A stretch of DNA of 64,000 nucleotides, from contig NIVC01003770.1 of the NCBI GenBank assembly GCA_002269645.1, positions 13,715-77,714 of the forward strand, given 5' to 3'. The notes under the pieces are model-generated. The model searched no databases. It was not told where the DNA came from and saw only the letters and a list, made by a program, of their open reading frames with translations. The position numbers and the translations under genes were made by a program. The DNA is from Macrostomum lignano. Lineage: Eukaryota. This document shows, piece by piece, positions 1 to 64,000 of this stretch (position 1 is the stretch's first letter; each line of letters starts with the position of its first letter).

Positions 1-485
1 ATGGTTTGAATGTAAATAATATGTTTTTTAGTGCTCAAAAAACTCCCATGAAGGACATTGTGATTGTGATCACAGTAAAAGCATTCAGAATACCCTGAGC
101 TAATCAGCGCCTGACTGTCGGGGATATCCCGGGTTCATTGATTCGGTCGTGTTCTTCTCGCCCACGAAGGCCAACCTCCAGAGCACAGAGTGTGTACACT
201 GCCTGATATTTCGCATTGATAACAACTCTATTCAGGCTACTTGAGTCAGTAGAAAGTTAAGCGCTAACACAGCGACTCTGATACGATTCTTCAACGCCTC
301 TCCGTCGCATTTATACAGTCGTTTGAACCGTTAAAAAATCACAAGAGTCGCCCTAGAGTTGCCAGAGTCGCTAGTGAGCTGTTTGCAATGACTCTTTAGC
401 AATCCTGGTCACGGTAACGTTTTCAATAATCAGATACTCGCACAGATACTGCATCAAATCAGCAAAAAAGCGCTCAACAGCTCAC

Positions 486-1080
486 CTGGAACACTGTAAT
501 CAGCGACTGCCAGAAGGAGTCAAAATTGCTTCGCGGCTTCTCCGAAGTTTCAAAGTTGAATTTGCCGCCAAACAGCTGCATGCCGAGCAGCGCGAAGATC
601 ACAATGAACAGAAACAGCAGCAGCAGCAGGGAGGCGATGCTCTTGATCGAAGCCAACAGCGATGCAACCAGATTCCTGAGCGAACTCCAGTACCGGGTCA
701 CCTTGAACACTCGCAGCAGTCTGGCGCACCTGAGCACAGAGATTCCCAGGTTAGGCATGACATTCGTCTCAGTCAAGGCCACCTCGGTCAGCGACGCGAT
801 CACGACAAAGAAGTCGAATTTGTTAAACAAGAAGCTGTAATAGGTGCGAATGCCAAGCGAGTACATTTTCAGCAGCATCTCAAAGGTGAACATGGCTACA
901 AAAGCGTAATTGGCTTTGTTCTGAAAGTTCTCCAGCCAAAGCGGCTGATCGTAGAACTGGGTGGCCAGCACCCCCGTGTTGCAGAACACCAGCACGATGA
1001 TCGTCCAGTAGGCCACCTGCGACTTCACGCAGCGACGGCAGAAGCGGCGGCAGCGGCGGTTCCACTTGTTGAATGCGCGG
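486..1080 (-). CDS. Cav1: Cav1 exon 8 (end of I-II linker, IIS1-IIS5, start of domain II P-loop)
   Basis: Acceptor TTCTTCAG|C. Reads [25 protein letters not shown]...[30 protein letters not shown]...[11 protein letters not shown]...[16 protein letters not shown]. Donor CAG|GTGAG. The next exon (ILTGEDW) is not in the window. Confidence 0.95.
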
Positions 1081-1132
1081 CTGAAGAATGAAGCAGAGCG
1101 GTGTGGAAGAGTCGCTGCGGCTCAGCTAGAGG

Positions 1133-2048
1133 CTGTCTGTCACCCTGTTTGTCATCCTGTCTGTCATCCTGTCTGTCACTCTGTCTGTCACCCTGTCTGT
1201 CACCCTGTCTGTCACCCTCTCTGTCACCCTGTCTGTCATCCTGTCTGTCATCCTGTCTGTCATCCTGTCTGTCACCCTGTCTGTAACCCTGTCTGTCACC
1301 CTGTCTGTCATCCTGTCTGTCACCCTGTCTGTCACCCTGTCTATCACCCTGTCATTCACCCTGTCTGTCACCCTGTCTGTCACCCGGTCGGCGGTCTGTA
1401 ACCCTGTTTGTCCTCCTGTCTGTCACCCTGTTCGTCCCCCTGTCTGTCATCCGGTCTGTAACCCTGTCTGTCATCCTGTCTGTCACCCTGTTTATCCCAC
1501 TGTTTGTCCCCCTCTGTCACCCGGTCTGTCACCCTGTCTGTCATACTGCCTGTCATCTGTTTGTCCCCCTGTCTGTCAGCCTGTTTGTCACCCGATCTGT
1601 CACCCTGTTTGTCACCCGATCTGTCACCCTGTCTGTCACCCTGTCTGTCACCCTGTCAGTCACCCTGTCTGTCACCCTATCTGTCACTCTGTCTGTCATA
1701 CTGCCTAGTCATCTGTTTGTCCCCTGTCTGTCACCCTGTTTGTCACCCGATCTGTCACCCTGTCTGTCACCATGTCTGTCACCCTGTTTGTCACCCGATC
1801 TGTCACCCTGTCTGTCACCATGTCTGTCACCCTGTTTGTCACACTCTTTGTCCCCCTTCTGTCGCCCGATCTGTCACCCTGTCTGTCACCCTGTCTGCCA
1901 CCCTGTCTGTCACCCTGTCTGCCATCCTGTCTGTCACCCCGTCTGTCAACGTATTTGTCACAATGTCTGTCACCCTGTTTGTCACCCTGTCTGTCACCCT
2001 GTCTGCCACCCTATCTGTCTCCCTGTCTGTCACCCAGTCTGTCACCCC
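1133..2048. repeat. 12-bp minisatellite (CTGTCTGTCACC)n, degenerate
   Basis: Direct reading. Source of the 'CHPV/SVTL/TDRV' ORFs. Confidence 0.95.
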
Positions 2049-2825
2049 GCTTACACAATATTATGAAGGATTCCGTGCTGTCCAGCCTCAGGATTCGAAC
2101 TCGTGCCCTCATCGTTTTTCTCATTCGTGTCGGACTCGTCTGGCAGATTTTCTTAGAAATTGATATTAAAATGAAAAAAATTAGTTATTTTTCCCCGTTC
2201 AGACGCAGAAATTCAAACAAAAATTTACGAGCGATCCGTAAAACTCCGAACACCAACAGAATAATTTATACTACTACAGTATAATTTATTAACTGAGTAG
2301 TGTCAACAATTCGGTACTGTTAATTTGAAAGTTTCAAAAAAGAAAAGAGAAATAAAAAAGCTAAACTTGTGAGAATGCACATATTTTACATTGTGATCGT
2401 ATTCGACTACTCACAGTGGCAGTTAAGAAAAAATGCATGCTTTATTCTAAACTTAACGGGAACATTGAATGTACAAAGAAAATTAAAATAAAATTTCTGA
2501 TAACATGGCTTGGGAATTTCGTTGCTGTTACAGCTGTTTTGCAACAACATTCGTACGGTGCGATGCAGTTTAACAAATACGAGCTATATATATAATTTAC
2601 TCCTTGTACCTCAGCTAATCAGCCGATTTATCGTTTAACTAATTCAGTAATTAGCTCTAATTAATGTATATAGCTGATTAATTTAGCAAACAAAAATGGA
2701 AGTATATTTATAATGCATTTCTTATTTCGTATCCCTTGACCGTGCGATACAAGCAAGACGGAGATGAACTCCTAGAAACGGCGGGTGAACTCTGCCTGTT
2801 GCTTTGTACTTTGTTTTTGCTTTGT

Positions 2826-3065
2826 CTTTATGCATTTCTGTCTGTCCTTCTACCTGTCCCTTCTGTCTGTCCTTCTACCTGTCAATTCTGTCCTTCTACC
2901 TGTCCATTCTGTCTGTCTTTGCATCATTCTGTCTGTCTTTGCATCATTCTGTCTGTCTTTACATCCTTGTGTCTGTCTTTCTGTCTGTCTTTGCGTCCTT
3001 CTGTCTGTCTTTACATCCTTGTGCCTCTGTCTTTCTGTCTGTCTTTGCGTCCTTTTGTCTCTCCT
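2826..3065. repeat. Degenerate pyrimidine-rich (TCTG/TCTT) repeat
   Basis: Direct reading. Confidence 0.8.
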
Positions 3066-3176
3066 TTTTTGTCACTGCTGCCTGTCTGCAATGTCCTTTT
3101 CGGTCCCGTTTCGATCCTCTTCTACCCTAGGCAGCTCTCAAACTGGAGTTCATCTTCATGGTCAAACAAAACTCAC

Positions 3177-3201
3177 GATGTGCGAAGTAGTGTCAGTGAC
3201 T
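3177..3201 (-). CDS. Cav1: Cav1 exon 7: predicted 25-nt micro-exon (K)SLTLLRT(S)
   Basis: TGTTTAG|AGTCACTGACACTACTTCGCACATC|GTGAGT. Converts phase 1 to phase 2, which is required to join exon 6 to exon 8 in frame. Confidence 0.6.
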
Positions 3202-3714
3202 CTAAACATGGTGTAGCGCTATTGCAGATAGACATAATTTGCAGCGTGCAAGGTGTTGTGATAAAGGAACATTTTCCAAATTTAAAATTTTGCTTGATTT
3301 CCAACTAATAGCGATAGCTCGTACTATCAACCACCAGCGGCAGACCTAATCAGGCGGATGTCCTATTCTTTAGTTCTGTTTGTATCGATTAATTAATTCT
3401 CACTTTTAATGCGTTTCCGGCGCCTTCTGATTGCCTTAATGGCGGGGTCAGCTGCGGTGTCAGCCTCCTTGCCTGCTCGATGAGAGACAAAATCAAAAAA
3501 AAATTGTTTAAAACTGTGTTGCTTATTTTTGCTTCAAATGTTTTTCTTCTGGAGTTCAGCTGAAACACAACTTTGAAACACATATTTTAAAAACTCACTC
3601 AATTAAAACAAATATAAAAACACAGTTTGATAAAACAAAAGCTTGTGTTAAGTCACTAATTAGAACAAATATATGGGCTACAAACCAAAGCCTACTGTAT
3701 AGTATCAGTACGAT

Positions 3715-4080
3715 AAATATATATACTATCTACTATATACTATATACTATATACTATATACTATGTATATATACTACTATTAGTATACTACTAATTGCAT
3801 ACTACTGTCAATATATATTTACTGTCAGTACGAGCGTATACTATTATTTATGTATTACTATCTATATACTATTTGTATAATACTATCTATATATAGTAGT
3901 ATCTGTAGACAACTATACTACTACTACATGTAGCTATATACACCTATTTGTATACTTACAAATACCTACAAACTACTATTTTTATACTACTATCTATATA
4001 CTACTATATATATATCCTGCTATTTATATACTACTATCTACATACTACTATTGTATACTACTATCTATATACTACTATCT
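3715..4080. repeat. AT-rich low-complexity (TACTA/TATA)-type repeat
   Basis: Direct reading. Confidence 0.8.
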
Positions 4081-4434
4081 AGTAGTCCTTAGCTAAAACA
4101 GTTACAGGCTTAGCTGGTGTGTTAGTTCAAGCTTTAAACTAAGTTTGAATTTAGAAAAAACCAACAGATTATAAATCAAATTAATAACGTAACTAAAATT
4201 TCAACGCCAACGGAAGTGCTCTACGAAACAATGGGATAAATCTTAGTAGCACTTTAAAGAGAGTACCCTGTTGAGTCGGAGAGTGCCGGTCTGAAATACA
4301 TTTGTTTTACCGGAGTCAAATTGTTTCTAAGAAAAATTTCAGTCAGTCACGCCTTTGCGGGTAAAAAACAGGCCGCGGAAGCCGGTTTGCCGACTGTGGA
4401 AAAAATTGAGTTTCAAAATTCAACCAAGACTCAC

Positions 4435-4482
4435 TTCTGCTCTCGTCCTCCTCCTCGTCCCCTTCATCGTCTGAGAGATCCT
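4435..4482 (-). CDS. Cav1: Cav1 exon 6: 48-nt acidic linker exon (E)DLSDDEGDEEEDESR
   Basis: Acceptor TTATTTTCAG|AG, donor AGA A|GTGAGT. Phase 1 at both ends; completes TA(E)|D as in vertebrate QAE|DID. Confidence 0.8.
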
Positions 4483-4537
4483 CTGAAAATAAATTTTAAC
4501 TTTTTTTGTTGGCAATGACCAGAAAAACACAGCAAGG

Positions 4538-5618
4538 GATCCCAGATCCTAGATCCCAGAGCCTAGATCCCAGATCCTAGATCCCAGATCCTAGATCCCA
4601 GAGCCTAGATCCCAGATCCTAGATCCCAGAGCCTAGATCCCAGATCCTAGATCCCAGATCCTAGATCCCAGATCCTAGATCCCAGATCCTAGATCCTAGA
4701 TCCTAGATCCCAGATCCTAGATCCCAGATCCTAGATCCCAGATCCTAGATCCCAGATCCTAGATCCCAGATCCTAGATCCCAGATCCTAGATCCCAGATC
4801 CTAGATCCCAGATCCTAGATCCCAGATCCTAGATCCCAGATCCTAGATCCCAGATCCTAGATCCTAGATCCTAGATCCCAGATCCTAGATCCCAGATCCT
4901 AGATCCCAGATCCTAGATCCCAGATCCTAGATCCCAGATCCTAGATCCCAGATCCTAGATCCCAGATCCTAGATCCCAGATCCTAGATCCCAGATCCTAG
5001 ATCCCAGATCCTAGATCCCAGATCCTAGATCCCAGATCCTAGATCCCAGATCCTAGATCCCAGATCCTAGATCCCAGATCCTAGATCCCAGATCCTAGAT
5101 CCCAGATCCTAGATCCCAGATCCTAGATCCCAGATCCTAGATCCCAGATCCTAGATCCCAGATCCTAGATCCTAGATCCTAGATCCCAGATCCTAGATCC
5201 CAGATCCTAGATCCCAGATCCTAGATCCCAGATCCTAGATCCCAGATCCTAGATCCCAGATCCTAGATCCCAGATCCTAGATCCCAGATCCTAGATCCCA
5301 GATCCTAGATCCCAGATCCTAGATCCCAGATCCTAGATCCCAGATCCTAGATCCCAGATCCTAGATCCCAGATCCTAGATCCCAGATCCTAGATCCCAGA
5401 TCCTAGATCCCAGATCCTAGATCCCAGATCCTAGATCCCAGATCCTAGATCCCAGATCCTAGATCCCAGATCCTAGATCCCAGATCCTAGATCCCAGATC
5501 CTAGATCCCAGATCCTAGATCCCAGATCCTAGATCCCAGATCCTAGATCCCAGATCCTAGATCCCAGATCCTAGATCCCAGATCCTAGATCCCAGATCCT
5601 AGATCCCAGATCCTAGAT
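4538..5618. repeat. 14-bp minisatellite (AGATCCCAGATCCT)n, near-perfect
   Basis: Fills almost all of the intron between Cav1 exons 5 and 6. Confidence 0.98.
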
Positions 5619-5645
5619 TTGGGAATCCGGTCATGCAGTCCTTAC

Positions 5646-5761
5646 CGGCCGTCAGAATCCATTCCATATAGCCATTGTAGTCCTCTTCGAATTTCATTCT
5701 CTCTCGTTGCTTATGAAACTTGCCCTTCTTTTTTGCTTTCTCGCGTTCTTTTGAAAACTCT
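5646..5761 (-). CDS. Cav1: Cav1 exon 5 (I-II linker with AID): [38 protein letters not shown]
   Basis: Translated by hand. Acceptor TTTGCAG|A GAG TTT completes GG+A = Gly (LSG|EFS). Donor GCC G|GTAAG. Confidence 0.93.
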
Positions 5762-5974
5762 CTGCAAATTTAAGCAGGAAAAGCAAGGCATATTAATTGA
5801 AAATAACCTAATCATAAACCCATCTGTCTTAAAAGTTCAATCGCTCACAAAATTACGCTTGTCTCAAAGTATAACTGTTTCAAAATTAACCCCATCTCAA
5901 AAGTACATTTGCTTACAAGTGTACCTGTCTTAAATTATGACAATTTTTAAGTACACTTAATTGTCTTTAAAGTG

Positions 5975-6230
5975 CATTAGCTTTAAAGTACATTTCTTGA
6001 AATTGCATTTGGTCTAAAGTAACATTTGCTCTAAAGCAAATCTGCTCTAAAGTGCACCTGTCTCAAAAGTACATCTGCTCTAAAGTGCACCTGTCTCAAA
6101 AGTACATTTGCTCTAAAGTAAATTTGCTCTAAAGTACATTTGCTCTAAAGTACATTTGCTCTAAAGTTCATTTGCTCTAAAGTACACCTGTATTAAAGTA
6201 TGACTCTTAAAGTACATCTACTTCAACAGT
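5975..6230. repeat. About 16-bp minisatellite (AAAGTACATTTGCTCT)n
   Basis: Direct reading. Confidence 0.85.
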
Positions 6231-6299
6231 GTAGAACTCTCAAAGCATACAAGTCTCAACAATGCTCTCCCTTCAACCGCCCCGGCCACGCGGACTCAC

Positions 6300-6681
6300 C
6301 CGCTGAGAACACCGAGCACCAAGTTCATGACAAAGAACGATCCCAGAATGATGAGACTGACAAAGTACATCCAAGCAAACTCTGGTCCCATACTGTCTGT
6401 CACATAGTACATGACATCTGTCCAGCCCTCCATAGTGATGCACTGGAACACTGTGAGCATAGCCAGGCCAATATTATCAAAGTTGGTGATGCCAGAGTTC
6501 GGACCCTCCCAGCGCTCAGTGATGCCGGGCTTGGGGCGCCAGTGCTTGTCTGACGGGTTGGCATCGAAGCAGGTCCAGTTCTCGCGCTCAGTCTCCTGGT
6601 AGTCCACACCGATGCAGTTCCAGCCCTTCAGCTCCTCCGCTGGACGGCTGTCGCAGGGTTGGGCGTCGTCGTGAATCGTCC
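6300..6681 (-). CDS. Cav1: Cav1 exon 4 (domain I extracellular loop, pore loop, IS6)
   Basis: [35 protein letters not shown] (domain I filter Glu) ...[15 protein letters not shown]. Acceptor GTGCAG|GG, donor AGC GG|GTGAGT, phase 2. Confidence 0.95.
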
Positions 6682-6719
6682 CTGCACGAGCATTGAGGGG
6701 GGGGGGGCTTTTTAAAAAC

Positions 6720-7088
6720 AAGTCACCCCAACAATCTGGTAGTGAGTCACCCCAACAAACTGAAAGTGGGTCATCCCAAAAATCTGGTAGTGAGTCACCC
6801 CAACAAACTGAAAGTGGGTCATCCCAAAAATCTGGTAGTGAGTCACCCCAACAAACTGAAAGTGGGTCATCCCAAAAATCTGGTAGTGAGTCACCCCAAC
6901 AAACTGAAAGTGGGTCATCCCAAAAATCTGGTAGTGAGTCACCCCAACAATCTGGTAGTGAGTCACCCCAACAATCTGGTAGTGAGTCACCCCAACAATC
7001 TGGAAGTGAGTCACCCCAACAATCTGGAAGTGAGTCACTTAAGCAATCTGAAAGTGATTCAGCCGAATCTGGAAGTGAGTCACCCTGT
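6720..7088. repeat. 24-bp minisatellite (AGTGAGTCACCCCAACAATCTGGT)n with a 48-bp dimer variant
   Basis: Direct reading. Confidence 0.92.
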
Positions 7089-7445
7089 CTTCAATCCCCG
7101 CTTGCCACGCACATTTCTTTGGTACGGCAAGCAAAATAGTACACAGTGTCCTAGCATGGGATGTAGGCTCGTATTACTAAGAAACTGAAAGGACGCCAAC
7201 ATTATTCAAACGAAGCCAGCGCCTGCCATCATTAGCGATGGTGGCCGGTAGAGCCGGTAGAGCCGGTAGAGGCAGAAGAACAGCTGCATGGCTACCCGGA
7301 TAGGACTGGAAAAAGGCGTTCGGTATGGGCCTTTGTACGGGCTATGAAGGTATTGAAGGCCTCAGCCAGGTGAGAGGAGAGTGGCGAAGAAGTGAAATAG
7401 AAGAGGCCTAAAGCTTGCAATAGGTCCCCTAAATGGCTTAACATA

Positions 7446-8764
7446 CGAGGGGTGATCAAAAAGTTCTGCAACCTTTTGTTATAGCTTTTAGTTATAGAAT
7501 CAGCAAAAGCCAAAAACTTACACATATGCGGCTATATCTGTTTGCTATATTTATATGCATTTTTGGCTTCCAAATGTGCTCCAGTAAAATTTCACAGCCA
7601 TATATTTTCCATGTGTTTTCAGTAGCTGATGGAAACATCAAAAGACAGTGTTCGCTTCTATATCTTTATGTGCATGCAACTTGGTTGCAAAGTGACAGAG
7701 ATTCACACCATGTTTTGTGAATGTTTTAGCTGACTCTGCTCCATCATTTGACACAGTTGCCTGCTGGCTGCGCCATTTCTTGGAAGGCTGGGACAGCTTC
7801 AACGATGAACCAAGGTCTGGCCGACCCCGGACATCCGTGACCGAAGATGTCGTGGCCCATGCCGATGCAATAATTCATGAGGATTGGAGCTTTTTGCTAA
7901 GATTCATTGCCTATGAGCTTGGTGTCAGCTATGGAAGTGCTCATAACATCATGCATGAGCAACTAGGCCGCACAAAGACCTGCGCTCGGTGGGTACCCCA
8001 TCTTCTCACTCCGGAGCAGCAAGCAGAGAGGGTGCGCATCTGTCGCTTGTGGCTGCAAATGTTTGAGCCCCACGGCCCACGACAACTGTCAGATGTCATC
8101 ACAGGAGACAAATGTTGTATCTCCTTCTTTACCATGAGGGATAAGCAGTCCAACATGGTCTGGCTGGCAGAAGATGAGCCAAGGCCTGAGGTGCTGAAGA
8201 CCGGATTCCGCAGTCGGAAGCGGATGTTCACCATTTTTTTCAACTCTCAGGGTGTTGTATCGGTGAACATCCTTCCAGCGGGTGCCACAGTGACTGCCAG
8301 GTACTACACAGACACTGTTCTGCCAGGCGTGCTGCAGGAGCGGCAGGAACGTGCGCGAACCAGGCATGGACCTCGACTCCTGCTGCACCATGACAATGCG
8401 GCACCGCACAGAGCGGCATCAACCATGGCGTACCTGGAGCAGCAGGGGGTCCGGCTGCTGCCCCATCCACCCTACTCTCTAGACCTAGCACCTTCCGACT
8501 TTTGGCTGTTCCCGAGGATCAAATCCGTCGTTTCTGGGAGGCCGTTTTCACGCATGCAAGACCTTGCCCAAGCGGTACATTCAGCTCTACAGGGTATACC
8601 AACTTTGGAGTACCATGACTGCTTTCAGACATGGTGCACACGGATGCGACGGTGCATAGATAGTGGTGGAAAGTACTTTAAGGGAATGTGACACTGATTA
8701 GACGCCTCGGCTGCTGCAGCACAGAGTTGTGAGGTCACTTGCAGAACTTTTTGATCACCCCTCG
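7446..8764 (+). mobile_element. Full-length mariner (Tc1/mariner, DD34D) DNA transposon in Cav1 intron 3, antisense to the host gene
   Basis: Perfect 26-bp TIRs CGAGGGGTGATCAAAAAGTTCTGCAA (7446-7471 and 8739-8764) and TA duplications at 7444-45 and 8765-66. 1319 bp long. Confidence 0.95.
7629..8691 (+). pseudogene. Mariner transposase, frameshifted
   Basis: ATG 7629 (METSKDSVRFYIFMCMQLG...) shifts frame in a T-run near 7712-7716. Motifs present: PRSGRP, WVPHLL, TGD(KC), HDNAAPH, YSLDLAPSD, with 34 residues between the 2nd and 3rd Asp. TGDE-W and YSPDL are altered. Confidence 0.9.
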
Positions 8765-9204
8765 TACATTGTCCAGACGAGGCGCGAACATGGGGCGGTT
8801 GGTAGGTTGGGGAAGGGGATTAGCCAAACCTGACCAATTGCAGCCACTCCTGTCTACATCTGGGATCAGAAAATATCAGGCAGGGAGTTCGGAGGTGCAG
8901 ACTGGGGGCGGGACGCACTCCCTATCCCATGCAGACATAAGACTTATTCGTTAAAGGTCGGCCACGCTTTGGTCAGTGTGTTTTTTGAAGTCGGACTGCG
9001 CGGAAATCTGCATGCTGGGAAAGTGCCACGTTCTGGTGAATCATTTGGCTGCTGGCACACTTGCGGGGAACTGCTGGTAATGAACGGGAAATTCTAATTG
9101 AATATTACGAGCGTAAGAGATGCAGACAGCTTGCACTTGCTTTCTCCACTCCCTTCTCAATGCCGTCTCAACTCGTCGAAATTTTCACGACATTTGAAAT
9201 ATCT

Positions 9205-9640
9205 ACTTGTCGATTGCTCATCTTGTTGATTTCACATCTTGTCGATGTCTAGTTTTGTCGATTTCTCATCTTGTCGATTTCTCATATCCTGTCGATTTCT
9301 CGCCTTGTCGAATTCGCATCTTGTCGATTCATCATCTTGCCCATTTTTAACCTTGTCGATTTCTTATCTTGTCGATTTCTTATCTTGTCGATTTTTAATC
9401 TTGTCGATTTTTAATCTTGTCGATTTCTAATATTGTCGATTTCTCATCTTGTCGATTTACCATCCAGTCGATTTCTCATCTTGTAGATTTACCATCCAGT
9501 CGATTTCTCATCTTGTAGATTTACCATCCAGTCGATTTCTCATCTTGTAGATTTACCATCCAGTCGATTTCTCATCTTGTAGATTTACCATCCAGTCGAT
9601 TTCTCATCTTGTCGATTTACCATCCAGTCGATTTCTCATC
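9205..9640. repeat. 16-bp (CTTGTCGATTTCTCAT)n array grading into a 32-bp dimer
   Basis: Direct reading. Confidence 0.9.
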
Positions 9641-10520
9641 TCGTAAAATTTTCTGCTAGACTAATTTCGTACTTTTATACAATACTTTCATAAAGTTAAT
9701 AAATCAGCAGGCATAGATAGGCCCACTCCTTTAGAATTGAGAACAATTGAGCCAAGGAAATTTCATCCCCCCCCCAGACCCCTCTCCCCCGTTTGCTAAG
9801 GTTCGCTCGGAGCCCCTCTACACCTGAATTTTATTGCCGCCGCGTACCCCCCGAGTCCCCCTCACCAACCCCAAGCCCCCGCGTCGGCCTGAGCCCGAAG
9901 AAGTCTGTTCTCAGGTCACGAACACGGCGAGAGCGCCAACCCCCTTCCTTGCAGAGCCCCGTAGTGGTCATCAACGCAGCGGCACTGATACAGCAGTCAC
10001 TCACCCATCTTCTGCTTCTGCTCTGTGTAACTAGCATCGCTAATCCCCACTCCCCCTCTCTCCCGCTGCTCTTGAGCCTCTTGAGATAGTGCTCACAGCT
10101 CAATGAGCAGTTTCTCGCAGACTTAACCTAGCGATATAAGAGAAAAACTAGGAGAAGAAGACACTTGAAGCCAAATTCTTAAGTTCGAGTCTTCTTTTAG
10201 GCAAAAAAGCTTCCTGGGTAACTCTTATTTTCACCTGAGCTCATCTAAATCATTTCTGCTCCGCCTGCTTTACTCAACTGCTCAAGCGAAGCCTGCGAGG
10301 TCAATTAAAAACTGTTCGTTGAGTTAATTTCCACTGAGCTAATAGTTGGATAAATGGCACTTCTAAACCTTTAAACGAATAGATAGAAGTATATATATAT
10401 ATTAGTAGTAGAACAAGAATTCTTCACTCTAACTTTGAAAGATCACTCTGGAACTATAGAAACATCACTGTAAAAGTGTCGTTCTGCAACTAAAGCATTA
10501 TACTACTGTACGAGTAAAAA

Positions 10521-11142
10521 TGACACTCTGGAACCAGAACCGTCACTCTACTGTAGTAGTGTCACTCTGGAACCAGAATCGTCACTCTACTATAGTAGTG
10601 TCACTCTGGAACCAGAATCGTCACTCTACTATAGTAGTGTCACTCTGGAACCAGAATCGTCACTCTACTATAGTAGTGTCACTCTGGAACCAAAACCGTC
10701 ACTCTACTGTAGTAGTGTCACTCTGGAACCAGAACCGTCACTCTACTATAACAGTGTCACTCTGGAACCAGAACCGTCACTCTACTGTAGTAGTGTCACT
10801 CTGGAACCAGAACCGTCACTCTACTATAGCAGTGTCACTCTGGAACCAGAACCGTTACTCTACTATAGTAGTGTCACTCTGGAACCAGAACCGTCACTCT
10901 ACTATAGCAGTGTCACTCTGTAACCAGAACCGTCACTCTACTATAGTAGTGTCACTCTGGAACCAGAACCGTCACTCTACTATAGTAGTGTCACTCTGGA
11001 ACCAGAACCGTCACTCTACTGTAGTAGTGTCACTCTGGAACCAGAACCGTCACTCTACTATAGCAGTGTCACTCTGGAACCAGAACCGTCACTCTACTAT
11101 AGCAGTGTCACTCTGGAACCAGAACCGTCACTCTACTGTAGC
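10521..11142. repeat. 39-bp minisatellite (GTCACTCTGGAACCAGAACCGTCACTCTACTATAGTAGT)n
   Basis: Direct reading. Source of the 'SLWNQNRHSTIVV' ORF. Confidence 0.95.
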
Positions 11143-11207
11143 AATGCATTAGCACAACAACCAGCACATGAAATTCTGCTAACAAAAATAAAACAGAATC
11201 AGCTCAC

Positions 11208-11621
11208 ATATCCGGGTCACGTGATTCTGCTTGTAGCAGGCGCCGTGCAGCTTCCCTGAGAACATCTCCAAGCCGATGATGGCGTAGATGAGTATCACAA
11301 ACAGTACGAGCAGGGCGATGTGCAGCAGCGGCAGCATTGCCCGCATGATTGAGTTGAGCACCACCTGGAGGCTGGGCATCCCGGACACGAGGCGCAACGG
11401 TCTCAGCACTCGAAATGCCCGCAACGCTTTGATGTCCAGGGTGTTTGGCGACACTACCCTCTGCAGCAGGATGCTGATCAGGCCAATTACAACTATGACA
11501 AAGTCCAGCACATTCCAGAAGTTTCTAAGATACGCGTTCTGATCCATCACGAAGCCCTGAGCAATGATCTTCAAGCAGCACTCGCGGTGAAGATGCCAGT
11601 GAACACCAGCTCCAGCTTCTC
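11208..11621 (-). CDS. Cav1: Cav1 exon 3 (IS2-IS5), with an apparent 1-nt deletion near 11584
   Basis: Acceptor CATTGCAG|GAG. Reads [12 protein letters not shown](A)[12 protein letters not shown]...[30 protein letters not shown]...[14 protein letters not shown]. Only 2 nt lie between the ACC and GAG codons at 11584-11585. Donor ATA T|GTGAGC, phase 1. Confidence 0.92.
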
Positions 11622-11692
11622 CTGCAATGGGGTGGCCTCGCTTTGTTGCAGACTGCAGCTTCTGGCTTTGAGAGCTTTCATTTTATTTGGCC

Positions 11693-12185
11693 TGACACTA
11701 TCCCAGTCTTCACAACACTATCCCAGTCTTCACAACACTATCCCAGCATTCACAACATTATTTCAGCCTTCACAACACTATCCCAGCCTTCACAACACTA
11801 TCCCAACCTTCACAACACTTTGCCAGCCTTCAAAACCCTATCTCAGCCTTCAAAACACTATCCCAGCATTCACAACACTATCCCAGCCTTCACAACACTA
11901 TCCCAGCCTTCAAAACCCTATCTCAGCCTTCAAAACACTATTCCAGCATTCACAACACTATCCCAGCCTTCACAACACTATCCCAGCCTTCACAACACTA
12001 TCCCAGCCTTCACAACACTTTGCCAGCCTTCAAAACCCTATCTCAGGCTTCAAAACACTAACCCAGCATTCACAACACTATCCCAGCCTTCACAACACTA
12101 TCTAAGCCTTCAAAATACTATCCCAGCCTTAACAACAATATCTTAGCCTTCTAAACAATATCCCAGCCTTCACAACACTATCCAA
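11693..12185. repeat. 20-bp minisatellite (TCCCAGCCTTCACAACACTA)n
   Basis: Fills the intron between Cav1 exons 2 and 3. Confidence 0.95.
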
Positions 12186-12243
12186 AGCAAAGCAAAGCTC
12201 ACAGCAATTTTTTTACACAGAAAAGCTAGGAAAAAGCGCTCAC

Positions 12244-12349
12244 AAGAAAGGCGTTCACGTCGTTAGAGTCGGACTCCGGATACGGCGTGGTTGCCGCAAG
12301 GGCAACACAGTTGGCAAATATGGTTAACAGGATGATCACCTCGAAGGGC
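12244..12349 (-). CDS. Cav1: Cav1 exon 2 (IS1): [35 protein letters not shown]
   Basis: Translated by hand (not in the ORF track). Acceptor TTTTCAG|G, donor CTT|GTGAGC. Joins exon 1 as AA+G = Lys (DWK|PFE). Confidence 0.93.
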
Positions 12350-12471
12350 CTGAAAATTATCGAATAAATTGGCTTTGAATTAAAGATTGTAAGGTCGTTT
12401 ACTTCAAAGTTTTATTTCACATGGAGAAAATTTTTTTGAACATTAGTGTTAAATTTATTAGTATTTGAATG

Positions 12472-12963
12472 GTAGCCAGTGATGGTAGCTAGTGATGGTA
12501 GCTAGTGATGGTAGCTAGTGATGGTAGCTAGTGATGGTAGCTAGTGATGGTAGCTAGTGATGGTAGCTAGTGATGGTAGCTAGTGATGGTAGCCAGTGAC
12601 GGTAGCCAGTGATGGTAGCTAGTGATGGTAGCTAGTGATGGTAGCTAGTGATGGTAGCTAGTGACGGTAGCCAGTGACGGTAGCTAGTGATGGTAGTTAA
12701 AGATGGTAGATAGTGATGGTAGCTAGTGGCGGTATAGCTAGTGACGGTAGTTAAAGATGGTAGATAGTGATGGTAGCTAGTGACGGTAGCCAGTGACGGT
12801 AGCTAGTGATGGTAGTTAAAGATGGTAGATAGTGATGGTAGCTAGTGACGGTAGCCAGTGACGGTAGCTAGTGATGGTAGTTAAAGATGGTAGATAGTGA
12901 TGGTAGCTAGTGGCGGTATAGCTAGTGACGGTAGTTAAAGATGGTAGATAGTGATGGTAGCTA
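12472..12963. repeat. 13-bp minisatellite (GATGGTAGCTAGT)n
   Basis: Direct reading. Confidence 0.95.
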
Positions 12964-13489
12964 GTAAATATGTTAACGAGTTTAAGAATACACTCTGCTT
13001 TAGAGAGGCGGCTATGATTCTGAAGCACTTCTATAAATCAGCTGTACGAGCGTATTTTCACAACTAATTCAATCTCTCTTTTTCCGTATAGCTGACATGC
13101 TCAAAGGCATTGGGCGGCCTGTTTTCAGAAACCGAGGGGAAGCCAGAGCTGCCATGGTTAGTGCACTTGAGTACTCAATGACGACCCCTTATATAGCAGT
13201 GCCTTTGAAATGAGCGCAGCGCTTGAGCACAGGAGTTGTCCGGTGCAGTGCGAATATTGTCAAACTGGCTAGATTTATGGCCCGCAGCGAAAAGTGCACG
13301 TCGGGCTGCCGTCGAATCTGCCAGGTAATTAGCAGATGAAGAGGCACAGAGAGGCTGGAAACTGGAGACTGGGGAAAAGATGCACCTGGGAGAGAGGGCA
13401 TTGGGAAGTGAAATCAGATTGAAAAGATTGAAGAGATGGACAAGCTGCAATGAAAAGAAAGAGAAAGAATATAAGGGGATAATAACAGA

Positions 13490-14485
13490 GAGGGTATGAC
13501 TGAGAAGAGAGGGATAGGACCGAAAGGAGAGGGATAGGACCGAAAGGAGAGGGATAGGACCGAGAGGAGAGGGATAGGACCGAGAGGAGAGGGATAGGAC
13601 CGAGAGGAGAGGGATATGACAGAGAGGAGAGGGATAGGACCGAGAGGAGAGGGATAGGACCGAGAGGAGAGGGATAGGACCGAGAGGAGAGGGATAGGAC
13701 CGAGAGGAGAGGGACATGACCGAGAGGAGAGGGATATGACCGAGAGGAGAGGGATATGACCGAGAGGAGAAGGATAGGACCGAGAGGAGAGGGATATGAC
13801 CGAGAGGAGAGGGATAGGACCGAGAGGAGAAGGATATGACCGAGAGGAGAGGGATATGACTGACAGGAGAGGGATATGACTGACAGGAGAGCGATATGAC
13901 CGAGAGGAGAGGGAAATGACCGAGAGGAGAGGGATATGACCGAGAGGAGAGGGATATGACCGAGAGGAGAGGGATATGACCGAGAGGAGAGGGATAGGAC
14001 TGAGAGGAGAGGGGTAGGACCGAGAGGAGAGGGATAGGACCGAGAGGAGAGGGATATGACAGAGAGGAGAGGGATGTGACCGAGAGGAGAGGGATATGAC
14101 CGAGAGGAGAGGGATATGACCGAGAGGAGAGGGATATGACCGAGAGGAGAGGGATATGACCGAGAGGAGAGGGATATGACCGAGAGGAGAGGGATATGAC
14201 CGAGAGGAGAGGGATATGACCGAGAGGAGAGGGATATGACCGAGAGGAGAGGGATATGACCGAGAAGAGAGGGATATGACCGAGAGGAGAGGGATATAAC
14301 CGAGAGGAGAGGGATATGACCGAGAGGAGAGGGATATGACCGAGAAGAGAGGGATATGACCGAGAGGAGAGGGATATGACCGAGAGGAGAGGGATATGAC
14401 CGAGAAGAGAGGAATATGACCAAGAGGAGAGGGATATGACCGAGAGGAGAGGGAGATGACAGAGGAGAGGGAGATGACAGAGAGA
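13490..14485. repeat. 20-bp purine-rich minisatellite (GAGAGGAGAGGGATATGACC)n
   Basis: Direct reading. Confidence 0.95.
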
Positions 14486-15816
14486 GAGGTTGGTTATCAA
14501 GACAGAGATGCAGGCAAAGGCTGTTCAATATGCTTGAATGTTGACATTAATCAGATTTAAATATCGACTCAATTAAGACTGGAAGCAATGCCGTTGTTGA
14601 GTCAACGCATTACGGCAAATCTGATTGAGCAACAGCATGGGACAAGGTACTGCCCCAGTGTAACTAGCCATCAGGATGGGAATTTGACACTGGGAAGGCA
14701 ATTTAGGGTGAGGCTTGAGTCGTGATCGAATTTAAAGCTTTCCCCAACCTTCACAGACCCCGCTCAGACCCCCCACCCCCGTCCAGGCTTGAAAAATAAT
14801 AGCAAAGCAAAAGCGATGGAGGGGAGGTGCGAGACAAACACGAGAGGAGAAGCTCAGTGCCGCCTGCTGACTAGAGTGGCAGTGGGGTCTCTATAGGGAT
14901 CTTGTATTTCAAGCCCAGAGGTAATCCCAAGGCCAGTCCCCGAGGGGGGGGGACCCTACCGTCTTCAGCTTGAAATTTATCTCTGAGTTTCAATTTTATA
15001 AGACTTGATGAAGATGGAGAGAGAGAGAGAGGGGTGGAGATCGGCTCATCAAAGTGTGAATCGGATTAGCCTATAATATGCGCTGGGCTGGGGGGTTGAG
15101 AACCTAATAGTTGGGCAGGCTAGCGGGCGCGTTCGCAGTGCCGAGAGCTTGAATTTGGCCTAAATAGCCGAAGACAGACGGAGTCCCGGCAGAGAGTATA
15201 GAAAGGGGAGAGGAGGGAATTGCCCGAGACTTCCGACTCTCTCTCTCTCTCTCTCTCGCTAGTTCTTGCGCATTTATTTTCTGCGGGAGCATAGCCAGCA
15301 ACGCAGCGCCTTGGGGGGGGGAAGGTTTGAGGAGGGAAGTCAAATTTTCTGAGCATAGCAAAAAATCGCCCAAGACCGCGCGCACTCTCTCGGCTTTCCC
15401 GGCTCTGCCGTATGCAATAAGCCAGGAGCAGCAATAGGAGATCGAGAACAAAAATTGTGCCAGCGGGAGAAGAGCGAGTGCATGCCAGTAAGAAGTCTTC
15501 AAGGCCGACGAGGAGTTCAGGGCGGGAGACCCCAGGAGATCCCATGAAAAAGCTTTGGCTGTCGCCAAGTCGAAATTGGAGATATTTTTCCTCTTGGGCA
15601 GTGCAGCTCTGCTCTGCCCCTTCTTCCCCTCACAGTCCTCTGGGGCGGCCTGTCTGCTTTGGCCTGGGTTGTACGGCGGCAAATCTGACCAAAGCATTTG
15701 TCTCAGCTATTGACTGCGGGCGGTGCAGACAACTGTAATAAGAAGCTGTCAAGACAGGGTGGCGACAGCGCACAGTTCAAACAAGGGGCTGACAGGTGCT
15801 TGTAAACTTTTACAGC

Positions 15817-16752
15817 ACTGACTGACTGACTGACTGACTGACTGACTGACTGACTGACTGACTGACTGACTGACTGACTGACTGACTGACTGACTGACTG
15901 ACTGACTGACTGACTGACTGACTGACTGACTGACTGACTGACTGACTGACTGACTGACTGACTGACTGACTGACTGACTGACTGACTGACTGACTGACTG
16001 ACTGACTGACTGACTGACTGACTGACTGACTGACTGACTGACTGACTGACTGACTGACTGACTGACTGACTGACTGACTGACTGACTGACTGACTGACTG
16101 ACTGACTGACTGACTGACTGACTGACTGACTGACTGACTGACTGACTGACTGACTGACTGACTGACTGACTGACTGACTGACTGACTGACTGACTGACTG
16201 ACTGACTGACTGACTGACTGACTGACTGACTGACTGACTGACTGACTGACTGACTGACTGACTGACTGACTGACTGACTGACTGACTGACTGACTGACTG
16301 ACTGACTGACTGACTGACTGACTGACTGACTGACTGACTGACTGACTGACTGACTGACTGACTGACTGACTGACTGACTGACTGACTGACTGACTGACTG
16401 ACTGACTGACTGACTGACTGACTGACTGACTGACTGACTGACTGACTGACTGACTGACTGACTGACTGACTGACTGACTGACTGACTGACTGACTGACTG
16501 ACTGACTGACTGACTGACTGACTGACTGACTGACTGACTGACTGACTGACTGACTGACTGACTGACTGACTGACTGACTGACTGACTGACTGACTGACTG
16601 ACTGACTGACTGACTGACTGACTGACTGACTGACTGACTGACTGACTGACTGACTGACTGACTGACTGACTGACTGACTGACTGACTGACTGACTGACTG
16701 ACTGACTGACTGACTGACTGACTGACTGACTGACTGACTGACTGACTGACTG
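15817..16752. repeat. Uninterrupted (ACTG)n microsatellite, about 234 units
   Basis: Direct reading. Source of the 'SQSV' ORFs. Confidence 0.99.
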
Positions 16753-17194
16753 CTCAATCATTAGCCGAATAAGCGGCAGACTACTCAGTAACTCTGCGCG
16801 AGCAGCTTCGGGGATGCAGAGGAGAATTCATTGGTCAGTTTTGAACGGTTTACAGAGAGGATCGGAGAGGGAAGGGCGGAATGGCTAAACGAGGCCCTGG
16901 GGGGACAGCGCTGACTGCTATAGAAATGGAAGCCCATGATCGATAGATGAGCGGGGAGATTGATTAGATGAGGTGGGGAAAGAAAACTCGAGACAGACTG
17001 GGACGCAGTGAAAAAAAAACAAATGGAAGAGGCAGCCAGAATTCATCTTACAATTTAGTGTCAGATTCATTCAGTATAAATCGCTTAAAAACTAACTATA
17101 ACAATAAAAAACAATTCCATTCAGTGAAGACACTCTTGATGGCAACAAATTACGCAGTTTTAGAATTGCTGTTACGGAGTGATAGAATGACAGT

Positions 17195-17835
17195 AAAAGA
17201 GGAGTGACAGAATCGCATTGAGAGAGGAGTGACAGAATCGCAGTAAGAGAGGAGTGACAGAATCGCAGTGAGAGAGGAGTGACAGAATCACAGTGAGAGC
17301 GGAGTGACAGAATCGCATGAAAGTGGAGTGAGAGTGAGAGAATCGCAGTGAGAGAGGAGTGACAGAATCGCAGTGAGAGTGGAGTGACAGAATCGCAGTA
17401 AGAGAGGAGTGAGAGAATCGCAGTGAGAGAGGAGTGACAGAATCGCAGTGAGAGTAGAGTGAGAGAATCGCAGTGAGAGAGGAGTGACAGAATCGCAGTG
17501 AGAGAGAAGTGACAGAATCGCAGTAAGAGAGGAGTGACAGAATCGCAGTGAGAGAGGAGTGACAGAATCGCAGTGAGAGTAGAGTGAGAGAATCGCAGTG
17601 AGAGAGGAGTGACAGAATCGCAGTGAGAGAGAAGTGACAGAATCGCAGTGAGAGAGAAGTGACAGAATCGCAGTAAGAGAGGAGTGACAGAATCGCAGTG
17701 AGAGAGGAGTGACAGAATCGCAGTGAGAGAGGAGTGACAGAATCGCAGTGGGAGAGGAGTGACAGAATCGCAGTAAGAGAGGAGTGACAGAATCGCAGTG
17801 AGAGAGGAGTGACAGAATCGCAGAAACAGGGTGAC
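17195..17835. repeat. 25-bp minisatellite (GAGAGGAGTGACAGAATCGCAGTGA)n
   Basis: Direct reading. Confidence 0.95.
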
Positions 17836-18354
17836 AGAATCTCACAGGGAGAATTTGAGGGGCTAAAAACATGAACGAACTGAAAAGTGCAGGGAGATAT
17901 TCGGACGTGAGGGCGGGATGCCGTGCACCTGATTCAATTTCGCTTGAAGGGTGCGCTTGGAGGGCGGTGGACTGCGGAAAATTTCCCCGATTCTGGCACG
18001 TACAGAGACTGCAGTCCTTCTTTGGAGAAAAATTTCTCTGGCTTGAGTTAGAGAAGTACCGCGGAGAGGGGAAAATTGGGAGTTGGGTTGGGTTGCCAAT
18101 CATGAGATGAGAATGGGATGGAGAATTCCTCCTGCGGTACCAGCAAATTGGGTTCCAGTGTGCGGGAAAAGTTCGTTCGTCATCAAAACTGTCTTCACTA
18201 TTTAGTCATTCTTTTATCATTTTTGTGCCGCTACGCACTGAGCTTTAACTTGTGCCGGGCGGGATAATAGGGCTATTAAGTTAACATGATTTTCGCTTTT
18301 AAGATGAGATTCAGTATCAGTCTGATCAGATGCGTTATCACGTTGATTATATTC

Positions 18355-18772
18355 CATCAAGCTGACATGATATCATCAAACTGACATGATATCATCAAGC
18401 TAACATGACCCTATCAATCTGACATGATTACCATCAAGCTGACAAAATTGCCATCAAGCTGACACGATACAATCAATCTGACATAATTACCATTAAGCTG
18501 ACATAATTACTATCAAGCTGACAAAATTACCATCCATCTGACATAATTACCATCAATCTGACATAATTACCATCAAGCTGACATAATTACCATCCATCTG
18601 ACATAATTACCATCAAGCTGACATAATTACCATCAAGCTGACATAATTACCATCAAGCTGACATGATACCATCAATTTGACATAATTACCATCAAGCTGA
18701 CATGATAGTTGATACCAACAAGCTGACATGATACCATCAATCTGACACAATTACCATCAAGCTGACATGATA
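18355..18772. repeat. 20-bp minisatellite (CATCAAGCTGACATAATTAC)n
   Basis: Direct reading. Confidence 0.92.
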
Positions 18773-18836
18773 CCCCTGTACACCTACACCGACACTTAAT
18801 GACGACATCTATAGCAATAGAAAGGCTTCAACTCAC

Positions 18837-19417
18837 TTCCAGTCGACCAATCGAATGATAATCTTGCGCACAGGATTATTGATTGACAGGCAGAACAGCA
18901 CCCGATTTGGCCTGCGGTCCTTTGGCTCCGTCCGGACCTGTCGTTGGGCGCCAGACCGGCGCTGCTGCTGACTCTGCGCCAGCAGAGCCGTCATCGCCAC
19001 AGACATCAGGTCGTTTGCTGGCGGGGCGGCGGCTGCGGCAGCGGCGGATACTACAGCTGAATTGGGCTGGCCATGCAGGCGTTCTGGCGGCTGCAGCGAT
19101 GAGGACGCATTTCTGCTGACTGACGGATCAAAGCAAGCGCTAGGGCGAAGCGCCGCCGATTGCTGCTGCTGCTGTGGTAGTTGTTGCTGTTTCTGAACTG
19201 ATTGCAGTGACTGTCGCCCTTGAGGGCATCTGCGACTACTGCTAACCTCTTTCTGATTTTGCTGCCTCTTCTTCGACTGTTGTTGTTGCGACTGTTGTTG
19301 CCTCTGCTGGTTGCCCGGTCCGCCGCTGACAACAGTTCTGTTTCTGTCGTTGCTGTTGTTGCTGCCGCTTGCCTGTTCAGCGCGCGGTCGGGTTTTCCCT
19401 CGGGACGGCCGATCCAT
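18837..19417 (-). CDS. Cav1: L-type voltage-gated calcium channel alpha-1 (Cav1), exon 1: Q/A-rich cytoplasmic N-terminus
   Basis: ATG at 19417. Ends ...RPNRVLFCLSINNPVRKIIIRLVDWK, matching the Cav pre-IS1 motif (human Cav1.2 [23 protein letters not shown]). Donor AA|GTGAGT at 18837/18836, phase 2. The start codon is inferred. Confidence 0.85.
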
Positions 19418-19900
19418 GGAGGAAAGGAGAGCGAGAAGGGGGGCGGCGCAACTCGCCCCGCGTGCGACCGACCGCTCGCGGCTGGGGTGGGGGCCGGCTG
19501 CGGAGGTTGGGGTGGGTGTGAATTGGTCGGGCGAAAGTTAAAGGGGGGTTTGGCTGGGCTGGGGTGGGAGAGTTGAGGTTATCTTGGCCTCAACTGCCCA
19601 GCCCATGGGGGCCTGGAAGGGTGCCGTGCCTCAGCCAATCAGAGCCGAGGGGGTGGAGTTGAGTGACGATCAAAAGCGCTACGGCCTTTCTTGCACTGTT
19701 TTGTTGTACCCTTCGCCTCCCCCAGACAGAGGCCACGCACGGATAGGGAGAGGGGAGGGAACAGAGGAAAGGAACAACAGTGCGCTTTTGCCCTATACGA
19801 CAGCGAAGCCGGGGGGGGGGGCGATTCACCTCAAAGCTGCGCTGCACAATGAACGAGGGTCAGCCAACCGAGGGTGACTCTCCACCGATTGCCAATCACG
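19418..19900 (-). promoter_or_regulatory. GC-rich region upstream of the Cav1 start codon; probable 5' UTR or proximal promoter
   Basis: High G/C and CpG content with a CCAAT box (CAGCCAATCAG near 19633). Assignment rests on position only. Confidence 0.3.
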
Positions 19901-20825
19901 TTTTTTTTCTTGGCCGACGGCCCAGAATACTATCGCATTGCGCAAATTAATGGTGTAAGTTGTTGAATAGAATACATACGCTCGTACACATGGTAGCAAT
20001 AAAATTGTACATTGTGTGCATGGGAAGAGTCATATAGATTTTTTACTTCATGGGATCTTTTATGCTTGTTTGTAAACTTACTACACTTAGTAAAAAATTG
20101 CGTACTTTCTGATTTTCAAGTTTGAAGAAGTATATTATGAGGCAGTATTGATGCTTCAGACTTGACTTACTATCAAATTTCTCACCCTAGCTCCCTTGCC
20201 TCATCACTCTATCTCAGTCTTGCCTTCAGAATCTTCCCCACAGCACAGCAACTTGAGTGCACTTTTAAAGGCGATAAAAGCGCCCGGCTGTATTGAGGAT
20301 TAGGATGGGAAGTTATACTAACACACGCAGTGTGATCCGACTTAAGCGTTATCTAGGATGCCGGGGGCTTCGGTCGAGAGATCCTCATTCTCTCTCCTTT
20401 CCTCCCCCGCGCTCCAGCATTTGTATTGCAGGGATTTGTTAGAGAAATCCTCAACGCTGTTGCTCCCGGGCGGCCTCTCCAGCTGACAGAGAGGCCCAGG
20501 CCGCCAGCCCGTCACCCAGGCTGCACACATAATGGGATGCGATGCCTCCCCGCTTCTAGTTCAGCAGCTACCGCAGCAGTTCGGGCTGTAGTTTGTGGTT
20601 GGGAAAAGATTTCTGCAATTATCCCTTAGCCTGAGATTAGCGCCGCCCAGTGAGCTCTGACCGAACGCCTATTTAGCTGCCACCAGCTGTCGGTTTCTAG
20701 GGATAAATTTGACAGTTCCTACTCGAGTTTTAGAAGCGAAGAGGCATGCATAGTTATCGGAATTTATTTCCCTGCAGACAATCTAAAAATCTAAATTAGT
20801 TCGCTATATTATCCGGGAAATATGG

Positions 20826-22462
20826 AATCTCACTGACTGGGATCTCACTGACTGGGATCTCACTGACTGGAATCTCACTGACTGGGATCTCACTGACTGG
20901 GGATCTGACTGACTGGGATCTCACTGACTGGGATCTGACTGACTGGGATCTCACTGACTGGGATCTGACTGACTGGGATCTCACTGACTGGGATCTCACT
21001 GACTGGGATCTCACTGACTGGGATCTGACTGACTGGGATCTGACTGACTGGGATCTCACTGACTGGGATCTCACTGACTGGGATCTCACTGACTGGGATC
21101 TCACTGACTGGGATCTCACTGACTGGGATCTCACTGACTGGGATCTCACTGACTGGGATCTGACTGACTGGGATCTCACTGACTGGGATCTCACTGACTG
21201 GGATCTCACTGACTGGGATCTCACTGACTGGGATCTCACTGACTGGGATCTCACTGACTGGGATCTCACTGACTGGGATCTCACTGACTGGGATCTCACT
21301 GACTGGGATCTCACTGACTGGGATCTCACTGACTGGGATCTCACTGACTGGGATCTCACTGACTGGGATCTCACTGTCGACTGGGATCTCACTGACTGAG
21401 ATCTCACTGACTGGGATCTCACTGACTGGGGATCTGACTGACTGGGATCTCACTGACTGGGATCTGACTGACTGGGATCTCACTGACTGGGATCTCACTG
21501 ACTGGGATCTCACTGACTGGGATCTGACTGACTGGGATCTGACTGACTGGGATCTCACTGACTGGGATCTCACTGACTGGGATCTCACTGACTGGGATCT
21601 CACTGACTGGGATCTGACTGACTGGGATCTCACTGACTGGGATCTCACTGACTGGGATCTCACTGACTGGGATCTCACTGACTGGGATCTCACTGACTGG
21701 GATCTCACTGACTGGGATCTCACTGACTGGGATCTCACTGACTGGGATCTCACTGACTGGGATCTCACTGACTGGGATCTCACTGACTGGGATCTCACTG
21801 TCGACTGGGATCTCACTGACTGAGATCTCACTGACTGGGATCTCACTGACTGGGGATCTGACTGACTGGGATCTCACTGACTGGGATCTGACTGACTGGG
21901 ATCTCACTGACTGGGATCTCACTGACTGGGGATCTCACTGACTGGGATCTCACTGACTGGGGATCTCACTGACTGGGATCTGACTGACTGGGATCTCACT
22001 GACTGGGATCTCACTGACTGGGGATCTCACTGACTGGGATCTCACTGACTGGGATCTCACTGACTGGGATCTCACTGACTGGGATCTCACTGACTGGGAT
22101 CTCACTGACTGGGATCTCACTGACTGGGGATCTCACTGACTGGGATCTCACTGACTGGGGATCTCACTGACTGGGATCTGACTGACTGGGATCTCACTGA
22201 CTGGGGATCTCACTGACTGGGATCTGACTGACTGGGATCTCACTGACTGGGATCTCACTGACTGGGGATCTCACTGACTGGGATCTCACTGACTGGGATT
22301 TCACTGACTGGGATCTCACTGACTGGGGATCTCACTGACTGGGATCTGACTGACTGGGATCTGACTGACTGGGATTTCACTGACTGGGATCTCACTGACT
22401 GGGGATCTCACTGACTGAGATCTCACTGTCGACTGGGATATCACTGACTGAGATCTCACTCA
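20826..22462. repeat. 15-bp minisatellite (GACTGGGATCTCACT)n with higher-order structure
   Basis: Direct reading. Rare variants recur at 424-bp spacing. Confidence 0.97.
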
Positions 22463-22811
22463 CTAATTGATTCACTATTAACGAGAAATAACTCGTGATA
22501 GAAAGCGATTGTTTTTTTTCGTTGCACATGCAACTGTCATTTTGATATCTTGCGGTCTATCTGAAACCCTGGGTCCCTACTGCAGTTTTGCTTAACTCGG
22601 TCAACTATAATAATAATATATCAGTTTCTTTCGCCGAAATTTATTGCGAAAGAAAAATTCAAGACTTCGCAATCCGCAGGGGCTGAATTCCAGTGGTCGA
22701 ACTTTAAGTTCTGCTTTTTTCTGTCTGACTCTGCTTTGCAAGCTGGCGTTCTTATGAAATGTACTTTGCATGCTTTATGTGTAATTTTATTGAAGAAATA
22801 GAATGCATTCC

Positions 22812-23575
22812 TAATCTAGAATGGATTGCTAATCTAGAATGGATTGCTAATCTAGAATGGATTGCTAATCTAGCATGGATTGCTAATCTAGAATGGATTG
22901 CTAATCTAGAATGGATTGCTAATCTAGAATGGATTGCTAATCTAGAATGGATTGCTAATCTAGAATGGATTGCTAATCTAGAATGGATTGCTAATCTAGA
23001 ATGGATTGCTAATCTAGAATGGATTGCTAATCTAGAATGGATTGCTAATCTAGAATGGATTGCTAATCTAGAATGGATTGCTAATCTAGAATGGATTGCT
23101 AATCTAGAATGGATTGCTAATCTAGAATGGATTGCTAATCTAGAATGGATTGCTAATCTAGAATGGATTGCTAATCTAGAATGGATTGCTAATCTAGAAT
23201 GGATTGCTAATCTAGAATGGATTGCTAATCTAGAATGGATTGCTAATCTAGAATGGATTGCTAATCTAGAATGGATTGCTAATCTAGAATGGATTGCTAA
23301 TCTAGAATGGATTGCTAATCTAGAATGGATTGCTAATCTAGAATGGATTGCTAATCTAGAATGGATTGCTAATCTAGAATGGATTGCTAATCTAGAATGG
23401 ATTGCTAATCTAGAATGGATTGCTAATCTAGAATGGATTGCTAATCTAGAATGGATTGCTAATCTAGAATGGATTGCTAATCTAGAATGGATTGCTAATC
23501 TAGAATGGATTGCTAATCTAGAATGGATTGCTAATCTAGAATGGATTGCTAATCTAGCATGGATTGCTAATCCAG
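22812..23575. repeat. 18-bp minisatellite (AATCTAGAATGGATTGCT)n, near-perfect
   Basis: Direct reading. Confidence 0.98.
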
Positions 23576-24696
23576 CTAAAGTCAAGTGAAGGAATAGAAT
23601 GGATTGCTAATCTAGCCAAAGTCAAGTGAAGGAATAGAATGGATTGCTAATCCAGCCCACGCAGTTGAGGGAACAGAATGAACTGCATAATTTTTTGTTT
23701 TATTTCGGCGGAACCGTTCAGTACTGCATCTTGGCTGGTTGTATATTTACAATCCTGATGCATTCTGTTTGAAGAAAAATGTCTTAGCCCAAGAGTAACC
23801 GGTCCGATCTCTGCCCCAATATTGCCGAATGCAACTGTGTAACTTCCCGAGTGCTTTATTGCCCGACGGGAGGCATTTAGGCCGGTAAAGCATGGCAGGT
23901 CCAGTTGGGCAGGGGAAGGCGAGGGCTCTCGTCTTTGGCGGTGCGCGCTCTCCATTTACGATGCAACAGATACTGCATAGAGGGAACATGCGGCATTAGA
24001 CTTTTAGGCGGGACGGGGGCCGAACACTTGGAAAGGATTGTATAAAAAGGCTTCTGCGTCCACCCTTCGAGCGATGACTTGCGGATGCCGCAGAAATGAT
24101 GCAGCACCGAGAGGCTGGCCCTGCAGGTCTAGGCTAGCTTGGAGCTTGGAGCTGGATTCCCATATAGATGGGGTGAAATTAGGCGGGGCAGGGGGGGGCA
24201 CGGGGGGCAGGGGGTCTCGACTTTGCCTCCTCCAGGTTTTTGGATGCGTCCAAAGAATCGCGTGTCGGAGGCAATCAATAGTGTCTGGGGGGGAGTGAGA
24301 TGAAGGACAGGAGGGCGAATCATACCAGCTGCCGCGTTGTCTGGCGCGGTGGCATTTCCGAATGCTCCACGCAGTTCACCTCGAACCCTCGCAGCTGCCC
24401 CAGGCTGGGCCACCATCCCTATCCTTTGGAACATGGCTTACCTGCACCCCAATATTTCCTCCTCTGTCCTCTCTCTCCCTCCTCATGACCTGGCAACTTC
24501 TGTTTGACTTACCAACAGAAAAAGTCAGTGTGTGCGCGCATCCCGGGAAATCGAGGGTGAAGAGGGGATGGGTGTAGACAGTTGCTTTTAGTCTTCTTGT
24601 GTTTCACCTAGCAAGAGAATGCAGCCATGCACTTTTGCTGGGCGAATACTGGACTGCACACATTGATGGTGTATTGGTTCCCAGATGCGAACCCTA

Positions 24697-26570
24697 ACCC
24701 GAACCATCAAACCCGAACCATCAAACCCGAACCATCAAACCCAAACCATCAAACCCGAACCATCAGACCCGAACCATCAAACCCAAACCATCAGACCCGA
24801 ACCATCAGACCCGAACCATCAAACCCGAACCATCAAACCCGAACCATCAAACCCAAACCATCAAACCCGAACCATCAAACCCGAACCATCAAACCCAAAC
24901 CATCAGACCCGAACCATCAGACCCGAACCATCAAACCCGAACCATCAAACCCGAACCATCAAACCCGAACCATCAAACCCGAACCATCAAACCCGAACAA
25001 TCAAACCCGAACCATCAAACCCAAACCATCAGACCCGAACCATCAGACCCGAACCATCAAACCCGAACCATCAGACCCGAACCATCAAACCCGAACCATC
25101 AAACCCGAACCATCAAACCCGAACCATCAAACCCGAACCATCAAACCCGAACAATCAAACCCGAACCATCAAACCCAAACCATCAGACCCGAACCATCAG
25201 ACCCGAACCATCAAACCCGAACCATCAAACCCGAACCATCAAACCCGAACCATCAAACCCGAACCATCAAACCCGAACCATCAAACCCGAACCATCAAAC
25301 CCGAACCATCAAACCCGAACCATCAAACCCGAACCATCAAACCCGAACCATCAAACCCGAACCATCAAACCCGAACCATCAAACCCGAACCATCAAACCC
25401 GAACCATCAAACCCGAACCATCAAACCCGAACCATCAAACCCGAACCATCAAACCCGAACAATCAAACCCGAACCATCAAACCCAAACCATCAGACCCGA
25501 ACCATCAGACCCGAACCATCAAACCCGAACCATCAAACCCGAACCATCAAACCCGAACCATCAAACCCGAACCATCAAACCCGAACAATCAAACCCGAAC
25601 CATCAAACCCAAACCATCAGACCCGAACCATCAGACCCGAACCATCAAACCCGAACCATCAAACCCGAACCATCAAACCCGAACCATCAAACCCGAACCA
25701 TCAAACCCGAACCATCAAACCCGAACCATCAAACCCGAACCATCAAACCCGAACCATCAAACCCGAACCATCAAACCCGAACCATCAAACCCGAACCATC
25801 AAACCCGAACCATCAAACCCGAACCATCAAACCCGAACCATCAAACCCGAACCATCAAACCCGAACCATCAAACCCGAACCATCAAACCCGAACCATCAA
25901 ACCCGAACAATCAAACCCGAACCATCAAACCCGAACCATCAGACCCGAACCATCAGACCCGAACCATCAAACCCGAACCATCAAACCCGAACCATCAAAC
26001 CCGAACCATCAAACCCGAACCATCAAACCCGAACAATCAAACCCGAACCATCAAACCCAAACCATCAGACCCGAACCATCAGACCCGAACCATCAAACCC
26101 GAACCATCAAACCCGAACCATCAAACCCGAACCATCAAACCCGAACCATCAAACCCGAACCATCAAACCCGAACCATCAAACCCGAACAATCAAACCCGA
26201 ACCATCAAACCCGAACCATCAGACCCGAACCATCAGACCCGAACCATCAAACCCGAACCATCAAACCCGAACCATCAAACCCGAACCATCAAACCCGAAC
26301 CATCAAACCCGAACAATCAAACCCGAACCATCAAACCCAAACCATCAGACCCGAACCATCAGACCCGAACCATCAAACCCGAACCATCAAACCCGAACCA
26401 TCAAACCCGAACCATCAAACCCGAACCATCAAACCCGAACCATCAAACCCGAACAATCAAACCCGAACCATCAAACCCGAACCATCAAACCCGAACCATC
26501 AAACCCGAACCATCAAACCCGAACAATCAAATACGAACCATCAAACCCGAACAATCAAATACGAACCATA
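24697..26570. repeat. 14-bp minisatellite (CCCGAACCATCAAA)n
   Basis: Direct reading. Source of the 690-aa and 682-aa repeat ORFs. Confidence 0.98.
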
Positions 26571-27589
26571 CGCAGGAGTCAGAAACGTAACAAGAGTGTC
26601 AAACCAGAAGGTGCAGGAGTTTTGGGATGCCAAATATTTGATTCAAGGTATCCGGAACGCATCTACAATAAACGAACCACGAGACAAAGAAGTCGATAAT
26701 TTTTTTCTGTACCTTCCTGCCTACTATCAGTAAAATAGTTGTAAAATTGACACCTGAAGTTTCACGAGTCTGTCTCACAGACTGAAGAATTCACATTCTC
26801 AAAGACAGATCGAAATTTCACAATCAGAAATTAGGAACTGAGAAGCTTTCAAATATATTTTGATTCATTCAATTTATTGATTCTATTAAAAAATGCAGGT
26901 ACACCAAGTCCTTTTGAAAAGTGCATAACAAACGTCTAGTCAAAATAATTTGTAGGAAGTGAAAATTGAGGGAATGAAATTGGGAAGCGCCACTCGGGGA
27001 CATCCCAGTCCACCAGATGGGGTGGAATTTTATTTTCAATCAATTTTACACCCAGCGGGGTGGGGGGGGGACACTGCCCGTGGCCATCGAGCCGGGGTTA
27101 CTAAAGCGAGACGAAGCAGAGTTTCCCGCTTTGGAAAAGACGACATTTGAGGTACTATTGCTCTTAACCTGGCGTCTTATCTTTTTCCTCAGCTCCAGCT
27201 TTGCTCAAGACTTTTAGTTTGAGCCGAAAGCTATATGGAGGATACGTAAAAGGTGGGGATCGAGATGAGGAGACCTATGCGCGTGATTGGGATCTGAAGT
27301 AAACACTGGCCTGAGCTGCCTCCGTGCCAACTGGGTCCGGCGTGCAGCCGCCTTGAGCTGAGGGAAGATCTACTCATTCGCGCATACAGCTTGCAAGTGT
27401 GTTAAAATAGTATAGCCCGAGATTTGCACCTTTGCTTCTTTACTCTTTGCCTGTATTAGCTGCTTTTTAAACTGACTGCCGACATGTAGCGTTGTTAAAT
27501 TGATCCAAGGGGAACTGACTGCAATTGTTGCATTTGGTCAGACCGTGCGATACTGAGAGAATACTGGGATGCGATCTGGGGAGAAGAGA

Positions 27590-28035
27590 GAGGAAAGGAG
27601 ACGAAAGGAGAGGAAAGGAGAGGAGAGGAGAGAAGAGGTGAGGAGAGGAGAGGAGAGGTGAGGTGAGGTAAGGAGAGGAGAGGAGAGGAGAGGAGAGGAG
27701 AGGAGAGGAGAGGAGAGGAGAGGAGAGGAGAGGAGAGGAGAGGAGAGGAGAGGAGAGGAGAGGAGAGGAGAGGAGAGGAGAGGAGAGGAGAGGAGAGGAG
27801 AGGAGAGGAGAGGAGAGGAGAGGAGAGAGAGGAGAGGACAGGAGAGAGAGGACAGGAGAGGAGAGGTGAGGAGAGGAGAGGTGAGGAGAGGAGAGGAGAG
27901 GTGAGGTGAGGTGAGGAGAGGAGAGGAAAGGAGAGGAGAGGAGAGGAGCGGAGAGGAGAGGAGAGGAGAGGAGCGGAGAGGAGAGGAGAGGAACGGAGAG
28001 GAGAGGAGAGGAGCGGAGAGGAGAGGAGAGGAGCG
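27590..28035. repeat. (AGGAG)n polypurine pentanucleotide tract
   Basis: Direct reading. Confidence 0.95.
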
Positions 28036-28947
28036 GAAAACACAGAAGATCACAGGGAAAGAAGGCAGGCATGAAGTCAAAAATAGCCATTAAGACTCCA
28101 GTCGGCGATTAAAATTATTTTTTATCACGGTAATATAAGTCAGTAAAAATAGCGGCTGGCCCAGTTCGCCCACTGAGCAATATGAGACATAAATTTCATT
28201 ACGCAACAGTTTCAGCCGGCGATGACATTAAAATGTTACGGAGAAGCACCTGTGTCCCCATCGTCCCTGCTTAATAAGCCTGGATTAGGAGATCGCAAAG
28301 ACAACCCGTTGCTGGGGGAGGTGAGGTGGGGATTGGGACGAATCTGCAGCCGGTGCTCGCAGCGGGGGGCTGCAGGAGAAGAAGGGATCGAAGGAGGAAG
28401 CGAGACGGGCTGGGAAGAGGCCACAGGGGATGCCAGGTTGGCCCTTTAGGAAGTCGCATTGGACGGCCTCGCCCTTGCCTGTGCCCGGGACGCGGCGGAA
28501 ACCTCCCATAGGGATAATAATCCCAGTCATTTCTGCCTAGTTAATATTACGCGCGTGTACTTATACAAAATTTGCATCTCCGCTGCTTGAATCCCAGGAG
28601 CTCAAACCCTTCTCTCCGCCCCTCAAAGGACTCCGCTTTGATATTCATTGCCGGCACCAGACGGCTATGGGAAACTTACTTCGGCTGACTCGGGCATCGA
28701 TGGCTAAGGCTGGTTTATTCTTTGAATAAAAATGACCCCGATATTGAGCAGGAGTGCTGAATACGGACAGATAGTTTGTCTGTTTAGTTGTAAACTAAAC
28801 ACCTGTTTGAGTGGCGCCACATCTGATTGGCGCAACATCTAAATAGCGCCACATCTGATTAGCGCCACATCTAAATAGCGCCACATCTGATTATCGTCAT
28901 ATCTGATTAGCGCCACATCCAATCATCTAATTGGATGATTAGCTAAT

Positions 28948-29135
<188 letters not shown>

Positions 29136-29169
29136 GCCGGTCGGCCTCCCTGCCTGTCTAAAACACTAT

Positions 29170-29273
29170 GGGGTCGTACTATAAAGCTGTCGTAGCGTAA
29201 GTTCGAACGTACGTACTGCGGAGATAGGAGCTAAGAACGATCTTATCTTACGATGGCGTTATAGAACGGGCCC
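29170..29273. mobile_element. About 104-bp degenerate MITE-like inverted repeat
   Basis: The left 36 nt (GGGGTCGTACTATAAAGCTGTCGTAGCGTAAGTTCG) match the reverse complement of the right end (GGGCCCGTTCTATAACGCCATCGTAAGATAAGATCG) at about 26/36. Flanks are TAT and TAA. Confidence 0.45.
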
Positions 29274-30279
29274 TAAGTCTTACGAGCTCGTATGTCCAGC
29301 TTCGCCCAGCCCACCGATAACAAAAACTACAACTGCGCAGTTTAAAAAACTGGAATCAAAAAGCTGAAATTCCCTATTAAAGCCGGGTCTCGAATGTCTC
29401 TCGCGGTTCTGTCGCCAAAACAGCAGCTCGCACGAAATGCCGCACTGGTTGCTCCTCCCCGCAGGAGTGCCGTCTGCCCACTGTTCGAACCAGCCTTCGA
29501 GCCAGTCTCGTCCCTTCCCTCCTCCTCAACCTATAAAGAAGCAGTTTTCTCAGTCCCGGTGGCTTCAAAAGAAGCAGCCAAATTCGCAACTCGAGGCTTT
29601 GAAACGGGGCGTCCAAGCGCTACACACAGCCGGCACCCGCAGCCACGCATAGCAATGGGTTAGCTATAATAAAAAGCGCATCGGGGGTGGCGCTGTGATG
29701 TAGCGGCTGCTTTGGCAGAATAGTATAATTCGATAATGCCCCGCTGGGACAAGGGGGATTAGCCTAATGAGGCCAGCCTAGGCCACTCTACTGTATTCGG
29801 TGTGGGAGCGTTGGTCAGGATTTCTCATTGCGGGAGGCACCATTTCTGTTGAGGGGCGCCATTTTTCTCGAGGGGCGCCATTTTTCTCGAGGGGCGCCAT
29901 TTAACTCGAGGGGCGCTATTAGCACCAGAGGCGCCAGCACCAGAGGCGCCAGCACCAGAGGCGCCAGCACCAGAGGCGAACTCGATGACAACGGGAACTG
30001 GAGAACTCAGCTGGGTTGAGGACAGCCAATATACTGTTTTTCCCGCACTAGCGACACACTCGCCTTCCAAATGCCGCAAACCGGATGTTATGGAGGTAAG
30101 CGCAGGAAGAGGCTTAGAGGCAGACGACGGGCAGACGAAGGACGAATTGGCATTTTATTGCGCAGGCGTGGCTTGCTCACTGATGGAGCCGTAATTTGGT
30201 GGGCCACAAATCGTGGAATAGTCTGAGTAAAGAAGCAGGCAGAAAATAAATATCCCATTGGGAATAATTTTAGTGGAAA

Positions 30280-31475
30280 AGATCTCACTGGGATAAATCT
30301 CACTGGGACGAACCTCACTGGTACGAACCTCACTGGTACGAATCTCACTGAGACGAATCTCACTGAGACGAATCTCTCTGAAACGAATCTCTCTGGGACG
30401 AATCTCTCTGGGATGAATCTCTCTGAGACGAATCTCTCTGGGACGAATCTCTCTGGGATGAATCTCTCTGGGATGAATCTCTCTGGGATGAATCTCTCTG
30501 AGACGAATCTCTCTGGGATGAATCTCTCTGGGATGAATCTCTCTGGGACGAATCTCTCTGGGATGAATCTCTCTGGGATGAATTTCACTGGGATGAATCT
30601 CTCTGGGATGAATCTCTCTGGGATGAATCTCTCTGGGACGAATCTCTCTGGGGTGAATCTCTCTGGGATGAATTTCACTGGGATGAATCTCTCTGGGACG
30701 AATCTCTCTGGGATGAATCTCTCTGGGATGAATTTCACTGGGATGAATCTCTCTGGGATGAATCTCTCTGGGATGAATCTCTCTGAGACGAATCTCTCTG
30801 GGACGAATCTCTCTGGGATGAATCTCTCTGGGATGAATCTCTCTGAGACGAATCTCTCTGGGACGAATCTCTCTGGGTTGAATTTCACTGGGATGAATTT
30901 CACTGGGATGAATCTCTCTGGGATGAATCTCTCTGGGATGAATCTCTCTGGGATGAATCTCTCTGAGACGAATCTCTCTGGGACGAATCTCTCTGGGATG
31001 AATTTCACTGGGATGAATCTCACTGGGACGAATCTCACTGAGATGTATCTCTCTGGGATGAATCTCTCTGAGACGAATCTCTCTGGGATGAATCTCTCTG
31101 GGATGAATCTCTCTGAGACGAATCTCTCTGGGACGAATCTCTCTGGGATGAATTTCACTGGGATGAATCTCACTGGGACGAATCTCACTGAGATGTATCT
31201 CTCTGGGATGAATCTCTCTGAGACGAATCTCTCTGGGACGAATCTCTCTGGGATGAATTTCACTGGGACGAATCTCACTGGGACGAATCTCACTGGGACT
31301 AATCTCACTCGGAAGAATCTTAATGTAACATATCTCACTGGGACGAATCTCCCTGAGACGAATCTCTCTGGGATGAATCTCACTGGGACGAATCTCACTG
31401 GTACGAATCTCACTGGGACGAATCTCACTGAGATGTATCTCAATCGTAAAAATCTCCGGCAAATCTCAGTGAGAC
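30280..31475. repeat. 15-bp minisatellite (CTCTGGGATGAATCT)n, free of indels
   Basis: Direct reading. The plus frame translates as (T/M)NLS(G/E) repeats. Confidence 0.95.
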
Positions 31476-32188
31476 GAATCCAAACATAATGATTATCAAG
31501 AGAGCAAATCTCAAGGGAAAAGTCTCGAGGATTTAAATCCCAGTGAAAAGCCGGCCATCAAAGCCAGCAGCTGCAACCAGAAGCTGGAGATGGCTGAGCC
31601 AGCGCAGTCAGGCATAAACAAACCAGGTGCAATACAAGCTGAAGGCACAGCGGGGGCCCCTATAATTGCCTGTTTTTTCCGTTCTCAATCTGCAATCCTG
31701 AGCCCCCTTAAATACCTAATTCCTAGAAATCCGTCAACAATTTTGTAATTAGCCAGCCGGCTCAGGCGTCAGCTCAGCTGAGCCGAAGCCGAGAAATCAT
31801 TGGCTTTACCTTTCAATAAGCGGAAGCCCCCCCAAAACACGGCCCTCAGCGCTGGCATTCGAGATTTTTATCCCCCCACCCCCCCCCCCCGAAATCCAGC
31901 TGCGCGGCTGCACAAATCTGTAGCGCCGCAATGGAGTGGGGCAGGTAGGGATGGCCGGGAGGAGAAATTTAATCCCGAATCAAAGCTGCGCCGGCAGACA
32001 GTTGAAGCTGCCCTGGGTTTTTTATTTAGATTCGGCTTTCACTTCGAGACTGCGGCCCGGTCGAGATGCGACTTCTTGCGGCTAACTGGGATGGAGTGGC
32101 GCTTGCACTGCGGCTCCAAGTGCCTGCCTATCTGACTGGGCGCTTGTCTACCTGCCTATCCTGCATAATTAATAGTAATGCAAATAAC

Positions 32189-32243
<55 letters not shown>

Positions 32244-32268
32244 GTGTCTGTCTGTCTGTCTGTCTGTG

Positions 32269-32311
<43 letters not shown>

Positions 32312-32312
32312 G

Positions 32313-32399
<87 letters not shown>

Positions 32400-32400
32400 A

Positions 32401-32433
<33 letters not shown>
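32189..32433. repeat. (TCTG)n microsatellite
   Basis: Direct reading. Confidence 0.97.
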
Positions 32434-32435
<2 letters not shown>

Positions 32436-33025
32436 TCAACTAGTTGAATAGTTTAGCAGCTTTCTTCATCAACTTGCATACAGCAGCTGCACAGTGCAGA
32501 TGTGCAGAAGCCTGCCCTGAGAAGACTGCTATCCAGCACATGTATCAATTTGTATCAGCAGCTAATTTTTAGAATTAAGCAAGCAATAAAAAAGTGGCAC
32601 AAAATTTTGTCTGCACTGCAATTTTAGAGACTAACCCAGCAAACTGTTACAATATCTGTAATACGATAAAGATTTTCAATCAACTATATCAAGAAATACC
32701 TCGTAGCTGTTGAAAATTACTTAGCCGCACGCAGTTTCCAGTGTGCTCAAACTTTGAGCAGAGTTAGCCTAGCTGCCTGCACTACCAGCAGTGCAGTAGT
32801 CGATGCCATTGTATTGTCCGCGTCGCAACAATATTCAGTGAGAGTGTTGAGCTTGGTACACTTTCTTCAACGGTGCTCTCCGATTGGAGTCAATCGAGGG
32901 TCTCTTGTCGAGAGAAAAAAAAGGTGAACACTGATTGCCTGGATTTGCCCCCTCTGCGCTACTCGGTTCGCGGCTTAGGGTGGAAAGCACGCGGTTGCTT
33001 AAGATAATCCGCTAGGCTTAGTAGC

Positions 33026-33070
<45 letters not shown>

Positions 33071-33449
33071 CCGGCATTGGCTACCCGGCCTGCAAGCCAG
33101 GTCCCGACGCCATTGGACGTCACCAGTAGCTCTTTTGGCGCCCCAATTTTCATGCTTTTCTCAGCCCGCCAACCAGAGTTAGAAAAATCCCCATTCCCAG
33201 AATTTTTTAATTCGACACGCCCGATCGGCTGCGGGCCAGCCAGGAGCCGCTGCGGCAAACCGAGTGAGGATTTTCGGGGAAATCAGAAAACTGGGGTCTG
33301 CCTCGGGCCAGCAGCTTTCTCGCGTGTTTTTATAGGTCATTTTTGCAGTAGTTTCGACTTTAAGACATTTTTTAACAAAGCTCTTAGGTTTCAGTCTCAG
33401 TGGAGACTGGACACTAAGTGGACAGTGGACACTAAGAAAACTAGGTTTG

Positions 33450-34198
33450 TGTCTGTGGCTAGTGTCCATCACCATGGGTGTCTGTGGCTAGTGTCCATCA
33501 CCATGGGTGTCTGTGGCTAGTGTCTATCACCATGAGTGTCTGTGGCTAGTGTCCATCACCATGAGTGTCTGTGGCTAGTGTCCATCACCATGGGTGTCTG
33601 TGGCTAGTGTCCATCACCAAGAGTGTCTGTGTGGCTAGTGTCCATCACCATGAGTGTCTGTGGCTAGTGTCTATCACCATGAGTGTCTGTGGCTAGTGTC
33701 CATCACCATGAGTGTCTGTGGCTAGTGTCCATCACCATGGGTGTCTGTGGCTAGTGTCCATCACCATGAGTGTCTGTAGCTAGTGTCCGTAAGTGTCTGT
33801 GGCTAGTGTCCATCACTATGAGTGTCTGTGGCTAGTGTCCATCCCTATGAGTGTCTATGGTTAGTGTCCATCACCATGAGTGTCTGTGTGGCTAGTGTCC
33901 GTCAGTGTCTGTGGTTAGTGTCCATGAGTGTCTGTGGCTAGTGTCCATGAGTGCATGTGGCTAGTGTCCATGAGTGTCTGTGGCTAGTGTCCATGAGTGT
34001 CTGTAGCTAGTGTCCATGAGTGTCTGTGGCTAGTGTCCATGAGTGCATGTGGCTAGTGTCCATGAGTGTCTGTGGCTAGTGTCCATGAGTGTCTGTAGCT
34101 AGTGTCCATGAGTGTCTGTGGCTAGTGTCCATGAGTGTCTGTGGCTAGTGTCCATGAGTGTCTGTGGCTAGTGTCCATGAGTGTCTGTGGCTAGTGTC
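33450..34198. repeat. Minisatellite switching from a 29-bp unit (GTGTCTGTGGCTAGTGTCCATCACCATGA) to a 23-bp unit
   Basis: Direct reading. Confidence 0.93.
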
Positions 34199-35913
34199 CT
34201 ACTGTAGTATTTGACGGCCATAATTTTATTTTCTGTTTCAAGGATCCGCTATTGACAGCACAAACATCACTGCTGCATTTTCTATCGAAAATGAGAATTC
34301 TAGATGAAGTCAGTGCATCACTAATAGATGGACTCATCTCCCAGGTGTGAAAGACTCCCGGGCAATGAAATACAAGCCGGCGCAGGTCGAGTCGAAGCTG
34401 ATTAACCCCAACCAATTCTGCTCAAAATAGAGCGCGGAGAGACAGCGATGCAGGAGGAAGGAGGGCGAGAGAAAAGGAATCTGAGATGCGCAGGCGAGAA
34501 GCAGGTCAGTTGAATCGCTGACACTGATTCAGGGCCAGCCAGTCCCCTCAAGCCCCTTCACTTTAGTCCGGAACCGACTCGAAACGCCTTTTAGAATTGT
34601 AACGCGACACGAAAGAAGCGCTGCTACTGCTGCTAGAGAAAGATGGCGGTACTCTAAAGAAGCTGAGCAGATTAATTTCGAATTCGTTTGGGCTTTTCTC
34701 TTTTTTTCTCCATCTGTGAGCCGCGCCATCTCTTTGTATATTAATCTGCAGACCTAAGGAAGAGATCTGTGCTAAGTACTTTAGAAAATACAGAGCGCAA
34801 TGGACAATGTTTTGTTATTTGTTTTTGTCGACAAAACAAGTGGAGAAGCGAAGCGAGAGTGTACATGCCTTGAAGATTCGAAAGTCAAAGAGCCGCTGTG
34901 TGAGCGTGTGCATGAGTGCGTGCCTGCGTACGGTATGGGCAGAATTGACTCAGCGCTGGTTTTGGGACGGCGTCACCGAAGGGGCTAATTACATTAAAAG
35001 TGCCACTGAAACTTTATAATGAAAATCGAAAATAGTCTTGCTGATTTTCTGCTTATTGAGAAAAAATACACATAGTTTTCTCACCTCGCTACTATCGGGT
35101 CATAAGTAGTATTTCGAGCACTAAACTAAAAATGATTTGCAGAATGTGTAAAATGTGCACTGATGCGTGGGTGTTTATTCTTGAGCACATGGAGGGTAAA
35201 GAGAGACAAGATGATGCCAGACCGCCATGACGTCCATCTCTCTGCGTGTTGCTGGGCACTGAGTCCATGGCTATACTCAGACGAATTCCATTCTCACGAC
35301 CCCCCGTACACTCTACTTTAGGCATTCGGCTCTCGTAATACAGGCATGCTGTTAGATAGACAGACATCCAGTAGTGACAGCGGAGGGTCTAAAGAAAATC
35401 ATAAAATTTAAAAGATAGAAGCAATGGAAAACGGAAGCTTATGTTGAAAAACATTGCCCCGCACCAAACGACATTGTCTTCCGTTATTTTGAATTTGAAT
35501 ATTTAACGTTAACGGTTTACTGTTTTGAAGAAAGTAAATATTGCTCTATTTAAGAAATGGTGGTATTGCTCAAGGCACGTTACAGGACCATAGTCAGGAG
35601 TTGCATCCATGGGTAATTAGTGTTCACCGAACTTGTATGAGAAAGAATCAAGATTTTACAATATTACCGCTTTTGAATTTGAAGAATGAAATTAAAATGC
35701 AACGGCACACAGCGGGTAGCCATAAATTTGCAAGAACAGTGGAGAGAATGCATGAATTTGAGGGCAATAAAACCACCGATGCAATTAGCGGCTTGGATAA
35801 AATGGAACGGTTACGAGTGTACGGTTGTAAAATTTCAGAGCGTCGTAAATTTTCTGAAAACTTATTTTATAAGTTTGTAAAAATGAACAAGCGCAGGGTT
35901 TTCGCTGTTGTTT

Positions 35914-36342
35914 AGTTTAAACCACAGATACTTGAATAACTAGATGGGCCACTCAGCACATTTGCGTGTGAACTACTTTCAGTTCAGTAGTAAGTTAAAC
36001 AGAAGCATTTTAATGTAATTTTAAAGCCAAGGCTCATTTATTGGCTCTTACCCCCAGCTTAAACCCTCCAATCGAGCCTTTCAACACTACCCCCCCCCCA
36101 CCCAATTTTTATTGCCTTTCAGTGGACTGGCTAATGTACATTATTGCTGAACCAATTAGCAAGCTGTTTACGCCTGCAAGCTTGGGCTTCTAAACTTATC
36201 AAAGTCATTTCAGCTGCCTTTATTTTTTATAAAATAGCTTATGTATTCTTCTTTGCTACTGAACTGAAAGTAGAAAGCCTTTTTACTAAGCATATATGCC
36301 TGAGTGGCTGATCTAGTTATTCTAGTATCTGTGGTTTAAACT
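35914..36342. mobile_element. About 430-bp MITE-like element with long imperfect TIRs and TTAA at both ends
   Basis: The terminal 43 nt match the opposite end in reverse complement at 40/43. An inner 18-bp perfect inverted pair lies at 35973-35990 and 36256-36273. TTAA at 35917-20 and 36336-39. Confidence 0.7.
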
Positions 36343-36910
36343 CTTGGCTTTTTGTTAGCGCGAAATAATAAATGGTCGAAAAGTCGAAAAGGATTAAAGC
36401 TACCCCCGATTATCAGTTTTCTCGTATCTTTTATTTCAGAATAGTCCAAGAGAAATTGCATAGAGTGGCGACTTTACAATGTTGCTGAGTATATATTATC
36501 CCATTGATAACTAAGTCAAATAGATAGGCCTTTACTAAAATTGATGGCAAACACAAAATAGCAATGAGCGCATTTTGCGATGCCTAACTATGGCAAGGAA
36601 GATTCAGACAGCCGCTAATTCTAACAAGCGGACAGAGAAGGAATGAGAGAAGAGAGAGACAAAGCCAGGGTTAGAAGGATAGACAGTTCGGCAAAGTTAG
36701 AGCTCGAAGATTGGACAGAAACAAAAGGAATTAAAGATAGCCAGGTATTAGAAAAGTTCTCATCTGCTGGCCATGCAGGAATGCCGAACCTGTGTATTAA
36801 TACATAGGCTTCTTCAGGCGCATGCGGTAGGCTGCACATACTGACGCGCCGCTTAAAACACGTACAGCTTTGAGACGGTCAGTCAACTCATTCCGCAAGT
36901 TCAATACTGA

Positions 36911-37460
36911 ATGATGAGCCCAAAGACGGAGCTAGCAGAGCTAGTCGTGCTGAACCTCCTGCTGATGGCATTATCTGTGGCGAATGCTCAGACTCTTGAA
37001 GGCTGGGCCAGCTCAAAGGAGGTGCCGTTGGGTGGCAGCCTGCGACTCCGTTGCAGCGCCGTCGGTCCGTCGGGTCTAGCGGTCCGCCTCGCCTGTCCGC
37101 TGCTCGCCAAGACTGCTGGGTCGGCGGCGACTTGCTTTGAAGATTGCCAACGATCGCCAAGAGCTGCGAAAGTCCCGGAGCTGCAGACGGCTGCTCGGTG
37201 CGAGCTGAGGCGGCGGCAGGTGGCGGCGCCAGGGAGCAGCATGGGCGACTACGGGTGGTCAGAGGTGACGATAGAGTACGAGTTTTCCGATTTCAGTGAA
37301 CGATACGATGGAAACTATACCTGCAAGTTCATGTTGCTGCGAGCCGTCAGCACCGTCAAGGTTGCATTGCCAGCGACTAACCCATCGATGACAAGTGCCG
37401 CTTATGCGACAACGCCGGAGCCAAAGAACTCGAAGATTGACGATTCTTCCGATAGCGCAG
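36911..37460 (+). CDS. Orphan type-I membrane protein, exon 1: signal peptide, Ig-like domain, S/T-rich stalk
   Basis: Hydrophobic leader (LVVLNLLLMALSVANA). Ig-type strands VPLGGSLRLRC and DGNYTC. Donor GCA G|GTCAGT, phase 1. Confidence 0.75.
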
Positions 37461-37549
37461 GTCAGTAAAACTGAAATTCAAAGATTTCTTTTTGAGACGC
37501 GGAACAGCTCTTTGATTGAAATTCTCTGAGTCGCCTGAGTGCCACCTTG

Positions 37550-38140
37550 GACTTTAGTGTATAACAGCTAGTGTCTAACAACTAGTGTCTAACAGCTAGT
37601 GTCTAACAGCTAGTGTTTAACAGCTAGTCTCTAACACCTAGTGTATTACAGCTAGTGTCTAACAACTAGTGTCTAACAGCTAGTGTCTAACAGCTAGTGT
37701 CTAACAGCTAGTGTCTAACAGCTAGTGTCTAACAGCTAGTGTCTAACAGATAGTGTCTAATAGCTAGCGTTTAACAGCTAGTGTCTAACAGCTAGTGTCT
37801 AACAGCTAGTCTCTAGCACCTAGTGTATTACAGCTAGTGTCTAACAGCTAGTGTCTAACAGCTAGTGTATAACAGCTAGTGTTTAACAGCTAGTGTCTAA
37901 CAGCTAGTGTATAACAGCTAGTGTTTAACAGCTAGTGTCTAACACCTAGTGTATTACAGCTAGTGTCTAACAGCTTGTGTCTAACAGCTAGTGTCTAACA
38001 GCTAGTGTCTAATAGCTATATTATCTAACAGCTAGTGTCTAATAGCTTGTGTCTAACAGCTAGTGTCTAACAGCTAGTGTCTAACAGCTAGTGTCTAATA
38101 GCTATATTATCTAACAGCTAGGGTCTCACAGCTAGTGTCT
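37550..38140. repeat. 14-bp minisatellite (AACAGCTAGTGTCT)n
   Basis: In intron 1 of the Ig-TM gene. Confidence 0.95.
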
Positions 38141-38149
38141 ACTTACTTG

Positions 38150-38700
38150 ACTCAGCTACAGGTGTTTCCGGACATCCGGATACAGTGGGGAGGCGTCGCC
38201 GCCCATCCTGCTAACCCCTGACGACGAGCAGTTGGTGATGCGGTGCCGTGCAGGGAGATCCGGTGGTGCCGGTGTCCGCAGCGCAGTCCCCCTCCGGGTG
38301 GTCGCTCGCCCGGTAGCCTTTAGTTAGCGGGCAAGCCGGCAGAAGTTCTCGGGGCCGAGGTAGTTGGAAAGGTCCGGGTTTTGGGCCCAGGTAGGTGAGC
38401 CTGTCCTGAGCAAAGGCGGGGCAGTCACAGATGAAGTGCTCCGCACTATCAACACTGGCGCAGAGGCAGAATGGGCATTCCTCATTACGGATTTTTCCCG
38501 GAGGTAGCAATACCTGGCAGAACAGTCATGGTCCATTTGTCCCTCCGGTTGAATTTTGCAGCCGTAGACGTCGTGCGAAAGAGTTCAACAGCAGCCGTAA
38601 GCAATTCGGCAACTGGAATTGCGAAAAAGGCCAGACCGACCCAGGCCCCCCTTGGCGATTGGTTCCGAATGGAAATTTGTAAGTAATGCTGCTCATATCT
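38150..38700 (-). mobile_element. Decayed 3' end of a non-LTR retrotransposon (R1/LOA/I-like ORF2 CCHC finger plus 3' UTR)
   Basis: [32 protein letters not shown] matches the C-x2-C...EH...C-P...R...LG C-terminal motif of these clades. Flanking motif-like pieces need frameshifts. Ends in AAGTAAGTA next to a satellite. Confidence 0.55.
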
Positions 38701-38761
38701 GATGCAACACAATCGGCGCGTACCCCGGTTAGTTCAAGCTGATAAGCTTCATTGCTTGCAG

Positions 38762-38902
38762 ATGGACCGATCACACTGGGCCACGTGATCGCAGTCTCGC
38801 TAAGCGTAGTCACGCTACTGCTAGTCGCCTGCCTTGCAGCCGGCCTCGTCAGCTGCTACTGCCGACGAATTCGTCGAAAACGGCGACACGCAGAATTTAC
38901 GA
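38762..38902 (+). CDS. Orphan Ig-TM protein, exon 2: transmembrane helix and basic stop-transfer
   Basis: Acceptor TTGCTTGCAG|AT. Reads VIAVSLSVVTLLLVACLAAGLVSCYC-RRIRRKRR. Donor ACG A|GTAAGT. Phases match both neighbours. Confidence 0.78.
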
Positions 38903-39122
38903 GTAAGTCTTGGATGGTCTTGGATGAATTTTCAACTCGTTTTGTAATTGCTTTTTTGTAAGAGATTAAATTTTAGGACAAGATTTGGTACATTTTTCAA
39001 ATTTAAATATTCTAGACACATCGTCTACTTAAAGTAGAAATATAAGTGTAACATGCTATTCTTCGTAATGACAAACACTATAACCAGAACTATAAATAGC
39101 TTCGCCTGTGTGGACTGCACAG

Positions 39123-39928
39123 GTGGCTGCGGCGCCTCGCTGCCGCGCGGCCGGCAGACACCAATCAGCGGCTTCTCAACAGCCGACATCGCAGCCGCCG
39201 CGGCCGCCTCGGTGTCGGCATCAGCCACCTTGCAGGCTGGCGCAGACTCGTCGTGGACTTCATCGCCAATCTACGCCGACGTTGAATCTTCGCCGCTGAT
39301 CAGCGGCGGCGGCAGTGCCGGTCATCGACAGGATGCCGCCTTCGGCTCCCAGGGCCGTGGCATCAACGGGGCGGCCGTTGCTGTGGGAAGCAGCAGTGGT
39401 TCGTTCTTCAATCGCGACCAGCTTGGACGTCACTCGTTTCACAGCGTCCGCCAGCAGCATCAGGTGGTCAACCGAGGCGCGACCTCATCAGCCGCTGCGT
39501 CGCCCGCGATTCCTAGGCAAAATCCGCTGCATTCTCCGCCATTCGCATTCGCTCCATCATCGGATGCTGTACCAGTGCCAATCCTGCAGCTGGTGACTGA
39601 GCAGCGAGTTGAGATTGACCGGCTCAGCCAGCAGCTGCGCAATTCGCAGAGGCAGTTGAACCAACTCGTGGCGTCGCACACAGACCTGCACCGGTGCCTG
39701 AGCTCCAGGCAGCTCAACTCAGCTGTTCGGCACAGACACGAGAGCGGTCCGCAGCAGCTGACTAATGAGTACCAGCAGGACCCCAGCCAGGACCGCTCTA
39801 TTGTCGGAGGCGTCTACGGCTCCACAGATGCGCTGACGGTGGAGACAATTGACGAAGAATTTGAGGCTGATGGAACTTTGAAAACGCCGGCTCGCAAGCA
39901 GCAGCAGCAACGGCAGCAGTTGCATTAG
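39123..39928 (+). CDS. Orphan Ig-TM protein, exon 3: cytoplasmic tail with Tyr motifs and a predicted coiled coil
   Basis: Acceptor CTGCACAG|GT, phase 1. Open to TAG at 39928. Contains IYADV, EYQQ, VYGS and a heptad-like run LVTEQRVEIDRLSQQLRNSQRQLNQLVASH. Confidence 0.72.
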
Positions 39929-41544
39929 CGGCTTAGGCCATCGTCATTACATACTTGTCGCCTTGACTTTTGCCATACGTATAGTATTGGTTTAAATCTG
40001 ATACGCCAGTACATGTAACATGTGTAACGCAATCGATCTGCTTATGCTTATGATTTTTGATACACCTGACTAAGCTTCCCTTTACAGTTTAACGTTGCTA
40101 TTTAGTAAAAAAAACCATGGCTGATATTGCAATATCCACAAATCAATGAGAGAGTTTTTTACCGAATAAGTCAATCACTGGTAGCTAGGCGAAAGAACGG
40201 TACTAACAATGTAAATTGAGCAAGAACAATAGCGATAAGGCAGCCACATGCTCAACAACAACGCGAGGACGGAGAAGCTCGGCGTTGATCCGTATCAACA
40301 GACTTTCCCGACATGTCTACAGGTATGACGATTGGAAACTCAAGGCCGCTGTACACCCTGTGTGAGCGTGAGCATGAGTGCGTGCCTGCGTACAGTATTG
40401 GCGCGCTTGCATGTGCTCAGGAGCCAGCGGAATGGGCAGAATCGCCTCAGCGCTAGTTGCGGGTGCTCGCAGCCCTCCTGCAAATGTTTGTTAGCATTAT
40501 TAAGCTCTAGAATATATATAAGCTACAGCAGTCAAACTACTATCGAGTGAGTAGGTATGGAGCAATTTTTGCTTTGGCTCATAATAAATTCAAGAAGAAA
40601 AAAATAAACTATCAATCAAAATAAGTTTTCCATCAATCGCCCGCTTGCGCATACGGCTTCTCCGAGTTGCTTCTCCATCTCTAGGCGTCTCAACATTCTC
40701 CCGCAATTACACTTGTCCAGTTCTCCAATGCCGACTAACAAGAAGTGAGTACAGGCGCCAGCTAGGCCTTGACTTGCCTGGAGTGTATAGATGCCTTCGA
40801 AATCAGGCGCCGGTGTGTGTGGGCTGCAAGGGGAAGGCGTCGTTTCTCATTTCGGTGGGCAAGGCCCGTTAAGCCGGAGACCTATAATTGGTGGGTGCCT
40901 CCGGAGTTTTTGTTGAGTGGCCAAGGCGGCAGTAGAGGGGGGCGGCCCGGGGAGCCTGCATGGTGGCAACTGTGTGATATGGCGGTGATGAGCTGGCAAA
41001 ACTCGCGGACGGCCTGGAGACCGCGGGGGAGCACGAGGGGAAGGGAACTAACTTGAAGACGGCAGAAGGAAGCAGCCAACGAGTTCAGTTCAGTCGCACT
41101 TGAGATGGAGAAAAAAACACAGAAGAAAGTTCTACCCAGAATTCGTCCCGGGAAGTGAAAGGCAAAACCGGGAATATAGAACTTTATTCGGTTCTTCTGC
41201 TTTTTTCGGAGAAAAGGGAAAATGGCTTACGAAATCAGACATTCGGTTCATTCTACAAGGCCACTACAAGGCAAGAGAGGAGCGACAGTGCAATAGGTAA
41301 GTTCTTATACTGTGCTCAAGAGGTAAATACTCGTATGTTTGTTCCTACCCGAAGGCACACTTTTTTAATTTGCACAAATCAAAACTGTGCAGTGCCAGCA
41401 GTGTTTGAAGTATGTTTCATTTTTTATTGAAGTTTTTTTAGCAGATGGCTTTAGTAAAAGTACTAGCCGTAGTCAGCAAAAAAGTTCAAATATTCAAATT
41501 GTAACTCTTCTGAAATTAAATGCCACCAATATTCTTGGACCTAC

Positions 41545-41690
41545 CGGGGGGATTGCTGAGATGTCAATGCTTACGGGGGGAGGAATCGTTAAGATGGTAA
41601 GGCTTGGGGGGGGAATTGCTGAGATGTCAAGGCTTGCGGGGGGAGGAATCGTTAAGATGGTAAGGCTTGGGGAGAATTGCTGAGATTTCA
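41545..41690. repeat. Short G-rich tandem repeat (about 33-bp subunits, 66-bp dimer)
   Basis: GGAATTGCTGAGATGTCAAGGCTT and GGAATCGTTAAGATGGTAAGGCTT alternate. Confidence 0.75.
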
Positions 41691-42197
41691 AGGTTGAGGT
41701 CAGAAGCTGCATGTAGTTTAATCAAATTGTTATTTTACTTTTTTGTTGGCTCCCCAACGGTGAGGCGCTGATTGCTAGTAGACAAACTCACTCCGCTAAG
41801 CTGTTAACATTCTTGGATCTCAGGCTAGTGTAAGAAAAGAATACCTATGGAAGCAAAGAGAACGGGAAACTGTGTGTGTACATAAGAAGACGCGATGGGC
41901 GTGCCTTGTGGCATGGCAGATAGCCAGGTTTCAATTCTTTTCGAAAGTTTCGCGCGACATGAGCTCAGTGCAGAGACACACAGAATTGGCAACAATGTGC
42001 AAACAATAGAAGGAAGAATGACAGAACAGCACACCAACCTCATTGCCAACCTTCTTTTTATGCATGCATCTATTTTTGCTCTACGCGAGAGACTTAGGTT
42101 GAGCTTGCTGATGAGAAGAGATACCCACACAGGAATGTCACTGAGCTCTAAAACTTTTCGTTGCAATTATTTCTCTGTAACAGACTGGGCTGCACCG

Positions 42198-43445
42198 ATG
42201 CTTTGGAACGCTCTGATGTTGCTACTGCTAATGCTGACCGCAGTTCCCACCGATGTTGACTCAGCCAGCCTTGCGGAAGTCTGCGGCCACAGCTGCAACT
42301 TTACTAGCCTGTATCAGGGCCTGTCGCGAACTCTGACAGCCGCAGCCACCTCAACGGAAGATAACGACAGGGAACTCGCCGATTCTGTGGCAGACTTTGC
42401 TAGCGGTTTGTCGGCGCTCAACCTTCGCCTCCGACAGGAGCTCGCACAGGCCGCCAACTGCGCCAGACGCTGGCTGAAAGGACCAGTTGGCTCCAACTGC
42501 TACCTCTGCTGCCCCGACCCGACTCTGGGCGATCTGATCCCCGCGATGGACTGCATCAAAGCCGAGGTGAAGCTCAGCATAGCCGGCGCTGACAGGGCTG
42601 CCGCGACCGCGCTGCCGCGATCTTACAACTATCCCGACTTGGCCTTCGACACGCACAACGTCTTCTCGGGCGCCTTTATGGACTTCGTGCGGCAGCTAGC
42701 GATTGATTCTAGACAGGCCCGTCTTGAACTGGACGCATTCGGCGTGTTCTACAGCCGACTGCGGCTGTTGCCGGACAAAGTGAACATCACCTTGACGCCA
42801 ATGGATCACAGCGACTGTCTTAAACTGCATCCGCTTTGGCGAAACATGTTTGGCGTGGCGTTGCAGCAGCTGGTTATGCGCGAGGTTGCTGCGTCAGGAT
42901 CCGCCCAAGGCTATTCCAAGGACTCCGAGGCGGTTTGGCGAGCTTATTTAAACGTGGCCGATATTGCTACGCGAGCGAAAATTGCGTGCAACTCCATTTC
43001 AGCTAGCAAGTCACGCAGCGTTCTCGATGTCGGCGGACAGCATAGCCACATCGCGTTAGCAGTTCTGCTGCCGATTCTGTTTCTGCTGTTTCTGGCAATT
43101 TTAATCGTGATTTTGCTGCGCCGCCGACGGAAGCAAAAGCGACGAAGGCGTGAATTTGCCATGGATCAGCCGACTGCGGATACAGTCGATGAGCAAGGTT
43201 CCGCTGTAGCTGCCATTATAAACAGAAAAATCACCGACGATAACGAGACGAACTGCGAGGACCGCGTCAGCGCAAAAGCCGATGAAGATAACATCGAAGA
43301 CGGCGACGATGACGCTGACTGCGGCGACACAGCGTCCAGATCGTCTGCCGATGGGGCTGACCTGGGGGCGGCTGCGGCAGTAGGCGTCGACAGTGTGCTC
43401 CGCCGGCCTGACGGCAGTGTGATCAATGATCCTGATGAGATGTGA
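42198..43445 (+). CDS. Orphan type-I membrane protein (415 aa): signal peptide, Cys-containing helical ectodomain, TM helix, acidic tail
   Basis: MLWNALMLLLLMLTAVPTDVDS leader; TM IALAVLLPILFLLFLAILIVILL followed by RRRRKQKRRRR. Acceptor TCTCTGTAACAG at 42183 lies just upstream of the ATG, and a strong donor ATAG|GTAAGT at 41296 suggests a 5' UTR intron. The supplied ORF start (41895) is probably too long. Confidence 0.75.
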   Translation: MLWNALMLLLLMLTAVPTDVDSASLAEVCGHSCNFTSLYQGLSRTLTAAATSTEDNDRELADSVADFASGLSALNLRLRQELAQAANCARRWLKGPVGSNCYLCCPDPTLGDLIPAMDCIKAEVKLSIAGADRAAATALPRSYNYPDLAFDTHNVFSGAFMDFVRQLAIDSRQARLELDAFGVFYSRLRLLPDKVNITLTPMDHSDCLKLHPLWRNMFGVALQQLVMREVAASGSAQGYSKDSEAVWRAYLNVADIATRAKIACNSISASKSRSVLDVGGQHSHIALAVLLPILFLLFLAILIVILLRRRRKQKRRRREFAMDQPTADTVDEQGSAVAAIINRKITDDNETNCEDRVSAKADEDNIEDGDDDADCGDTASRSSADGADLGAAAAVGVDSVLRRPDGSVINDPDEM

Positions 43446-43654
43446 CTTGTGGGAGTAGCGAGCCTTAAGCTTTCTAGTCAGTAGCAACAATATTTATTTT
43501 TCATTTCTCATATTGTACATAGCTTCTTTAGTTCAATCTCTAATTGTGATTATCGCCGAGTCGATGTAGATATTATTAAGTTATTGACTAGTCGTCAGTG
43601 GGTTGTAGGTCTAGCGGCACTTAAGATTAAGAATGCTCATTCCGTTGATGCCAC

Positions 43655-44180
43655 TGATGCCAGATCCCGATCCAGGAATCCTAATGATGCCAGATCCCGA
43701 CCCAGGAATCCTAATGATGCCAGATCCCGATCCAGGAATCCTGATGATGCCAGATCCCGATCCAGGAATCCTAATGATGCCAGATCCCGACCCAGGAATC
43801 CTAATGATGCCAGATCCCGATCCAGGAATCCTAATGATGCCAGATCCCGATCCAGGAATCCTAATGATGCCAGATCCCGACCCAGGAATCCTAATGATGC
43901 CAGATCCCGATCCAGGAATCCTGATGATGCCAGATCCCGATCCAGGAATCCTGATGATGCCAGATCCCGACCCAGGAATCCTAATGATGCCAGATCCCGA
44001 CCCAGGAATCCTAATGATGCCAGATCCCGATCCAGGAATCCTGATGATGCCAGATCCCGATCCAGGAATCCTGATGATGCCAGATCCCGATCCAGGAATC
44101 TTAATGATGCCAGATCCCGATCTAGCAATCCTGATGATTCCAGATCCCGATTCAGGAACCCTGACGATTCCGGATCCCGA
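43655..44180. repeat. 30-bp minisatellite (GATGCCAGATCCCGATCCAGGAATCCTAAT)n
   Basis: Direct reading. Confidence 0.96.
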
Positions 44181-44984
44181 TAGCTATTCTATATTTAGCC
44201 AAACCTTAAATAAGCGTGCTACTCGTAGTTTGCATCAGGCAAAAACTGCTGGAACATTGACTTCTTACACCGACACTCAGATAAAATTTAATTTGAACAC
44301 CAGCTCAATAATGCTAGACTTTGGAGGTCAGTAATACACTGTATTAATGTATGTCTCTATCACTGTAAATAAATTATTTTTAATAATAACCTAACTTACT
44401 AGTACTATCAATAATACTATCTGTACTAAACTAGAGTTTTGGACTCTAAAAAACGATGAAGGCTTGAAATTTCTATTGAAAAAGTAAACGCAAGATGCGA
44501 TCACATAAGTAAAGCGCGCCTCAAGCGAGCGTGTATATTAGTTAAAAACGAATAGATTATAACAAATACTAATATTAATAATTTTTAAAGATCAAAGCGG
44601 CAAGGTAAAACGAGTGAGCCAGCATAACTTTCCGAATGTTGAAACAGCGAATAAAATAATAAAAAACTTACTTTCAGCTGAATGGCTCAAGTATTTTTTA
44701 TGTAAATATTATATAAATAAGATGCTTTAGAAGACTAGGGTGAAGCCATAAATAAACAGACTAGGGTGACGCAAGCATGATTGGTTATTAAAACTACTAC
44801 TAGTACTATCTTCAGCACAAAAATTAAAACACTATTTGAGAGCAACACGATAATCGCTACAATATTAACACAAATTAGAGTAGAGCTTTGCCGTGTGAGT
44901 GCAAATTTAAAACCAACAAAAATATGAAAACAATACAATACTACTAATAGCAGACAGATATTCAAAAGCTTTCTAAAGCTTTTT

Positions 44985-45395
44985 GATGCTAATCATTTGG
45001 CTGTTCACTTAGCTAATCATTTGCCTGTTCACTTAGCCAATCATTTGGCTGTTGAATTAGCCAATCATTTGGCTGTTGAATTAGCTAATCATTTGGCTGT
45101 TGAATTAGCTAATCATTTGGCTGTTGAATTAGCTAATCATTTGGCTGTTCACTTAGCTAATCATTTGGCTGTTCACTTAGCCAATCATTTGGCTGTTGAA
45201 TTAGCCAATCATTTGGCTGTTGAATTAGCTAATCATTTGGCTGTTCACTTAGCTAATCATTTGGCTGTTCACTTAGCCAATCATTTGGCTGTTGAATTAG
45301 CTAATCATTTGGCTGTTCACTTAGCTAATCATTTGGCTGTTCACTTAGCCAATCATTTGGCTGTTGAATTAGCTAATCATTTGGCTGGTCAATTA
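44985..45395. repeat. 24-bp minisatellite (CTAATCATTTGGCTGTTGAATTAG / ...CACTTAG)n
   Basis: Direct reading. Confidence 0.95.
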
Positions 45396-46024
45396 TTAAC
45401 TAATCACGCGGTGAATTTGGTGGAAGCTTAGGTGAGTGAGTGCTTGAGGAAGACAAAGAAAAATGGATACGATGGAATTAAAAACTGCGTGCAATAGCAC
45501 AATATAGTTATATAATATATACCATAGCTAGATCTACAATAGACTAGCAAAGTTCTGGCACAAGTACAACAATAAGTACGAATAGATTCCGTGAATAGTA
45601 AATCCATCCGAAACAGAGAAAAATAGCTCAAGTGTTTTAAATATCTGCTTCACAAGACACACAGAATGCAATAAGAACTCAGTGAACAAAAATCTACGCA
45701 AAGTAAACTCGTTGGAACTTGGAAGTGACATAAAAGTACATACTATATACTAAGGTGTATAAAAAAGCAATTGACGGTGATGCAAACAAAAGCAATGCAG
45801 CAAGGTAAAAAAGGTTGAAGTGTGAAGACTGCAGACAAAGTGTGCAGCATTGCAACACAGCCGAATCTCAAGTACGTAGTTGCAGGAAATCAAGGCCTGT
45901 CGAAAAAAAACTGCTTTACAACGTAGAATTAAACCAAAAAATATATGACAAAAAAGAACTTTCCGAATATATTTAACATAAGACAAACCGCGCGAGGGAA
46001 CAGTTTCACTGACACATACACTCC

Positions 46025-46368
46025 TGAGAATCTCACCCCACTTATGTAGTAGTCTAGGTGAGAATCTCACCCCATTGATGCAGTCTATAGGTGAGAATCT
46101 CACCCCATTGTTGATGTAGTCTAAAAGTGAGAATCTCACCCCATCGATGTAGTAATCTAGGTAAGAATCTCACCCAATCGATGTAGTAGACTAGGTAAGA
46201 ATCTCACCCCATTGATGTAGTCTATAGGTGAGAATCTCACCCCATCGATGTAGTCTAGGTGAGACTCTCAACACATGGATGCAGTCTAGGTGAGAATCTC
46301 ACCTCATCGATGTAGTCTAGGTGAGACTCTCAACACATTGATGCAGTCTAGGTGAGAATCTCACCCTC
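46025..46368. repeat. About 31-bp array with internal palindrome GGTGAGAATCTCACC
   Basis: Direct reading. The units are tandem, with no unique spacers. Confidence 0.88.
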
Positions 46369-46484
46369 AATGTTCAGCACTATCAAGAAACTCAACGATC
46401 TTCCAAAAAATTGCACTCTGAGATAAATTAAAAACAGTAAGATAGCCGGCACACACTGGCTACACAGCTATGGCCATACGATAG

Positions 46485-46820
46485 TCAGAATAGCAAATCA
46501 GCCGAGTTGGCAGCCGACCAGGCCTCAGACGGGTCGGAGGCAAGCAGGCTGTCGTTCGCTTTTTTATCGGCAAGCGGAGGACCAGCTGAAGCGGCTGTAA
46601 CGGGCGAAGCTGCGCCAATGTTTGCGCCCCAAACAAATTTGTCGGCATTGTTGATCAAGCCTGTTTGATAGTTTGCAATGGATGCTAACGGACTGCTCAA
46701 TGGTACAGCTTCCGGCATCTGATTTGGCTGCTGCAGAGCCTGCTGTCGATGCTCAAGTATGCTCTGGTCGCTCTGGTAGACGAAAGTCTGCTCAAGAGAC
46801 GCCTCGCTAGCGAAAGCCAA
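46485..46820 (-). CDS. Phostensin/taperin-like protein, last exon
   Basis: Acceptor TTTCCCACAG|TTG. The spliced junction reads RRKK|LAFASEASLEQTFVYQSDQSIL, resembling the phostensin/taperin KISFSETALETTYQYPSESSVL region (from memory). Ends ...SADLLF*, comparable to the family's terminal ...ALYF. Confidence 0.7.
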   Translation of the reverse strand: MAFASEASLEQTFVYQSDQSILEHRQQALQQPNQMPEAVPLSSPLASIANYQTGLINNADKFVWGANIGAASPVTAASAGPPLADKKANDSLLASDPSEAWSAANSADLLF

Positions 46821-47200
46821 CTGTGGGAAAATTACTATTATTATTATGCAACGAGACGATGTACTTTAAAAAAGTACAAAAAATTGGCAAGAGTGCATTA
46901 AGCAAGCCAATTGGAATATCAGCTTTTTTAGCAAAGTAAACTTATTTGTGTGCTTGTCTTTAAGTTAAGCTGAGTTCGTTTGGTTAGTATGCATCTGGTC
47001 TGGATAGGCCTCTGTCACCTCAGACAATTACCGTGAGCAAATATGGCGAATATAAAGGTTCACCCTGCTGTGATTGAGAAGCAGCTCTGGGCTTCCGTCA
47101 AACTACAGGTCGGGAATACAGAACCACCGCACCACCCCCACAATGTCAAAAGTCCTTTCTAGTAATAAGATTTAATAATTTGATGGCTTTAACACCTCAC

Positions 47201-49483
47201 CTTCTTTCGTCTAACCTCAGCGCCAGTTACTTTAGAATGCTCCGTTGGCGTTTCTGCTTTCGCTTCGGCCAATAGACGTTGAGCCTCTTCGGCGAGCTGA
47301 GGATCTGCTCGACTATCCAAATGGCCGTGAGCCTCTGCGCTTCGAATATGATCCCAAACTGTGCTCTGGGCAAGCCAGCTGTGCTCATCAGCGGATTCGC
47401 TATCAACTTTATTCCCTAAAGAGAATAGTTGCGGCTTGTTTACTGGCGACTTAACGCACTGGCCAACTCGGACAGGCGTTACACAATCGGGTATGCCTAG
47501 CTTAACAGCTGCTTCATCCGTTGATTCAGCAAAAAAGTACCAAGACTTGCCAGCCCTTCTAATACTGGCCAACTCAGTTGAGCTTAGGGGTACTCGACGA
47601 GCCCTGCTGGTACTGTCGACTTTTGCTACTCCAGCATTACGCAGGGTAGTATCTACGCTGCTCTGTCTTTTAGACGAACTTTTAGGCGCTGTGGCATTGG
47701 TAATAGGTGGAGTTTTATTGTTTTTTTGTTGTTGAACTACCTCAATGCTACTCGGTCTCATGCCTATGCCTTTATGTACTGCGGCATCCGCTAGAAAACT
47801 TTGCTTTTCCTCGCGTTGGACAACTACTACGCTGCTTGGTCTCTTGTGGGTGTTATTAGAAGCCGGACTAGCGGCCGTCGGTTGCCTCTGAAGAGCAATG
47901 GACGACCAAGTCTTAAACTGGCCGCTACTGCCGCTGTCTTGATTAAGGTGAGATCTGGACAGCTGACTGGCAGCGGGTTTGACTGAAGCTAACGAGCCAG
48001 ACTGACGAATAGACTCTGGTCTTTTTCTCACAGGCCTAACCTGATCTTCCAACTGATATCTGCCATTGTTCTTTGTTTTAACAGGTTCAGTATAAATAAT
48101 GCTTGCTGAGCTTCTTTGTGAAACTTTGCCGTCACTCGAGTCAGAGGAAACAAAACGAATTGACGAAGACTGCCGCCTTGGATCGCTTTTCATTTCGTCT
48201 TTGATGACAGCAGCGGATACAGAGGAAACCGAAGTGGCTCTCTTCGTGTACTCTGACTTTTGAGCACTGAAATTATGCCCGGCAGGCACCGAGTGTCTTA
48301 CTGAATCTTTAGGACGAATGGAGTTGATCTGCTGTGTTTTTGAAACACTGGATCGATCAGATTTGTCAGCATAGTCGCGCCTAATGGCAGTTATACCTTT
48401 CTTGATTGAATCATCCCTGGACAAGTTAGAAGTAGCATTGCTGCTAAGCACTGACGGCTTCATTAAGTTTCTTAATGAGTCAGGAAAAGCGCCACTAGAG
48501 GAAATTTCCATCTGTCGTACAGGATCCTTGACTCCAGCTTGACTGACAGACTTTGATAATTGGCTGCTTCGATTTTCGGATGTCTGAGAACTGCCACTAG
48601 CAACATAAATCGACTGTCCGATTGTTTCTTTGGCTTGATCGAGACTTCGGGTGTCATTTGGTCCTGAATGGTTTCTTGGACTATGCGTTGCTAATTTCTT
48701 TGATTCTTCAGGGCTAGCAGTAGCTTGACTAACAATTGTAGGCTTAGCGGAACCAGTAGAATGACTAAATGAAGCTTTAGCCTGCTGCAATATTGACGGC
48801 GTAGTCGATGTCTTATTTGCGCGAATGATAGTTGGTTCGTTGCGTTGCATTATTTTTAAATCGCTCTTATTACTATTGAGATGACCTCCATCTTTATTAT
48901 CTGCTACTTTCTGGTGCTCGGTCGGATTGGCTTCAAAAATTGATCGTACATTCTGTACTATGTTTTTAATTGGAAGCGACACGTCACTGGGTATTGGCAC
49001 GAAACTCTCAGTTTGGTTAGCTTTCTTATTAGTCGCAGCTTCACTGCTCTTTGAAGCAGCGGGTGTTGTGGATATTACTGACTGTGCTGGCTGCTGAACA
49101 GGTGTGATATCTGTCTGTTTCGATTGATTTTTTGTTACTACAAGATTATGCTGCTGTTTGGCGGCCCCAGTTTGAGCAGGTGCAGACGACATTGTCGGTA
49201 GTGCAGCGGTGCCATTCTGTGAACCACAGCCAGCACCGCTCGCCTGCCCGAATCGGTTAAGCAACTGGGTGACAAATCCAGGCTGGAATGGCAACTCCGT
49301 GTCCGACTGTATGCTGTAGCTCTGGCCGCCTGGCCATGGCTGACGTTCGAGCTCTTTGGATCGTTGCAGTTGGACTTCCAGCAGCACGCGATCGATGGCC
49401 GACTGTGGGGGCGCGGTGTGACTAGCCGAGTCCATCTGGTGGAATGCTATAGAGCGTTGATCAGGTAAGCAGTCAGCCAGCAG
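47201..49483 (-). CDS. Phostensin/taperin-like protein, large low-complexity exon (first ATG at 49435)
   Basis: Acceptor ATTCTGCAG|CTG at 49483. About 760 open codons, S/T/Q/K-rich. Donor AAG AAG|GTGAGG, phase 0. Confidence 0.75.
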
Positions 49484-50639
49484 CTGCAGAATATGTGGAG
49501 ACAAAAAACTACTTACATAAACTAATAAAAATCATTTGTCTCACTTGAAACCCTAAACAAAAATACTATTTGGAGACTAAGGATTGCAACAACTTCAATA
49601 TGAAATTGATTAAAGAACCATTAACATTACTGCACCTTACTATAAATGATCCTAGTTTATCACAACATAACAACAAGTTGACTTAGTTTGCATGGGTGTG
49701 TGCACCTGAGCAAACTGGCTTTAGTGATCAGTCAAGGTGCATTCTCTTTCCTCACATTATGAGGCAATCTACATTATGAGGCTCATAAAATTGCTTGTGC
49801 TCATTCTTTGCAAGATGGGCATGTTAATTTGAAGCAGTGCCATGGTAGGCCTAACCTAGCCACAGTGATTCAAGGTAAGCATACTGCCTTCTTAGCACCA
49901 ATTTTGTTGTTTATTGATTTATTATCCTAAATTTGGATCCTGAATGCCAAATTGGCAAACACTTTTCAAGCTAGGAAGCATTTATTTTAAATCTACCTAT
50001 ACTAAATATCTTAAGTTCTATTCTATCTATGCAGCATTAGCTGCCCATGGTTGCCAGGGGTTAGCAAAATGGGCAGCAATACCTCCTCGCTGTTTCCAGA
50101 CACATAGAGCCCCTGCAGCTAAGCCAAGTAAGTCATGTATTGTATTTTCTAAAATTTATATTTTATTTAAAGTTATTTCAAAACAATTTTAATAAATATC
50201 TATTCTAGAATCAAGACAGACAAGAGTGATTAATAACTCACCTATGCTTAAAAGACTGGCATAACTAGGTTATACTTCAGGCTTTTTAAAAAATAATCAA
50301 ATATGCATACAAAATTAGATATAGATATTTAAGTCTTAGGGGGAGATAGATGCTATAATAGAATTATATTACATTAAGAACATTCCCTTTGGCTTGGCCT
50401 AGCTTTTATTATAGCCTGACTAATATATATTTATCCACTGAATAAAGCAAGTAACCTAGCACAAAATGAATACCTTATAGGATATTTATTCTAACTTTTT
50501 GTATAGTATTATCACTAGCAATGGTGTCTTATTAAACAAAAAATTAATATTACAATAGCTGGGCTTCTTGAAGTTTATGTTGATAAAATACTTCCGATTT
50601 TCCGATTTTTCTGAAACTTGTGGTGGACACTTATGGGAC

Positions 50640-50906
50640 CCCTATTGCAGCCAATGGCCATTTTCGTGGACGGCGTCCGGCGCGGATTGGCCTGGCAGCA
50701 GCGCGGCGCGCGGCGGCGGCGCGGCGCGTGGCGGCGGCGCGCGGTGGCGTGGCATGTGGCGGCGGCACGCGGCGGCATGGTGCGGGGGCATGGGAAAATT
50801 GAACCAAATCACTGATCCTGGGGACTGGCCCTGGCGCGGTACGGGTAGATGTCTGGCGCAGGAAAGGGGGGCGTCAAGCGCGGTTCAGACCTTGGCTGCA
50901 ATAGGG
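50640..50906. mobile_element. 267-bp MITE-like element with 15-bp perfect inverted ends and a CGGCG-rich core
   Basis: CCCTATTGCAGCCAA (50640-54) and TTGGCTGCAATAGGG (50892-906). No clean target-site duplication seen. Confidence 0.55.
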
Positions 50907-51009
50907 TATAGGACACCGAAAATCTCAAAAATGCAAATAAAACAGCAGAAAGTTACCTGTATGGTTGACGCAATCACAATTTACTCAATTTCTTATTCTC
51001 TTAATGAGG

Positions 51010-51375
51010 TTCTAAAACCCCCCATTCCTCCTGCCCCAGTGGTTGGTTTTAAGCTACAACCCCTTCCCCCTATTAGGATTGAAATAAATCAACACAATCT
51101 TCAATAGGTCTCCATGCCTCTATTGAAGTTTATGTTGATAAAATCAATCCTTATGAAGAATCTCCCTACCCTAAAACCCTCCATTCCCCATGCCCCGGTG
51201 GTTGGCTTTAAGCTACAACCCCCCCACTTATTAGGATTGGAATAAATCAACACAATCTTCAATAGGTCTCCATGCCTCTATTGAAGTTTATGTTGATAAA
51301 ATCAATCCTCATTAAGAATCTCCCCACCCTAAAACCCCCTATTCCTCATGCCCTGGTGGTTGGCTTTAAGCTACA
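51010..51375. repeat. About 158-bp tandem repeat, roughly 2.3 copies, each full unit holding a 52-nt hairpin
   Basis: Identical hairpins at 51088-51139 and 51246-51297. Confidence 0.88.
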
Positions 51376-54300
51376 TATAATTGGGTTAAAGCTACCAAAA
51401 AATGGAGCTCAAATTTGAAATCAGCACTATCAAAAACTCTTACAGAGATGGAATTATGATCTTATCAAAATTGCAACTATTTTATCAACATAAACTTCAA
51501 GAAGCCTCAATAGCTACATGTACTATGCATGGCATACACACTATTTTCTTAAGAGTGACGCATGCCAAGAAGGCTAATGCATGCCTAATTTTTCAGGTGT
51601 ATACTGCATTATTCAAAGTATGGACTTGCAGAAAAAAATTTGGTAATCATTGTTTAAGTGTAATCATTAGTTAGTTTATTTAAATGCAAATATATAGTCT
51701 AGACTTATACTTATAATAAGGTTCTCAAATTGCACAAATATAATATCAGTTAGTAATAACAATTGAATTAGCTAGATTAGTTATATAATCGTTAAGTTCA
51801 ATTCAAACTTATTTACTCTTTACTAAGTTTTAATTCTTGCAATTTTACTTTAATTTCACTTAAAGAGTAGACTATTTATTTATTGGATAACTAATTAGAT
51901 GATGAAGCATTTTAATTACTTAAAAATATCATAGTTACTTCCACTATTTAGCTTTTACTTTTTGCTTAGATTTGGAAACACATTTGAATAGTAGACTTAA
52001 CTTATTTGGTTTTGGATTTAGAATTTTTTGTACGTTTGGATTTGGTTTAAGAAACTTACATATAATGCAGTTGGTGTACAAATAAAATTTCCCTATTGTG
52101 CATTCTAGATTGCACTCAACATGATCTATAGTAGACAATATACTCACTTTTATACTCACCTAGTAATGTGTTACATTGTAATAACAATCATCTAGACATA
52201 AGGTTTACTTAGGCCTACAGAATAAGCCTAAAAGATTCTCAAAAGAAGTTTATATCTAGCTTCATTAATGAATAGGCCTATTCTCAACTAGTCTTAGTCT
52301 TGGGGGATTGAAAAAATGCCTTATTTGTTATTTAGTAATAATATCTATCATTCTATTGATTTCAAAATATAATAGATAATAAAATTAGGATTCCTTTTGT
52401 ATCTTACAAGATATTCTGTTGCAACAATTGGTCTTTAAATTGATGTCTATTCTTGTATTCAATAAAAATCTAGAGCTGGGTCCAAATTGGCAAATATGAT
52501 ATCAATATTAGCTTATTTTAATTGTAAGTTTATACGCTAGACTTAGGGTCCGCACCAGGTTTTTTATGCAAATAGGGTGTAATTTACTCCCTGAAATTTG
52601 GATTTGCACCCACTTTTTTGGCACTGGATGCAACTGCAGCAACTCGTGCATCTGCATTTTTTGAGATCAAGATGCATGCAAGTCATTTTTTAGCAAAAGT
52701 TACATACAAAACATCATGCATAGATATATTGTTTCAACACTTTCAAATATTCATTAAATACATACTTTCCCTAAATTTCTACTTGTTTTTCTTCTATAAT
52801 TAAAAATGCATTGAAATAAAATTTTATAAGAATAGGCATGTCGTTGTCATCAATTCTAATTAATTATTCATCCCAACAAAATTGGCAAATTTAAACCTAG
52901 ATGCAAGTTCCTAGTTTTCACATTTGCATCCATTTTTTAAGCTTGAGATGCAAGCTTGCATCCACATTTTTGGCAGAAAAAAACCTGGTCCGCGCCGGCG
53001 GCGCCCGCACTACGTGTACGCTGCCGGTGGTTCTCCATCATTTAAATTTGCCGCTGGAAATTACAGGAATGTTTAGGTCTATTCAAACAAAGTTGACGAA
53101 AACTGCGGCTGCTGAGTTTCTTAGCCTCAATGGCGGGGTAGTTTTGGTTGTACCTGGGCAGTCGAAATAAAGAAATTTCTCAGAATGACTTGCAGATCGG
53201 TTGTACAAAAGCTGACCGGGGTGATTCAAGCTCGTCTTCAAATGCATTGAAATTTAACTTGTACTTTTTCGCTAATATATTTTGCACCGTACTCGTATAT
53301 ACTATTAGTAGTATTCTGCTGCCACACCGTGGAATAGCGCAATTTACCCTCAGAACTCTTCCTTAGTTAGATCACTTAATTGGGTCTTAATCATTACGAT
53401 CTCCGAGAGTCAAAAAATTTAATTTTAAAGGCAGCCTTAACTAGCACTGGTGGGAAGCTGTTAAGTTACGAAGCATATTTTTCTGATCAATCTTTAATGC
53501 TTGTCACAAAAGCGAAACTGAATAAATACTAATGACGTAACTAGCTCGTAATCAACCGCTAAATATGCATGATAGTTATTGGTCGGGATTTGAAAAGTTT
53601 GTGATTACAATTTAGGGGGCCTTTCTAGTTTTGGAAATTTCAAAAGAATTAGGGAGTATGCTTCACTGGCAGAGATTCCTACTTCACTGATTCCTACTTC
53701 ACTGGCAGATAGATGGCCATGAGCTACCGGGTGATGAAACAGAGACACCGAGTGGAAGCGGTCGAGCTGTGGGAGCCGCAAAATTATACTGAATGGAAAT
53801 AATTAAGGGCGTAAGAGATATACAGCTGTACGAGTATACGCACGATCCAGTAAGCCAATAGCTGTAGATGTATGTAAACATAATCACAGGTAGCTAGGTA
53901 GTAGACGAGTTAGAATAATGAAGTGACTAATTACTGCTCGTAGTGCATGTAACAAAAAATCCGCAAAAATCTAAAACCGCATTCAATATTCGCATCGATA
54001 AAAACTGAACCAAGTTGATTTCGCACACTTGACTACAATGGACATGTACAGTGTACACTCATATTCATGTACATGCATACGGTGCCCTAAAATTCTAAAC
54101 GCTTACCCTATGATTTTCTGCAGATGTCATTTTTACATGTAAGTGCTTACAGTTCATCCAAAATTACATCAAATTTTAATATTTCTCTTACATATAGACG
54201 TAACGGACTTGACCATGAGCCTGCGTTTTAAATATTAATGTCCGAATTGTATGTGTTCCTCATGCCTTATAAAATTGAATGAGGAATTTGCATTTGCATG

Positions 54301-54871
54301 CATCTCACCGCTTTTGTTCGTCAGAGTTGATTGCTCGATTGATGGGCAATTTGAATTGACACAAGTCTTACATTTACAATGTACATTCTTTGGTTGGGGA
54401 GCACGGAGATTACCCTCCTCAGATTTGCCCCCCCTCAATGCTTAGTACTTTTTAAAATCAGAGAATTAATTAGGGGACAAAGCGACATGGCATCTGCATG
54501 AATTAATAGCTCACCGATGTACCCTTGCATGCATATTTTGATCGGGTAAATCTCTTTATTAAGACCTACTAAACATTGGGGGGGGGGGGCGGCAATGCAG
54601 ATAAAATCTGCCGCAGGAAAAAAGCTTATTAAGTTTGGCGGGTAAATCTCCTGCGGCCAAATCTTGACGGGCAGTTCGCCTACGGGCAATTCTCATGGAC
54701 CCTTTTGGTTGATGCGTGTACATTTGTACATTTGGGACAAATACTTAAACAAAGACAATGTAGTTTCAACTTAGTTTCCATTCTGACTTGAGTTAAGTCG
54801 GTCATGGAATTATTTTTTCCGGGTCAGCCTTTCTAAACAATTTTCAAAAATTAGATATGAATCCACCGTTT

Positions 54872-56845
54872 CTAACTAAGGTGCTCGCGCTGGATTCGCT
54901 TCACTTGGGCAATTGTGGACCCGGGTTTGTCCGGAATATCCCGGTAGGGCGGATCCTGGGTTCCGTGGATGACCAGCGTCCAGTCCGTAATCAGTCCGTG
55001 TTGCGTGTAATTTGCTGAACTGGCACTCATTTCTGCACGCAAGGTCCACTGGCCTGCCGCGGACTCGCCCCACATGTGTGTAGTCATAAATGGCCAGTCG
55101 GTGAATCCTTTCTTTGAGTCACTATCCATAGGTCGCCTCCCCAACAGCATTGATGTTGTATTGCTTGGTGACGTCAAGAACAAGAGGACGTCACCTCGAC
55201 GACTTGCTCGCAGCGTGACAAAAGCCTGGACGTGCTCGATGAATCTTACTCTCGACTTTGAATCGAAATCGCAACCGTTTGAGTCAATAGTCAGTTCCAC
55301 CTCTTGGCGAACGTCAAAGTAGACTGGTTGAGCCACCCGGCCCGCGGTGCATTCAAACCGTTTAGGCAATGGGCGCCAAATTTGGGCCATCTCGACCATT
55401 GCACCGGCGTCCAGCACCCCAAAGCCGTACAAATGGTGGAACTTCAGCCCAGCTGCGTTGCGCTCCCACTTGTGTCCACGGCTTTCATCCTGCAGGCCTC
55501 TCTTTTGAGAGGTGAGCACCACCAGGTGTTGCATGTCTCGCCACGTCAGCCGAGGATTCGCCTCCAACGCCAGGGCGAACACTCCCGCTGCCTCAGGGGC
55601 AGCCGCACTGGTCCCAGAATGGTAGAGGGTGCAAAAGCCGTACAGATCTACGGTAGCTACGCCAGCATCAAGGCCCGCCCCTCGACCGGTAGAAAACGTC
55701 GATGCCAGAGTCGACGAGCAAGACTCGCCATAGGTTGCCGGACTGCCATCATTAGTAACTGAGTTGATGCTGATTGTCCACATGCTCCCCGTGTAGCCAT
55801 CGCAGTTGCAATCGTCCTTTGGGCCGCCATTGCCGCTGGCCCACACAAATATGCTTCCAAGGCCGCCGCGTCCGAGAGTGATTCCGTCCCTCAGGACGCG
55901 GGATGTCTCTTTGAGAGGCCCATCAAGGGTCTTTCCATCATCGGTGGGGCCCCAGCTGGCCGAGTAAATATCGATAATGTCCCTTCGGTGAGACATGGCA
56001 GCCGCTTCTAGCAGGTCGGTGATGTAGAGCTGGTCCAGAATGCGCAGGCCGGCTACTCGGCTTCCGGGAGCCACGCCGACACTACAGATGCGATTGTTAC
56101 GTTTAGCCGACACCTCACCGGCGCAACGAGTGCCGTGGCTGTTGAACCGATAGTCTGCATACTTCGGAAAAGGATAAGGATCGTTGCTATTGAAATCGAA
56201 GCTGGCTTCAGCGTTGTAGCTTTCGGCCAGGTCAGGGTGCAAGTAGTCAATCCCGTCGTCCACGATAGCGACGGTTACGTTGCGGCCGATGTAGCCCGCC
56301 TCCCAGACTGGCAGGACGTTCAAGTCGAGGCCAGGTGTACCCCAGGATTGTCCAGTATTCTTGAGAAACCACGCTTTTTCGAATAGTGGATCATTCGGAT
56401 CCGGGAGCTGCTGCTCTGTTCTGTTGGTAGACCCGCCCATTGTTGCTGTTGTATTATTCCTCCCATTGGGATTTGAAACAGCAATGTTTTTCACCTTAGA
56501 ACTGCTTGCACGAAAGCCGCGCTTGTTCCGACGGAATCCCTGCTGCTGAGTGGCACTCTTCACGTCGGGATGCTGAGCGATGGCGTTGATGATGTCATCT
56601 CTGGCATTGCTGTCCGCTTCCGGTATATCATCGTGTACAGCATGGAACTCCAGATCTTCTCCCAGGTGCCGGCGCACCAGCTGCAGACCGTTAATGTCGG
56701 CAGTCACTCGCCTTGCAGCCGCCTCGCCATCGGGGTCGCCGGCGCTTGTCTTCACAACCAAGTGGATGTCTTTGGTGTAGACGGCACTGTTTGCTCGAAC
56801 TGCAGTTGTGCCAACAACAAGAAGGCACAAGCAGAGGCGTAGCAT
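54872..56845 (-). CDS. PCSK2: Prohormone (neuroendocrine) convertase 2-like subtilisin-type protease, 657 aa, intronless CDS
   Basis: Signal peptide; pro-domain ending RRNKR|GFR. Triad D196 (VDDGIDYLHPDL), H237 (FNSHGTRCAGE), S413 (HSGTSAAAPEAAGV). PC2-specific blocks SMWTISINS, ESCSSTLASTFS, GVLDAGAMV; P-domain RRGD. All catalytic positions are offset by +29 from human PC2 numbering. Confidence 0.93.
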   Translation of the reverse strand: MLRLCLCLLVVGTTAVRANSAVYTKDIHLVVKTSAGDPDGEAAARRVTADINGLQLVRRHLGEDLEFHAVHDDIPEADSNARDDIINAIAQHPDVKSATQQQGFRRNKRGFRASSSKVKNIAVSNPNGRNNTTATMGGSTNRTEQQLPDPNDPLFEKAWFLKNTGQSWGTPGLDLNVLPVWEAGYIGRNVTVAIVDDGIDYLHPDLAESYNAEASFDFNSNDPYPFPKYADYRFNSHGTRCAGEVSAKRNNRICSVGVAPGSRVAGLRILDQLYITDLLEAAAMSHRRDIIDIYSASWGPTDDGKTLDGPLKETSRVLRDGITLGRGGLGSIFVWASGNGGPKDDCNCDGYTGSMWTISINSVTNDGSPATYGESCSSTLASTFSTGRGAGLDAGVATVDLYGFCTLYHSGTSAAAPEAAGVFALALEANPRLTWRDMQHLVVLTSQKRGLQDESRGHKWERNAAGLKFHHLYGFGVLDAGAMVEMAQIWRPLPKRFECTAGRVAQPVYFDVRQEVELTIDSNGCDFDSKSRVRFIEHVQAFVTLRASRRGDVLLFLTSPSNTTSMLLGRRPMDSDSKKGFTDWPFMTTHMWGESAAGQWTLRAEMSASSANYTQHGLITDWTLVIHGTQDPPYRDIPDKPGSTIAQVKRIQREHLS

Positions 56846-58757
56846 TGGATTATTGTACTACTGGATTACCAGGTAGGGATTAGCGTTTTGTAGCACCTGA
56901 TTTAGAATTTTTACTTCAGATCTTTGACAATCAATTTCATACAGCCAAAGCAAGTTGTGTTCCCGCTGTTGCTCTCATAATCTACTAGTTTCTTGCCATA
57001 TTATGCAAAAGCTAAAATTTCCGAAATTCAATTTCATTCACATTCCAGAGGAACAGTTTTGAGTGGAAGCAGAAATTCATGTTCGCATTCGAAGCAAATT
57101 CTGTTAGCGTTTTTTCTCGTAAAATAATCCCAGCGGTTCACCTCTTTCCGCCTCGAACGATAATTTTAGCTACTGATCGTGGATTTCGATTTTTTTACAA
57201 TAAGCCTAGATTTTTCGGCAGCTAACAGTCAGGAAATTGTGAAATCGAATCGAATCATAGTTTGCTACACCCTAAGCGAAGAATGCTTGCAAGCAGGCCA
57301 TGTCCATATCAGACCCCCCTTCAGAATGACAGCTGCAAACCAGACAGCTTCGATGCAAAGAAAAAAACGAAACAAAAATGAACGGATAAAATTGTAAATT
57401 ACTTTTGGGGTCTGGCTGTCTGGCTGTCTGCAGGCTGTGGCCTGGTGCTACAGAGGGTAGCAATCTGTAGAGCAAGTGAGGGGGGCGCATGCAGTCGCGC
57501 CCTAAACCATCTGCTCTTCAAATTTTTCTCATGCCCGTAGTCTCAGACTCGGTGCTCAAACGACTAAAAAAATCCATTGAGCAGGCCTTGCTGCTGCAAA
57601 AACCGAGGAGTCTCAGGGCCCCCCTCCCCCTACCGCGGTTCACCTGGAGCCCATTGTCTGTGTGCTCAGCGGGGGGCGGGTGTCTGCAAGTGCTGCCAAG
57701 TATTTTGGTTGGGGTGGAGTGCATCGCTTCTGCGCTGCTGTCGCTTCTGCCAGGGGGGGGGGGGGCTTCTTCTATTGACAATTGGGCCTCGCATTATTTG
57801 ACACAGAGCCACACTGCAGAAGGACTGGGGGTTCCAGACGAAGCTGAACTGAGAAAATAGGCTTGAGCATGGAGTTCTAGAACTTACACCCGGAGTCGCA
57901 GGATTAGAAAATGGTAATAATTTTTTGTTTTAATAACTTTTTGTCTAGAATAGGATTCTGAGGCTCGAACATCGACACTTTAAAAGCAGCTTTAGCCTTT
58001 AAGACAGGCGTTGGCAAACCCCTCGTCCTCGGGTCCTTTGAAACTTCATCATTGCAATCCGGCCCGCTCAAGGCTTGTGTCTCATCCCAGCTTTCTTCTC
58101 TCTAATCTCCTCTCTTTTCTCTTTTCTCTCCTCTTGTCTCCCTTTTAGTTAGCGATAAGTTGAGTGTATACTGAAAAACCTCAGCCTCTCAATAAGCCAC
58201 TCCGAGCTTTGGTTTCAGATCTCCATGGCTCGAGTTGTGCATGAGTCATTGCAGCAAACAAAAGTGGTTGCTCGGACAACTGCATGGTCTCTCTCTCTCT
58301 CTCTCCACAGTTCACACACCTCTCTTCTGAGCCTCTGTGTCGCATCTCTTAACTAGCCCCCCCCCACCCTCCACTTGGCAACCAGTTCGGCCATAAAACC
58401 TTGGACAATTCTTCTCTTTCTTACTGTCTTCTCTCCAACTGCTTGGCCTTGGCTTAGCAGAGTCGTTCTGAGAGCAGTTCTAAACTACTGGGAAGTTTCG
58501 AAAGTCCAGAGCGGAGTGACAATCTGGTGTATGGCGACCTCAGCTTGATAAGCTAACAAACTAGCCATGACTAGATTGCTACTTCTCACTGGCTATCGAT
58601 CGGTCATCGCTGTCGGATAGTTGTCATGTGCACGTGTGATTTACAATAGCGTTCGAGTCTGAACCTCCAGTACTGACTCGTGTTCTTAACGTGTTTATTT
58701 GACTCTTGGTTCGTTGAAGTTTTAGTGCCTGTGCGAAATAGGTTGAGGAGAGCGGCA

Positions 58758-60210
58758 CTTACAGGTGTTTCATGTGCATTGAGGACACGGGAGCTTACAG
58801 GTGTTTCATTGAGGACACGGGAGCTTACAGGTGTTTCATGTGCATTGAGGACACGGGAACTTACAGGTGTTTCATTGAGGACACGGGAACTTACAGGTGT
58901 TTCATGTGCATTGAGGACACAGGAACTTACAGGTGTTTCATGTGCATTGAGGACACAGGAACTTACAGGTGTTTCATGTGCATTGAGGACACAGGAACTT
59001 ACAGGTGTTTCATGTGCATTGAGGACACAGGAACTTACAGGTGTTTCATTGAGGACACGGGAACTTACAGGTGTTTCATTGAGGACACGGGAACTTACAG
59101 GTGTTTCATTGAGGACACGGGAACTTACAGGTGTTTCATTGAGGACACGGGAACTTACAGGTGTTTCATGTGCATTGAGGACACAGGAACTTACAGGTGT
59201 TTCATTGAGGACACGGGAGCTTACAGGTGTTTCATTGAGGACACGGGAGCTTACAGGTGTTTCATTGAGGACACGGGAACTTACAGGTGTTTCATTGAGG
59301 ACACGGGAACTTACAGGTGTTTCATGTGCATTGAGGACACAGGAACTTACAGGTGTTTCATTGAGGACACGGGAACTTACAGGTGTTTCATTGAGGACAC
59401 GGGAGCTTACAGGTGTTTCATTGAGGACACGGGAGCTTACAGGTGTTTCATGTGCATTGAGGACACAGGAACTTACAGGTGTTTCATTGAGGACACGGGA
59501 ACTTACAGGTGTTTCATTGAGGACACGGGAACTTACAGGTGTTTCATTGAGGACACGGGAACTTACAGGTGTTTCATGTGCATTGAGGACACAGGAACTT
59601 ACAGGTGTTTCATGTGCATTGAGGACACAGGAACTTACAGGTGTTTCATGTGCATTGAGGACACAGGAACTTACAGGTGTTTCATTGAGGACACGGGAAC
59701 TTACAGGTGTTTCATTGAGGACACGGGAACTTACAGGTGTTTCATGTGCATTGAGGACACAGGAACTTACAGGTGTTTCATGTGCATTGAGGACACAGGA
59801 ACTTACAGGTGTTTCATGTGCATTGAGGACACAGGAACTTACAGGTGTTTCATGTGCATTGAGGACACAGGAACTTACAGGTGTTTCATGTGCATTGAGG
59901 ACACAGGAACTTACAGGTGTTTCATGTGCATTGAGGACACAGGAACTTACAGGTGTTTCATGTGCATTGAGGACACAGGAACTTACAGGTGTTTCATGTG
60001 CATTGAGGACACAGGAACTTACAGGTGTTTCATTGAGGACACGGGAACTTACAGGTGTTTCATTGAGGACACGGGAACTTACAGGTGTTTCATGTGCATT
60101 GAGGACACAGGAACTTACAGGTGTTTCATTGAGGACACGGGAGCTTACAGGTGTTTCATTGAGGACACGGGAACTTACAGGTGTTTCATGTGCATTGAGG
60201 ACACGGGAAA
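58758..60210. repeat. Minisatellite of interspersed 29-bp and 35-bp units (GGAACTTACAGGTGTTTCAT[GTGCAT]TGAGGACAC)n
   Basis: Direct reading. Confidence 0.97.
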
Positions 60211-60971
60211 TTACACTTAGATGCTTTGAGTATTAAGGGCAGGAGCACTTGCCAGGTGTGCAGAATGAGGAAAGAACTATTTTTTAACTTTCCGCACAAA
60301 GTATACTGTACAATGAAAATTAATAAATCAGCTATAAAGTTTACATGTAATAAATATGATTGATAAAGAATGAGCTCTGAGAACTACTTAATCTAATGGT
60401 TAATGTACGAGAACTCTTACATGTACAAATAAATGACGGAGAGACCTATACTGGTCACTTTCATGGACATATAAATGGAGCAGTTTAGAACAGTCATGTC
60501 AGTATATATTTAATCCAAGACATATATAGTGGTATGCAACACTCAGGTTCAATGCATCAAAAGCATCAGAAAAGCAAAATAATATTTGAAGCAGTTATAC
60601 TACTGGCCCGAGCTCCTCCTTGTCATGCATTGTTGATAATATTACAACAAAGGTCACACTACAAAGGGATTAAACTCTTTGCTCAGAGATTCCCTTGAAT
60701 TACAAATTTGCTCAGTTGCACAAAAAATTTCGTTTTAGCGCTTCCTTTTTCCTACTGTAAGTAGAAACATGCGATTTTTTCAACTAAGAATGTGCCATTT
60801 CTACAAAGCCTGGGGCGCTTGTTGCAATCGAATTTTTTCCCCTAATAAACTTTGGTTCGAAGAGTAGAACAGATGTGTCATGCTTACATAAGAAGCCGGT
60901 CAAGACAAAAAGCACAACTGGTTTTAACAAAGGTCAAAGGTCACGATTTGGTGGGGAGTCGTCGGGAGGAC

Positions 60972-61506
60972 TTATACAAAGTTCACGGATACCAAATTAG
61001 TCTTGTCGCCCGCCTGCTGCCCGCGCTGCTGCCGTCTCAGCAGGCGCTTCCTCTGGTGCCTCGGCGCCCAGCGCCCGATGCAGGAGGCCAAGTCGTCGTC
61101 TGTGGTGGCGCCGGCGCGCTCCTCCGCCAGCTGCTGCGCCCGCTCCCTCAGCAGGCGAGCTCTGACCGGCCGTCTGGTCACGTAGCGGCTGCCGTCAGCT
61201 CGGCGCTTCACCACCCACTCCATTGCCGATGCTTCACCACCTGCGGCAGCTGCCGGCTCTTCTGGCAGTGCCGCTGCCGCTGCTGCCGAATGCTCTTGAA
61301 GCTGATGCTGCTGCTCCGGTTGTTGCTGCGGCTCTTCTTCGATTGTCTGGCAGCGGTGCGGCTGCGGCTGCGGCTGTTGGAGCAACTTCGGCGGCGGCGG
61401 CGCCTGCTGCAGGCTGAGCAGATTTGTCTGCGGGTTCAGAGTCAGCTGGGTACCGCCGCGGATGCGGGTGCCCATCCTTGGCACGTTTGGTCTCTGCTGC
61501 TGCAGT

Positions 61507-61544
<38 letters not shown>

Positions 61545-61985
61545 CATCTGCGGATGCTGCTGGAACGATGCCAGGAGAGCAGCGGCCAGCTCCTCCACTT
61601 CTTGCTCTGAGCTCTGAGTGCTGCTCACTCCAGAATCCTGATGAGCTTCCTCCTCTTCTTCATCCTCTTGTTCTACGGCGTCGTCGTGGCGACCCTCCTC
61701 GGCCTCGGCAGCGGACATTTCGAGCAGTTCGACGTGCAAATCGTCGAGACCGCTGCCGGCTCCCCCGCCGCCGCCGAGGTGTCGGTCGCTGGCCGACGAA
61801 GACGGCGGAGTTGCCGACAAGGCCAGCTGGACGGCCCGGGCGATCAGCAGCGTCACGGAGGTCTCGGCCGAGCCGAACAGCCGGACGGCCTGCTCCCGGC
61901 TGCGCACCGCGGCGCCGTTGACGCGAAGGATCTGGTCGCCTTCGCGGATCCGACCGCACCTGCCGGCTATGCTGCCCGGTTCCAC
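60972..61985 (-). CDS. PDZRN3/PDZRN4/PDZD4-family protein, last exon
   Basis: Acceptor AATCCGCAG|GTG. VEPGSIAGRCGRIREGDQILRVNG completes the PDZ domain. WVVKRRADGSRYVTRRPVRARLLRERAQQLAEERAGATTDDD is the family's conserved C-terminal block. Ends LVSVNFV*. Confidence 0.88.
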
Positions 61986-62064
61986 CTGCGGATTGGGGGG
62001 CATCGGAAGCGGCTTTGATTTGAATTGGTCGGATTTGAAGGGTACCCTCGTGTTATCTGAGTTG

Positions 62065-62395
62065 TTAGGGGTTGAAGGGAGCGGGGTTGAAGGATCGGGG
62101 TTGAAGGGATCGGGGTTGAAGGGATCGGGGTTGAAGGGATCGGGTTGAAGGGATCGGGGTTGAAGGGATCGGGGTTGAAGGGATCGGAGTTGAAGGGATC
62201 GGGGTTGAAAGGATCGGGGTTGAAGGGATCGGGGTTGAAGGGAGCGGGGTTGAAGGGATTGGGATTGAAGGGATTGGGATTGAAGGGATTGGGGGTTGAA
62301 GGATCGGGGTTGAAGGGATTGGGATTGAAGGGATTGGGGGTTGAAGGGATTGGGATTGAAGGGATTGGGGGTTGAAGGGATTGGGTTGATTGGGT
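62065..62395. repeat. 15-bp G-rich minisatellite (GGGGTTGAAGGGATC)n filling a PDZ-gene intron
   Basis: Direct reading. Confidence 0.93.
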
Positions 62396-62513
62396 TGTTG
62401 GGAAGATTTTAGAAGTGTTCGAAAAAGTTTGGGTTCAAGTTTAAGGGTTGCAGTATTGAAGATCAAGTTGTACTAAATAGGCAAATGTCAGCACAAAGCA
62501 ACCGGGAACCAAC

Positions 62514-62624
62514 CTCTCCAACAAACACGTCTGTGGCCATGTCGGGGCTGCCGCTGTCGGCGCAGCTGTAGCAGAGGGTGAGACCCAGCTTCTCCCTCGC
62601 TGAGCTCCGGTGCAGCGTCACCTC
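62514..62624 (-). CDS. PDZRN3/PDZRN4/PDZD4 (Slip1-like) family protein: exon encoding the first half of a PDZ domain
   Basis: Acceptor TTCCCACAG|GAG. Reads EVTLHRSSAREKLGLTLCY...DVFVGE. Donor GAG|GTTGGT, phase 0. Upstream exons lie beyond the right edge. Confidence 0.85.
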
Positions 62625-62664
62625 CTGTGGGAAGGAAGACGCGGTTTGGTCTGCATATGGGGTC

Positions 62665-64000
62665 AGTTTATTCATCTACAGACCCATCTATGGCATCAAT
62701 TTATCCATCTACAGATCCATCGATGGCATCAGTTTGTTCATCTACAGATCCATCGATGGCATCAGTTAATTCATCTACAGACCCATCTATGGCATCAGTT
62801 TATCCATCTACAGACCCATCGATGGCATCAGTTTGTTCATCTTTAGATCCATCTATGGCATCAGTTTATCCATCTACAGATCCATCGATGGCATCAGTTT
62901 CCATCTACAGACCATCGATGGCATCAGTTTGTTCATCTTTAGATCCATCTATGGCATCAGTTTGTTCATCTTTAGATCCATCTATGGCATCAGTTCATTC
63001 ATCTACAGAGCCATCTATGGCATCAGTTTGTTCATCTACAGATCCATCTATGGCATCAGTTTGTTCATCTACAGATCCATCTATGGCATCAGTTTGTTCA
63101 TCTTTAGATCCATCTATGGCATCAGTTCATTCATCTACAGAGCCATCTATGGCATCAGTTTGTTCATCTACAGATCCATCTATGGCATCAGTTTGTTCAT
63201 CTACAGATCCATCTATGGCATCAGTTAATTCATCTACAGACCCATCTATGGCATCAGTTCATTCATCTACAGACCCATCTATATGGCATCAGTTTATCCA
63301 TCTACAGACTCATCTATGGCATCAGTTCATTCATCTACAGACCCATCGATGGCATCAATTCATTCATCTACAGACCCATCTATATGGCATCAGTTTGTTC
63401 ATCTACAGACCCATCTATGGCATCAGTTTGTTCATCTACAGATCCATCGATAGCATCAGTTTGTTCATCTACAGATCCATCGATGGCATCAGTTTGTTCA
63501 TCTACAGATCCATCTATGGCATCAGTTTGTTCATCTACAGATCCATCGATGGCATCAGTTTGTTCATCTACAGATCCATCGATGGCATCAGTTTGTTCAT
63601 CTACAGATCCATCGATAGCATCAGTTTGTTCATCTACAGATCCATCGATGGCATCAGTTTGTTCATCTACAGACCCATCTATATGGCATCAGTTCATTCA
63701 TCTACAGACCCATCTATATGGCATCAGTTCATTCATCTACAGACCCATCTATATGGCATCAGTTCATTCATCTACAGACCCATCTATATGGCATCAGTTC
63801 ATTCATCTACAGACCCATCGATGGCATCAGTTTGTTCATCTACAGACCCATCTATATGGCATCAGTTCATTCATCTACAGACCCATCTATATGGCATCAG
63901 TTCATTCATCTACAGACCCATCTATATGGCATCAGTTCATTCATCTACAGACCCATCTATATGGCATCAGTTCATTCATCTACAGACCCATCTATATGCA
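62665..64000. repeat. 33/35-bp minisatellite (CATCTATGGCATCAGTTTGTTCATCTACAGATC)n, running off the window edge
   Basis: Direct reading. Confidence 0.96.

What the first reader, a model, noticed from the sequence alone, without database searches (positions are those of the whole stretch)
55829..55831. PC2-type convertase with Asn instead of the PC2-defining oxyanion-hole Asp
The protein is collinear with human PC2 (D167/H208/D310/S384 correspond to D196/H237/N339/S413) and has PC2-specific sequence throughout. The oxyanion position, however, is AAT = Asn (WASGNGG), not the Asp (WASGDGG) that distinguishes PC2 from furin, PC1/3 and the other kexin-like convertases. That Asp has been linked to PC2's late, acidic-compartment activation and to its interaction with the 7B2 chaperone. 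A natural Asn variant could be a neofunctionalised PC2 paralogue with different pH optimum or 7B2 dependence (inference).
Basis: partly seen in the sequence, partly recalled or inferred. Interest (0 to 1): 0.7.

Follow-up and report, generated by a model that had tools for sequence, protein, structure and literature searches.

The report
Flatworm PC2 duplicate with Asn oxyanion hole
A flatworm (Macrostomum lignano) carries, besides its normal hormone-processing protease PC2, a fast-evolving extra copy in which the one residue that defines PC2 in every other animal sampled (an Asp in the active site) has gone back to the Asn used by all related proteases, which makes it a natural experiment on why PC2 is different.

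Summary
Window 55829-55831 reads AAT (Asn339, WASGNGG) on the minus strand. It lies in an intact, intronless 657-codon ORF (54872-56845) encoding a complete kexin-like convertase with the triad D196/H237/S413.

- **Source.** The window is Macrostomum lignano contig NIVC01003770.1. A second syntenic locus and an older gene model also carry Asn, so a sequencing error is very unlikely.
- **Rarity.** Of the convertases retrieved, 180 have Asp, 177 of them with PC2 motifs. The only Asn proteins with PC2 motifs are models of this gene.
- **Placement.** The clade PC2 + query has 99-100% NJ bootstrap. NJ puts the query basal to all PC2, but likelihood placement puts it inside flatworm PC2s. With the prodomain included, it is sister to the worm's canonical Asp-bearing PC2 (RELL 0.91).
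- **Published work.** That canonical copy, not this gene, is the published neuronal, RNAi-lethal "PC2".
- **Constraint.** The gene keeps 85/85 universally conserved convertase positions. It has lost 14 of 29 PC2-only signature residues, two of them in the DQPFMTD loop.

Most likely it is an active convertase freed from PC2-specific constraints, possibly 7B2 dependence; that part is inferred. Expression and biochemistry are untested. It is a new variant of a known kind, of moderate interest.

The parts
54872..56845 (-). Intronless CDS (657 codons plus stop) of the Asn-type PC2 paralogue (public name BOX15_Mlig006099g2-like)
   Evidence: ORF list. Pfam finds S8 pro-domain, Peptidase_S8 and P_proprotein. 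The exact protein is on record on M. lignano contig NIVC01003770.1.
56786..56845 (-). Predicted signal peptide (about residues 1-20, MLRLCLCLLVVGTTAVRANS)
   Evidence: Read from the translation. The hydrophobic core LCLCLLVVG is visible. No predictor was run, so this is an inference.
56519..56785 (-). Prodomain (about residues 21-109), ending in the primary cleavage motif RRNKR109|G. It carries the motif LVRRHLG-D-EFH-VHD--PEADS, shared only with the worm's canonical PC2.
   Evidence: Pfam S8_pro-domain covers residues 39-109. Prodomain identity is 49% to P0004 against 21-37% to 23 other PC2s.
55418..56287 (-). Subtilase catalytic domain (residues 187-476)
   Evidence: Pfam PF00082, E=1e-49. 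Aligned to furin crystal-structure sequences at E=3e-136.
56258..56260 (-). Catalytic Asp196
   Evidence: Aligns with furin D153.
56135..56137 (-). Catalytic His237
56015..56035 (-). Loop 271-277, DQLYITD. It is the counterpart of the PC2 loop DQPFMTD (mammalian residues 242-248). Two residues invariant in PC2 are replaced (P to L, M to I).
   Evidence: The one-residue length difference from furin is kept.
55829..55831 (-). Oxyanion-hole codon AAT = Asn339. Every other PC2 sampled has Asp; the canonical M. lignano paralogue has GAC.
55607..55609 (-). Catalytic Ser413
54971..55240 (-). P (homo-B) domain, residues 536-625, preceded by a retained RGD (residues 550-552, window 55190-55198)
   Evidence: Pfam PF01483, E=2e-20. 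RGD read from the alignment.
54555..54560 (-). AATAAA about 310 nt downstream of the stop codon; a possible polyadenylation signal, unverified
   Evidence: Read from the sequence.

Best explanation
The gene encodes a complete secretory kexin-like proprotein convertase that descends from PC2 (PCSK2). It arose by duplication of an already intronless PC2 gene in the Macrostomum lineage. Its sister is the worm's canonical, Asp-bearing, neuron-expressed PC2. After the duplication this copy evolved about 2-3 times faster. It kept every position that all convertases share, but it lost about half of the positions that only PC2s share. Among these, the oxyanion-hole Asp reverted to the ancestral Asn; the sister's codon is GAC and this gene's is AAT. 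Shown here: the codon, the domain structure, the descent from PC2, the uniqueness of Asn among sampled PC2s, and the selective loss of PC2-only residues. Inferred: it is an active, basic-residue-specific endoprotease with a canonical Asn oxyanion hole. Its folding and activation would then no longer follow the PC2-specific programme, meaning 7B2 chaperone binding and late, acidic-compartment autoactivation, and it would behave more like PC1/3 or furin in maturation.
For: Identity and integrity: the domain set is complete, the triad is intact, and 85/85 sites conserved in at least 95% of 243 convertases are retained. The ORF is intact at two loci, with 9 synonymous and 8 non-synonymous differences and dN/dS about 0.28; the coding region is 99.1% identical against 97-98.5% in unique flanks.

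PC2 descent: PC2 representatives score 690-742 bits, against at most 511 bits for any single-domain non-PC2 convertase. {PC2 + query} has 99-100% NJ bootstrap. ML placement on 38 taxa puts the six best positions inside flatworm PC2s. With the full length including the prodomain, the query is sister to M. lignano PC2 with RELL 0.91, and the next placement is 12.9 lnL worse. Prodomain identity to that paralogue is 49%, against 21-37% to the others. Both paralogues are intronless, whereas the Opisthorchis PC2 gene spans 6.4 kb.

Release from PC2-specific constraint: 14 of 29 PC2-only signature sites are lost, against 14 of 206 other PC2-invariant sites (Fisher p=1e-7). The canonical paralogue loses only 3 of 235. 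The lost sites include P to L and M to I in the DQPFMTD loop.

Non-redundancy: the published neuronal, RNAi-lethal M. lignano PC2 (RNA815_2403.2) is the canonical paralogue. Its 687-bp probe shares at most 14 nt of exact match with this gene.

Literature: PC2 is the exception with Asp, and Asp to Asn in mammalian PC2 leaves activity measurable (PMC4182778). The Asp is linked to 7B2 interaction (PMC7144994).
Against: There is no evidence of transcription or protein for this copy. No transcript-derived protein matching it was found, although the same is true of the demonstrably expressed canonical paralogue, so that absence says little. GC3 is lower than in the canonical copy (0.61 against 0.80), which could mean low expression. 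The dN/dS estimate rests on only 17 differences. NJ puts the gene basal to all PC2s (52-90% bootstrap), and the ML preference over that position (24.7 lnL) is not significant by a KH-type test on the catalytic and P domains alone (z=1.35, RELL 0.05). The likelihood code and its BLOSUM62-derived rate matrix are my own, not a standard package. Published D-to-N mutants of mammalian PC2 keep their activity (cited in PMC4182778), so the Asn alone may be nearly neutral. The role of the 242-248 loop in 7B2 binding is recalled from the literature (Apletalina et al. 2000, J Biol Chem), not verified here.
Confidence: 0.55

Rival explanations
1. Relaxed-constraint duplicate. The copy is a redundant or narrowly expressed PC2 duplicate drifting under weakened selection. 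Asp to Asn is an incidental, nearly neutral change, and there is no new maturation mechanism or change in 7B2 relationship.
For: The branch is 2-3 times longer than that of other flatworm PC2s (pendant 0.44-0.68 against 0.1-0.36). Eleven of the 14 lost signature residues changed to residues that are not the outgroup consensus. GC3 is lower. Mammalian PC2 D-to-N keeps activity (PMC4182778). No orthologue was found elsewhere.
Against: The losses are not random. 85/85 universal sites are kept, and losses are 12.8-fold enriched (odds ratio) at PC2-only positions (p=1e-7). Both loci keep a 657-codon ORF with dN/dS about 0.28. Enrichment at PC2-only sites is what release from one specific constraint predicts, rather than general decay.
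Confidence: 0.28
2. Ancient relic. The gene is the sole survivor of a lineage that split from the PC2 stem before the Asn-to-Asp switch, so its Asn is ancestral and not a reversion.
For: NJ trees place it as sister to all Asp-bearing PC2s (90% bootstrap with Kimura distances, 84% and 52% with gamma 1.0 and 0.6). ML cannot formally reject this position on the catalytic and P domains (RELL 0.05, z=1.35). It lacks half of the PC2 signature residues.
Against: NJ support falls as the rate correction gets stronger, which is the pattern of long-branch attraction. ML prefers positions inside flatworms by 24.7 lnL. With the prodomain included, the best placement outside flatworms is 35.8 lnL worse, at RELL 0.002. 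The prodomain motif is shared only with the M. lignano canonical PC2, and both paralogues are intronless. Most lost signature residues are not in the outgroup state (11 of 14). It would also require loss of this lineage in every other animal group sampled.
Confidence: 0.07
3. Short gene conversion from a furin- or PC1-like gene replaced the oxyanion segment. The 17 residues GRGGLGSIFVWASGNGG are identical to furin.
For: The stretch GRGGLGSIFVWASGNGG equals the furin sequence in the PDB alignment. Residues 333, 339 and 352 are in the non-PC2 state.
Against: Non-PC2-like residues are scattered along the whole protein, not clustered. F333 and P342 are shared with the canonical M. lignano PC2. Residues 345, 355 and 356, next to the segment, are PC2-type, and L329 is the commonest PC2 residue. 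The M. lignano furin genes were not available for a nucleotide-level comparison.
Confidence: 0.05
4. Sequencing or assembly artefact at the codon.
For: Nothing specific. The genome is repeat-rich and was assembled from long reads.
Against: The same AAT is present at two loci that differ at 18 other coding nucleotides, and in an older assembly's model. The Asn comes with dozens of other lineage-specific substitutions.
Confidence: 0.01

Closest known systems
Canonical PC2 / PCSK2 (neuroendocrine convertase 2), e.g. M. lignano BOX15_Mlig001076g2 (= transcript RNA815_2403.2), Smed-pc2, mammalian PCSK2
   Same: The domain order, length and triad spacing are the same (+29 offset to mammalian PC2). 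It shares the PC2 motifs DDGIDY, MWTISINS and SAAAPEAAG, the one-residue-longer 242-248 loop, RGD in the P domain and a short C-tail. It is 57% identical to the M. lignano paralogue and 50-55% to other PC2s, and it sits in the PC2 clade by NJ and ML.
   Different: The oxyanion hole is Asn, not Asp. Fourteen of 29 PC2-only signature residues are changed, including P244L and M246I (mammalian numbering), T201A, W204R, R282L and N294T. The branch is 2-3 times longer. It is not the gene behind the published neuronal expression and RNAi lethality.
Engineered PC2 oxyanion-hole mutants (Asp310Asn) studied in mammalian cells: Zhou, Paquet & Mains 1995; Benjannet et al. 1995; Scougall et al. 1998, as cited in PMC4182778 and PMC7144994
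   Same: The same single-residue state (Asn) sits in a PC2 scaffold.
   Different: Those are point mutants in an otherwise native PC2. Here the Asn is natural and is accompanied by dozens of other substitutions concentrated at PC2-only positions. No biochemical data exist for this protein.
Furin, PC1/3 and other Asn-type kexin-like convertases (S8B)
   Same: It has the Asn oxyanion hole. The segment GRGGLGSIFVWASGNGG is identical to furin. All 85 universally conserved positions are kept.
   Different: Scores to these are far lower (at most 511 bits against 690-742 for PC2s). At 50 columns that discriminate PC2 from the rest, the query is PC2-like at 33, other-like at 9 and neither at 8. It has no Cys-rich or transmembrane C-terminal region.

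Membership tests
Kexin-like proprotein convertases (MEROPS S8B) | Prodomain, subtilase catalytic domain and P/homo-B domain, in that order | tested here: met
   Pfam PF16470 (39-109), PF00082 (187-476) and PF01483 (536-625), all above the gathering cut-offs.
Kexin-like proprotein convertases (MEROPS S8B) | Asp/His/Ser triad and Asn oxyanion hole, in register with furin and kexin | tested here: met
   D196, H237, N339 and S413 align with the furin catalytic residues at E=3e-136.
Kexin-like proprotein convertases (MEROPS S8B) | Dibasic autocleavage site at the end of the prodomain | tested here: met
   RRNKR109|GF aligns with the R-x-K-R|G site of 24 PC2s.
PC2 / PCSK2 (neuroendocrine convertase 2) | Phylogenetic position inside the PC2 clade | tested here: met
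   {PC2 + query} has 99-100% NJ bootstrap. ML places it inside flatworm PC2s, sister to M. lignano PC2 at RELL 0.91. Caveat: NJ puts it basal to crown PC2, and ML does not formally reject that on the catalytic and P domains alone.
PC2 / PCSK2 (neuroendocrine convertase 2) | Asp in place of Asn at the oxyanion hole (the textbook hallmark) | tested here: not met
   AAT = Asn339. All 180 other Asp-type sequences versus this gene. It is therefore PC2-derived by descent but is not a biochemically canonical PC2.
PC2 / PCSK2 (neuroendocrine convertase 2) | PC2-only signature residues (at least 95% in 118 PC2s, at most 10% in 125 other convertases) | tested here: inconclusive
   15 of 29 are kept and 14 lost. 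The canonical M. lignano PC2 keeps essentially all of them.
PC2 / PCSK2 (neuroendocrine convertase 2) | DQPFMTD loop (residues 242-248) with a one-residue insertion relative to furin | tested here: inconclusive
   The length is kept, but the sequence is DQLYITD; the invariant Pro and Met are replaced.
PC2 / PCSK2 (neuroendocrine convertase 2) | Dependence on the 7B2 chaperone, with late acidic autoactivation | not testable with these tools
   This needs expression with and without 7B2. A preprint reports pc2+/7b2+ peptidergic neurons in its three flatworm atlases, which include M. lignano (PMC11398382), so a 7B2 partner apparently exists in the species.
PC2 / PCSK2 (neuroendocrine convertase 2) | Neuronal or neuroendocrine expression | not testable with these tools
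   Published ISH and RNAi concern the other paralogue. No gene-specific data were found for this one.

The most novel reading that the evidence does not exclude
This would be a natural PC2 that has escaped the 7B2 chaperone system. After duplication, one copy reverted the oxyanion Asp and remodelled the PC2-only surface (the DQPFMTD loop, the segment before the catalytic His, R282 and others), so that it matures on its own as PC1/3 or furin does. The 14 changed signature positions would then be an evolutionary map of the residues that make PC2 depend on 7B2 and on acidic pH. That bears on a question open since the 1990s, for which no PC2 sequence was found among the solved PDB structures.
Probability: 0.3. 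Interest if true: 0.65.

Novelty: new variant of a known kind. Interest (0 to 1): 0.45.

Why it matters
PC2 is the only kexin-like convertase with Asp in the oxyanion hole. In the sample examined here, the association between PC2 sequence type and Asp is otherwise perfect. Why PC2 uses Asp is still argued, with late acidic activation and 7B2 binding as the main candidates, and so far it has been approached only with point mutants.

This gene offers a natural revertant in a tractable laboratory flatworm with transgenesis and RNAi, sitting next to its canonical sister gene. The set of co-changed PC2-only residues is a ready list of candidate positions for 7B2 dependence.

If the Asn turns out to be incidental, the gene is still a clean example of a fast-evolving duplicate that sheds subfamily-specific constraints while keeping the core ones. 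It also warns that 'neuroendocrine convertase 2' annotations in M. lignano cover two non-equivalent genes.

Tried and rejected
1. The NJ placement as sister to all PC2s is treated as probable long-branch attraction. Its support drops from 90% to 52% with stronger gamma correction, and likelihood placement contradicts it. It is kept as a 7% rival.

2. Gene conversion from a furin-like gene around codon 339: the per-column comparison shows no localised non-PC2 tract. M. lignano furin genes could not be fetched for a nucleotide test.

3. A search for orthologues or transcript fragments with a 312-aa query (residues 109-420) found nothing above 71% identity. This absence is weak evidence, because no other Macrostomum PC2 is in the database either.

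4. An exact-protein look-up found only the NCBI genome contig for this gene, and the same was true of the expressed canonical paralogue. It says nothing about expression.

5. Literature:
   - The gene ID Mlig006099 occurs in no held paper.
   - The PC2-promoter transgenic paper gives no gene ID and has no held supplements.
   - The primary papers on PC2 D310N and the 242-248 loop are not in the library. Those points rest on secondary citations or on my own recollection, and are marked as such.

6. The 'shared loss of the internal prodomain RxKR site' was considered as a synapomorphy with the canonical paralogue and dropped, because most neodermatan PC2s also lack that site.

7. Structure prediction was not run. 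The tools return no coordinates, so the spatial clustering of the changed residues could not be measured.
Full report
**1. The observation**

On the plus strand, positions 55829-55831 read 'att'. The minus strand therefore reads AAT, inside gtg tgg gcc agc ggc AAT ggc ggc = VWASGNGG. The codon is residue 339 of a 657-codon ATG-to-stop ORF at 54872..56845 on the minus strand, with no interruption.

Pfam finds an S8 pro-domain (39-109), a Peptidase_S8 domain (187-476) and a P_proprotein domain (536-625), all above their curated cut-offs. The best solved relatives are furin (E=3e-136 over residues 149-630) and kexin. No PC2 sequence appears among the PDB hits. In that alignment Asn339 lies opposite the furin oxyanion Asn.

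D196, H237 and S413 are in place.

**2. Where the window comes from, and whether the codon is real**

The exact protein is on record on Macrostomum lignano assembly GCA_002269645.1, contig NIVC01003770.1. A second locus on NIVC01000309.1 (protein P0002, BOX15_Mlig006099g2) is syntenic over at least 18 kb.
- Unique flanks are 97-98.5% identical.
- The protein is 99% identical (649/657).
- There are 9 synonymous and 8 non-synonymous codon differences, giving dN/dS of about 0.28.
- Codon 339 is AAT there too.

An older UniProt model (A0A1I8GAG1, P0001) is a frameshifted fusion of tandem partial copies, but it also reads WASGNGG. A base-calling error is therefore very unlikely, although raw reads were not examined.

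**3. How unusual the Asn is**

In the first search, all hits from the fourth onward were PC2s named as such by their sources or unnamed proteins with PC2 motifs. They were 50-57% identical and came from flatworms, molluscs, annelids, a nemertean, arthropods, a crinoid and vertebrates. Of the first 120 hits, 117 read WASGDGG. The three that read WASGNGG are the two models of this gene and one two-domain furin.

A second search with residues 109-420 added 55 further Asp-bearing cluster representatives (54 with PC2 motifs), and none with Asn. Over everything fetched:

| Oxyanion residue | PC2 motifs | Sequences |
|---|---|---|
| Asp | at least 2 | 177 |
| Asp | fewer than 2 | 3 |
| Asn | fewer than 2 | 179 |
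| Asn | at least 2 | 2 (both are models of this gene) |

The literature held here agrees that PC2 is the exception among eukaryotic subtilases (PMC4182778) and that the Asp is conserved in invertebrate PC2s (PMC7144994). I found no paper describing a natural Asn-type PC2.

**4. Is it a PC2?**

*Scores.* An exhaustive HMMER search of 1.84 billion representatives gave 690-742 bits to full-length PC2 representatives. Any single-domain non-PC2 convertase scored at most 511 bits.

*NJ tree.* I aligned the catalytic and P domains of 245 sequences (435 columns). The outgroups are named by their sources as PACE4, PC1/3 and a schistosome furin-1. The clade {all Asp-type PC2 + query} has 99-100% bootstrap. 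Within it, however, the query is sister to all Asp-bearing PC2s, at 90% with Kimura distances, 84% with gamma 1.0 and 52% with gamma 0.6. Support that falls as the rate correction gets stronger suggests long-branch attraction.

*Likelihood placement.* No ML program was installed. I wrote a likelihood routine with a reversible rate matrix derived from BLOSUM62, 4-category gamma rates and Felsenstein pruning. I then placed the query on every branch of an ML-optimised 38-taxon backbone.
- The six best placements are all inside Platyhelminthes and lie within about 5 lnL of each other.
- The placement on the PC2 stem ranks 18th. It is 24.7 lnL worse after full optimisation, with RELL 0.05 and a KH-type z of 1.35. 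It is disfavoured but not formally rejected.

*Adding the prodomain.* With 25 PC2s and 617 columns, the query is sister to the M. lignano canonical PC2 (P0004) with RELL 0.91. The next placement is 12.9 lnL worse, and the best placement outside flatworms is 35.8 lnL worse.

*Independent characters agree.*
- Prodomain identity is 49% to P0004, against 21-37% to 23 other PC2s.
- The motif LVRRHLG-D-EFH-VHD--PEADS is seen only in these two proteins.
- Both genes are intronless, whereas the Opisthorchis PC2 gene spans 6.4 kb for 654 codons.

I conclude that this is a duplicate of PC2 that arose in the Macrostomum lineage, and that its Asn is a reversion. The sister gene's codon is GAC.

**5. What changed besides the Asn**

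The query matches the consensus at all 85 positions conserved in at least 95% of 243 convertases, so the core protease is under full constraint.

Of 235 positions conserved in at least 95% of PC2s, it has changed 28; the canonical M. lignano PC2 has changed 3. The changes are concentrated at PC2-only positions, defined as at least 95% in PC2 and at most 10% in other convertases. Fourteen of 29 such positions are lost, against 14 of 206 other PC2-invariant positions (odds ratio 12.8, Fisher p=1e-7). Three went to the outgroup consensus (S219N, N323T, D339N) and eleven went to other residues.

The lost positions, with mammalian PC2 numbering in brackets, include:
- P273L and M275I in the loop DQPFMTD (242-248); the loop keeps its PC2 length
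- T230A and W233R, just before the catalytic His
- R311L
- D373G
- N386T
- R448K, N449R and H498E

From memory, not verified here: the 242-248 loop and the oxyanion Asp are among the PC2 residues reported to be needed for 7B2 binding (Apletalina et al. 2000; Benjannet et al. 1995, 1998).

Residues in the non-PC2 state are scattered along the protein, so there is no sign of a conversion tract around codon 339.

**6. Relation to the published M. lignano PC2**

Arbore et al. 2015 (PMC4490696) described transcript RNA815_2403.2 as a PC2 homologue expressed in the nervous system, whose RNAi stops growth and kills the worms. The transcript sequence in their supplement translates to the N-terminus of P0004. 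Both primers of their 687-bp amplicon lie in the P0004 gene, neither is in this gene, and the longest exact match to this gene is 14 nt.

The characterised gene is therefore the Asp-type paralogue, and this copy does not compensate for its loss. A preprint reports pc2+/7b2+ peptidergic neurons in its three flatworm atlases, M. lignano among them, so a 7B2 partner apparently exists in the species (PMC11398382). For this copy I found no expression data. Database absence says little, because the expressed paralogue is equally absent from the transcript-derived sets.

**7. Most likely mechanism**

*Shown:* an intact, constrained convertase gene derived from PC2, with a canonical Asn oxyanion hole and a selectively eroded PC2-specific signature.

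*Inferred:* it cleaves after basic residues like its relatives. Its maturation may have become independent of the PC2-specific programme of 7B2 binding in the ER and slow autoactivation in acidic granules.

*Cautions:*
- Published Asp-to-Asn mutants of mammalian PC2 keep their activity (cited in PMC4182778), so the Asn alone may do little.
- GC3 is lower than in the canonical copy (0.61 against 0.80).
- The dN/dS value rests on only 17 differences.

The rivals are a drifting duplicate with an incidental Asn, an ancient pre-PC2 relic, local gene conversion and an artefact. Each is weighed in its own section.

**8. Comparison, novelty and verdict**

By descent the gene belongs to the PC2 clade. 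By the textbook biochemical hallmark (Asp) it fails, so I file it as a member of the kexin-like convertases (S8B) and as a PC2-derived, Asn-type variant, not as a canonical PC2.

I found no description of such a natural variant. Public records call it a 'hypothetical protein' or, automatically, 'Neuroendocrine convertase 2'. It is a new variant of a known kind.

Interest is moderate (0.45). The exception to an otherwise perfect rule is real and lies in a tractable model organism, and the co-changed residues make the old question of why PC2 has Asp more testable. On the other side, the functional consequence is unproven, prior point mutants suggest it may be mild, and expression is not shown.

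Noticed in passing
window 1-64000 (e.g. 4538-5618, 15817-16752, 20823-22464, 24696-26569, 58743-60215, 62656-63995): The window is extremely rich in tandem repeats. About 30 distinct arrays with periods of 4-158 bp cover roughly 20 kb, about a third of the window. Many of the longest ORFs (e.g. 24627-26699, 58680-60236) are simply these arrays read through and are not genes.
   Followed up: partly
window 7717-8691 (+): A 324-aa ORF has a partial mariner-type transposase DDE domain (PF01359, E=1e-8) and an HTH_32 match below its cut-off. It is probably a transposon remnant.
   Followed up: partly
window 46485-49483 (-), ORF 47189-49504: The neighbouring annotated gene has an 872-aa product in the public record and a 771-aa ORF here. 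It has no Pfam match, so its function is unknown. ORFs at 41895-43445 and 39053-39928 also have no Pfam match.
   Followed up: partly
window 46025-63995 versus L002 (NIVC01000309.1): The whole neighbourhood is present twice in the assembly. Unique DNA is 97-98.5% identical and the repeat arrays 88-91%. These may be alleles or recent whole-genome-duplication homeologues. The convertase CDS is better conserved (99.1%) than its flanks.
   Followed up: partly
L001 6001-7905 and window 54872-56845; L004 1001-7405: Both M. lignano PC2 paralogues are intronless, while the Opisthorchis viverrini PC2 gene spans 6.4 kb for a 654-aa product. Introns were therefore lost, or the gene arose as a retrogene, before the duplication. 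I did not test whether this is general intron poverty in M. lignano.
   Followed up: partly
P0001 (UniProt A0A1I8GAG1, M. lignano): This 854-aa public model is a fusion of one nearly complete and one partial copy of this gene, with frameshifted stretches. It is a gene-model or assembly artefact, or a sign of tandem copies in another assembly.
   Followed up: no
P0005 / L005 (Logan run DRR639838; also a marine metatranscriptome member, ERR1719229): This is an Asp-type PC2 from an unidentified organism that groups with free-living flatworm PC2s (83% identical to M. lignano PC2 in the catalytic domain). Unlike most flatworm PC2s, it keeps an internal RMRRS site in the prodomain.
   Followed up: no
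window 54577-54590 (-), 3' of the stop codon: A run of about 14 C lies in the putative 3' UTR, about 20 nt upstream of an AATAAA at 54555-54560. Its significance is unknown.
   Followed up: no
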